Source: Candidatus Blackburnbacteria bacterium RIFCSPHIGHO2_12_FULL_44_25 (GTDB lineage Bacteria > Patescibacteriota > Microgenomatia > UBA8517 > UBA10165). From it: a stretch of DNA of 43,739 nt. The notes beneath the pieces are model-generated. The model had not been told where the DNA came from. It searched no databases and saw nothing but the letters and a program-made list of their open reading frames with translations. Positions 1 through 43,739 of this stretch are shown here, in pieces (position 1 is the first letter of the stretch; each line of letters opens with the position of its first letter). A program made the position numbers and the translations under genes. The stretch is from contig MHCB01000006.1 in assembly GCA_001816455.1 (NCBI GenBank), positions 1 through 43,739 of the forward strand, read 5' to 3'.

Positions 1-363
1 TAGGGAATCTACACGTTTTAGGAAAAAACCCGAAGGTGTCGTATCTGTTCCACCTCCGGGGTGGAACAGTGCTTGCACCTCGCTTTTAATTTCTGTGGCA
101 AGCTCTGCTGGCACTCTTTCGTCGGCGTGGATGAAGAGGGCCCAGTCTCCTTTTACCCTGTCTAGGCCGTAGTTGTGTTGGCCTGCAAAATCGGAATTTA
201 ATTCTCGTCTGAAGACCTTTGCGCCTAAGCGTTTTGCGATTTCTACAGTCTTATCTTTGGAGTAATCATCAATTACAATTAGCTCGTCGCACCAGGAAGC
301 ACTTTTTATACAATCTTCTATGTTTTGCTCTTCGTTCTTGGTAAGGATCACACAGCTAAGCAT
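1..363 (-). CDS. Glycosyltransferase family 2 (5' part; runs off the window edge)
   Basis: Not in the ORF track. Manual translation from ATG at 363 is open to position 1: MLSCVILTKNEEQNIEDCIKSASWCDELIVIDDYSKDKTVEIAK...DFAGQHNYGL...WALFIHADE. This is the typical GT2 N-terminal pattern with a DxD-like HAD. Confidence 0.9.
   Translation of the reverse strand, partial: MLSCVILTKNEEQNIEDCIKSASWCDELIVIDDYSKDKTVEIAKRLGAKVFRRELNSDFAGQHNYGLDRVKGDWALFIHADERVPAELATEIKSEVQALFHPGGGTDTTPSGFFLKRVDSL
45..69. repeat. Perfect 10-bp inverted repeat inside the GT2 coding sequence
   Basis: CTGTTCCACC-tccgg-GGTGGAACAG; read in frame as LFHPGGGT. Confidence 0.8.
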
Positions 364-430
364 TTTTTTAATTTCAGAGAGGACACCCAGGTTTCCTCTC
401 TGCGCTCGCAAGCAAAGCTTGGCCTAACGG

Positions 431-1141
431 CTAAACTCGCTGCTCTCCTTCCTTGAAACGCGCAGCTCTGATTACTTTGTAGAGACGCGGAATAAAACGA
501 TACACTATTGACGAACCGACAATTAAAGCCATTGTTGGATAAATAATGTTTAGGGGGAAAGTTTGGGTGTCGGAGCCGATATTCCAACTGTGCAAGAATA
601 AAAACCAAAAGCCGACGTAGTTTAGGACATGAGATTTCAGCCAATGCCGATTCAAAAATGGCTTATGGCGAAAGTAGGCTGCCAAAACCCCTAGGGTAAT
701 TAAAGTAAAACCAATTCGGCCATAGTTTAGGAGAAGATCTGTTTGGGTGAAAAAGCCTGGGATAAAAGCATCGATTACACCCTGGGTTCCTTCTGCAAGA
801 AAAGCACTGAGAGTAAAGAAGGTAGGGTGGGCAAGAATTAAAAGATAAGCATAGATGCCATTTCTTTCATGGTCAACCGTGGATCTACTGTCGAAAATCT
901 TAAACCATAATGGCATAAAGGCGCCGTGGACAATTTGTAAAAAAATTAAGAAGAAGGCGTATAGGCCGGTTAACCGTAGGAAAAGATAAGCCACAAGAGA
1001 GGGATTTGAGAACATTTTGATCAAGCCAGCTGGTCCTCCCGAGTTTTTGAGGACCACATAGAGCGGGATCAGAAGGAAGAGGATGTAGAGAATTTTTACA
1101 AAAAGCCTAAGTTTGTTTTTCTGTCCGTAAGTTTGATCCAC
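431..1141 (-). CDS. Ferric reductase-like transmembrane (MsrQ-like, heme-binding) protein
   Basis: About 6 hydrophobic segments, RLTGLYAF motif, and spaced His residues (HERNG, AHP, SHVLNY, LHS) typical of the family. Confidence 0.7.
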   Translation of the reverse strand: MDQTYGQKNKLRLFVKILYILFLLIPLYVVLKNSGGPAGLIKMFSNPSLVAYLFLRLTGLYAFFLIFLQIVHGAFMPLWFKIFDSRSTVDHERNGIYAYLLILAHPTFFTLSAFLAEGTQGVIDAFIPGFFTQTDLLLNYGRIGFTLITLGVLAAYFRHKPFLNRHWLKSHVLNYVGFWFLFLHSWNIGSDTQTFPLNIIYPTMALIVGSSIVYRFIPRLYKVIRAARFKEGEQRV

Positions 1142-1185
1142 ATCTTTAGTATACCAATTCCGTGGTAGAATACCTTAGTTTTTGA

Positions 1186-1258
1186 GGATCCGTAGCTCAG
1201 TTGGTAGAGCGTTCGATTCACATTCGAAAGGTCACAGGTTCGAGCCCTGTCGGGTCCA
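1186..1258 (+). tRNA. tRNA-Val (anticodon CAC); CCA not encoded
   Basis: Acceptor stem GGATCCG/CGGGTCC, D-arm TAGCTCAGTTGGTAGAGC, anticodon stem TTCGA/TCGAA with loop TT-CAC-AT, T-arm ACAGG-TTCGAGC-CCTGT, discriminator A1258. Confidence 0.96.
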
Positions 1259-1263
1259 CATTG

Positions 1264-1848
1264 CTATAAGTATCCAAGATAACGTAGACCACCTAGAGCT
1301 ATTAGCCCAGAAACGACGATTCCTGTTAAAAGTTGGATTGTGGAGTGTTTGTTTAGTGTCAATCTCGCCCAAAAAATAATTGGGATTGTTATGTAGAGTA
1401 GGAGTAAATTCCACCCAAACAGGAAATTTATTAAAATTCCCCCAAATGTATTCAAAGCAGTGTGGAGGCTTATCTGCCAATGGGTTGTGATTGTAAAAAG
1501 AACAATTAAACAAGTAATCAAAAGGATATTTAAATCAAATAACAACCTAGTGCCAAACTGATGGGCTAGAAACAATGAAACTAAATTGTTGATAAAAACC
1601 AAGGCCAAAAATGGGTAGCGTTCTTTTCTTTTTGGCAGATCCCAGGCTGTGGCTAGACCCATCTTTGGAGCAAGATATAAATATGATAGTGGGATAACAA
1701 CTTCTAGAAATAAAATGCTTGGAAACAATATGACTAATTGTTGACTAGTCAGACCAGAACGAAGTATTGTTGCCAAAAATAATACTGGTAACCACATTTG
1801 TGGTCCAAGCAGTACAGATAGCAACTTAGCAATTTTTGTTGCGTTCAT
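1264..1848 (-). CDS. Integral membrane protein, PAP2-like (KISxH-type motif)
   Basis: Multi-TM protein with WQISLH and WARLTLNKHS motifs. Start moved to ATG 1848 because it has TACTAT 7 nt upstream and the track's N-terminal extension crosses REP-like DNA. Confidence 0.6.
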   Translation of the reverse strand: MNATKIAKLLSVLLGPQMWLPVLFLATILRSGLTSQQLVILFPSILFLEVVIPLSYLYLAPKMGLATAWDLPKRKERYPFLALVFINNLVSLFLAHQFGTRLLFDLNILLITCLIVLFTITTHWQISLHTALNTFGGILINFLFGWNLLLLYITIPIIFWARLTLNKHSTIQLLTGIVVSGLIALGGLRYLGYL

Positions 1849-1906
1849 ATCTTCGATAGTATCAGAAACGTTGGGAATGGTGTGTGAAAGTGAGAGGTGT
1901 TTTCCG

Positions 1907-1933
1907 CAAGGCGAGACCTTACAGGGGTCACCC
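1907..1933. repeat. REP-like hairpin pair related to the RAYT-flanking motif
   Basis: CAAGGCGAGACCTTA: its reverse complement contains AAGGTCTCGCCTTG, 12/14 identical to AAGGGGTCGCCTTG at 9161 and 9900. It is followed by AGGGGTCACCC. Confidence 0.55.
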
Positions 1934-1948
1934 AAAAGCAGTTGGTGT

Positions 1949-2218
1949 TTAATACTTTCTATATTTATCGTGTTGCCCGATATCTATAAAAAGTGCTGTA
2001 GATTTATCAATCCAGGTGAGGAATATCCGATTACCCTTGTCGATTCTGATAGTCCAAATTTTGGTTCCTCGTAGTTTTTCCAACTTTAATCCTGGATGTG
2101 CTGGATTGGAAATAAACATAGAAATAGCTTTAGTAGTTTTACTGAGCAGACCTGGATCGTTTTTTAAAAACTTTCGTCGATATGACAAGTATCGTGAAGA
2201 ATATTGGAGTTACACCAT
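1949..2218 (-). pseudogene. RelE/ParE-superfamily toxin; probable nonsense codon at codon 3
   Basis: HPGLKLEKL...WTIRIDKGNRI...DIGQHD is RelE/YafQ-like. In-frame ATG-GTG-TAA at 2218-2210 precedes LQYSSRY; the track start is TTG 2188. Confidence 0.7.
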
Positions 2219-2230
2219 TCTTCTAGTCTT

Positions 2231-2500
2231 CTAGGGCTTGCTTTCTCTTTCCATCTCTTCGAAATCTGCTTCGAGTTCTGCTAGTGTAGAGATTTTTTTT
2301 GTCTTTCCGGCTTTATATTCTTTCAATGCTTCGTTTAATGCAGCCTCTAACTGAAGTTTTTCTAACAGATCTAGGCCTATTATTGCGCCAAGGGGTTTGT
2401 TGTTAGATACAACAATGATGGGTTCTTTGGATTTATTTGCATCCTGAAGAACCCTTTTATATTCCCTTTGAATTTGTCGTGCGGATATTGTGTTAAGCAT
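2231..2500 (-). CDS. Phd/YefM-family antitoxin
   Basis: MLNTISARQIQREY...EPIIVVSNNKPLGAII Phd-type N-terminus and acidic C-terminus; lies directly upstream of the toxin. Confidence 0.85.
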   Translation of the reverse strand: MLNTISARQIQREYKRVLQDANKSKEPIIVVSNNKPLGAIIGLDLLEKLQLEAALNEALKEYKAGKTKKISTLAELEADFEEMERESKP

Positions 2501-2530
2501 ATGTTTGCATATTATCACAGGCCAACTGTT

Positions 2531-2547
2531 TATGTCAAGTTGACATA
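2531..2547. promoter_or_regulatory. Palindrome overlapping the antitoxin -35 box (candidate TA operator)
   Basis: TATGTCAA-g-TTGACATA, a perfect 8-1-8 inverted repeat. On the minus strand TTGACA is followed by GATAAT/TAATAT before ATG 2500. Confidence 0.55.
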
Positions 2548-2604
2548 CAATTATCAATAAGGGTGTTTGACACATTCTTCTCTTTACTCCAAAATGGTTT
2601 TTAT

Positions 2605-3159
2605 ATGATTACTAGGCGGCTTGGGGCAGCGATTGTTGATATTCTTCAGACGGTAGTTTTGGCTGTTGCGATATTTTTGGTTGTTTACCTCTTTCTTTTT
2701 CAACCACATCAGGTGAAGGGAGATTCCATGTTTCCTAACATGCTGGATGGGGAATATCTGTTGACAGACAAGCTGTCTTACCGGCTTGGGAAACCAGATC
2801 GGGGAGATATTGTTGTATTTGCAGCACCTCCAAACCCGAGTGAGGATTATATTAAGCGGATAATTGGTTTGCCTGGGGAGAGTGTTTTGATACGGGACGG
2901 AAAGGTTTATATAAACGGGAGCGAACTCAGAGAGAGCTATTTGCCCGATTCCTTAATAACTTCCGCCGGGCAGAGTTTATCAGAAGGGTCCGAGATGGTA
3001 TTGGCGGATGATGAGTATTTTGTACTTGGAGACAATAGACCCAATTCTTCTGATTCGAGGCGGTGGGGGCCGGTTAAGAGAAAAAAGTTAGTTGGACGAG
3101 CTTGGGTTGTTTATTGGCCGCCAAAAGAGGCGGGGGCAATCGACCACGCAGAGTACTAG
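2605..3159 (+). CDS. lepB: Signal peptidase I
   Basis: GDSMFPNM (catalytic Ser), DYIKRIIG (catalytic Lys), GDNRPNSSDSR. Start set at ATG 2605, downstream of TTGACA-17-CAAAAT. Confidence 0.95.
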   Translation: MITRRLGAAIVDILQTVVLAVAIFLVVYLFLFQPHQVKGDSMFPNMLDGEYLLTDKLSYRLGKPDRGDIVVFAAPPNPSEDYIKRIIGLPGESVLIRDGKVYINGSELRESYLPDSLITSAGQSLSEGSEMVLADDEYFVLGDNRPNSSDSRRWGPVKRKKLVGRAWVVYWPPKEAGAIDHAEY

Positions 3160-3163
3160 AATA

Positions 3164-4009
3164 CTAGGCCGCTACTCCGCCGAAGAGTTTTTGGAGTCTG
3201 TCTTCTGTTTCGGTAATTCCGCCTTTGAAAACCAGGACTATTCTGGTTTCTCTTTGAGACCTTAATATCTTGACGGAGGTAGGTTTGTTTATTTCCTTGT
3301 CGGTTAGGGCATCTTTTAAGACTTCGGTCATTCTGTCAACCTCTTCTGAAACTATTATTGGATTTTTTGGAGGGGTTTGAGGGGAGGGTTTCTGACCAAC
3401 TTTTGCCTTCATCCTGCGGGCTAGGTCTTCCGCACGTCTTACGGAGCCTGATTCTCGCAAAATTATTTTGTAGGCTTCTACCATTAAGCTCGAGTCTTCA
3501 ATCGCGGCCAGAGCTCGAGCGTGGCCTTCAGTTATAAGTCCTGAGAGAAGCCCGTCTTTTAATGCATCCGGAAGGCGAAGGAGGCGAAGACTGTTGGCGA
3601 TGTATGCCGGACTTTTACCGATTCTTTGTGCAACATCGGCGTTAGTCAGACCAAATTCATCCATCAAGCGTTGAAACCCTCGGGCGCGGTCCAACGCGTT
3701 AAGATCCACACGTTGAACGTTTTCGATGATTGCTAACTCGAGCATTCCGCGGGGAGAGGTTTCTTTTATAATTGCCGGAACATGTGTAAGACCGGCATAT
3801 TTTGAAGCTCTCCAGCGCCTTTCGCCTGCGATTATTTGGAATCCTGCTGGGGTTTTAGCAATAACAAGAGGCTCAAGAATACCGTGTTCTTTTATTGAAT
3901 CGATGAGATCAACTAAACTTTCGGGCGTAATAACACCGCGTGGTTGAAGCGGGTTTGGTTGAAGTTCTTCAACCGAGATCATTTCTACTTGGGCTATAGT
4001 AACGGACAT
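3164..4009 (-). CDS. parB: ParB/Spo0J partition protein
   Basis: PNPLQPR, IIAGERRWRA, IIENVQRVDL, HTH region, GHARALA. Confidence 0.93.
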   Translation of the reverse strand: MSVTIAQVEMISVEELQPNPLQPRGVITPESLVDLIDSIKEHGILEPLVIAKTPAGFQIIAGERRWRASKYAGLTHVPAIIKETSPRGMLELAIIENVQRVDLNALDRARGFQRLMDEFGLTNADVAQRIGKSPAYIANSLRLLRLPDALKDGLLSGLITEGHARALAAIEDSSLMVEAYKIILRESGSVRRAEDLARRMKAKVGQKPSPQTPPKNPIIVSEEVDRMTEVLKDALTDKEINKPTSVKILRSQRETRIVLVFKGGITETEDRLQKLFGGVAA

Positions 4010-4025
4010 TGTTTAAAAGTTAGAG

Positions 4026-4271
4026 CTACCCAACTGCGACAACAGAAGAGCCTCTTTGTGTCTTGAATTTAACGCTTCCAGAAACTGTCGCGTAGAGGGT
4101 GTGGTCGCGGCCGACTTTTACTCCGTCGCCAGCATGGAACTTCGTTCCCCTCTGCCTTATTAAAACACTTCCTGCAGAGACTTTTTCACCGCCAGAAATT
4201 TTAAGACCCAAACTCTTGCCGCGCCTGTTGCCTTTTTGCCTTACTTTTCCGCCTGCTTTTTTCTTTGCCAT
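4026..4271 (-). CDS. rpmA: 50S ribosomal protein L27
   Basis: MAKKKAGG...LGLK...AGSVLIRQRGTKFHAG..V..GRDHTLYA. Confidence 0.97.
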   Translation of the reverse strand: MAKKKAGGKVRQKGNRRGKSLGLKISGGEKVSAGSVLIRQRGTKFHAGDGVKVGRDHTLYATVSGSVKFKTQRGSSVVAVG

Positions 4272-4376
4272 GGTTTATCTTTCCTTAAGCGATATGTAAC
4301 TATACAATAGTTTTTTCACGCAAGTCAAGTTGTATACTTTTATATGTTTAAGCACACTTACGAGTAGAATGGAGGT

Positions 4377-4691
4377 CTAGGAGACGATCTTTTCGACTTT
4401 CACGCGGGTATATTGGCTTCTGTGTCCGATTGTGCGACGGTATCGGGATTTGGCTTTATATTTACTAACACGAATCTTCTCACCTTTTTCTTCTCCCATA
4501 ACGCTCACTAGGACCTTTGCCCCTTTGACCAATGGCTCACCAATAGAAACTTTGTCTTCGTTGGTCACCAGTAAAACTTCGTCTAAATCAACGTTTTTAG
4601 TCTCTGTTGGATACTTGGCTTCTAAAAGGAGTTCTTTCCCCTCTTCTGCCTTGTATTGTTTGCCATTGGATTTTACTACTGCGTATTTCAT
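4377..4691 (-). CDS. rplU: 50S ribosomal protein L21
   Basis: YAVVKSNGKQYK...KYKAKSRYRRTIGHRSQYT; adjacent to rpmA. Confidence 0.96.
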   Translation of the reverse strand: MKYAVVKSNGKQYKAEEGKELLLEAKYPTETKNVDLDEVLLVTNEDKVSIGEPLVKGAKVLVSVMGEEKGEKIRVSKYKAKSRYRRTIGHRSQYTRVKVEKIVS

Positions 4692-4714
4692 ATAAAAATC
4701 TCGGGGAGGATACT

Positions 4715-5791
4715 TTAGGAGATAAGTATACTTTGTTTTGAATACGTTTTCAATTTTGTGGATATACCAGATACCATGCCAAGAAGGGCAGACATTGAGA
4801 TTAGGGCCGAGCCTCCGGAAGAAACAAAAGGAAGGGGAATTCCGGTTATGGGGAGTATTCCTAAGTTCATTCCAATGTTTATCACCACATGAGTAAAAAA
4901 TACGAAAAATATACCCCCTAGGAGGCTTTGGGAGAATGGGTCTTCAACTCTTTTTAAAACAACAATTATTCTATAGAGAATCAGCCCAAAGGCCATGATT
5001 GCGGCAAGTGCCCCCAAAAAACCTAGCTCCTCAGAAAGACTTGAAAAGATAAAATCGGTGTGACGTTCAGGCAAAAACGCAAGCTGGCTTTGAGGCCCTT
5101 GGCCCAATCCCCGACCTAAAAGTTGTCCACTTCCAATTGCAATAACGGCCTGAAGAGAGTTGTAGCCGGTTCTTAGTGGGTCTGCGGCAGGATAGATAAA
5201 TGATAAAATACGGCTTTTTTGGTAACCGGCAAGGCTTTTCCACAGAATTGGTGTTGAAATAACAAAAAGCAGGATACTTGTTACAAACCACCAGATAGGA
5301 GCCCCGCCAACAAAAACGACTCCAAGAAAACCTGCTCCCGCAACAATACTAGAACCAAGATCTGGCTGTTTGAAAATCAAAAAGAAGGCTGGTAGAAAGA
5401 CAAGAAAGCTCCACAAGAATCTTTTTGGGTCCTTCCCTCGCGAAACAAGATGGGCAAGAAAAACAATAAGGAACGGTTTAATGATTTCTGAGGGTTGGAT
5501 ACTTAAAGATCCTATTACAAGCCAACGGCTGGCGCCGCGGATGAACGCTCCGGTAAAAAGAGTTAGCAATAGTAGGATACAACAGAGAACATATATGAAA
5601 GGTGATGTGTTTTTAATTATCTTAATGTCTACTGCGGAAAAAAGGACGAAAGTCAAAAGCGCAATAGCAAGATATATAAATTGCTGAGGAAAGCTTCCCG
5701 GAGAGACACTCGAGAGGACAATACTCCCCAGGGCAGTTAAAAAGATAGTTGGGATAAAAATAATCCAATCAATGGATCGAAGCAAAAACAC
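4715..5791 (-). CDS. rodA: SEDS-family peptidoglycan polymerase RodA
   Basis: GASRW...QPSE..K, QPDLG, FLPERHTDFIF, PITGIPLPFVSSGGS. A separate ftsW lies in the dcw cluster. Confidence 0.88.
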   Translation of the reverse strand: MFLLRSIDWIIFIPTIFLTALGSIVLSSVSPGSFPQQFIYLAIALLTFVLFSAVDIKIIKNTSPFIYVLCCILLLLTLFTGAFIRGASRWLVIGSLSIQPSEIIKPFLIVFLAHLVSRGKDPKRFLWSFLVFLPAFFLIFKQPDLGSSIVAGAGFLGVVFVGGAPIWWFVTSILLFVISTPILWKSLAGYQKSRILSFIYPAADPLRTGYNSLQAVIAIGSGQLLGRGLGQGPQSQLAFLPERHTDFIFSSLSEELGFLGALAAIMAFGLILYRIIVVLKRVEDPFSQSLLGGIFFVFFTHVVINIGMNLGILPITGIPLPFVSSGGSALISMSALLGMVSGISTKLKTYSKQSILIS

Positions 5792-5807
5792 GAGTTATTA
5801 TACCTCT

Positions 5808-8678
5808 TTACGATCGTGTCACAGAAAATGTGTCACCGGTGGATAGGTTGCCTGCAAGTGTTTTTTTCTTAAGCCAGTTTAATAAGTCTGGATTAGTAGG
5901 AAGCCAGGGTGCAACGATATTGATTTTATCGGTCAAGGCGACTTTCAAGTTCTTTCTTTCTTCTTGAATACTGCGTGCGAGTTCTCGGGTTTTTCCTTCT
6001 TCCTCCAATTCTGGGGTTATAACAGTATCTAGTTCTATTTGTGGCTCATTGTCACTTTTCGACACTTTCCACATGACCTTTTTAACATTTAATTCGTCTT
6101 TAATCAGTTGAAGAAGTTCTTCGGAGGGTTTAACTTGCATATAAGTAATACGAATTTCGCTTAAGGGTTGGCGGACTGGAATACTGGCAAACTTTCTTGC
6201 GGCATGGCCCTTTTCCACAACTCTTCTTATAACCCCCATATTTTCGATTAGCTGCAGGTCACTTTCTCCTAGCTCTCTATATTTCGGCCACTGGGTAAGG
6301 TGCACGGATTCTTCCCCGGTTAAGTTCTTGTATATTTCGTCTGACAAAAATGGCACAAATGGCGCGAGAACTTTGCTTAGCGATATGAGTGTGAAGTATA
6401 AAGTATTAAAGCAGGCGCTTTTATCTTTTTCATCCTCGGCTGCTTGGCTTATTCTGTCCCGAGAGCGTCTAACATACCAAAGAGAAAAATCAGAAACAAA
6501 TTCCTCAAGCGCGAGAGCCGAACTTTTTGCGTCGTATTTTTCTAGCGACATAGTAACTATAGAAATGCTTTCATTTAATCGCGCAAGTATCCATCTGTCT
6601 AAAACATTTTCAGAAACATTATCTTCTGTTGGGGACCAGCTAGCTGAAATGGTGTAGTTTACAAAAAAGTTGTAGATGTTCCAAAGCATTAAGTGGAAAC
6701 TTCTTCGGACTTGGTCTGCGGTTTTGTAACCAAACAGGAGATTCTCTTTGGGGTCTTGGCGAGCATACAGCCAACGCATAACGTCAACACCAATTTTATC
6801 GGCGCCTTCGTTGAACTCAATCATGTTCCCCCAGCTCTTGTGCATTGGACGCCCATCTTCTGCAAAAAGTGTTGCGAATCCTAAAACAGTTTTGAAAGGT
6901 TCTTTATTTTCCAAAACTGTACTCATTGCTATCAAAGAATAAAACCAGTTTTTAAATTGGCCCGGAAAAGATTCTGTTATAAAATCAGCCGGGAACCGAT
7001 CTTTTGGCATTGTTGAAAATGGAACTATGCCCGCATCAAGCCAAGGATTTCCAACGTCTGGAATTCTTTCTGTTAGTCCTCCGCACTTTGTACATTTCAT
7101 TTTTACTTCGTCAATAAAGGGCCTGTGGGGAGAGTTGCCTTCTAATTTTTCCCAACCCTCAACGGCTTTTTCTTTTAATTCTTCTTTGCTGCCGATTACT
7201 TGAAACTCACCGCAACTTTTACATTCCCAGATTGGGAGCGCAAGTCCCCAGTATCGTTTTTTGGAAATTAACCAGTCGTGCATATTGTTAAGCCAGTCAA
7301 GTTCTCTTTTTAAACCAAACTCGGGGATCCAGTTTATTTTTTTTGCAACCGCCTTCATTGGTTCTCGCAGGGGGTCCATTGTGATATACCATTCATCAAC
7401 TACCCGCCAAACAAGCTCTGTGTGGCAACGCCAACAACCCGGGTAGCGGTGGGTGTACTTTAGTGTATTAAAGAAGAATTCTCCGTCATCTTTTTCTTTG
7501 ACATAATTTAAGATTACTTCTGGGTGGTCTTTGGCGTTCTTGCCTGAAAATTCACCAAGGTCTTCAAGATAATTTGCCCCTTCGTCGATCACATCTATTA
7601 CCGGAAGCTCCAATTTCTTGCCAAGTTGAAAATCTTCTGTTCCTGCTCCAGGGGCTATGTGGACCAACCCTGTTCCTTCTTCTTCGGAGATTGGTAGAAT
7701 TAAAGGGTCGGCTGCTACTATTTTGTGGGGTTTGTCACTCATTGCGTTTTTGACGCGGGGTAAATCGTCAAAAGGTGAGGTATATGTAAGCCCAATTAAT
7801 TCGGAGCCTTTAACTGTTTTTAAAACTTTGAGTTCGAGGCTTTCGACCTTACTGGCAAGTAGGTAGTATTTATTTCCCTCTACTTCCCCTTCGGCTAACG
7901 CATATTCTTTTTCCGGATCAACGGCAACTGCGACATTTGCCGGCAGAGTCCAGGGAGTCGTGGTCCAAACTAAAAGATACGTATCCTCTTTCCCTTTGAC
8001 AGGGTATTCAACGAAAACTGATTCGTGAGTTGCTTCTATGTAGTCCTCGGTTAGCATTTCGTGCTGGGAAATTGCAGTTCCGCAACGGGGACACCAGGGA
8101 ACTGAGTCGTGACCTTTGTAGACTAGTCCTTTTTCGTGACATTTTTTTAAAAAATTCCAAATTGCGAAATTGTTTTCATCGGATAGAGTGAAATATGAGT
8201 TATCCCAATCCATAAAATAGCCTAAGCGTTTTGACTGCTCGGTCTGAATTTCTGCGAACTTGTAGACCCGATCTTTGCAAAGTTGTACAAATTTAGCGAT
8301 GCTTGCTTTGACGTCTCCGGGAACTAAATTTTCTATATCTTTCTTACTTTTTAAACCCAGATCTTTCTCCACTTGAACTTCGACCCATAAGCCCTGGCAA
8401 TCAAACCCGTTTTGGAAGCGCTGTTTGTACCCTTGCATGTTATAGAATCGTTGCCAAATATCTTTATACGTTCTCCCCCAGGCGTGATGGACACCCATGG
8501 GGTTGTTTGCCGTTATTGGTCCGTCGAGAAAAGAAAATGTTTTATCGGACTTGTCATTTTTATGGAGGTACTTATCCACTATTCCCCCTTCATACCATGA
8601 CTTTAGAAGCTCCTTTTCGAGCTCTACAAAATTTACCTGTGTGTTAACGGGTTGAAATCTCTTTTGGGTCTTTTTCAT
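5808..8678 (-). CDS. ileS: Isoleucine--tRNA ligase, type 2 (IleRS2) with GVHH signature
   Basis: DGPITAN, GFDCQGL, WTTTPWTLPAN, GTGLVHIAP, DWLISKKRYWG, PMHKS (KMSKS equivalent), WYVRRSR. Confidence 0.95.
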   Translation of the reverse strand: MKKTQKRFQPVNTQVNFVELEKELLKSWYEGGIVDKYLHKNDKSDKTFSFLDGPITANNPMGVHHAWGRTYKDIWQRFYNMQGYKQRFQNGFDCQGLWVEVQVEKDLGLKSKKDIENLVPGDVKASIAKFVQLCKDRVYKFAEIQTEQSKRLGYFMDWDNSYFTLSDENNFAIWNFLKKCHEKGLVYKGHDSVPWCPRCGTAISQHEMLTEDYIEATHESVFVEYPVKGKEDTYLLVWTTTPWTLPANVAVAVDPEKEYALAEGEVEGNKYYLLASKVESLELKVLKTVKGSELIGLTYTSPFDDLPRVKNAMSDKPHKIVAADPLILPISEEEGTGLVHIAPGAGTEDFQLGKKLELPVIDVIDEGANYLEDLGEFSGKNAKDHPEVILNYVKEKDDGEFFFNTLKYTHRYPGCWRCHTELVWRVVDEWYITMDPLREPMKAVAKKINWIPEFGLKRELDWLNNMHDWLISKKRYWGLALPIWECKSCGEFQVIGSKEELKEKAVEGWEKLEGNSPHRPFIDEVKMKCTKCGGLTERIPDVGNPWLDAGIVPFSTMPKDRFPADFITESFPGQFKNWFYSLIAMSTVLENKEPFKTVLGFATLFAEDGRPMHKSWGNMIEFNEGADKIGVDVMRWLYARQDPKENLLFGYKTADQVRRSFHLMLWNIYNFFVNYTISASWSPTEDNVSENVLDRWILARLNESISIVTMSLEKYDAKSSALALEEFVSDFSLWYVRRSRDRISQAAEDEKDKSACFNTLYFTLISLSKVLAPFVPFLSDEIYKNLTGEESVHLTQWPKYRELGESDLQLIENMGVIRRVVEKGHAARKFASIPVRQPLSEIRITYMQVKPSEELLQLIKDELNVKKVMWKVSKSDNEPQIELDTVITPELEEEGKTRELARSIQEERKNLKVALTDKINIVAPWLPTNPDLLNWLKKKTLAGNLSTGDTFSVTRS

Positions 8679-8685
8679 TTTCGAT

Positions 8686-9081
8686 TTAACCTAAGAAGCT
8701 AAGGAGGCGTTTGACTGTTCCTTGGTCAACCACTAAACCGTCACTTCCTGGGTTTGTGGCATCGACCTGTGTTTTGTTTCCTGGCACATTACCTTTTGAA
8801 TCCGGGTTATCATGCGGAAAATCCGGTCGATCCACAAAAAGATGTTCCCTGAAGTTGGGAAAGTATTTAGCAAGAAGCTCGTCACTTTGTCGCCACAACC
8901 TTGCATCATGTGCCATAGCCATTGCGTCTGCTTTTTCATGGTTTGCCTTGCGTTCAGTGTCCATTAAATGAAAAACCAGCCCTTTTGGCTGGTTCCTTTT
9001 TAGTTTCCACCAAGAAACCAGCATCACCTAACCATTAATTATAATAATGGCTGCTGGTTGGATGGAAATCCTCTTGAACAT
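8686..9081 (-). pseudogene. Hypothetical protein; probable N-terminal membrane anchor interrupted by an in-frame TAG
   Basis: A leaderless-type ATG at 9081 is in frame with the track ORF 9027-8686: MFKRISIQPAAIIIING*VMLVSWWKLKR... Confidence 0.5.
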
Positions 9082-9088
9082 GTGCTTT

Positions 9089-9117
9089 ATTGTACCGCTG
9101 CCCACGGAATGTGTCAA
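9089..9117 (-). promoter_or_regulatory. Sigma70-type promoter (hypothetical gene and probably ileS)
   Basis: TTGACA(9117-9112)-17 nt-TACAAT(9094-9089)-7 nt-ATG. Confidence 0.75.
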
Positions 9118-9142
9118 ACATACCGACATATTATAAAAGGCT

Positions 9143-9192
9143 CGATTTATCGGTCTCTACAAGGGGTCGCCTTGAAAATTATCGATTTGTCG
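9143..9192. repeat. Left RAYT-flanking composite repeat
   Basis: CGATTTATCG-8 nt-AAGGGGTCGCCTTG-8 nt-CGATTTGTCG. Confidence 0.8.
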
Positions 9193-9206
9193 TGCTAATC
9201 TGATAT

Positions 9207-9875
9207 ATGCCCTCAAAGAACGTGGTAAAGTATTACATTGAAAATGGTTATTATCATGTTTACAACCGTGGTGTAGAGAAAAGAAACATCTTTGAGGATC
9301 GGCAGGACTATAATGTCTTTACTTCTTACTTAAGAGATTACCTTCTCCCAAAAGATGCAGACACTTTAATGAAAGTTATCTCCGATCTCGACTCCACTCC
9401 TACAGAAAGAGATCGAGCGGCAAAACTTCTCCGTTTAAATAACTTTTCAGATGAGGTGCAGATGATTGCATATTGCCTTATGCCTAATCACTTTCATTTT
9501 CTTATTAAGCAGAGAAGTCGCAACGCTATTGATCAGTTAATGAACTCCCTGGGTACACGATATACTATGTATTTTAACAAGAAAAATGCGAGAGTTGGTC
9601 GCTTATATCAAGACGTTTATAAGGCTGTGGAAGTTGAGCAGGATGAATATCTTTTACATCTATCTAGATATATTCACAAACAAGCACTTGAATATAATCC
9701 TGTATCACCCCAGCCGTCATCGTATGAGTATTTTGTCCGATCAAAAACATCGGATTGGATCCATCCAGAGGATATACTTGCTTTTTTCTCAGGAAAGTAC
9801 CCGGTTGGTTATGAAACTTTCATGAGTCAAAAAGACGAGCTTGACTTGAGTAATCTACTACTAGAGGATAGCTAA
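9207..9875 (+). mobile_element. REP-associated tyrosine (HUH/Y1) transposase, RAYT/TnpA-REP-like
   Basis: YYHVYNRGVEKRNIF, AYCLMPNHFHFL (HUH), GRLYQDVYKA, LSRYIH (catalytic Tyr); opposite strand to its neighbours and flanked by repeats. Confidence 0.9.
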
Positions 9876-9881
9876 TCGGTG

Positions 9882-9930
9882 CGATATATAGGCGCTTTTA
9901 AGGGGTCGCCTTGGAGGGTGCGATTTATCG
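9882..9930. repeat. Right RAYT-flanking composite repeat
   Basis: CGATATATAG-8 nt-AAGGGGTCGCCTTG-7 nt-CGATTTATCG; the 14-bp core is identical to the left copy and in the same orientation. Confidence 0.8.
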
Positions 9931-9942
9931 CTCTTTTTTTAG

Positions 9943-11163
9943 TTAAGAGCGGTTCTGTCTCAAGAAAGCCGGAACCTCGAATTTTTCGCCCCATTCGTCT
10001 TTTTCGCCTGATGTGTCGTCTGTGTCGTCACTCGCAGTACTTTGAGAAGTTGGGGTTGAGGAGGTTTGAGGTCTTTTGAAAATCGATCCTGAAAAAGTTG
10101 GAGAAACTGTTGGTGGTTCATGAGGCGCGGCACTTACAATACCCTGGGGTTGTTGGGGAGTGGCGGGGCGATTACTGGTTTGAACCATCTTTCCAAGTCG
10201 AGATTTCATTTCGTCAAAGCCGGTTGCCACAACTGTAATTCTTAGCTGGTCTGATAGTTTCTCGTTAATTGTTGCGCCGAAAATAATGTTTGCATCGGCG
10301 TCTGCACTTTCGGAAATAATCCGTGCTGCTTCATCTACTTCGGCCATCGTAATATCTGTACCACCGGCTATGTTGAATAGGATTCCCTTGGCGCCTTCTA
10401 TTGAGACTTCAAGGAGTGGGGAAGATATTGCTGCGCGGGCTGCCATTTGGGCTCTGTTTTCCCCAACTCCGGTTCCTATACCTAAGAGAGCCGATCCGGC
10501 GTCTTTCATAATTGCTCGAACGTCTGCGAAATCTACGTTTATTAAACCGGGGGTTGTTATAATTTCCGAGATTCCTTGAACGCCGTGTGCAAGAACTGAA
10601 TCCACAACTTTGAACGCATCGGCGAGGGTTGTCTTTCTGTCTATAACATCCATCAATCTTTGATTGGGAATAACGATTAGGGCGTCGACATTGGGTCGTA
10701 ATGCCTCGATTCCTTCTTCTGCAACTACCATTCTTCTTGTCCCCTCAAAAGAAAATGGTTTTGTAACAATTGCAACAGTTAGGGCTCCTGATTCTTTTGC
10801 AGCTTGGGCAATTACCGAAGTTGCGCCAGTTCCGGTTCCTCCTCCCATACCGGCAGTTAGAAAAATCATATCGGCGTCAAGAAGCAGTTCTTTTAGTTTT
10901 TCGTATGATTCTTCGGCTGCTTGTTTGCCCATTTCAGGATTTCCGCCAGAACCCAATCCTCGAGTTAGTTTTTCTCCAATTTGAAGCTTTGTTTCTGAGG
11001 GGTTATTGAGAAGAACCTGGGCATCGGTGTTTATTGCGATAAACTCGACGCCTTCTATTTGAGTGTCCTCGATCATGTGCGCAATCGAGTTTCCCCCGCC
11101 GCCACCAACGGCGATTACTTTTATTCTTGCAAGCCTTGAGGTATCTGGTTTTACAAGAGCCAT
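9943..11163 (-). CDS. ftsZ: Cell division protein FtsZ
   Basis: GGGGGN, AINTDAQ, GMGGGTGTG, INVDFAD, C-terminal FEVPAFLR. It has its own promoter candidate TTGACG-16-TACAAT (11201-11174). Alternative start at 11175. Confidence 0.97.
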   Translation of the reverse strand: MALVKPDTSRLARIKVIAVGGGGGNSIAHMIEDTQIEGVEFIAINTDAQVLLNNPSETKLQIGEKLTRGLGSGGNPEMGKQAAEESYEKLKELLLDADMIFLTAGMGGGTGTGATSVIAQAAKESGALTVAIVTKPFSFEGTRRMVVAEEGIEALRPNVDALIVIPNQRLMDVIDRKTTLADAFKVVDSVLAHGVQGISEIITTPGLINVDFADVRAIMKDAGSALLGIGTGVGENRAQMAARAAISSPLLEVSIEGAKGILFNIAGGTDITMAEVDEAARIISESADADANIIFGATINEKLSDQLRITVVATGFDEMKSRLGKMVQTSNRPATPQQPQGIVSAAPHEPPTVSPTFSGSIFKRPQTSSTPTSQSTASDDTDDTSGEKDEWGEKFEVPAFLRQNRS

Positions 11164-11202
11164 TAGTGTGGCCATTGTATCACACGGTGTTGGGTCGTCA
11201 AG

Positions 11203-11673
11203 TTAAATGTTGATGAGATCAGACGTTGTTAAGGAGAGCTCTTGGAAAACCCTTTGGCCCGCATAAAAAACATTTAATGCTTCTCTTACTCCGGGCATAA
11301 TATTTTGTGCTGATGTTCCGGCAGTTTCTAAAACACTTAACAGTCTGTATGTGCCACCTTGCTGCAATCTTGTCGAAGGAGTTTGTTGAATTATTAGCGC
11401 CGCCTGTTTGGGCGTTATCTCCATTGCCTGTATTTCGGTTGAACGCGACCCGTCCGTTATTTGAAGTATCTTTCTGGGTTCTAGTCCTTCTGGTTGTCTA
11501 AAAATGTCGCCCACCATTTCTTTGGTAGGCATTTGAGCTTGTCCGTTTGAGACAAATGCAATCCACCGATCTTCATTTTCGTTTCCACCAGGACTGCGGA
11601 CAATAATAAGAACACCGATTTCTACTCTACTTCCTCTTTCCGTTGTTTTGCCGGTTGTCCGTTCGGTGTTCAT
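11203..11673 (-). CDS. Hypothetical protein
   Basis: 156-aa ORF co-oriented with and abutting the ftsZ promoter; no motif recognised. Confidence 0.55.
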   Translation of the reverse strand: MNTERTTGKTTERGSRVEIGVLIIVRSPGGNENEDRWIAFVSNGQAQMPTKEMVGDIFRQPEGLEPRKILQITDGSRSTEIQAMEITPKQAALIIQQTPSTRLQQGGTYRLLSVLETAGTSAQNIMPGVREALNVFYAGQRVFQELSLTTSDLINI

Positions 11674-11702
11674 TTTATGAAACTTTTACTGCGGCCTGAG
11701 TT

Positions 11703-11837
11703 CAAAACTGCAACCAATTTACCGTACTCCTTAGATTAATTCCCCAGAAATGTGTCTATACCTCTCTTTCCTACTTTACGCCGCTGGGCTTGGGGACTAG
11801 CTAAGCAGCGCCTTTGCAATGGTAAACTGCAATTTTG
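11703..11837 (-). ncRNA. Candidate structured RNA / 5' leader
   Basis: Long-range closing stems on the minus strand (CAAAATTGCA/TGCAGTTTTG with a G-U pair; TTTACC/GGTAAA) enclose an internal CGCTG...CAGCG hairpin; the region is ORF-free. Confidence 0.4.
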
Positions 11838-11921
11838 TATAGCATATCTTCCTATAAACAAGCAAGATTTTATGTCTCAATAATAATCGGAGTGGGAATA
11901 GGTGGTTCCAGAAGGCCATGC

Positions 11922-12458
11922 TTATAAGTTCAGTTTGTTCATAAACTCCAACGAAGAGTTAACTAACAAATTAATATCTTCATAGTCATGGTTGTCACCT
12001 GGGATCTCTAGAAGTTTATAGTTTTGAGCGTTTGAATCTGTTAAGAGCTCGTTTAAATCCTCAGCAGCTATTGCAGGATCTGATGTTTTTTGAATAAAAA
12101 GGGTTGGAACAGAATAATCTTGGAGCCAAGAATCAAAGTTTTCTTGTGTTGCTTGTGCCCATCCCACTGCGGTTCCTGCAAATATGCAAGCAGTCGGCTT
12201 AATGTCTTTATCAAAAATTGCTTTCATTGCGAGTATTGCACCTGCCGACTTAGCAAAGATTACTATTTCATCTTTTTCTTTGGCTAAGTTTTTCAGCTTT
12301 TCTAGTTCTAGCTCGAAATTCAGGTCTCCGTTTTCGGTTTCCCAATGAGAATAATCAAGGGTAAAAGTTAAGGGGTAATGAGTTTTAAAGCTGGTCTCTA
12401 TCTTTTCAATCCAAACTTTGTTTTTGCTACTTTTCCCTGGCAATAAAATCATGTTCAT
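11922..12458 (-). CDS. Small alpha/beta hydrolase (YdeN/RBBP9-like)
   Basis: ILLPG, nucleophile elbow AKSAGA, SDP, GDNHDY; TATAAT 6 nt before ATG. Confidence 0.75.
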   Translation of the reverse strand: MNMILLPGKSSKNKVWIEKIETSFKTHYPLTFTLDYSHWETENGDLNFELELEKLKNLAKEKDEIVIFAKSAGAILAMKAIFDKDIKPTACIFAGTAVGWAQATQENFDSWLQDYSVPTLFIQKTSDPAIAAEDLNELLTDSNAQNYKLLEIPGDNHDYEDINLLVNSSLEFMNKLNL

Positions 12459-12502
12459 GGGAAGATTATATTCACAAGAAGAGTATGTTCATGTGGGGTG
12501 TG

Positions 12503-13816
12503 TTATTTCTTAGCTTCAACAACTGCGTTGTCAAAGTCTACCACATACTTCCACCAGTTTTTTAAGTTACCGTCTGTTGCTCCACTCAGACGTGGAATCC
12601 GATACATCCACCACTCAAGATAACCCTGTTGATTGCATCCCCAGGCACTACAGTTTTCTTCTTTTGTTGAACCGGTTGCTGGGTAGTTGAGATATGAATC
12701 ACAGGTGTGTTTTACTTCGTTTGTGTTCGCGTAGTTATAGTCGCTTGTGCCGTTTGGGGGATAATGTACGTTGCCACAGTTGGCTACCGTTGCCGGAGAG
12801 CTTGATTTGAGGTCCTTGTTGATACAGGTGAATTTATTGAAATCGCCGCTGGTACTGCAGGTTGCGTCCCAAGCTCCTCGTCCGACGGTCATAGCCAAAG
12901 CTGTTTCAATCCAGTGACCAAACGAGTGAAGTGCTTCTGCCGTCCCCCGCTGGTAGATCCATCCCAAAACATAGATCGTTTTGTTGTTGCAGTCGGGAAT
13001 GTTGTAATTTCTTCCGTAATACAACCAATAGTTGCTGGGGGCGTTATAGGGAAATTTGTTCCCAGGAATTTTATAGGCAAATTCGTCCCATCCTGCGTAG
13101 GCGGGACCATACAAAAACACCGCGTCAATCGCGCCGCTTGAGATCCTTGAGCATAGGTTTTGCTCGCTCCATATTTGGGCATAATCAGCATGCACCCCTG
13201 ATTCGCAATCGGTAGTATTTGATTCAGAAAAGATTCCCCGGCACTTTTTATATGAGTCTTCGGTATGTCTTGGTTTGTTGATTGTTGGTGGCCATTCGTC
13301 TCTTTCTGCAAATTCAATCTCAAAATCAACAACACCACTTGACGATTTTTCGACCGAATTAACTACCGCACTGGTTTGGGCAATAGGATCGTTCCATCCA
13401 GCTTCTTCATGTAGCTTTTTTCCGCTTTTAAGGACTGGATTGTAGATTACTGCTAATACCTTTTTTGTAATTGTTGACGCTTTTACCGAGGTTGTTGCTT
13501 GGGTAGGAGTTGGGGTAGGGGTCGTTTTTGCTGTGGAGTTGGGTGTGGGGGTTGGTGTTGGAGTAGAACTTTGTCCAGGAGTTGGCACGAGTATTGGCGT
13601 ATTGCTGTCTTGCTGAGGTTTTTCTTCAGCTTTTTGAGGGTTTTCGGGGTTAATTGGAAAATTTTCTTTGATACTTTGGGGTATAGGAAGCTCTGCTAAG
13701 GACGCTGTTTTTATCTCGCCTTTGTTTATTTTGTAGAGAAATGTTCCAGTAGCCCCTGCGATGAGGATCATTAAAAGTATAAAAATTGGAACGAAACCTT
13801 TTTGCTCCTGTAACAT
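12503..13816 (-). CDS. Membrane-anchored/secreted protein with PT linker and Cys-containing, zincin-like domain
   Basis: Start at ATG 13816 (1 nt after the upstream stop): MLQEQKGF followed by a hydrophobic helix; TPTPTP linker; ALHSFGHWIE. Confidence 0.65.
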   Translation of the reverse strand: MLQEQKGFVPIFILLMILIAGATGTFLYKINKGEIKTASLAELPIPQSIKENFPINPENPQKAEEKPQQDSNTPILVPTPGQSSTPTPTPTPNSTAKTTPTPTPTQATTSVKASTITKKVLAVIYNPVLKSGKKLHEEAGWNDPIAQTSAVVNSVEKSSSGVVDFEIEFAERDEWPPTINKPRHTEDSYKKCRGIFSESNTTDCESGVHADYAQIWSEQNLCSRISSGAIDAVFLYGPAYAGWDEFAYKIPGNKFPYNAPSNYWLYYGRNYNIPDCNNKTIYVLGWIYQRGTAEALHSFGHWIETALAMTVGRGAWDATCSTSGDFNKFTCINKDLKSSSPATVANCGNVHYPPNGTSDYNYANTNEVKHTCDSYLNYPATGSTKEENCSAWGCNQQGYLEWWMYRIPRLSGATDGNLKNWWKYVVDFDNAVVEAKK

Positions 13817-13817
13817 C

Positions 13818-16800
13818 TCAGGGGGCAATTTCTTCCCATACAGGGTTATCCCGCAGGAGTTCTTTTGGAAAGTTGAGCATAAGATCTGGCGCGTATTCGA
13901 CAAGTTCTGCAGGATTTGTTTCGTTTGTACCGATAAGTCGCGGGGGTGGGTCAAGATCCCTTTGGAGAATTATTGAGTTCCAGGCGACGAGGGATCCACG
14001 AATGATGAGTTTTGAGTCGGGAGAAGAGCTGTTGGTTCCGGTTCTTATTATCCCATCGGCAACGTATACTCCTTCAATTGCCGGAGAGCTTGCGTTTGCA
14101 ACTCCCGGATCGATATTAATATCACCTGCTGCGATTGTCGCAAAGAATCCAGAGCCTTTGGTTAAATTGACTTTTCCTTGGATTGTTAGTGTCCCGTTTA
14201 CAAACAACACAATCTTTTTGGTACCGATACTCGTGTCGCCGGTTATAGTTAGATTTCCATTAGAATAAAACCAATTGTAGGAGGAAGAGCCGCTTTGGGA
14301 AACTAGTGAACTACCTGCAATACTTCCGGATATGTTTGTTGCCGTTGCCGGAAGTTTTTTCAAGAAGTAAGCATATTTGTAAAGATCCCCGGAATATCTT
14401 GAATTTGCTACCCATCCAGTTTGGGAAACTTGTCCGTAGCCCAAATTAAGATTTGACCCACCGTACATTGGGACTCCGGGGAATCCGCCGTCGCCTATTA
14501 AGTCAAGATAAGGAGAGCAGCTGCCGGAACACTGAACTGGAATTCTCGAGACAAGATTGTTGAAAGCAGCAATGTCTGAGTCTTTTACCTGGAACCATGG
14601 AACAGCAATTGGGGTGATACCGAAATTAACGGTTGTGTCGCCACTTAAATTGGAGACTGTTACCGGATCTGGGCCTTGGGTTAGACGGTATCCTGCAGGA
14701 AGTTCCAAGTCTACTGTATAGTTTTCCCCTCCCGCAAGTTCCGAGGCTATATAGTTGCCACTTGAATCGGTAGTGCGCGGACTGCCATTTACAAAAACTC
14801 TTGCTCCGCCATACCCCGGCTCTCCTCCATCTTTTGCTCCATTTGCATTATTGTCCTGGTAAACTTGGCCTGAAATTTTATATGTCGTGCCTTTGACGCA
14901 GATGTCGTATGCCAAAACGAATGCGTTTGAGTTAACACTCTCAAACGGGTTTGCCCAATAATTGGTGTGGCCCGCAATTGGAGTATCGAATTCCTTAACC
15001 GTGTTGCCCTGGTTTGTTCCGCCGGAAAAGTAGGCAGCGCAGGCTGCGTCGTTTCCGCCGTAGCACATACCGATAACTTTAAGCTTGTACGCTGTTGGGG
15101 CACCAACGCTAAAGGCAAATGTGCGTGCTCGTATCTCGTCGTATGTTCCGTCAAATGAGAAAGAACGCGTTGGGGCGCCAGCTTTGATTTCTATGTGCTG
15201 GCTCGTTTGAGGCCGGAAGCAACGGGGAAATGTTGACGGTTCATTTGGGGTTTCTATACAGGTGTCGTTTCCTGAATGTTTCCATTCTTTATAACAGTTA
15301 TTGCCCTCGTCGTCGCATATCTCTTCGTCAAACCATCCGCCGTCCATGTTTTGAGAAGGACAGCCCCCGATGGTTCCATCGGCATTTATTTGGTAGCCTG
15401 GATCTTTGTAGGGATGCCAGGGGGCAAATTCGCAAGCGCTTACACCATTTGAGAAATGTCCGGTCTCGCATTTATCGTCGTCTATATTTGGTGCGTTTTC
15501 CCCGGGGTATGGGACTCCTTCATCATCGGTACAGCTCCAGCCTTGTGCTTCGGCTTTATACAAAGGATAAAAAAGGCTGTTGTGTTTTTCCTGACCGTCA
15601 TTGTCGTCTTCTAAAAGATTGATTGTTTCGGGTTGGTTGTATGGCGTTGTGCAGTCTGCGTTGAAAAATCGCAAACGAACCTGGCCTGTTCCCGAGCAGG
15701 CTTGGCCCGGGCGGCTACAGCTTTGGCTTGGGTTATTTGAACAGGTTCCCCAGGAAACGGAACCGCAGGCGGGTTCGGCAGCGTTACAGTTCCCGCAAGA
15801 GCCATCACTACCACCGGTTCCTCCGCTGCCACCACTACCACTGCCTCCACCACCGGTTGTGAATGCAGGGCTACTTGAGTCGCATGCTCTTTTTTCGTTC
15901 TCGCCGCCGGAGTCCCATTGCACGGCTTGTGCAGAATAACTGGTCCCGGGTGTGAGCCCTGTAAGGCCGGCTGAAGGGCCTGAGTTTGTGCCGATATAGG
16001 TGCTATTCACAAACCAGTCGACACGATTCCTGCCTGAAAGCATGTCGGTACTGGCATTTCCTGTGGTGTTCCCTGTTGCGCTTGCTGAGGTGGAACAGTC
16101 TTCGGTGGTGCCACCGCCGGTTGGGGGAGGTGTGACCCCAGAACAATAAGGAACGCTAATAGTACATGGGTTGCCGCAGGAATCCTGGCCGCTTTGAACG
16201 CCTGAGGAGCTGCAGGCAGTGGAGGCGCTGCAGCCGGTACAAGTTCCAACATTGACCGTGCATTGGGCGGATTGTCCGCCCGATGAAGTTACTGTTACGG
16301 TCTTTGTGCCACTACTTTCGTATTGAACGGGGCCAAAACTGGTTCCGCTTCCAATCCCGGGGTTCCCGTCTGGAGCAGACCAGGAGAGTGTCCCTGTTCC
16401 CCCGCTGGCAGTAAACGAGGCAAGACCACCGGGTTGGATGGATTGGGAAGAAGGGGTGCAGGAGAGGGAGGAAGAGGGGGGGCTTATGTTAACCACCATC
16501 GTGACAGGACTGTTGCCATTTCCTGCTGTGTTGCTGCAAGTAAGAACAAAGTTGTAGGTGGACAGGCTTGAACTCCAATAAAGGGGCCCTATCCACGCTG
16601 AGTCTTGCGGAAGTTTACCTCCTGACCAAACGTTGTTTGTGCTTGCTGCGTCACAAGTTTGTGCTCTTAAGGAGGACCACGCAAGCTGAACTGAGCCGCC
16701 ACTGGGAATCGTTGTAGACCCCCCACCCTGCCCGCCGGCACCATTTGCTGTTAGGGAGGTGTTTGGAGCTTGAGTTATACATTGATGCGCAGAAGTACAT

Positions 16801-17309
16801 TCAGCAGGGGTTGGACACGCGTAGTTATTACTTCCTCCTGCTCCGGTACAGCTAGAAAGGCAAGCACTCCACCAACCAGGACAGTTTGGGCGAGTATCAT
16901 TGGGGTTAGTTTCGAAATAGTAACCGCAGTAGTTATTCTGATCACTTCCACTGGGCGGAGTGTTTATGGCGCCGCCTTGATTAAGAAGACCGGAACAGTA
17001 TGTATTGCATGTATAGCCGTCGTTATTGTAAGCACAAACTGATGTGTAGCCACTACAGCCATTGAACGATTCAACTGCACATGTGTTTGATACACCCGGG
17101 CACTGATAAAAAGTACGTGTGCCACTACAACTAAGGTTACTGCCATAAGTTAGGTCACGGTCAAATAGGAAGGCGCAACGCTTGTTGAGATCTTCGTCGT
17201 TTGCGGGGTTGGGAAAGTCGGCACACGTTGCTGCGCGCGTGAGTGGAGGCTTATACAAAAAGAGGGAGAAGAATACTGGTAATAGTATTATCCACCTTAA
17301 TCGGGGCAT
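13818..17309 (-). CDS. Large Cys/Gly/Ser-rich secreted surface protein with Ig/FN3-like and SdrD-B-like modules
   Basis: Signal peptide; many Cys clusters; LTGLTPGTSYS (FN3-like); ISGQVYQDNNANGAKDGGEPG (SdrD B-like); beta-rich C-terminus. Confidence 0.8.
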   Translation of the reverse strand: MPRLRWIILLPVFFSLFLYKPPLTRAATCADFPNPANDEDLNKRCAFLFDRDLTYGSNLSCSGTRTFYQCPGVSNTCAVESFNGCSGYTSVCAYNNDGYTCNTYCSGLLNQGGAINTPPSGSDQNNYCGYYFETNPNDTRPNCPGWWSACLSSCTGAGGSNNYACPTPAECTSAHQCITQAPNTSLTANGAGGQGGGSTTIPSGGSVQLAWSSLRAQTCDAASTNNVWSGGKLPQDSAWIGPLYWSSSLSTYNFVLTCSNTAGNGNSPVTMVVNISPPSSSLSCTPSSQSIQPGGLASFTASGGTGTLSWSAPDGNPGIGSGTSFGPVQYESSGTKTVTVTSSGGQSAQCTVNVGTCTGCSASTACSSSGVQSGQDSCGNPCTISVPYCSGVTPPPTGGGTTEDCSTSASATGNTTGNASTDMLSGRNRVDWFVNSTYIGTNSGPSAGLTGLTPGTSYSAQAVQWDSGGENEKRACDSSSPAFTTGGGGSGSGGSGGTGGSDGSCGNCNAAEPACGSVSWGTCSNNPSQSCSRPGQACSGTGQVRLRFFNADCTTPYNQPETINLLEDDNDGQEKHNSLFYPLYKAEAQGWSCTDDEGVPYPGENAPNIDDDKCETGHFSNGVSACEFAPWHPYKDPGYQINADGTIGGCPSQNMDGGWFDEEICDDEGNNCYKEWKHSGNDTCIETPNEPSTFPRCFRPQTSQHIEIKAGAPTRSFSFDGTYDEIRARTFAFSVGAPTAYKLKVIGMCYGGNDAACAAYFSGGTNQGNTVKEFDTPIAGHTNYWANPFESVNSNAFVLAYDICVKGTTYKISGQVYQDNNANGAKDGGEPGYGGARVFVNGSPRTTDSSGNYIASELAGGENYTVDLELPAGYRLTQGPDPVTVSNLSGDTTVNFGITPIAVPWFQVKDSDIAAFNNLVSRIPVQCSGSCSPYLDLIGDGGFPGVPMYGGSNLNLGYGQVSQTGWVANSRYSGDLYKYAYFLKKLPATATNISGSIAGSSLVSQSGSSSYNWFYSNGNLTITGDTSIGTKKIVLFVNGTLTIQGKVNLTKGSGFFATIAAGDINIDPGVANASSPAIEGVYVADGIIRTGTNSSSPDSKLIIRGSLVAWNSIILQRDLDPPPRLIGTNETNPAELVEYAPDLMLNFPKELLRDNPVWEEIAP

Positions 17310-17345
17310 GTTTTTACTATACTACAGCAAAAATAACTTTGAAAG

Positions 17346-18203
17346 CTAGGCTGTTTTGAGCGGAGCAGAAAGCCGCAGCGGAGGTGTTTCGGGGTGGCTG
17401 AGCCAACGGTCCCGCCATTCTTTGTAAGGTTGGCTATCGATACCTTTGTTTGTCCATAGCGGTATGGCTACTGTAAGTTCCGTACCCCAGTTCTGAGCCG
17501 CTGACTCTACTGGTGTCAATGCAAGGTCCGTTCTTGTTATGTTATAGAGGATTCTTAGATCTCTGCCTCCGTTGGTAAAGTTCAGGGTATAAAATCCAAA
17601 TGGGTTGTTGCAATCAGCACTGACTCCTGCTGGCGGGTTACATATTACAAGCCGTCCCACTGGAACTCCGGCTTCTCTTTTCAAACTGTCGTCATATGCT
17701 ATTTTCAGAGAATTCAAGCCAAAATCATTTGCCATTTGTTCCATCTCTTCTGGTGAATTTTGTTCGTCCTCGAGATACCAACCTATTTCACCAAGAGGAG
17801 GGTTGTTAAACTCAAATCTACCGGATTGGCTTCTGTATGTATCCCTGAATCGGCGTTCGATAAAAGTGGGTGGGTTGTCTCTCCCCTCTTCGTTGCCGGT
17901 GACTGCCATTGCGGCATCCGCTACTGTTTCTCCGTCAGGAGCAGGAGGAAGCGTGGAGGTGTCTTCCGTGGTTGGTCTTTCTTGTGCCATGGCGGAGCCG
18001 GAGATTGCCGCGCCCGTAATCAGACCAGCTATACTTGCAAACCTAGCAAGGAACCCACGACGATTGTTGTCGTCAACCGTGGGAACTACCGAGAGGGGTT
18101 CTCCGAAGGCTGGTGGGGTTGTCCTTACAGGGGATGTTTTTTGTTCAGACATGGGTGGCATATTTGGTGGGGCTAGAGAAAGTCCCCTTTCTTGGTATCC
18201 CAT
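17346..18203 (-). CDS. Hypothetical protein with twin-arginine-like signal/anchor
   Basis: NRRGFL followed by a hydrophobic stretch and AMA, after a Pro-rich N-terminus. Confidence 0.65.
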   Translation of the reverse strand: MGYQERGLSLAPPNMPPMSEQKTSPVRTTPPAFGEPLSVVPTVDDNNRRGFLARFASIAGLITGAAISGSAMAQERPTTEDTSTLPPAPDGETVADAAMAVTGNEEGRDNPPTFIERRFRDTYRSQSGRFEFNNPPLGEIGWYLEDEQNSPEEMEQMANDFGLNSLKIAYDDSLKREAGVPVGRLVICNPPAGVSADCNNPFGFYTLNFTNGGRDLRILYNITRTDLALTPVESAAQNWGTELTVAIPLWTNKGIDSQPYKEWRDRWLSHPETPPLRLSAPLKTA

Positions 18204-18237
18204 AGTTAGACTATTGTATCATATGTCTGCAAGTTTT

Positions 18238-18729
18238 TCAAGGGTTTGAGGCTACTGGAACGTAGGATATAGAAACAATCTTGTATACTCCCCCGTCGGC
18301 CTGAAGAGTGATAGTCGCCTTCTGATCTAATTTAATTGCGCTTAGCCCTGTTGAGGTGTTAGGGGGCTTGGTTAGGCTTCGAAACGTATAAATTTGGACA
18401 TTTGGTGCTGCTTCGAAACTATCTGTTTGCCCCTGATCGTCTCGCATGGTAAGTGTATTGTCTTTAACTCTTGTTACAAATCCATTTATTGTTGCTGTTT
18501 GTCCGATGAAGAGTGGGCTAGTTTTGAGGCATGCCAGTTCAGTGCCGGCCGTTTTTTGTCTTGGCAACCATCCAAGCACTTCGGGGAACATCTTTGAGAG
18601 ACTTAAGATATTGAAATAGTTTAAGACTGCGAGTGTGGCTAGAAAGAGGACGACGGTTCCGAATATGGCTGTAAGAATAAGAGGAAGATCAGAGGAGGGT
18701 TTTTGTTGAGGAAGGTTTGCCTGCTCCAT
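18238..18729 (-). CDS. Single-pass membrane protein with small beta-rich (OB/DUF5666-like) domain
   Basis: One TM helix, then INGFVTRVKDNTLTM...LSAIKLDQKATI. Its promoter and first codons are repeated at 22274 and 23112. Confidence 0.7.
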   Translation of the reverse strand: MEQANLPQQKPSSDLPLILTAIFGTVVLFLATLAVLNYFNILSLSKMFPEVLGWLPRQKTAGTELACLKTSPLFIGQTATINGFVTRVKDNTLTMRDDQGQTDSFEAAPNVQIYTFRSLTKPPNTSTGLSAIKLDQKATITLQADGGVYKIVSISYVPVASNP

Positions 18730-18767
18730 GCTTTAATACTAGAATTCACCCTCTTCTTTGTCAAATT
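18692..18767 (-). repeat. Promoter + N-terminus repeat, copy A (intact gene)
   Basis: TTGACA-17-TAGTAT-6-ATG, then MEQANLPQQKPSS. Confidence 0.85.
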
Positions 18768-18773
18768 GGAGTT

Positions 18774-19610
18774 TTATCTGCCCATTCGGGGGGTATAACT
18801 TAGGAAGTGGTTTATCGCTTCAATAAGAGCTTGGGGGGTTAATTCTGGAAACATTTCAGGTAGAAATTTAAATCTAGACTCTCCGGTTTGAAGAGGCATA
18901 AACCAGTTTGTGCGAGACAACTCATCTTCAGTTACCCCGGTTCTAATTACAAGGTCTGGAGATGCTTGTCCTGCTGTGTATAAGTAGTTTGCGATAATTG
19001 AAGGGTTTTTTATTAGCTCATTAGGCTCAAGATTTCCGTTGTTGATAGCTGAAGCAATTTTAATAATAGCCTGCGCGAGTTCTTCACGTCCTCCATAATT
19101 TATTGCTAGATTTATGGTATGTTTCGTGGCTTGTTTTGTCCATTCTTCTAGACTGGCTAGTGCGTCTGCTATGTCTGGCGGAATCCCAACTTTGCTTCCA
19201 ATATGTATCACACGTACATCGTCCTTTTTAAATTCTTCTAGCAAGGTTTGGTTTGTCAAATATGTTCTTGCAAGTTGGGTCATAAAGTTTATTTGAGCCT
19301 CTTCTCTTCCCCAATTTTCAGTTGACCAAAGCCAGTATGTACAGGTTGGAATACCCCAGACTCTGGCTGCTCTATCTATGGCAAGTACGGTTTCTACGCC
19401 TGCTAGGTGTGCCAGAAAAGGTGGTGCCACTCCTCGTTTTGTTGCAGCACGTCTGTTGCCGTCACAAATAACTGCCAGATGCCTTAGTGTATCTGGGTTT
19501 ATCCTTATCTCCGGAACAGATGTCCATCGACTATGTATTTCCGTCAGCCACTGGTCGACAGCCGAAATATGTTCTGTGTTTATTGAGCCTTTTAACTCTG
19601 GGGGGTACAT
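18774..19610 (-). CDS. cis-prenyltransferase (UppS-like), divergent
   Basis: HLAVICDGNRR, WSTENWGR, LAINYGGREE, PDLVIRTG; the C-terminal motif is divergent (RTNWFMPLQ). Confidence 0.88.
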   Translation of the reverse strand: MYPPELKGSINTEHISAVDQWLTEIHSRWTSVPEIRINPDTLRHLAVICDGNRRAATKRGVAPPFLAHLAGVETVLAIDRAARVWGIPTCTYWLWSTENWGREEAQINFMTQLARTYLTNQTLLEEFKKDDVRVIHIGSKVGIPPDIADALASLEEWTKQATKHTINLAINYGGREELAQAIIKIASAINNGNLEPNELIKNPSIIANYLYTAGQASPDLVIRTGVTEDELSRTNWFMPLQTGESRFKFLPEMFPELTPQALIEAINHFLSYTPRMGR

Positions 19611-19616
19611 TTTAGG

Positions 19617-20186
19617 TTAAAATTTTCTTTCTCTGCTTGAGGTTGGTGCCAACTCTGATTCAAGTTTTCTTGTTAAGAGTGCTATTGTGTGGTCGAGCGG
19701 GCCGTTGTTTTCTATATGAAAATGGGCCTTGGTTATCAATTCCATCATTCCTGCTGCAAGTTTTAGTCCATCAATAAATTCCATCTCTTTTGTTGCCTGT
19801 TCTGCGGGCGTGCCTTCCCGATCTGTAACTCTTTGTCGTCTATTTGCTTCGGTTGTGTGAATGTGGATTACAAAAACTCTGCTCTCTGGAAAAGCGGTTT
19901 CAAGATGGGTTAGAAAGTTGGGGTCGTAACAACCGTCTATTATAAAGCCTGGTTGGGCAACTTGTTCTTGGATAAGCTCAACTGTTCTTTGAGCTGCTCG
20001 GTCCCTTACACCAGAGGTCCCGATAGTTTCCATCCAATCTCGTGTTCTTTGATACCCTGCTTGTTTTGTAAGCTCTGCGGTGATTTTTCTTTCTTCAATA
20101 ACTGACAGTTTTAGTGCCTGACTGATTGCCTTAGTGATAGTTGACTTGCCAGCCCCAGAAAAGCCAGTGAAGATAAATAAGATCAT
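19617..20186 (-). CDS. P-loop kinase, NMP/dephospho-CoA kinase-like
   Basis: Walker A GFSGAGKST, FIIDG, lid RRQRVTDR, IENNG. Confidence 0.78.
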   Translation of the reverse strand: MILFIFTGFSGAGKSTITKAISQALKLSVIEERKITAELTKQAGYQRTRDWMETIGTSGVRDRAAQRTVELIQEQVAQPGFIIDGCYDPNFLTHLETAFPESRVFVIHIHTTEANRRQRVTDREGTPAEQATKEMEFIDGLKLAAGMMELITKAHFHIENNGPLDHTIALLTRKLESELAPTSSRERKF

Positions 20187-20638
20187 TAAGGAATTGCTGG
20201 TAGGGACTTAACAAGCTCTTTGGTTCCGGGGACGAGATTTTTTATTCTTCCTAGATCTTTAAGTTTTATCCATTTATATTCATTGTGTTCTGACGATAAG
20301 GTAATCTTGCCAATTAGTTTAGAAGTTATTATTATTCTTAGGAGATGGAATTTCTTTCCTGCAAACGGGTAGATTAATGAGAGTGCATGTACAATCTTGG
20401 GCCTTGATGGTTTACAGCCAAGCTCTTCTGTTATTTCCCTTTTGAATGTCTCCAGGGGTTGTTCGCCAAACTCTATTTTGCCTTCCGGTAGCTGCCAAAA
20501 GTCGGGGAATGTTTTACTGCTTGTGCTTCTGCGGACAACGAGTATCTCGTTCCTAGGCTTAATTATTACACCAGTTACTAAAACTATAAAATCTTTGAAA
20601 TGGGCTATTGCTGGTTTTTTTGTAGTTTTACTTGGCAT
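20186..20638 (-). CDS. NUDIX hydrolase
   Basis: WQLPEGKIEFGEQPLETFKREITEELG Nudix box; LSSEH..Y.W. Confidence 0.9.
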   Translation of the reverse strand: MPSKTTKKPAIAHFKDFIVLVTGVIIKPRNEILVVRRSTSSKTFPDFWQLPEGKIEFGEQPLETFKREITEELGCKPSRPKIVHALSLIYPFAGKKFHLLRIIITSKLIGKITLSSEHNEYKWIKLKDLGRIKNLVPGTKELVKSLPAIP

Positions 20639-21521
20639 TTTTCAGACTATTTTCTACCTGGTTTACCACATCTTCTACGTTTTTTAGGAGAGACTTTGTG
20701 AATTTCCACTCTTTATTAACACTGTGAGTTGCTGTTTTTATGTTTTTTCTTGCCTGGTTGATTGATTTTGTGAAAGGATTTCCTTCAAGCAATGGAAAGG
20801 AGTGGTAACCCGATTTCCTGTCCTCCTCGACCTCTATTATATCGTCTATCAATTGAAGGGCTAAGGCGTAATGAGTCGCGAACTTTGTGAGTTTCTTTCG
20901 CAGGTCGTTCCTTCCGCAAAATTCTAGTGCGGTATGAGAACCTATTTTAATAAGTTCCGCCCCATCTGCGACCCCTTTTTTATAGTCTAAGAAATTTTTA
21001 GGAGATTTTTTCCATAAAAGTTCAACTCTTTTTTGTTGTAAAAAATGATTTCTATTTACTATGTCTATTAGGATCTTGGCTATATTTTTGTACCCATTTT
21101 CGATAAGATTTTTGATAGCTTCCAGAGAAGCAATGTTGCCGGCGTATATCAATGCTGCAAGATCACTTTGATCGTTTGGTGTTTCATCCACAGCATCGTC
21201 ATGACTTGAGATTTGGAGAGAAATTGTGCCAATGCTGGATAGAATGGTCTCCGGGCATTTTTTTCCAAGGTCTAGGCATAGATAATCACAAACCGCTATC
21301 GGACCAATTGCGATTATTTTGCGATGCAGTGTATCGAATACTTGCGACAGATTCCTGTTCTTATATTTTCTCTTAAGAGCATGTTCTTGCCGGGTTAGTA
21401 TGTCTGTGTATTTTTTGATTCTATGGGGTATCAGGGGAATTAATAAGCCAGAGGAGTGGATCTTGGCAGATGGAATGTTGCCTACTTTATTCACTTGTCT
21501 GGGATAGTATACCAGACGCAC
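20628..21521 (-). CDS. Class I isoprenoid synthase-fold protein (polyprenyl synthetase / terpene synthase-like)
   Basis: Helical protein with HDDAVD (first Asp-rich motif) and LQLIDDIIEVEED (second); no RRG after the first motif. True start may be GTG 21494. Confidence 0.72.
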   Translation of the reverse strand: MRLVYYPRQVNKVGNIPSAKIHSSGLLIPLIPHRIKKYTDILTRQEHALKRKYKNRNLSQVFDTLHRKIIAIGPIAVCDYLCLDLGKKCPETILSSIGTISLQISSHDDAVDETPNDQSDLAALIYAGNIASLEAIKNLIENGYKNIAKILIDIVNRNHFLQQKRVELLWKKSPKNFLDYKKGVADGAELIKIGSHTALEFCGRNDLRKKLTKFATHYALALQLIDDIIEVEEDRKSGYHSFPLLEGNPFTKSINQARKNIKTATHSVNKEWKFTKSLLKNVEDVVNQVENSLKNAK

Positions 21522-21565
21522 TGCATGCCTGCTGCGTAGTTTGCGGCTTCTGGTTAACCAGACCG

Positions 21566-21588
21566 CACTTCCGATGTGTGATGTTTGT
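21566..21588 (+). repeat. Boundary hairpin repeat, 5'-truncated copy
   Basis: CACTTCCGATGTGTGATGTTTGT, identical to 30984-31006. Confidence 0.85.
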
Positions 21589-21623
21589 TGGGAGACGAAT
21601 TTCTAACTTAGTGAATAGGATGA

Positions 21624-21812
21624 GCCGTTTCAAGATTTGATAATATTCCACAAAAAAGGTTTAATTTAGTACTCACAGGAGCACAAGATTCTTACTTATC
21701 CTGGGCTGCATACAGCTACAAAAAGAATAAGACTGAGATAATACACGAATCACTTAACAAACAAATGGAAAAAGACCAAGTTTACAAGAAATACTTATCT
21801 AGACAGTCTTAA
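21624..21812 (+). pseudogene. Start-less gene remnant, ribbon-helix-helix-like
   Basis: Open frame AVSRFDNIPQKRFNLVLTGAQDSYLSWAAYSYKKNKTEIIHESL...* preceded by stops; it ends 3 nt before the NUDIX ATG. Confidence 0.45.
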
Positions 21813-21815
21813 TTT

Positions 21816-22271
21816 ATGGACGCATATGTAGGTGTAGTTCTAATTGACGCCAAAGAGCGTGTCTTTCTTATTAAGGAAGATGACAAGAATCATATCTCAA
21901 GGGGTAGATGGAATCTTCCTGGCGGCTCTGTTGACAGAAACGAATCTTTACCCGAAGCGGCACTTAGAGAAACAAAAGAGGAAACGGGCTGCGATGTAAG
22001 AATAACTTCTTTGCTGGGTGTTTATGAGTGTAAAAAGAGTGACAAGAATTGGCTTTATGTCGTATTCGAAGCAAGATTGGCTAAAGAGAGAAGGGGTAGA
22101 CCCGTAGATCCAGAAGTTAAAGAGGGTAAGTGGTTTACAAAAAATGAATTTCTACACCTGGACTCTTCTCAAATAGTTCACCCTGATATGCAACTTGTTT
22201 ATAACGTGGCTATCGGGGAACGTGGCTTGGATATAAACTGCGTAAAATATATTAATTACGACGACCAATAA
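21816..22271 (+). CDS. NUDIX hydrolase
   Basis: WNLPGGSVDRNESLPEAALRETKEETG canonical Nudix box. Confidence 0.92.
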   Translation: MDAYVGVVLIDAKERVFLIKEDDKNHISRGRWNLPGGSVDRNESLPEAALRETKEETGCDVRITSLLGVYECKKSDKNWLYVVFEARLAKERRGRPVDPEVKEGKWFTKNEFLHLDSSQIVHPDMQLVYNVAIGERGLDINCVKYINYDDQ

Positions 22272-22273
22272 GC

Positions 22274-22331
22274 TGGGGGAGGTTTGCCTGCTCCATACCT
22301 TATGTTAGAATCTCTATCTGTGTTTTGTCAA
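22274..22331 (-). repeat. Promoter + N-terminus repeat, copy B (stub MEQANLPQLIGRRN*)
   Basis: TTGACA-18-TAACAT-5-ATGGAGCAGGCAAACCTCCCCCA. Confidence 0.8.
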
Positions 22332-23017
22332 ACAATTTTTTCTTCGATTAGATGTTTGTTGTTCTCATAGTAATCTCTTATCCTTTCTATACCCGACCAC
22401 TCGGTTTCGCTGACATCTCTTTCCTCTTCACTTCTACTTTCATAATAGTAAACCTTGTCTATTGCATCTGACAGGGCACGGTTGAGATCGTGTTCCCACT
22501 CTGTCTCCATGTCCACAAACCTGTTGTGGCTATATAAATCAAAAGCTATGCCCTCTAAGTCACCTAGAGAAATTTTTCCGCCAAAAAAGTCTCTCAATAC
22601 CCTCAAGAATATATCTCTCGTTTTTTCCTCCCCAAGACCGTTCTTAGTAAAAGAGACCGTCTCTCGAAGGTATTCTAAAAATTTTTCTGATAAGGAAGTT
22701 TGATCTTTCATTTTTGAGTGTGGTGGGCAGCGGAGGCGATCACGATCCCTGTCGCCATGTAGCGACCCATGGGACCCAGACACCTCGCCAGTCCTGGAAT
22801 CGGTATCCCAGGAGAAGTGCCCACCGCCGTCAGACACTGACGTCGAATGATCTTTGCCCTTGCCGTCTTTGTCGAGGTCAACATGCCCGCGGTCCACATC
22901 ACCGAAATCAGAGCTATAGACATCTCCGCTTCGGTCGCCAGAGCTAGAGCCGTCGGAGTTGTCTGATCCGTTTGAGCCGTCTCGTTCTACCACTTGTGTG
23001 GCTCCTTCTACCAACAA
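22328..23017 (-). CDS. Hypothetical protein: D/G/S/H-rich N-half joined to an acidic helical C-half
   Basis: 229-aa ORF; possible start GTG 22993 after GGAG; internal Met at MKDQTS. Its TGA lies within the copy-B TTGACA. Confidence 0.5.
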   Translation of the reverse strand: MLVEGATQVVERDGSNGSDNSDGSSSGDRSGDVYSSDFGDVDRGHVDLDKDGKGKDHSTSVSDGGGHFSWDTDSRTGEVSGSHGSLHGDRDRDRLRCPPHSKMKDQTSLSEKFLEYLRETVSFTKNGLGEEKTRDIFLRVLRDFFGGKISLGDLEGIAFDLYSHNRFVDMETEWEHDLNRALSDAIDKVYYYESRSEEERDVSETEWSGIERIRDYYENNKHLIEEKIV

Positions 23018-23111
23018 ACTAGGGACATCAACGTTTCAGCGCACAAACAAATCTCGTTTGAGGCCACCTCCTTATTAAAGTACTGGTTAATTGTAGCAAG
23101 CGGGATCAACC

Positions 23112-23187
23112 GAGGAGGGTTTTTGTTGGGGAAGGTTTGCCTGCTCCATACTTTATATTAGAAGTGCGTGTTGTTCTTTGTCAAATT
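23112..23187 (-). repeat. Promoter + N-terminus repeat, copy C (stub MEQANLPQQKPSSVDPACYN*)
   Basis: 37/38 nt identical to 18692-18729, plus an identical TTCTTTGTCAAATT at the same 4420-nt offset; TTGACA-18-TAATAT-5-ATG. Confidence 0.88.
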
Positions 23188-23193
23188 CCCTGT

Positions 23194-23216
23194 ATCACAC
23201 TTCCGATGTGTGATGT
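23194..23216 (+). repeat. Boundary hairpin repeat
   Basis: ATCACAC-TTCCGAT-GTGTGAT-GT, identical to 30980-31002. Confidence 0.88.
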
Positions 23217-23300
23217 ATCCGTATAGTTCTGATGTACAGGCTGGACAATTTATGAGCAGAAAAAGTCCAATGCGGGCCTAATTTGTGATAATATTTGGTT

Positions 23301-23402
23301 ATGGAATATAAGAAAGACCCACACGGTAGACGGCTTATCGATCAAGGAGGGATTCGAGTCGAAAGGAAAGGATTTTTGGGGGAAATGGTAGTGTCTTGCT
23401 GA
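23301..23402 (+). CDS. Small ORF or truncated gene stub (33 aa)
   Basis: MEYKKDPHGRRLIDQGGIRVERKGFLGEMVVSC*, with GATAAT 8 nt upstream. Confidence 0.3.
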   Translation: MEYKKDPHGRRLIDQGGIRVERKGFLGEMVVSC

Positions 23403-23420
23403 GAGCGAGCAATAGGAGAC

Positions 23421-24281
23421 ATGTCAAAATTACAAAAGAAAGTAAATGGTGGTGACTCTAAACTTGAAACGTTAATTTCTTCTTACCCTGGTCTGTTAAC
23501 CTATAAGGGTTTTTTATCTGATTTATATGATTTTTCTACAGAATCTTCTTTTGTAAGAGGTTTTTGGGTTCATGGGTCTCGTATTACTGGCTTTTACCAT
23601 GAATTTTCTGATCTAGATATAGCCTTTGTCTTGGATAGTGACAAATCCAAGGGGAAAATAAAAAACTACCTGTCCGGTAAAATTCACTACGATCCAAGTT
23701 TTCCAGAATACTTTCTAGACACTTTATGTGAATATTGGGAATTAAATGGTATAGAGGTTGGTGTTCACATTTATACCCTCAAAGAGGTAGGTGCCAAATT
23801 GTGTAGTTTAAACAGCTCTGTTGAATTTTTTGAGCGAACTCAGGCTTTTGTGGAACATGTTTTTCTTGAATCTCTTTTTTTGGTAGATAAGGGTATGGTT
23901 TTGAAAAAGTTCAAGGATAAGGCTTATAATTACCCGGAGGATATTCGCACTGAAATAATTGAACTTTACAAAAAGAGATTGGAGCAAAAATTTGTTTGGT
24001 GGCAGAAGCGCCCTATATGGAAAAGTGTTTTTGAAGAAATTACAGATTTGAAACTGATAATCGATGAGATATCTAAGTTACATTATGCAATTAATCGTAG
24101 ATATTATGTTTATGCTTTGAAGAGTTATGCAAAAGACTTAGAGACTTTAAAGCCAAATATTAAAGATGCAGTGTTTAGTATTTGTACTATAAATCCACAG
24201 AGTTTTGAAGGAAAGGACAAAAGGAAACTAATTATGCAAGTGTTCAGTAAATTAATGCGATATTATGATGAGTATAAGTAA
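23421..24281 (+). CDS. Pol-beta-superfamily nucleotidyltransferase with helical C-terminal domain
   Basis: HGSRITG...SDLDI (GS...DxD motif); SD GGAG upstream. Confidence 0.75.
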   Translation: MSKLQKKVNGGDSKLETLISSYPGLLTYKGFLSDLYDFSTESSFVRGFWVHGSRITGFYHEFSDLDIAFVLDSDKSKGKIKNYLSGKIHYDPSFPEYFLDTLCEYWELNGIEVGVHIYTLKEVGAKLCSLNSSVEFFERTQAFVEHVFLESLFLVDKGMVLKKFKDKAYNYPEDIRTEIIELYKKRLEQKFVWWQKRPIWKSVFEEITDLKLIIDEISKLHYAINRRYYVYALKSYAKDLETLKPNIKDAVFSICTINPQSFEGKDKRKLIMQVFSKLMRYYDEYK

Positions 24282-24314
24282 AAAAGATTTTTAATGTAAA
24301 TTATTAGTTTGAAA

Positions 24315-25313
24315 ATGATTAAAATAGTTGACGTAACAATCCGCGATGGGGGTTATGAGAATAATTGGAATTTTTCGCTCAACTTCGTGGATTCTTTAAT
24401 AAGGGGTTTAGCCGAGGCTGGGATTGAATATATAGAAGTTGGGCATGGGTATGGGTTGGGGGGAGAAAGAGATTTTGGGGCTATGGCCCATACAGATAGA
24501 GAATATCTTGATTTAATAAACAAGATAAACATCAATGCCAAAATAGGAATGTTTGCAAATGTAAATATTTGCAAAGTTGATGATGTTAAACTGGCTGGAG
24601 AGTTTGGCCTTGACTTTTTAAGGGTTGGATTCATAGGATACAGAAGTCCCCATCCAATGTCGGGATTACCTCAGTTAGTTGGTGAGGCTAAAAGGCAAGG
24701 TATGTTTGTTTCAGTGAACATGGTGTTGTCAACTTTATATTCAGATAAAGATCTATTAGAAAATCTTAAATTCATTGAAGACCTGGGGTCAGATGTAATT
24801 TATTTGGTTGATAGTACGGGCGGTATGTTACCAAATGAGGTGACTAGAAAGATTGAACTCCTAAAAACTAATAGTAATATATTAGTGGGTTTCCATGGAC
24901 ATCAAAATTATGATTTGGCTGTGGCTAATTCACTGTCGGCTGTTAAAGCTGGTGCAGACTTTGTTGACGGAACACTGCTTGGTCTAGGTAGGGATCTTGG
25001 TAATGCTCAGCTTGAAATATTGATAAATGTACTTGAGGATTCTGGTTACAATCTGGAAATAGATTCCATGAAGCTTGTTGATCTAACCGATAGCGTGGTT
25101 TCATCTCTTTTTGAGAGGTCGCGAGGTGCACGGAAGCAAAATATATTGATGGCTAAATATGGAGTAATGAAACATTCCTTGGATCTTGCTTACAAAATTG
25201 CAGAAGAAAAGAAGGTGGATGTAAGAGAAGTGTTAGCCCTTATGAAAAACAAGAATATCCATTTTCCAACCTACGAGGAGGTTGTTGGTTATTTTGTTAG
25301 AGGAAACCGATGA
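24315..25313 (+). CDS. DRE-TIM aldolase, 4-hydroxy-2-oxovalerate aldolase (DmpG/NikB)-like
   Basis: DVTIRDGG, EVGHGYGLGG, YLVDSTG, GFHGHQN, GLGRDLGN. Confidence 0.85.
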   Translation: MIKIVDVTIRDGGYENNWNFSLNFVDSLIRGLAEAGIEYIEVGHGYGLGGERDFGAMAHTDREYLDLINKININAKIGMFANVNICKVDDVKLAGEFGLDFLRVGFIGYRSPHPMSGLPQLVGEAKRQGMFVSVNMVLSTLYSDKDLLENLKFIEDLGSDVIYLVDSTGGMLPNEVTRKIELLKTNSNILVGFHGHQNYDLAVANSLSAVKAGADFVDGTLLGLGRDLGNAQLEILINVLEDSGYNLEIDSMKLVDLTDSVVSSLFERSRGARKQNILMAKYGVMKHSLDLAYKIAEEKKVDVREVLALMKNKNIHFPTYEEVVGYFVRGNR

Positions 25314-26272
25314 AAGTTGTTGCTGTTGGAGGTTATATTTTTTTTAAGAAAGAGACTTATGCGAGACTTACAAAAGTTTCCGACTTCATGCATATTAAAG
25401 AGGAGCCTTCGGAAAAAGTTTTGGGGGACGCGGCCAAACAAGCTGATATTGTCGTAACTTACGGGAAAATCACCCCCTCGTTTATAAAAAAATATAGGCA
25501 CCTGAAAGCTATTATTGTATTGTCAACCGGAAAAGAAGACCTTGAAAGTGCAGAGATGTTAAATGCTGCTTCTGATTCGGATACTTTACTAATGTATACA
25601 CCGAAGTATTCAACGCAGTCTGTTGCTGAGTATACCTTAGCAGCACTGTTTTCCCTTCAAAGTAAAATATTGCTGGCTACAAGAGCCTCTTTTTTGGATC
25701 AGAGTTTTGGGGTGCTTGATTCTCAAAGGGTTTGTCTAACAAACAGTACAGTAGGAATTGTTGGTCTTGGACATATTGGTGCATATGTTGCAAACATATT
25801 GTCAAAACTAGACATAAACACTCTTGCATATACAAAGCACCCTGACGGCAAAAAACTTGATGATTATAGGGGATTTTTGACCTTTTCTCCCACTCTTGAG
25901 CATTTGTCATCTAACTCTAATTTTGTTGTGGTGACGTGCAGTTTAAACCCAGAAACTGTTGCTTTCCTCAATAAAACGTCCTTTTTTGATCATCTTAAAG
26001 CAGATGTTGGACTAATAAACACCGCTAGGGGAAGGATTTTCAATCCTGATGATTTATATAAATTTATTTCGGAAAAGAAGAAATCATGCCTTTTTGTAGA
26101 CGTTCTAGATTTCGATCTGGAAACTAACAACAAGCTGCGGCAGCTTCCCAATGTGTTTGTAACTCCACATATAGCTTTCAATAGTTTAGAAAGTCTTTAT
26201 AACTGCACAGATGTTGTTGTGGAAGACATTGGAAGTATATTAGCAGGCAAGCCTATTAACATTGTAAAATAG
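25310..26272 (+). CDS. D-isomer-specific 2-hydroxyacid dehydrogenase family
   Basis: SVAEY, GIVGLGHIG, INTARG, TPHIAF; ATGA overlap with the aldolase. Confidence 0.88.
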   Translation: MKVVAVGGYIFFKKETYARLTKVSDFMHIKEEPSEKVLGDAAKQADIVVTYGKITPSFIKKYRHLKAIIVLSTGKEDLESAEMLNAASDSDTLLMYTPKYSTQSVAEYTLAALFSLQSKILLATRASFLDQSFGVLDSQRVCLTNSTVGIVGLGHIGAYVANILSKLDINTLAYTKHPDGKKLDDYRGFLTFSPTLEHLSSNSNFVVVTCSLNPETVAFLNKTSFFDHLKADVGLINTARGRIFNPDDLYKFISEKKKSCLFVDVLDFDLETNNKLRQLPNVFVTPHIAFNSLESLYNCTDVVVEDIGSILAGKPINIVK

Positions 26273-26407
26273 ATGAGTGTCTTTGGTGGTCCGCCAAAAA
26301 TCCAGGTTGGGATGAGGCTTGATGTCAGGATTGAGTCGCTTCAACCGAATCGTCGGGACCCAACACGAAAGGATGTGAATCTTGAGTATGTTAGACATAT
26401 AAAATGA
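26273..26407 (+). CDS. Small 44-aa ORF, coupled at both ends
   Basis: MSVFGGPPKIQVGMRLDVRIESLQPNRRDPTRKDVNLEYVRHIK*; starts right after TAG 26272 and ends in an ATGA overlap. Confidence 0.35.
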   Translation: MSVFGGPPKIQVGMRLDVRIESLQPNRRDPTRKDVNLEYVRHIK

Positions 26408-26607
26408 ATCTCCCACGAGGGATAAAAAATGAAAGATTCAACACACGACTTTACGAAATGTTTATAAAAAAGATGGCCGACAGAAATATTTTATTCCCTC
26501 CTTTACCAACAGAAACAGTTTTCCTATCTCCAGTTCACGAGGAAATAATAGACGATATTGAAAGAGCATTAAAAACTACTTTGTCAGAAATGAGGGATGC
26601 AAAATAG
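26404..26607 (+). pseudogene. C-terminal remnant of a class III (HemL/GSA-like) aminotransferase
   Basis: LYEMFIKKMADRNILFPPLPTETVFLSPVH resembles the HemL C-terminus (GV..PPS.FE..F.S.AH); the PLP-binding core is absent. Confidence 0.55.
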
Positions 26608-26609
26608 TT

Positions 26610-27830
26610 ATGAGTTCTCAAAGTTCAACCATCCTGAGTAATCTCAATAAGACAATAATGTCGGCCAAAAGGACACGGCTTTACAAGGATAAAAACCTGC
26701 ACAAAATAAATTCAATAAGCGAACTGTCGGGTCTTCCGTTTACCACAAAAGAAGATCTAAGGGGGGCTTATCCATATGGGGGCTTAGCAGTTTCCGAAGA
26801 TAAAATTATCGAGGTACATACTACGTCAGGAACCACAGGTAAGCCAACCCTTTCTTTTTTAACAAGAAAAGATCTTAACGAAAGCTCAAAGGCAATTTCT
26901 GAAGCCTGGAGGGCCTTTGGAATTACTAAAAATAGCAAAGTTATGTTCATCATGAGTTACGGTTTGTTTAGTGGAGCGGCTTTAAATACATATGCGATTC
27001 AGAGTATTGGTGCCTTTGTTCTTCCTGCAGGAATTCAGCCTGTAAAAACGCAGGTAGATTTTATGGTTGAATTTGGAATAGATACTGTTATCGCTACCCC
27101 AGGGTTTTTGCTTTATCTTTATGAGTGGATGGCTGCAAATGATTTTGATCGTAGTAGGCTCAAGCTGGTTAGGGCTATTGCCGCTGGTGAAGTCTATTCC
27201 AATAAAATACGAAGGGAAATCGAGAAGAAGCTCAAAATAAAAGTATTTGACCACTACGGATTGTGTGAAGTAAATACAGGAATAGCTTATGAATGTGACA
27301 AAATGCAAGGTCTACATGTGATAGACGATTATGTCGTTCCTGAGATAGTAGACCCTGAAACCGGAAAGGTAATGCCTGAAGGAGAGTATGGAGAACTTGT
27401 GCTGACAAGTCTCAAAAAAGACGCCTCCCCCATTGTTCGATATAAAACCAAGGATATTACTCGTATTATTCCCGGTAAATGCCCATGCGGTAGACATAGA
27501 ATCCGCATTGACAGAATAAAGGCTAGAGTCGGAGAAACGCTATTTATTAAGGGAATAAAGATTGATCCTTATGAGCTGAGGGATTTTATTAGGGAATATC
27601 TAGGAAAAAGCTTTTTTGGTGGAGACATGCAAATAGTTGTGAAAGATAATGACATAAAGTTTCTGCCAAAAATTTTTCTTAGTCTCGTCCAAAATGATGA
27701 AAAAATAATTAAGAGCTTGACGGAAAAGATATATGAACAGACAAGAACCAGGTTTATTGTTGAACATGCTGACCCACAGTTTTTTAATAGAGAGAAGAAC
27801 AATAAGGTTAAATTCATCCATCATGAATAA
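26610..27830 (+). CDS. Phenylacetate-CoA ligase (PaaK)-like AMP-forming ligase
   Basis: LPFTTKEDLR..YPYG, TSGTTGKP, YGLCE, GELVLTSL, PIVRYKTKD, CPCGR. Confidence 0.9.
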   Translation: MSSQSSTILSNLNKTIMSAKRTRLYKDKNLHKINSISELSGLPFTTKEDLRGAYPYGGLAVSEDKIIEVHTTSGTTGKPTLSFLTRKDLNESSKAISEAWRAFGITKNSKVMFIMSYGLFSGAALNTYAIQSIGAFVLPAGIQPVKTQVDFMVEFGIDTVIATPGFLLYLYEWMAANDFDRSRLKLVRAIAAGEVYSNKIRREIEKKLKIKVFDHYGLCEVNTGIAYECDKMQGLHVIDDYVVPEIVDPETGKVMPEGEYGELVLTSLKKDASPIVRYKTKDITRIIPGKCPCGRHRIRIDRIKARVGETLFIKGIKIDPYELRDFIREYLGKSFFGGDMQIVVKDNDIKFLPKIFLSLVQNDEKIIKSLTEKIYEQTRTRFIVEHADPQFFNREKNNKVKFIHHE

Positions 27831-29013
27831 CAAGTTTGAAGTGGATTCCTTATGTTACGACTTGGTTACTTGGCTTAATAAAAAGAAGAGCATAATTTTC
27901 AAATTAAACAATGAATGCACTCAAGATACTGAATATTCAATAAAAATTGATTTTCAGTTTATTAATCAGTATCTACTCTCTTACTCTAAAAACAATTCAC
28001 ACTTTTTCAACTCTCAATTGAAGCCAAAAGGAAAGGTCATACTTGTTTTATCGTTTAACGAACCATTAGTTACAGCGATAGTTCCAGTTCTAAACGCACT
28101 GGTTGCAGGGAATGAAGTTGTGGTTCGTCCAAGTAGGCGGGGGACTAGAATTTTTGACTACATATGGAAAGAGAGTGGTGTTTGTCAAAAATATGGAGGG
28201 AACCTAAAGACAATGTCTGGTGGTGGGCCGGAAGTTCTAGAAAAAGAGCTCATGTGTGCACAAGCTTTATATTTTTTTGGTGGACATAAAAACGCAAAAA
28301 CAGTCTTTCTTTTATGCTCTAAGAACTTTGTTGAGTTCTATCCTGAAATCGAAGCCGCAGATTTTAAAGTTGTCAAGATTAGCAATCTTAGTAACTTCGA
28401 TATGGATCAAGATATTGAAACTTCACTAACGGAGGCTTTTACTCACACTGGACAAAGCTGCCAAAGAATCCAAGGAATATTTGTTCACGACAGCAACCAT
28501 GAAGAGTATTCAAAAAGAATCCTTAAAAGGTTCAATCAACTAGTGTTGTCAAAAAGAATAGAAAGATATATTTCTCCTAATTTTAATTTTGATGAAACAA
28601 TGGTTCAACAATTAAATGTTGATATGTCAAAAGCCGCACCAACAAAACTTATTAGGGCAAACAATAAATTTGGGTTTCCCGTTTTGGTCCTAAATCCAAA
28701 TCCTAAAAGTGTCTTTGTTCAGTCTGCTTATTTTTTGCCAGTCATCTGGGTAACCAGGTACTCAACAGAAGAAGAATTGTTTGATAATATATCCTCTCGA
28801 CCATACCATCTTGGAGTAAATATCCAATCGGATGAGGATAAGTTCATCCAGAAACTAATAAGAAAAACAAATTTTACCAGATATACAGTTAACACTGATC
28901 ACTCGAGAGTTAGACCTAACGAAGGATGGGGTGGAAGTTGGCCGACCGGCTATTCTGGGAACAAAAGCTGGTTGGAGCTTTTTTCATACCCATATCAAAT
29001 CGTGACACAATGA
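27823..29013 (+). CDS. Divergent aldehyde dehydrogenase superfamily protein
   Basis: SFNEP, ALVAGNEVVVRPS, AFTHTGQSCQ (catalytic Cys), WGG. Start ATG 27823 overlaps the ligase stop. Confidence 0.78.
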   Translation: MNNKFEVDSLCYDLVTWLNKKKSIIFKLNNECTQDTEYSIKIDFQFINQYLLSYSKNNSHFFNSQLKPKGKVILVLSFNEPLVTAIVPVLNALVAGNEVVVRPSRRGTRIFDYIWKESGVCQKYGGNLKTMSGGGPEVLEKELMCAQALYFFGGHKNAKTVFLLCSKNFVEFYPEIEAADFKVVKISNLSNFDMDQDIETSLTEAFTHTGQSCQRIQGIFVHDSNHEEYSKRILKRFNQLVLSKRIERYISPNFNFDETMVQQLNVDMSKAAPTKLIRANNKFGFPVLVLNPNPKSVFVQSAYFLPVIWVTRYSTEEELFDNISSRPYHLGVNIQSDEDKFIQKLIRKTNFTRYTVNTDHSRVRPNEGWGGSWPTGYSGNKSWLELFSYPYQIVTQ

Positions 29014-29045
29014 AATCTTGGAATTACAGGGAGGAAGTCATAGAC

Positions 29046-30317
29046 TTACTCTGCCTCGATTGCTAGCATGTTTAACGACCTTTTTCCCAGCCTAATCACG
29101 AAACTTCCATTTTCGGCAAGTTTTATGTGTGCGGTTTTTGGGTCAATTGGTATACCATCAACATAGAACCCGTGTTGCTCGATCAGTCTCCGCACATCCG
29201 CTTTACTCCTAGCCAAGTTTTTCTCAACTAGCAAGCTCACTAGAGCTTTGATGCTAATATCTCCAGGTTCAAGCTTACTCCTTAGAACTGATTCTGGGGT
29301 TTCCATCCTTTGAACAGTACTTTGGAAATATGTTGCAGCGTTATCGGCAGCTTCATTACCGTCATAGAGTCTTACTACTTCATGTGCCAAAACCTTTTTC
29401 AGTGCTACAATATCTGCGGTCCCATCGTGTAATTCTTGTATTGACCTTCCTACAAAATCCATAGGAAGTCGAGTTGCACATTCTAGATATGTGGGTATAA
29501 GGGAGTCGGCAATCTTCATCAATTGAACGTATTTTATCTCCGGAGTGTCGTCGATCCATATGCAGTTTCCTATGCTAGTACTCATCTTTTCTCCATCGGG
29601 ACCTATTAGCAATTGGGTGGTCATATAATCCTGAGGAGGCATACCATATGCCTCTTGAACATCTCGTCCTTTGGTGAGGTTATACGTTTGGTCGGTCCCC
29701 CCAAGCTCAACATCAGCGTTAATCATTACAGAATCATACGCCTGAAGAAGAGGATAAAATGCTTCCGCAAATGAAACAGAGTCGCCCCGACTAATTCTAT
29801 CGGAGAAATTTTTTCTTCCCACCGCTTCCTGCATTGTCTGACATGATGCAAGTCTTAAGAGTGTATCCAGTGAAATATTTTCCAACCAATCAGCATTATG
29901 AACTAATTCCAGCTTTGAAACATCAAGGATCCTAGCAAATTGCTGCATATAATCTTTAATATTATCTGCAATCTGTTTCGGCGTGAGTCCTTTTCTGGCA
30001 CCTGTCTTATCAGATGAGTCGCCAACCTGTGCGGTTCCGTCACCGATAATTATCACAATTTGATGTCCTAAATCTTGAAATTCTTTCAGTTTTAACAGAG
30101 TAGATCCCCGACCTACGTGTAACCTAGAGCCCGTAGGATCAATTCCCAGCTTGACTCTTAAAACTGTGCCTTCCTCCAGCAACCTGGCCCGAAGATGTTC
30201 CTTATCAGCCACTTCAACTACGCCTCGAGTCAATAGCTCATCTACTCTACTTTCTATTTCCTTTCTGCTGGCTGTTTCGGGAATCATGGCTTCAGGTTTT
30301 ACTCTTTCTCCAGTCAT
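29046..30317 (-). CDS. tyrS: Tyrosine--tRNA ligase (possibly an accessory copy)
   Basis: KLGIDPTG..LHVGR, YPLLQAYD, ELGGTDQ.YN, KMSTS, C-terminal S4-like domain. Start ATG 30317 lies downstream of TATAAT. Confidence 0.92.
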   Translation of the reverse strand: MTGERVKPEAMIPETASRKEIESRVDELLTRGVVEVADKEHLRARLLEEGTVLRVKLGIDPTGSRLHVGRGSTLLKLKEFQDLGHQIVIIIGDGTAQVGDSSDKTGARKGLTPKQIADNIKDYMQQFARILDVSKLELVHNADWLENISLDTLLRLASCQTMQEAVGRKNFSDRISRGDSVSFAEAFYPLLQAYDSVMINADVELGGTDQTYNLTKGRDVQEAYGMPPQDYMTTQLLIGPDGEKMSTSIGNCIWIDDTPEIKYVQLMKIADSLIPTYLECATRLPMDFVGRSIQELHDGTADIVALKKVLAHEVVRLYDGNEAADNAATYFQSTVQRMETPESVLRSKLEPGDISIKALVSLLVEKNLARSKADVRRLIEQHGFYVDGIPIDPKTAHIKLAENGSFVIRLGKRSLNMLAIEAE

Positions 30318-30502
30318 GGTATAGCGAAAATTATACACCACGATCCAGCCCAGTCAAGCTATATACTTTAGGAAAATCATTCCGCGCCCTTTTTCTCTTG
30401 AAGCAAACAGGGTTCTTCACATTGCTCTGAGCGCCAGACTCACACCGAGAGAGATGGTGGATGTTGACAGTTGGTCCGGTCCGGAATAGACTAAGACCCA
30501 TA

Positions 30503-30880
30503 ATGGGCCTAGTTGAGAGAATTAAGCAAATTGCTAGTGGGAAAGAAAGGGGTTCGGTTGTTAAACCCACGAGGAAACTTGCGGATGTATTGTCGGGTTC
30601 GAGAATTTTAGATATTTTGGAGGGACTGAGAGACCAAACACCGCTAGAGTTCTCTAGCCAGGTTGTTGAAGACGGCAAAAAGATAGTAATTAGAGTAAAT
30701 TGGCCGACAGTTGTTAGCCAGGGAAAGAAGGGGTTTACGGTTTCTCTCACCGAAGAGTCTATATCATTTATGGGCAATACGCCCAACAACCACAGGCATC
30801 TAGAGGGTATGGATATGCAAGATGGAGAATTAATCGAGAACTCGTTGTTAGAAGCCTTCAGAAGTCCGTCAATGGTCTAA
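30503..30880 (+). CDS. Hypothetical protein
   Basis: ORF preceded by TTGACA(30464)-17-TAGACT; start reassigned to ATG 30503. Confidence 0.55.
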   Translation: MGLVERIKQIASGKERGSVVKPTRKLADVLSGSRILDILEGLRDQTPLEFSSQVVEDGKKIVIRVNWPTVVSQGKKGFTVSLTEESISFMGNTPNNHRHLEGMDMQDGELIENSLLEAFRSPSMV

Positions 30881-30979
30881 AAATCCCTCCTGTTTTTGCT
30901 TGCCTAAGCCAACTTTTAGAAAAAGAGGTAGTCTTCTCAGGCTACTCTGCAATTTTTTAGACGCTGAAATTGGGTATGG

Positions 30980-31006
30980 ATCACACTTCCGATGTGTGAT
31001 GTTTGT
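30980..31006 (+). repeat. Boundary hairpin repeat
   Basis: ATCACACTTCCGATGTGTGATGTTTGT. Confidence 0.88.
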
Positions 31007-31012
31007 AGTGTG

Positions 31013-31249
31013 TTACGAGGTGGGTTTTTCTAGTTTTACAAGACGATCATCGTGGTCTGCTAGATCGTCGTTTATACGCTGGTGAGAAAACTGGTGGGCG
31101 TCAAAATTGTCTCTTATTTTTTGCAATTCACTAAGGATTTCATCTTTAAATTCCAGCAGGTCGTTTTTAATCTCGCTGTGAAGTTCGGTTTTCAACCCTT
31201 CTAGTCGTTCGTCTAAGTATTTTTTAGTGACTGGGGTTTTGTCGTTCAC
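31013..31249 (-). CDS. Small coiled-coil protein
   Basis: Heptad-like VTKKYLDERL...DHDDRLVKLE; promoter TTGACA(31285)-17-TAACAT-7-GTG. Confidence 0.7.
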   Translation of the reverse strand: MNDKTPVTKKYLDERLEGLKTELHSEIKNDLLEFKDEILSELQKIRDNFDAHQFSHQRINDDLADHDDRLVKLEKPTS

Positions 31250-31292
31250 ATCTTACATGTTATGCAGTGAAAACTAGGGTGTCAACGAATGG

Positions 31293-31335
31293 AAAAGGGC
31301 AGGGCCATCCTTGATGGATAGGCGGCCCTGCCTTT
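31293..31335 (-). terminator. Intrinsic terminator candidate
   Basis: GGCAGGGCC...GGCCCTGCC stem followed by CTTTT on the minus strand, just after the 31354 stop. Confidence 0.6.
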
Positions 31336-31353
31336 GGTACCCTGTGGGAGAAT

Positions 31354-33240
31354 TTATGTGGTGCGGGATTCTCCGGGGTTGTGGGCGGCAAGCACTTGGG
31401 GTGGTTTGGGATTCCAGGCAGGACTGTCGGCTTGGTTGATGACAACTTCCCCACCACCAGACGCATTGGTAATAGTCAGCGTTGACACGCACTTCTCTCG
31501 GCAAGTATAGTCCACCGCAGCGATCGCCCCACCGTCGAATGAAGGGACGGCAATGGCGCCTTTTACTGTGAATCGCTGTACATTGTTGTTTGCCGTGTCG
31601 ACTCGCCAGAAAATTGGTTTTTCGTCTTGACGACAGGCTGTGCCAACGAGCAACTTGGAGGTTTGGCCAAGCCACGAAAGTTGAAAGTCCACCATGCCCA
31701 TTTCGCGTCCACAACTCATGCTAACATCCAAGACTTTGGTGCTGGTTTGGGTCGCTGAGTCGTAAACCATCACCGCCGCCGGGCGTGATCTTTGAGCAGA
31801 CATATAGGCAATCTTGCCTTGGGAAGGACTCCATTGAGCGTTGAAAAACTGCTTATCGTAAGTAAGTGAGAAATCCAGACCACTTGTACGCGGCAAGCCG
31901 ATATGTGCCACCTCGACACGACTGTACGGTGATCTGTTGGTATCGGTGGCAGCGTAAACAAACCATAAGTTGTCGAAGTCATCACCCGACCAGCTGGGCG
32001 GATAGTAGAGCGCGACGTTGGAGCTTCCGTGACTCAAAATCCGTTGCCTTTGGACATCAAAGACCGCGATCGTCCCGACAAAGAAGCCCAAACTTTGGGT
32101 TGCGGAGTCGAGAAACACGATAAACTCACCACTAGGAGACCAGCTTGGCAAAGCGCCCTTGGCAACAACTCGTGTTCGTCCTGAGAAAACATCTGTAAGC
32201 AGGAGTTCTGTCGAGTGGTCTGCTTTTATCCGCGTGTAGGCAAGCGTTGTGCCGTCTGGCGACCAGGCAAGATTGGAGTACCAGTGCCTTGCATAACTCT
32301 CGATAGGTTGGCCGTCTTGAGTTAGCTTCCTCTTTTCGCCTGTGGCAAGCCTGGCAAGCCAGATATTGCCGTCCGCACCAGTATAGGCTATCTCGCCGGT
32401 CCGCAGGGCTTCACCATGAGGTAACTCGGCAAGGGCTTCCTTGATGGTCCGAATGGCAGACTGGGCGTGCAGGATTTGTTCGTGCCCGGCGCAGGTAGCC
32501 CAGTATGCTGATGAGGCACACTTTACTCCTGTTGTGACTCCAAGGTTGAAGAAAACCTCGAACCCAGGAATCATTGCATCCAGCGTTGGGACCATAACGT
32601 CGTCGACAGAAGATAGAGTGCGGATGACGACTTTTTCTTTCAGGCGTTCTGCCAGGGCGATGTTCCTGTTCAGAACAATCTCCTGATTGAGTTGTACGAG
32701 TACTTGCGCAACGTCGCTTTCTGCGAGATCGTAACTAACCTTGTCAGCCATCACCCGGATCGTCTCTTTACTGCTACCGTTCACGGGGCTGTCGAGGGTT
32801 ACCAGGTGTTTGATGTGCCTGAGCGCAGGTCCTTGCTCCTCTGTTCCAGTGTAGTTTAGTGCAATCAGTCCGCCCAGGCTATGTCCCAAAAGATCTATCG
32901 AAACTCCGGGGCAGCGCTGGATTTCTTCGTTGATTGTTTGCCTGAGTGCGCTGACACTGTGGGATAAATGCTGATGAGTGTTTTTCTTTGTGTAGTTGTT
33001 TCGATCCTGGAGATTGTAACTAAACGGAAGAACCTTGTTGTATCGTGGTCCGGCCGCGTTGATTATGTCGCCAAACGTCTCTGTCCAACTGCTGTATTCG
33101 GTTTCAATTCCCTGTAACAGCAATAAGACACGCTCGTTACAAGCGATTTTGGTTTGTGCGGTTGACGTGCCTCCCGGTAGAAGAAGACCCAGCAAGAGCA
33201 CGGTGTACAACAAGTGCCTAAACCAGCTATACTTTTTCAA
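31354..33240 (-). CDS. Secreted alpha/beta hydrolase (lipase/PGAP1-like) fused to a TolB-like beta-propeller
   Basis: Signal peptide; GHSLGG, LVTLDSP, DDVMVP, GHEQI; repeats AWSPDG, SWSPSG, QWSPS, SPAW. Start TTG 33240 follows GGAGGGG. Confidence 0.82.
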   Translation of the reverse strand: MKKYSWFRHLLYTVLLLGLLLPGGTSTAQTKIACNERVLLLLQGIETEYSSWTETFGDIINAAGPRYNKVLPFSYNLQDRNNYTKKNTHQHLSHSVSALRQTINEEIQRCPGVSIDLLGHSLGGLIALNYTGTEEQGPALRHIKHLVTLDSPVNGSSKETIRVMADKVSYDLAESDVAQVLVQLNQEIVLNRNIALAERLKEKVVIRTLSSVDDVMVPTLDAMIPGFEVFFNLGVTTGVKCASSAYWATCAGHEQILHAQSAIRTIKEALAELPHGEALRTGEIAYTGADGNIWLARLATGEKRKLTQDGQPIESYARHWYSNLAWSPDGTTLAYTRIKADHSTELLLTDVFSGRTRVVAKGALPSWSPSGEFIVFLDSATQSLGFFVGTIAVFDVQRQRILSHGSSNVALYYPPSWSGDDFDNLWFVYAATDTNRSPYSRVEVAHIGLPRTSGLDFSLTYDKQFFNAQWSPSQGKIAYMSAQRSRPAAVMVYDSATQTSTKVLDVSMSCGREMGMVDFQLSWLGQTSKLLVGTACRQDEKPIFWRVDTANNNVQRFTVKGAIAVPSFDGGAIAAVDYTCREKCVSTLTITNASGGGEVVINQADSPAWNPKPPQVLAAHNPGESRTT

Positions 33241-33252
33241 GGTACCCCTCCT

Positions 33253-33624
33253 ATGAGGCCAACTCAACCCAAAATTGGGCTAATTCGAATTATACTTTTT
33301 CTTGTTGTTCAGTTTCTAGGAGTGGTTTTTTCGTTTGTTTTCTCCCTTATACCCTCAGCTATGATTGTTGTTTTTAATTCCGATTCGATTCTTGAAGCGA
33401 CGAGTTCAGCGGTTAAAATAGTGTTAGTGGTTGGAACAATTTCAGCCTTTTTGGTGGGGATCGCAACGTATGCTTTGACCAGAAGAGTAAGATGGGTAAA
33501 GATGTCTGTGGCTATCACTTTCTTAGCAGCGGCATTACCGCCACTTTTAGTTCTAACCGGTGTAGGCGGGGTATTATTCTGGGTGATAGGTGCTTGGATG
33601 TCGTTTTGGGGATCTTTTCGCTAG
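33253..33624 (+). CDS. Small multi-pass membrane protein
   Basis: 3-4 hydrophobic helices; ATG 33253. Confidence 0.5.
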   Translation: MRPTQPKIGLIRIILFLVVQFLGVVFSFVFSLIPSAMIVVFNSDSILEATSSAVKIVLVVGTISAFLVGIATYALTRRVRWVKMSVAITFLAAALPPLLVLTGVGGVLFWVIGAWMSFWGSFR

Positions 33625-33644
33625 ATAGCAGAAGCTAGAGATAA

Positions 33645-34166
33645 TTAAAGCTTATTCACAACTACTCGGGTTATGAGGATATTGTCCGTTTCTTTTTTCG
33701 GAAAGCAGTTAAATTGAGCGACAACTTCGGCGTCGTTTGCTAAACCTTTAAGGCCAATGTCTTTTCCGTTGGCATCTTCTACGAGTCCTGGTTTTTCATT
33801 TAGAGAAAGCGTTAAACTTTCCCCTTCTTCTTTGGGAACAAGGTCAAATCTTCCCGAAGTGCCGCTTATTGTCAAACTTGCAATTTTACCGTTCATTGAC
33901 CCGATAACGGTTTTTTTACCGCTATATTCTGCGACTTCTATCCGGCTTACGACTTTGTTTTCTTTAAGAGATGTGCAACTTCCGATGTCTGTATTATCTG
34001 TAACTTCTGATCTTTTTGTCGTTATTTGCGGGGTTGGTGTTATATTTTGGGTAGTTTTTTTGGCGGTTGGCAAGGGACTGCCACGCAAATAGAAGTAGTA
34101 GCCGCCTAGACCTAAGATAGAAAAAAGAGCTAAGGCGACGAGAGTATAGAAGAATTTATTGCTCAC
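33645..34166 (-). CDS. Single-pass membrane protein with small beta-rich domain and Cys pair
   Basis: N-terminal TM, T/P linker; TATGAT 6 nt before GTG. Confidence 0.7.
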   Translation of the reverse strand: MSNKFFYTLVALALFSILGLGGYYFYLRGSPLPTAKKTTQNITPTPQITTKRSEVTDNTDIGSCTSLKENKVVSRIEVAEYSGKKTVIGSMNGKIASLTISGTSGRFDLVPKEEGESLTLSLNEKPGLVEDANGKDIGLKGLANDAEVVAQFNCFPKKETDNILITRVVVNKL

Positions 34167-34221
34167 CGTTTAATCATACATACAACTCGTTTCAAAACTC
34201 AAGCATCTTGTCTAAAAGGTG

Positions 34222-34369
34222 CGGCAGGGAAGGACAGGAGTTTGTGGTATGGAAATTGGGGTTAAATTTACCACATTCTCGTGTTCGCTTCCCTGCCGGG
34301 TCGTTTGTCGTCTTTTGGCTACCTCCTTTCGTTGAGGGGCGAAGGGCTGGGGTGTAGAACCCCGAGGTA
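34222..34369. ncRNA. Candidate structured ncRNA downstream of ftsA
   Basis: 77-nt imperfect hairpin (CGGCAGGGAAG/CTTCCCTGCCG; TGTGGTA/TACCACA) plus a three-way junction closed by TACCTC/GAGGTA. Confidence 0.5.
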
Positions 34370-34443
34370 ATGTCCGTCGATAGTCCGACAATTTGACTGA
34401 AAAGTACTGCTGTTTATTGTACACCCCTTTAGCAATTGGGGAT

Positions 34444-35727
34444 TTATGGAAGAATCTTTTTAACGAGATCTGAGGCGCGACCGACAAGGCCGCGAACAGG
34501 GAGGCCTCCGCGGAAAGTTTTGGAGATTATATTTGCCGGGGACCAAGACATTTCGCGACTCGAAGGGTTTCGGCTTGAGTAAATTAAGAGCCCAACAGCC
34601 GCCGCAAAAACAGGGCTTGAGATTTCCTCTACCAATCCAACAACGCCTTTGGGGGTACCTACTCTTGTAGGAAGTGATAGCATTCGTCTTGCGGATTCTG
34701 CTGCGCCCACGCAAAGCGCGCCTCCACCGGTTATAACAACCCCTGACGGGGTCTTGCCTGCAACCCCGCTATCTGCAAGATTCATCCCTACCATCGTAAA
34801 GACTTCGTTTAGTCGGGGTTTTATTATTCCTTCAACAAGAGTTTTTTCGGAAACCTTTCTGTCTCCCTCTTCAACTCCGTATGACTTTAGATCCAGTTCA
34901 TCGTTGTCTTCTTCGCCTGCCTTCCCTTTCTTTCTTCTATCACCGAGCATGATTTTTATTTTTTCTGCTGAATCAAGGGAGACTCTTAAGCCGGCTGCAA
35001 TATCGTTTGTGACGTTTTTACTACCTATTGGCAGGACTGAGGAATGCGCAATTGAACCTTCTATGTAAACGATAATTGACGTTGTCCCAGCACCCACATC
35101 TACAAGTACAACCCCTAGTTCCCTTTCGGTATCGGAGAGAACAGAGGTTGCCGCGGCAAGGCCTGAAAAAACTAAACCTTGTGGGGTAACACCAACTTCA
35201 GAAACGCTTTTTTGAACATTTTTAACTGCAGTTGTGGAGCCGGTTATCAAATGGGTTTCAACCTCTAGCCGAACACCGCTCATTCCTTCTGGATCTTTTA
35301 CTTGGGTTTCGCCGTCGACTCGGTACTCTTTGGGAATTACATGAAGGATCTCTCGGGCTTCCGGGAGGGAGACTGCGCGAGCTGCTTCTATTACTCGTTC
35401 TATATCCTGCGAACTTATTTCGCCTCCGGGATCGGCTACTGCCACAACCCCATTGGAGTTTCTGGAGTCCACATGTCCCCCACCGATTGTTAGCACTGCC
35501 TGGTCCAGGTTATAGCCAGCCATGCGTTCTGCTTGCTCTACAGATTCAATAATTGAAGACGCGGCTTCGTCTATATCGACGATTTGACCTTTTCGAACAC
35601 CTTTTGACGGAACGCTTCCAACACCGGAAATACTAAGTTTGTCTTCCAGCTCGTCGTATTGAGCAATCAATGACGCGATCTTTGCTGATCCTATGTCGAT
35701 TCCTGCGAGAACTTTAGGTTTGGCCAT
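34444..35727 (-). CDS. ftsA: Cell division protein FtsA
   Basis: GIDIGSAKI, GVRKGQIVDI, VDVGAGTT, GVVITGGGA; SD AGGAGG. Confidence 0.96.
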   Translation of the reverse strand: MAKPKVLAGIDIGSAKIASLIAQYDELEDKLSISGVGSVPSKGVRKGQIVDIDEAASSIIESVEQAERMAGYNLDQAVLTIGGGHVDSRNSNGVVAVADPGGEISSQDIERVIEAARAVSLPEAREILHVIPKEYRVDGETQVKDPEGMSGVRLEVETHLITGSTTAVKNVQKSVSEVGVTPQGLVFSGLAAATSVLSDTERELGVVLVDVGAGTTSIIVYIEGSIAHSSVLPIGSKNVTNDIAAGLRVSLDSAEKIKIMLGDRRKKGKAGEEDNDELDLKSYGVEEGDRKVSEKTLVEGIIKPRLNEVFTMVGMNLADSGVAGKTPSGVVITGGGALCVGAAESARRMLSLPTRVGTPKGVVGLVEEISSPVFAAAVGLLIYSSRNPSSREMSWSPANIISKTFRGGLPVRGLVGRASDLVKKILP

Positions 35728-35754
35728 AAAATTAATACTCCTCCTTTAAAAACA

Positions 35755-36450
35755 CTAATATGTTAGTACAGGATTTTTGTAGCGCAAGTCAACTGAGACG
35801 GGCACTTTATTATCCATTTTAGTCCGGGTTAGGATTAGTTGTAAAGCTCCGGTGAGAAGAGTTGGATCAAGGTCCACAGGATAAGTTACAATTAGTGCCG
35901 GAAGTACTATTTCTAAACGGTCCCTAAAGAGCGTGGCTTTCCTGACTTCGTCGATTTTGGACGTTAACTTGACGAGCTTTCCTGATGTTACTACCCGGGA
36001 ATCTACTTTTTCGCCTACGACTGGGGTTTTGTAGTCTGTACTTAATACTAAGCTTGGTAATGCGGTGTTTCTTGCGAACGATAGGACTGTTCCGTTGGAG
36101 TCGACCACAAAAAACCCTTCACCGATCCCCTCTTTTTTTAAGGCGATGTAGCCTTTTCGTTTTTGGATGACAACTTCGATGGTACTCGGGAAAACTCTTT
36201 GAATAAAAACTTCTTCATTTTTAAACCTCTGGAGGAGTTTTTCTTTTAAGCGCTTTGCATTGAAAGTTATTATGTTTTCTCCAAGTGCGGAGTTGGTTAT
36301 CTTTAAGTCCTCCTCCTCGCAAGGTCCATATTGTGTTTTGCATTCGATACGTCTTGCCTCAAGAAATTTCGCGTTCGTTATGTTTTCCCGCATTATCCAA
36401 AGGAGGCTGAATGAGAGTGGGACAGACAGCAGGAGTAGTTTTTTCTTCAT
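35755..36450 (-). CDS. ftsQ: FtsQ/DivIB-like cell division protein
   Basis: N-terminal TM, POTRA-like QRVFPSTIEV, C-terminal VDLRYKNPV; lies between murG and ftsA. Confidence 0.75.
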   Translation of the reverse strand: MKKKLLLLSVPLSFSLLWIMRENITNAKFLEARRIECKTQYGPCEEEDLKITNSALGENIITFNAKRLKEKLLQRFKNEEVFIQRVFPSTIEVVIQKRKGYIALKKEGIGEGFFVVDSNGTVLSFARNTALPSLVLSTDYKTPVVGEKVDSRVVTSGKLVKLTSKIDEVRKATLFRDRLEIVLPALIVTYPVDLDPTLLTGALQLILTRTKMDNKVPVSVDLRYKNPVLTY

Positions 36451-37523
36451 TTACGGGATACAGAAAAAGTAAGGTCTGCTAGATTTTCTGCTGCGTGTGG
36501 ATTTGCCAGTTTCTTTGCTTTCCCAGCATTCTTTTTAAAACTGGAGTAGTTTTTTGCAATGTTTTTTATTGTTTTTAAAAGTTTTTGGGGAGAGAGTTCT
36601 TCTTCTCTAAGCACAACTCCTAAACCTGTTTCTTCAAAGGCACGAGCATTTTTAAGTTGTTCTCCTCCGCCCGACCATGGAAGAGGAATAAATATGGTAG
36701 GCACGCCAAGGGCGGCAAGTTCTACAACAGTATTTGCTCCGGAACGAGATATTGCTAAGTCTATTATTGGAAAAATTTCCTCTCCTCTAAAACTACTTAA
36801 CACCTGGTATTTTTTTTGGAGTGTCTTTGGGAGTTCACCCCAAATCTTGACCATTTCGTCAAAATCCAGAGACCCTGTTTGGTGAATTACCTTGAATTCT
36901 TTTAAGAGTTTCACAACTATTTCCCCAACTGCCAGGTTGATGTTGTGCGAACCGCGGCTCCCTCCGGTTATAAAAATGGTTAGGGGTTTTTGGGGAAGTT
37001 TTTTCTTTTTGGCAATTTCAAATACTAGTTTCCTTGTTGGATTCCCAGTCAAGACGATCTTGTCGTTCTTGTTTTCAGAAGGGAAGGTTACGGCGACTTT
37101 TTTCGCAAAGTTTGCGATTATTTTGTTTGCCAATCCGGCGACTGTTGTCTGTTCGTGGGTTACGATAGGGATCCCCAGCACAGCAGCTGCCAGAGTTGGC
37201 GGAACGGCCACATAGCTTCCGAAGGATAAAAGGACGTGAGGTCGAATTTTCGAAAAATAAATCAAACTTTGAAAAAAGCCTATTGCCAGCTTCCAAGAAT
37301 TAAGGATAGTTTTTAAGGAGTCGTTTCTTTGGAGCTTGCAGGAGGTTATTGAGAAGAAAGGAATTCCCAAAGCGGGAATTACTTGGTATTCCAGTGTTTG
37401 ATTCTTTTGTCCTACAAAAGCTCTTTTTTCTCCGAACCAAAAAACCTCCGCGTCTCTATCCCGCAAGACTTCAATTGTGGCTAGGGCCGGAGTCAGGTGT
37501 CCTCCCGTAATAACTACGCGCAT
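36447..37523 (-). CDS. murG: Undecaprenyl-PP-MurNAc-pentapeptide GlcNAc transferase
   Basis: TGGHLTPA, HEQT..AGLAN, TGNP.R, TGGSRGS, SRSGANT, EQLKNA. Confidence 0.95.
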   Translation of the reverse strand: MRVVITGGHLTPALATIEVLRDRDAEVFWFGEKRAFVGQKNQTLEYQVIPALGIPFFSITSCKLQRNDSLKTILNSWKLAIGFFQSLIYFSKIRPHVLLSFGSYVAVPPTLAAAVLGIPIVTHEQTTVAGLANKIIANFAKKVAVTFPSENKNDKIVLTGNPTRKLVFEIAKKKKLPQKPLTIFITGGSRGSHNINLAVGEIVVKLLKEFKVIHQTGSLDFDEMVKIWGELPKTLQKKYQVLSSFRGEEIFPIIDLAISRSGANTVVELAALGVPTIFIPLPWSGGGEQLKNARAFEETGLGVVLREEELSPQKLLKTIKNIAKNYSSFKKNAGKAKKLANPHAAENLADLTFSVSRK

Positions 37524-37659
37524 ATTTGTTATATTCTACAGTAGTTTAGGGTGTAGGTTTGGAAGCTCGTATGGTGAGGGGGTTTCGTTAAACGGCTTTA
37601 CACCTTTACCCTTCAGCCTTTTTCCATACTAGCTTCGATACCCTTTAACTCCTCACTGT

Positions 37660-38754
37660 TTAGCGTGTTTTGCCCGCGTGCTTGGATATATTGAGAAGGA
37701 TTCCGATTGCACAAAATGAAACAAACAAGGACGAGCCCCCGTAGGAGATAAAAGGTAATGGAATTCCAGTTAGAGGGACAAGCGCTACCATTGCGGAAAG
37801 ATTAATAAAAGCTTGAATTGCAATCCAGGCGGTAATACCCGTTGCGAGGAGTTTCCCAAAAGGATCGTTAACACGGGCAGCTATAGATAACCCTCTCACA
37901 ATAAGAAAGAGAAAAACTGCAATCACAAGGCTTGCTCCGATAAACCCTAGTTCTTCTGCGATTACTGCAAATATGGAATCTGTTGCCGGCTCGGGCAGAA
38001 ACAAGTGCTTTTGCCTAGACTGCCCCAAACCTCTGCCCCACAATCCTCCGGAACCTAGCGCAATTAGAATTTGGCGTACATGATAGGAGCTATTGACCGG
38101 ATCGGAATGAGGGTTGAGGTAGGTAATGATCCTTTCTCTTCTGTAGCCTGAGGTCAACGCCAAGATAAGACCCAGGATTCCTCCTGAGGCACAAAGGCTG
38201 AAAAATTGCATTAGCGGTGCTCCGCTGGCAAAGTAGATTGTTAAGGCAATTCCGGCAGTTATAATCGTAGTTCCAAGATCCGGCTCAACCACGATAAGAA
38301 GGCATGTTAGGCCTGTTGGGACTATAAAACGAAGTAGTGAGTTCTTTTTGGAAAGAGAAGCTGCAAGAAAGATTGTTAGGGTAAGTTTTGCCAATTCTGC
38401 TGGTTGAATCCCAAAGAAGCCTAATGCCAAACGTCTACTTGCTCCTAGGGTTGAAATACCGACCCCGGGTATCAAGACCAACACAAGAAGGAAAAGGGTT
38501 GCCCCAAGGAGAGGAACACTTAGTTTCTCGTAAACCTTGTAATTGACTTGAGAGAGTATGAGCATGCAAAGCATCCCAAGGGTCGCCCACATTACCTGGC
38601 GTTTAAGATAAAAGAAGGAATCATCAAAGGTTTTGGCTCCATCTGCTGCAGAAGCATTAAAAACCATGGCCAACCCAAAGATGGATAAACCTACTGCGGC
38701 AAGAAGGAGGGGTTTGTCAAAGGATATTTTCTGGGGACGAAGAGACAGTTTCAT
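37660..38754 (-). CDS. ftsW: SEDS-family peptidoglycan polymerase FtsW
   Basis: QPAELAK, EPDLG, GLGQSRQK..FLPEPATDSIF, PLTGIPLPFISYGGS; lies between mraY and murG. Confidence 0.93.
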   Translation of the reverse strand: MKLSLRPQKISFDKPLLLAAVGLSIFGLAMVFNASAADGAKTFDDSFFYLKRQVMWATLGMLCMLILSQVNYKVYEKLSVPLLGATLFLLVLVLIPGVGISTLGASRRLALGFFGIQPAELAKLTLTIFLAASLSKKNSLLRFIVPTGLTCLLIVVEPDLGTTIITAGIALTIYFASGAPLMQFFSLCASGGILGLILALTSGYRRERIITYLNPHSDPVNSSYHVRQILIALGSGGLWGRGLGQSRQKHLFLPEPATDSIFAVIAEELGFIGASLVIAVFLFLIVRGLSIAARVNDPFGKLLATGITAWIAIQAFINLSAMVALVPLTGIPLPFISYGGSSLFVSFCAIGILLNISKHAGKTR

Positions 38755-38791
38755 GGGTAGACATTTTTACCTTCTTTGTTTAGGCTTGTGC

Positions 38792-39847
38792 CTAAATGAA
38801 AGCCAACCAGAGACCGAGGATTGCTAATACAAGGCCCGCGAGCCATGCTCTGATCACAATCTTGGGTTCTTCCCATCCTATTGCTAGGAGCGCATGGTGG
38901 AGCGGAGCGAGGGGAAGAATGGGCCTTTTAAGGATTTTCCAACCCAGGATTTGTACAGCAGAGGAGGCTACTTCTAAAACAAAGAGTCCTCCAATAATGA
39001 CAAGTGCGACAATGCTCCCTGTTAGTAAACCCATTACCCCAAGCATTGCTCCAAAGGATAGGGCTCCTGTGTCCCCAAGAAAAATTCTTGCAGGCCAGAC
39101 ATTGAAGTAGAGAAAGGCGATTAGGGCGCCGATCCAAAGAGAAAGAAAAACAGATAAAGGGGTGTCTAAGCTCTCTGAGGCGATTATTATGAAAGCCAAC
39201 AAACAAATCATAAGAAGGCCCGATGCTAACCCATCGAGGCCGTCTGTAATGTTGAAGGCGTTACTAAAGGAAACAATCACAAACGCGCCAAAGGGGACGT
39301 AAAGCCATCCGAGGTCTATTACTTGGTTTAATAGCGGGATGTGGAGTATGTGGATTCCTAAAAATTTGTAGATAACAAAACTGAGAATTGTGGCTAAGAT
39401 GCATTGAAGGGTAAACTTCACTCTCCGAGACAGACCAAACCAGATCCCGATACTTCCGGCTTTTCCCTTTCCAAAGATTTTAAGAAGATCGTCAGACAAT
39501 CCCAGGAAACCAAAGGAGATAAACGTAAAAAAGATAACAAAGAGCTCCATGTGGGGGGGGTAGGCTGTTTCGATAAAAACTCCCAGGTAGGATACGAGTG
39601 GAAAAACAATTGCAAACAAAGATGAGACGGCAGCTATTAATAAGATTCCTCCTCCAACAGGAGTACCAGCTTTTCCGTCGTGGAGCCTATCAAAGAGTGG
39701 AATCTTTCCTTTTTTGGGAGCTTCGACACGGCGTGTGAGTTTCAAGGAATAAAGAAGGTTGATAAATGGGATTACCAAGACCCCGGTTATTAAGAAGGAA
39801 AAAAGTATAAGTCCAAGGGCAATGGGGAGCATGTTATATGTGGTCAC
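38792..39847 (-). CDS. mraY: Phospho-N-acetylmuramoyl-pentapeptide transferase
   Basis: KAGTPVGGG, DDLLK, NAFNITDGLDGL, FLGDTG, APLHH. Confidence 0.94.
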   Translation of the reverse strand: MTTYNMLPIALGLILFSFLITGVLVIPFINLLYSLKLTRRVEAPKKGKIPLFDRLHDGKAGTPVGGGILLIAAVSSLFAIVFPLVSYLGVFIETAYPPHMELFVIFFTFISFGFLGLSDDLLKIFGKGKAGSIGIWFGLSRRVKFTLQCILATILSFVIYKFLGIHILHIPLLNQVIDLGWLYVPFGAFVIVSFSNAFNITDGLDGLASGLLMICLLAFIIIASESLDTPLSVFLSLWIGALIAFLYFNVWPARIFLGDTGALSFGAMLGVMGLLTGSIVALVIIGGLFVLEVASSAVQILGWKILKRPILPLAPLHHALLAIGWEEPKIVIRAWLAGLVLAILGLWLAFI

Positions 39848-39874
39848 TTTTAAAGATTATATGCCAATCGCGAA

Positions 39875-40900
39875 CTAAAGTCGCCTTGTGATTCGACGTA
39901 GTGTTTCAAAAATATAGGTCAGCCAGTAAAATGGGCTTACTGGTAAATCTTGGGCGTGAAGCCAGTCGATTCTTTCTCCACCGAAACCTTTTTTAAAGGT
40001 TGTTACCCCCGCAAACCTGTGCTTTGGATTATCGCTTGGGGCAATACCCCAAAAATTGTAGGTCCGGGCATTTCTTTTTTTGGCTTCTTTGATAATATGC
40101 CATTGAAGAAAGTAGGAAAAAGGGACTTTGGGATATTTAATAAGGGTTGATGCGCTGTGGTGATAATAGGCGATATGGCCATAAAAAATAATGATTGCTG
40201 CTGCTAGTACATCTTTCCCATATTTGCACACGAACAGACTCCCTTCTTGGTTTTCTTTGAATGACGCGAGTTCTGCCTCAAATAGTTTTTTAGGGTATGG
40301 GGAGAATTTGTGTCTTGCGGCGGTTTCTTTCTGGAGGGTACAGAGTATTTCTGCTCCGTTGGGGTGTGTATATTCCTCAAATGTGAGGTTCTCTTTTAAA
40401 CTTTGACGGATTAAATATCTTGTTGTCTTTCGCATTCCTTGTAGAAGCGTTTCCTCCTCGGGAGTTATATCTAAAACCCAAGTATTTTCGGCGTGAAGAT
40501 GCATTGGGGCCGGAAGGAACCCTAACTTAAGAAATGCTTTCTTGCTCCCAAAACTATCTGGGACTTCGGGACGGATCCTTATAAACCACACCTTCTCTTT
40601 TTGAGCAAGATCTCTTATATGGTCAACTACAAACTTCACCAGTCTCTGGTTGGACCAATCGAGGAGTGGCCCTCCGGGGATTAACAGATAAGGGCCACGT
40701 CTTGCCTTTTCCTTAATGATTTGCGCAACTCCGACTGTTTTATCATCTTGGCAAAACCCTAGTCGTATCACCTTTGCTCCTACTCCAACGTTTGTTTGAC
40801 CCCAGCTCCAACCTTGTAAAAAAGTTTGTGGGGCAAAGGATAGTACGGCTTTTTCCCACTCATCTCTATTTTCAATTGATTTTACTGAGTAATTAGCCAT
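39875..40900 (-). CDS. FemABX-family peptidoglycan bridge aminoacyltransferase
   Basis: FLQGWSWG, GGPLLD, MRKTTRYLIR, YNFWGI, GVTTFKKGFGG. Confidence 0.9.
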   Translation of the reverse strand: MANYSVKSIENRDEWEKAVLSFAPQTFLQGWSWGQTNVGVGAKVIRLGFCQDDKTVGVAQIIKEKARRGPYLLIPGGPLLDWSNQRLVKFVVDHIRDLAQKEKVWFIRIRPEVPDSFGSKKAFLKLGFLPAPMHLHAENTWVLDITPEEETLLQGMRKTTRYLIRQSLKENLTFEEYTHPNGAEILCTLQKETAARHKFSPYPKKLFEAELASFKENQEGSLFVCKYGKDVLAAAIIIFYGHIAYYHHSASTLIKYPKVPFSYFLQWHIIKEAKKRNARTYNFWGIAPSDNPKHRFAGVTTFKKGFGGERIDWLHAQDLPVSPFYWLTYIFETLRRITRRL

Positions 40901-42126
40901 TCCTTGATAGTATGAACAACTTTTTCTGCGTCCTTTAGTGCAAGTGTGGGGTAAGTGGGAAGGTTCACTATATGTCGGCTAGCATGTTCTGCGTTGGGAC
41001 AACTTCCCCGTTCATACCCAACAACGGTTGGATCAGGGCAGGGGGCAATTATTTCTTTATACCAGTCTCCCACTAGTACTCCCCGCTTTTTTGCAAAGTG
41101 CATAAGTCCTTGGGCATTTTTTACTCTTATCGGAAAACGTAACCAGACCTGATTACCAAGAGGCGGAAGTTCTATGTTTTTTTTGTTTCTAAGACTTCTA
41201 AAGTAATAGTCTGCGATTCTCTTCCTGTGTGTATTAAATCTATTTAATTTCTTAAACTGGTTTTTTGCAAGGATAGCAAGCATCGGTGGCAATTTTTGTG
41301 GGAATACTTTTGGATGTTTCCCTTGTTTTTCGGAAGCGTATACTGCACGCGACAGAAGATTAAGTTTTTGCAATCCGAGAAGTAGGAGTTTACCTAAACC
41401 TGAGGAATAAACTGGTAAAATTACTGAAAAGGCTATTGGGTGGAGAAGTTGTTGAAGCGACCACAGTAGATTGGGTTGAAAGAGATTGTCTGTTTCGTTC
41501 TTTAACCTATTAAATAAGGTTTCCTTTGAATTATTTACTAGAATCATTCCACCGAATACAGATGAAATGACTTTATCCCGACCGAAACTGAAAAAAGAAA
41601 CGTCGCCAAGAGTTCCAATCTTTTTTGTTTGCCACGAACCCCCTAAGGAATGCGCGCAATCTTCAACTAGGGCTATATCTTTTCCGCGAATTACCTCTTT
41701 AATCCTCTCAAGGTTTGCACTTATGCCAAAGGTATGTTGAACGATTATTGCCTTGGTTCTTTTTGTAATTTTTTTCTCTAGGTCTTGCGGATCAATGTTG
41801 TAGTTATTATCAATGTCCACATAAACTGGGGTTGCCCTTAACCAACGAACAGAGTTAGGAACTGCGACACAGGTAAAAGCTTGAACTATCACTTCATCTC
41901 TTTCTTTAATGCCTAAGGCTTTTAATATTAGGTATTCAGCACCTCTTCCGCTGTTGACCGCAAGAGCATGGTAATGGTTGCCATAGAGGCCAGCAAACTC
42001 TTTTTCTAGTTTCTCAACCTCTGCATTATTAAACCACTTGAATGGGTTGATGAGAGTTTTTACTGCCAGTAGTACATCGTCTCTCTCATAGTTTGGGGCT
42101 AGAGAAATTGCAATTGGTCTTCTCAT
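40882..42126 (-). CDS. DegT/DnrJ/EryC1/StrS-family PLP aminotransferase
   Basis: NSGRGA, QAFTCVAV, VQHTFG, EDCAHSLG, FSFGRDK (PLP Lys), NLPTYP. Confidence 0.88.
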   Translation of the reverse strand: MRRPIAISLAPNYERDDVLLAVKTLINPFKWFNNAEVEKLEKEFAGLYGNHYHALAVNSGRGAEYLILKALGIKERDEVIVQAFTCVAVPNSVRWLRATPVYVDIDNNYNIDPQDLEKKITKRTKAIIVQHTFGISANLERIKEVIRGKDIALVEDCAHSLGGSWQTKKIGTLGDVSFFSFGRDKVISSVFGGMILVNNSKETLFNRLKNETDNLFQPNLLWSLQQLLHPIAFSVILPVYSSGLGKLLLLGLQKLNLLSRAVYASEKQGKHPKVFPQKLPPMLAILAKNQFKKLNRFNTHRKRIADYYFRSLRNKKNIELPPLGNQVWLRFPIRVKNAQGLMHFAKKRGVLVGDWYKEIIAPCPDPTVVGYERGSCPNAEHASRHIVNLPTYPTLALKDAEKVVHTIKEWLITQ

Positions 42127-43730
42127 TGTTTCTCTCTTTCGGTTTCCTTTTGTACCGCTTTATTGACGCTTGCGGGCATTCGTCCCTCAAGAAGTATTGC
42201 GCAGTCAAGCCGTAGATAATACTTTATTTTCTCTGCGAGTCTGTTGGGGTTTGTAACAACTACTAGTTTCTTCGAATTATCTCCTAAGCCTGCCAGAATA
42301 CCTTCTTTGGCATCGGAGTTGGTAAGTATTATTTCATCTGCAATTTGCCCCAACTTCTTTCCTATTTCTTCGTGGACTTGATATGTTGTTTTTCCCAGTT
42401 CAATTATTCCAGTCATAAAAACAATTCTTCTTTTTTTAAACATCTTGAGATGATCTAGGGCGGCAACAAAAGCATGAGGGGTGGAGTTATAGGAGTCGTC
42501 TACCAGTATACCTTTTGAGGGGAGATTTTGGGTTCGCATTGCTCTTCCTGACAAATCTAGGGTTTTTACCCCTTTTTCAATTTGCTGCCAATTGACTCCG
42601 AGTTTTTTTGCAACGAGAATTGCTGCTCCCAAGTTTTGTAATAAATGTGGGCTTGGAATAAGGGTCTCCATTGTCTTCTTAATCCTGCCGTAATGAACGG
42701 TTATTGTGCTGCCGGTCAGAGAAATCTTTTCGATTTTAAGTCTCAGGTCCGCTTTTCGTTTTTGATTATCTCTATCTAAAACCTGGCAGACAAAAACCTC
42801 TCTCCCGTCTCTTCTTGCCCACTCAAGCATTTCCAGGCAGTCGGTATTGTTTCCATTGAATATAGCTTGTCCGTTTTTGGGAAGAGCTTGTATGAGTTCA
42901 TATTTTGCCTCTTTGATGTTTTGAAGTGAACCAAACAGGGCAAGATGTTGAGGTTCGATTCCTGTTATGACTCCAATTTGCGGTTTGACAATATCCGCCA
43001 CTGTTTTTATCTCCCCTTTTTTGTATGCTCCCATTTCGACAACAAAGATTTTTGTGTCGCGAGATAGGTTTGCTGTTTTTCTGGCAACTCCTACGGGGGT
43101 GTTTTGACTAGTTGGGGTTTTTTCTACCTGGTATTTTTGGGACAATAATGACGCAATAAAGTCTTTGGTCGTTGTTTTCCCATAGCTTCCTGTAACTCCT
43201 ATTACAATTGGTTTAACTATCGAAAGTCTATACATTGCTTTATTGATAACTTTTGTTTTCGATCTCTCAACAAGTGGTCTGGACCATAGGATTCCCACCA
43301 CAGGAAGGCCGAGCAGCAAGATTTCTCCAAAAGCGAGATTTGAGGCGATGATCCCGGACTGGTAACTCAAGAATACGATAAGAAACATTCCAAACAGGGT
43401 TGTTAGAAAGAGTTCAATTGCGCGAAGTGTGAAAATTGGTTTTCTTAACTGGCGGAGGAACACTTCTCTAATTAACTTAAGGTTGAGCCAAGTAAATAAC
43501 AATAAAGCGGGATAATAAATACCCAAAAATAACGCTAGAAGGAGACATGTAAATTTGGTGATTATTAGGTTAATCTCAAGATTTTTTTTGCCTTCCTTAC
43601 TTTCTAAAAGCAAACGAAACCTGTCAAACCGGTATTCTTTGACTTGCCACCAGTAAACCCAGTTTAAGGCCTGTCTTAAGGCTTGCAAACTCCAAAGAAA
43701 AAAGATGATTATTGTAAGTTCTTTGCCCAT
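42123..43730 (-). CDS. murF: Mur ligase, MurF-like, with N-terminal membrane domain
   Basis: GVTGSYGKTTTK, VVEMGA, PQHLALFGS, DDSYNS, ELG; about 150 aa hydrophobic N-terminus. Confidence 0.82.
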   Translation of the reverse strand: MGKELTIIIFFLWSLQALRQALNWVYWWQVKEYRFDRFRLLLESKEGKKNLEINLIITKFTCLLLALFLGIYYPALLLFTWLNLKLIREVFLRQLRKPIFTLRAIELFLTTLFGMFLIVFLSYQSGIIASNLAFGEILLLGLPVVGILWSRPLVERSKTKVINKAMYRLSIVKPIVIGVTGSYGKTTTKDFIASLLSQKYQVEKTPTSQNTPVGVARKTANLSRDTKIFVVEMGAYKKGEIKTVADIVKPQIGVITGIEPQHLALFGSLQNIKEAKYELIQALPKNGQAIFNGNNTDCLEMLEWARRDGREVFVCQVLDRDNQKRKADLRLKIEKISLTGSTITVHYGRIKKTMETLIPSPHLLQNLGAAILVAKKLGVNWQQIEKGVKTLDLSGRAMRTQNLPSKGILVDDSYNSTPHAFVAALDHLKMFKKRRIVFMTGIIELGKTTYQVHEEIGKKLGQIADEIILTNSDAKEGILAGLGDNSKKLVVVTNPNRLAEKIKYYLRLDCAILLEGRMPASVNKAVQKETEREKQ

Positions 43731-43739
43731 GTTTCTATA

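Follow-up and report, generated by a model that had tools for sequence, protein, structure and literature searches.

A modular operon for a probable tyrosine-like compound, linked to a second tyrosyl-tRNA synthetase in CPR bacteria

A pair of genes for a PaaK-like adenylating enzyme and a short aldehyde dehydrogenase (ALDH), present in a contig of a groundwater Candidatus Blackburnbacteria bacterium with a very small genome (the window, the whole stretch of 43,739 nucleotides that was analysed), recurs in 18 other CPR loci; a tyrosyl-tRNA synthetase (TyrRS) lies within the fetched flank of 17 of these, and the accessory genes form three interchangeable sets. The operon probably makes or handles a tyrosine-like compound. 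In our best reading, to which we assign a probability of about 0.35, a small-molecule operon of modular build was acquired horizontally; it would convert an acid to an aldehyde, elaborate it and adenylylate it to a compound resembling tyrosyl-adenylate, and the spare TyrRS would confer immunity. A serious rival is that the operon has a catabolic or detoxifying role. Our literature search found no paper describing this modular operon.

The gene block and its enzymes

The block (23421-30341) runs from an ANT-like nucleotidyltransferase (NTase) through a DmpG-like aldolase, a 2-hydroxyacid dehydrogenase (2-HADH), an aminotransferase remnant, the PaaK-like enzyme and the ALDH to a convergent TyrRS, and all genes but the 67-aa remnant are intact. 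The features are:

23194..23216, + strand: REP-type hairpin of the same sequence as the one at 30980; 7-bp stem and 7-nt loop
23421..24281, + strand: ANT(4')-like small-molecule nucleotidyltransferase (P0001), 286 aa; Pfam NTP_transf_2, 25.4 bits
24309..25313 (likely start ATG 24315), + strand: DmpG-like (HMGL-like) pyruvate aldolase; Pfam HMGL-like, 125.8 bits
25310..26272, + strand: D-isomer-specific 2-hydroxyacid dehydrogenase, 320 aa (Pfam/NCBIfam); start overlaps the aldolase stop (ATGA)
26404..26607, + strand: C-terminal remnant of a HemL-like class-III aminotransferase, 67 aa, matched to the L024 enzyme
26610..27830, + strand: PaaK-like adenylate-forming enzyme, 406 aa, constant core gene; 57 invariant columns of alignment A1 kept
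27823..29013 (a longer frame opens at 27733), + strand: short ALDH-superfamily enzyme, 396 aa, constant core gene; Pfam Aldedh, 90.9 bits
29046..30341 (alternative ATG 30317), - strand: second, divergent TyrRS of Thermus/TyrZ type; TIGR00234, 273.6 bits
30331..30789, - strand: ORF of unassigned function, 152 aa, 5' of the TyrRS; membership of the system uncertain
30980..31002, + strand: REP-type hairpin, second identical copy, 23 bp

The open reading frames are present as first described, each gene name is backed by Pfam and NCBIfam, and with the overlaps checked as well, the cluster listed in the initial annotation is real overall, its interpretation being supported only in part. The enzyme genes are indeed AT-rich (32.5-38.2% GC vs 44.1% for the 841-kb genome). 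Among the reported overlaps, the ATGA at 25310 and the 8-nt overlap at 27823-27830 are genuine, whereas the ATGA at 26404 is there but ends no gene; the 2-HADH stop is at 26272, leaving a 131-nt gap. The region around the block varies between strains, and the 152-aa ORF has no Pfam, NCBIfam or PADLOC match and no counterpart among the 18 related loci. Exporter or transporter genes were seen neither in the window nor among the conserved neighbours of the related loci. The view that this is not a meta-cleavage operon is supported, and the missing DmpF partner was found nowhere in the genome.

The hairpins had been taken to bracket the block. The 23-bp copies at 23194 and 30980 are identical as claimed, but both belong to the REP family of a RAYT encoded elsewhere, on contig C10, and we rejected them as island borders: the repeat is genome-wide, with six copies in 841 kb (up to 2 mismatches; 0 for the reversed control), three of them in the window, where 0.04 are expected by chance. 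As in known REP/RAYT systems (REPtrons), copies of a short imperfect palindrome are scattered between genes and occur on both sides of the Y1-transposase gene; the window's hairpins show nothing unusual in comparison.

The aminotransferase remnant is confirmed, matching only residues 335-395 of the 396-aa enzyme of locus L024 (59% identity). The class-III aminotransferase is full length in 9 of the 18 related loci, and no other pieces of it were found in this genome; because it is truncated, the window copy of the operon must have been rearranged. The suggestion of a patchwork of remnants applies to this stub and not to the remaining genes.

The NTase belongs to a very rare family (48 representatives among 1.84 billion proteins); its AF2 model (pLDDT 94.4) has kanamycin NTase as best PDB fold (TMq 0.60). 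The aldolase scores 230.3 bits against NF006049 (cut-off 229) and 205 bits against TIGR03217 (cut-off 286), its closest relatives being at most 47% identical. The PaaK-like enzyme scores 255 and 236 bits against two PaaK models of NCBIfam, short of their cut-offs, and matches PDB 4r1l with 230 bits; its best matches are true phenylacetate-CoA ligases. In the ALDH, Asn79, Glu177 and Cys213 are invariant (16 sequences), and the best PDB matches are ALDH3-like. CoaE was not found in the genome, so direct reduction of an acyl-AMP or acyl-enzyme fits better than a CoA ligase role.

Recurrence, modules and TyrRS linkage

The ALDH gene directly follows the PaaK-like gene in 16 of the 18 loci, and in the other two the contig ends inside the PaaK-like gene. 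The initial annotation had proposed a recurring gene set: the functional set does recur, with TyrRS linkage across lineages (17/18, plus both further loci with the aldolase and 2-HADH), but the order of the full list is not fixed, only the PaaK-like gene followed by the ALDH being constant. The one exception is G046, which has the pair with a single tyrS in the genome and no TyrRS within the flank that was fetched. The gene set is found in CPR bacteria and in DPANN-like archaea, whose genomes are smaller than 1.5 Mb.

Type A accessory sets consist of an APH-like kinase, a NadR-like adenylyltransferase and a HemL-like aminotransferase closest to glutamate-1-semialdehyde aminomutase (318 bits, NF000818); type B sets of an ANT-like NTase (c7) and an Fe-ADH; and type C, the window's set, of the NTase, aldolase and 2-HADH. 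Type C recurs in two metagenome contigs only, both with a TyrRS and one with a frameshifted aldolase: in L085 the NTase, aldolase and 2-HADH are accompanied by a fragment of a TyrRS, an ALDH and a TyrRS, and in L083 the aldolase and 2-HADH by the PaaK-like enzyme, a class-V aminotransferase and a TyrRS of archaeal type. The window NTase shares 31% identity with the first L085 gene, and in hhalign it matches type B c7 (E = 1e-4 over 172 columns), the model of which (pLDDT 86) also has an ANT(4')-like fold. Every module type thus has an adenylyl- or phospho-transfer enzyme (kinase and adenylyltransferase in A, c7 in B, P0001 in C) and an aldehyde-handling enzyme (HemL-like aminotransferase, Fe-ADH or aldolase). 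Three natural Fe-ADH::PaaK-like fusion proteins exist. In L031 and L039, genes for a PlsC-type acyltransferase and a HAD protein lie 3' of the pair, and Amidohydro_2 genes occur in some loci and also adjoin the TyrRS2-type paralog of G038.

The window TyrRS carries HVGR and KMSTS where HIGH and KMSKS are canonical; its best PDB matches are 6bqy and 1h3e. It looks like a working synthetase, since the tyrosine-binding motifs (GxDPT, GD..D, YP..Q.YDS, GGxDQ) are kept and an S4-like C-terminal domain is present. Its gene converges on the enzyme operon and is not co-transcribed with it. In type B loci the TyrRS is the first operon gene, its stop overlapping the next start. A housekeeping tyrS was indeed found elsewhere in the genome (C38), and its product is 34% identical to the window TyrRS, compared with 77% for the equally placed TyrRS of L024; the same-genus and same-family relatives searched lack the linked copy. 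Only one tRNA-Tyr gene was found, and no T-box or other Rfam element around the window TyrRS.

Counting matches over the TIGR00234 cut-off, 13 of 16 genomes with the pair have two or more tyrS; among 40 relatives that lack it, only 2 do. The linked TyrRS are spread over at least five separate clades (a single clade for all 20 is rejected, AU p = 0.0001; 6 label changes vs about 15 when shuffled), and different TyrRS types have therefore been recruited repeatedly. HxGR and KMS[TS]S motifs are limited to two of these clades, the others having canonical motifs. The unlinked tyrS is interrupted by a stop in two genomes (G043 and G049), which suggests that the linked TyrRS alone can sustain translation. 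Loci L026 and L028 have extra short TyrRS/TrpRS-like proteins.

Possible roles of the operon

In our best reading, the PaaK-like enzyme and the ALDH would activate an aryl or tyrosine-related carboxylic acid and reduce it to the aldehyde, on which the swappable module would then act. In the window, addition of pyruvate by the aldolase would yield a 4-hydroxy-2-oxo acid, the 2-HADH would reduce the 2-oxo group, and the ANT(4')-like NTase may adenylylate a hydroxyl. The predicted product is similar to tyrosyl-adenylate or else a tyrosine analogue interfering with TyrRS, and the linked divergent TyrRS would keep the producer's tRNA-Tyr charged. In favour of this reading are the TyrRS linkage and tyrS copy numbers, the repeated recruitment of different, apparently working TyrRS, the stops in the unlinked tyrS of two genomes, the transfer and aldehyde-handling enzymes of all three module types, the Fe-ADH::PaaK-like fusions, the recurrence of the type C set and the missing CoaE. 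Against this stand the general-base Glu (E177) kept in the ALDH and its closest solved relatives, which are hydrolytic ALDH3-type enzymes, so that aldehyde oxidation fits at least as well as acid reduction. The lack of an exporter, the truncated aminotransferase, the G046 exception, the thin type C sample, the TyrRS motif change in two clades only and the convergent TyrRS also count against it.

Three unrelated modules acting on one aldehyde would be odd for a single product and suit a catabolic funnel, which we regard as the serious rival, possible if somewhat doubtful. Here the modules would turn amines (type A), alcohols (type B) and, in the window, 2,4-dihydroxy or 4-hydroxy-2-oxo acids (type C) into one aryl aldehyde that the ALDH oxidises, the PaaK-like enzyme activating the acid, much like the upper phenylacetyl-CoA catabolon routes. 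A toxic tyrosine analogue would be inactivated by the kinase or NTase, and the spare TyrRS would be a more selective or insensitive back-up in the presence of such compounds (tyramine, tyrosol and the like). The full hydrolytic Asn/Glu/Cys triad and the phenylacetate-CoA ligase matches agree with this, as do the ANT and APH folds, classic among drug-modifying enzymes, and the Amidohydro_2 genes, a family known for aromatic-acid decarboxylases; cleavage is the normal direction of DmpG-type aldolases. However, no downstream use of arylacetyl-CoA is visible, searches found neither CoaE nor a 2-oxoacid:ferredoxin oxidoreductase (POR_N or TPP_enzyme_C), and the NadR-like adenylyltransferase has no obvious catabolic role. 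The adenylating enzyme also always precedes the ALDH, with overlapping codons, an order of activation then reduction.

We consider it rather unlikely that the operon makes a nucleotide-activated aryl or tyrosine-derived building block, such as a cell-envelope head group or decoration or a cofactor, the spare TyrRS only securing tRNA-Tyr charging during tyrosine drain. The type A kinase and NadR-like adenylyltransferase do resemble head-group activation, and the PlsC-type acyltransferase and HAD genes would fit, but no conserved transferase using the activated product was seen among the related loci. The enterococcal tyramine (TDC) cluster, in which another tyrS accompanies a pathway that consumes tyrosine, is a precedent (PMC3315439). 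Here, a tyrosine decarboxylase or transporter was seen neither in the window nor in the loci, and a T-box was likewise not found around the window TyrRS.

It is improbable that the TyrRS paralog acts as an enzyme of the pathway, supplying Tyr-AMP or Tyr-tRNA for reduction to tyrosinal by the ALDH-like protein, with the PaaK-like enzyme doing a separate ligation, in parallel to Glu-tRNA reductase and HemL aminomutase in the C5 pathway. The aminomutase-like type A aminotransferase, the short TyrRS/TrpRS-like proteins and the L085 fragment point this way, but the ALDH fold is unrelated to that of glutamyl-tRNA reductase, there is one tRNA-Tyr gene, and the linked TyrRS look complete and ordinary, with a tRNA-binding domain, seemingly as sole intact copy in two genomes. 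Least probable of all is a decaying type A operon in which an unrelated NTase-aldolase-2-HADH insertion replaced the kinase, the adenylyltransferase and most of the aminotransferase, so that the genes no longer cooperate: the stub behind its 131-nt gap, strain-variable surroundings and low GC agree with this, but the other six genes are full length with family-invariant residues kept, and the type C genes also lie beside ALDH or PaaK-like genes and a TyrRS in L085 and L083.

Comparison with known systems

In the LuxC/LuxE fatty-acid reductase, ProB/ProA and carboxylic-acid reductases, ATP-dependent activation is followed by a Cys-dependent ALDH-superfamily reductase, and CoA is not needed. The core pair has the same arrangement of an activating enzyme immediately followed by such an ALDH-superfamily enzyme; it differs in its Pfam families (AMP-binding and Aldedh, not LuxE or LuxC), and the direction of its reaction is predicted. 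In some look-alike clusters of the Atlas, LuxC is present in only 25-35% of members.

In the Enterococcus TDC cluster, too, a small-molecule pathway related to tyrosine has a second tyrS next to it, which is proposed to keep tRNA-Tyr charged during tyrosine drain (PMC3315439). The window differs in that a decarboxylase, antiporter and T-box were not found in it.

In the route to the hydroxypyridylhomothreonine of nikkomycin, a ligase (NikE), a dehydrogenase (NikA), a DmpG-like aldolase (NikB) and an aminotransferase act. Acid activation, reduction to the aldehyde, aldol addition of a 2-oxo acid and modification at C2 would be paralleled here by ligase, ALDH, DmpG-like aldolase and 2-HADH, and in L083 an aminotransferase would take the last step. 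Here, however, an ALDH-superfamily dehydrogenase takes the place of a DmpF-like one and the ligase belongs to the PaaK type; the window set would reduce and not transaminate, and an NTase and TyrRS are added.

Biosynthetic clusters for aminoacyl-tRNA synthetase inhibitors carry a resistant copy of the target, as for mupirocin (IleRS), indolmycin (TrpRS) and borrelidin (ThrRS); we know of no TyrRS-inhibitor pathway with the present enzyme set. The operon described here is without PKS, NRPS or exporter, its hosts are CPR bacteria and DPANN-like archaea, and its product and resistance are predicted. What it shares with those clusters is a divergent second copy of one synthetase, linked to small-molecule enzymes across many lineages, with the housekeeping copy otherwise kept.

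The block and its surroundings

ORF, Pfam and NCBIfam analysis places six intact genes and one stub in the block:

23421-24281, +, Pol-beta-type nucleotidyltransferase (NTase)
24309-25313, +, HMGL/DmpG-like aldolase, probable start ATG at 24315
25310-26272, +, D-2-hydroxyacid dehydrogenase (2-HADH)
26404-26607, +, 67-aa ORF, aminotransferase stub
26610-27830, +, PaaK-like adenylating enzyme
27823-29013, +, ALDH-superfamily protein
29046-30341, -, TyrRS, convergent to the enzyme genes

The initial annotation described these genes as mostly abutting or overlapping, and two of the overlaps, the ATGA at 25310 and the one of 8 nt at 27823, are indeed found in the sequence; an ATGA is also present at 26404, but it does not mark a gene overlap, since no gene stops there. 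The enzyme genes have a GC content of 32.5-38.2%, compared to 44.1% for the genome and 42.8% for the TyrRS gene. In L024, the closest related locus, the TyrRS gene likewise lies ~5 points above its neighbours, and composition is thus no argument against joint transfer. When region 20500-33500 was compared with the contigs of four DNA runs, the same strain was seen in fragments only, with no joints and no block-less variant.

Scans for promoters and terminators performed no better than on shuffled sequence; a promoter-like site (TTGACT-16-TATAAT, 11/12) is located at 30357-30330 (-), just upstream of an alternative TyrRS start at 30317. A T-box or other RNA switch finds no support in Rfam, which returned nothing for 21400-31500 at E<=1 and only tRNA-Val for the whole window. 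A defence-system reading can be dismissed, as PADLOC gave no meaningful match; a 19-bit one falls on the NAD-binding stretch of the dehydrogenase.

The two identical 23-bp hairpins near the block had been taken to bracket it, a view that we could not uphold. They are members of one short-palindrome family, of which the 841-kb assembly has six copies (<=2 mismatches) and the reversed control gives none; three of these copies are in the window (0.04 expected), the third, with 2 mismatches, at 21562-21584 between a 297-aa ORF and a NUDIX gene. All six copies have unrelated, non-conserved flanks, and one of the genome's six Y1-transposase (RAYT-like) genes, on contig C10, has this hairpin on both sides. 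As dispersed palindromes flanking a Y1 transposase gene, the hairpins are therefore REP elements of the REP/RAYT kind and carry no information on the borders of the block; the unlike flanks, together with the C10 arrangement, also rule out att sites or island ends. For the genes next to the block (orf229 and a 637-aa hydrolase), five relatives have no conserved counterparts, so that no empty site could be found.

Elsewhere in the window, a Y1_Tnp (IS200/RAYT-like) gene at 9207-9875 (+) has a short repeat of its own on either side (about 9161-9200 and 9900-9935), distinct from the 23-bp hairpin found close to the block. A division and cell-wall cluster occupies 34444-43730 and 9943-11175 (ftsA, murG-like, two ftsW/rodA, mraY-like, FemAB-like, DegT aminotransferase, Mur ligase and ftsZ), and an SdrD_B-domain protein of 1163 aa is encoded at 13818-17309. 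NUDIX hydrolase genes adjoin the block at 20186-20638 (-) and 21816-22271 (+), and another is found at 7563-8363 (-) in the related locus L085; should the product be a nucleotide conjugate, these neighbours may matter.

A constant pair with exchangeable modules

The block belongs to a rare, laterally spreading operon that combines a constant PaaK-like/ALDH pair with swappable modules and a lasting link to an extra TyrRS; the modules handle aldehydes and transfer AMP or phosphate, and the linked TyrRS are of several origins. A published description of this operon was not found in the openly searchable literature.

The PaaK-like enzyme has no close homologue in 40 relatives, where the top match is only 27% identical, and of a sample of 400 other genomes from the whole phylum, 1 has it (E<=1e-60). 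Many metagenomic relatives share 45-81% identity with it (80-81% for the closest, P0007-P0009), some of them labelled Parcubacteria, Berkelbacteria, Patescibacteria or Woesearchaeota. An alignment of these sequences, used to scan a single genome for each species, yielded 18 loci, from Woesebacteria, Moranbacteria, Taylorbacteria, Saccharibacteria, Parcubacteria and other MAGs. An ALDH-like gene directly follows the PaaK-like gene in 16 of the 18, the remaining two contigs stopping inside the PaaK-like gene, and a TyrRS homolog lies in the fetched flank (up to 8 kb) of 17. The gene set that the initial annotation had listed for a search across genomes therefore recurs in part: the pair with TyrRS does, whereas none of the 18 loci was found to have the window's NTase, aldolase or 2-HADH; several of these genes reappear in the metagenomic loci L083 and L085.

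Both members of the pair keep their characteristic residues. The PaaK-like family retains the ANL motifs and the C-terminal lysine, with phenylacetate-CoA ligases as its best solved relatives; the ALDH resembles the ALDH3 type, and Asn79, Glu177 and Cys213 are kept in 16/16 aligned sequences. In three metagenomic fusion proteins (P0266, P0267 and P0268; 737-778 aa), which are new from the present analysis, a type B Fe-ADH at the N-terminus is joined to a PaaK-like enzyme at the C-terminus that is 53-54% identical to that of the window.

Neighbour clustering and family scans of the loci define three module types.

Module types by gene order upstream of the PaaK-like/ALDH pair
Type A, 9 loci: a homoserine-kinase-like APH kinase, a NadR-like adenylyltransferase and a HemL-like class-III aminotransferase
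Type B, 5 loci and partially L026 and L039: HTH regulator, TyrRS, the 258-aa protein c7, Fe-ADH
Type C, the window, L083 and L085: NTase, aldolase, 2-HADH

In type A, an Amidohydro_2 gene sometimes comes first, and the TyrRS gene is within or beside the operon; type B genes have overlapping stops and starts. The 67-aa ORF of the window is 59% identical to the final 61 residues of the 396-aa L024 aminotransferase and matches only this C-terminal end, so that its earlier description as a remnant was correct; the genome holds no further trace of type A genes. L024 also resembles the window in its other gene products, with identities of 73% for the PaaK-like enzyme, 55% for the ALDH and 77% for the TyrRS, whose gene is convergent there as well. 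From the stub and this likeness we infer that the NTase-aldolase-2-HADH set has here taken the place of the upstream half of an L024-like type A operon. Both the module swap with its aminotransferase scar and the type C module are new from the window.

The aldolase belongs to a small subfamily whose nearest relatives are at most 47% identical, with matches in 3 of 400 other genomes of the phylum (E<=1e-20). A metagenome scan with the aldolase alignment gave 80 loci, or 83 for comparison with three genome loci included; four of these also match another window gene, L106 and L152 through a distant 2-HADH match only, while two carry several window genes:

L085: NTase (31% identical to that of the window), aldolase (frameshifted), 2-HADH, archaeal-type TyrRS fragment, ALDH, bacterial TyrRS, sulfotransferase, NUDIX
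L083: aldolase, 2-HADH, PaaK-family ligase, class-V aminotransferase, unknown gene, archaeal-type TyrRS

Judged by gene content, the module of the window is apparently no accident. A close relative of the aldolase also lies within an unrelated glycan or phosphonate-like cluster (L084, 2253-11508) with NeuB, an ATP-grasp ligase, a methyltransferase, a radical SAM/SPASM protein, a glycosyltransferase, LicD and a phosphonate ABC transporter.

The NTase family is very rare, with 48 representatives (E<=1e-3) among 1.84 billion proteins. Its model (pLDDT 94.4) is closest to the folds of kanamycin/ANT(4') nucleotidyltransferase and LinB (Foldseek top 6nmk and 1kny; TMq 0.60, TMt 0.66), and it has both the G-S/T...D-x-D motif and the two-domain NTase and helical fold of ANT(4')-like enzymes, residues G52, S53, D64 and D66 being invariant in 33 sequences. 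The type B protein c7 carries a G-T...D-x-D motif, and its model (pLDDT 86) matches the same structures; profile-profile alignment of the two extends over 172 columns (E = 1e-4, probability 58%). An ANT-like NTase is thus the element common to types B and C, which is likewise a new finding. The type A counterpart is instead a kinase together with the NadR-like adenylyltransferase, and what all three types have in common is a nucleotidyl- or phospho-transfer enzyme.

The linked TyrRS

Two tyrS genes are present in the genome (95.7% complete): besides the window copy, which scores 273 bits, there is one on contig C38 with 318 bits, and their products share 34% identity. A single tRNA-Tyr gene was found. 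The second, housekeeping tyrS for which a check had been proposed is the C38 copy, which clusters with the single tyrS of same-family relatives. The window TyrRS is of the Thermus/TyrZ type (best PDB matches 6bqy and 1h3e) and carries HVGR instead of HIGH, and KMSTS instead of KMSKS; KMSSS is functional in eukaryotic TyrRS. It retains the tyrosine-binding motifs and an S4-like C-terminal domain. Altered amino-acid specificity, considered because of a Lys at the 'Tyr34' column, is rejected since the same Lys is found in Thermus and 6bqy TyrRS.

An extra copy tends to accompany the pair. At least two tyrS above the family cut-off are present in 13 of 16 pair-bearing genomes (that of the window and 15 of the 18 locus genomes; G046, G049 and G050 have one), while only 2 of 40 relatives without the pair have two strong matches (G025 and G038). 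In two pair-bearing genomes the unlinked tyrS has an internal stop (G043:C7:1576-2730, TAA; G049:C98:3072-4205, TGA), as if the operon-linked TyrRS had replaced it.

For the phylogeny, the linked group was defined before tree building, and the long-branch row L071 was omitted from the careful tree. When the 20 linked copies are marked on a 45-member TyrRS tree, 6 label changes are required, compared to about 15 with shuffled labels; a single clade for all linked TyrRS is rejected (AU p = 0.0001). The nearest relative of the window and L024 TyrRS is a paralog in G038, a genome without a PaaK-like gene. There (L166, contig G038:C8) the genes at 7040-8047 (-) and 8281-9555 (+) are adjacent and divergent, being the TyrRS2-type paralog and an Amidohydro_2 gene of the type seen in type A loci and 31% identical to theirs; going by these two genes, L166 may represent the system in a minimal or a residual form. 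Extra class-Ic synthetase genes also adjoin the operon at four loci:

L026 10491-11543 and L028 10497-11546: 350-aa TrpRS/TyrRS-like proteins
L085 3029-3592: archaeal-type TyrRS fragment
L083 5366-6508: full archaeal-type TyrRS

Archaeal-type TyrRS in CPR bacteria are described in PMC5370408. That TyrRS types unrelated to each other were recruited repeatedly suggests that TyrRS is the biological target or bottleneck.

Possible function and comparison with known systems

The reading that we favour, with a probability of about 35%, is that a tyrosine-related acid would be activated and then reduced to the aldehyde, which would be elaborated, in the window by aldol addition and keto-reduction; adenylylation would then give a compound that resembles tyrosyl-adenylate or is a tyrosine analogue, and the linked TyrRS would serve as immunity. 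A catabolic or detoxifying role is somewhat less probable but ranks close behind, in view of the conserved ALDH Glu, the absence of an exporter and a variety of modules that resembles a funnel. Tyrosine salvage by reductive carboxylation of 4-hydroxyphenylacetyl-CoA is rejected for this genome, in which neither 2-oxoacid:ferredoxin oxidoreductase (POR_N, TPP_enzyme_C) nor, despite the 'CoA ligase'-family gene, CoaE (dephospho-CoA kinase, TIGR00152) was found at 95.7% completeness.

The prevailing view of CPR and DPANN organisms is that their biosynthesis is minimal. A more far-reaching reading, which we consider less likely than not, is that these ultra-small episymbiotic bacteria and archaea exchange a mobile modular pathway for an antimetabolite mimicking tyrosyl-adenylate; the AMP would be installed by an enzyme of the ANT or NadR type, while an insensitive TyrRS transferred along with the pathway would confer immunity. 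If true, no earlier natural weapon of this kind would be directed at TyrRS, and these lineages would have yielded their first antibiotic-like pathway; hosts or competitors might be the targets, and an adenylate mimic would provide a new scaffold against a validated antibiotic target. A rare operon carrying its own tRNA synthetase would offer a testable handle on the chemical interaction of CPR/DPANN organisms with hosts or neighbours, and the three interchangeable modules around a constant pair are a natural experiment that should expose the shared intermediate.

Among known systems, DmpFG meta-cleavage is excluded, in line with the initial annotation: the aldolase scores 205 bits with TIGR03217, below the cut-off of 286 and thus short of equivalog level, and attains only the broad subfamily NF006049 (230.3, cut-off 229); it has no DmpG_comm match (E<=0.01), and no DmpF (TIGR03215) was found in the 95.7%-complete genome. 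Neither LuxE (PF04443) nor LuxC (PF05893) of LuxC/LuxE carboxylate reduction occurs in the window, where the corresponding Pfam matches are PF00501 and PF00171 only, and Pfam detects no tyrosine decarboxylase or tyrosine/tyramine antiporter of the enterococcal TDC cluster in the window and the loci. The nikkomycin-type route unites a ligase, a DmpF-like dehydrogenase, a DmpG-like aldolase and an aminotransferase; the window shares the ligase and aldolase but differs in its ALDH-type dehydrogenase and 67-aa aminotransferase stub, and although it is no member, its gene set may by analogy work in a similar way. A parallel to the TyrRS link is provided by clusters for aminoacyl-tRNA synthetase inhibitors with a self-resistance copy: as in these, the genome has a second copy of the candidate target synthetase (two tyrS), and across many lineages (17/18 loci, as well as L083 and L085) the enzyme genes are linked to such an extra copy, divergent from the housekeeping one.
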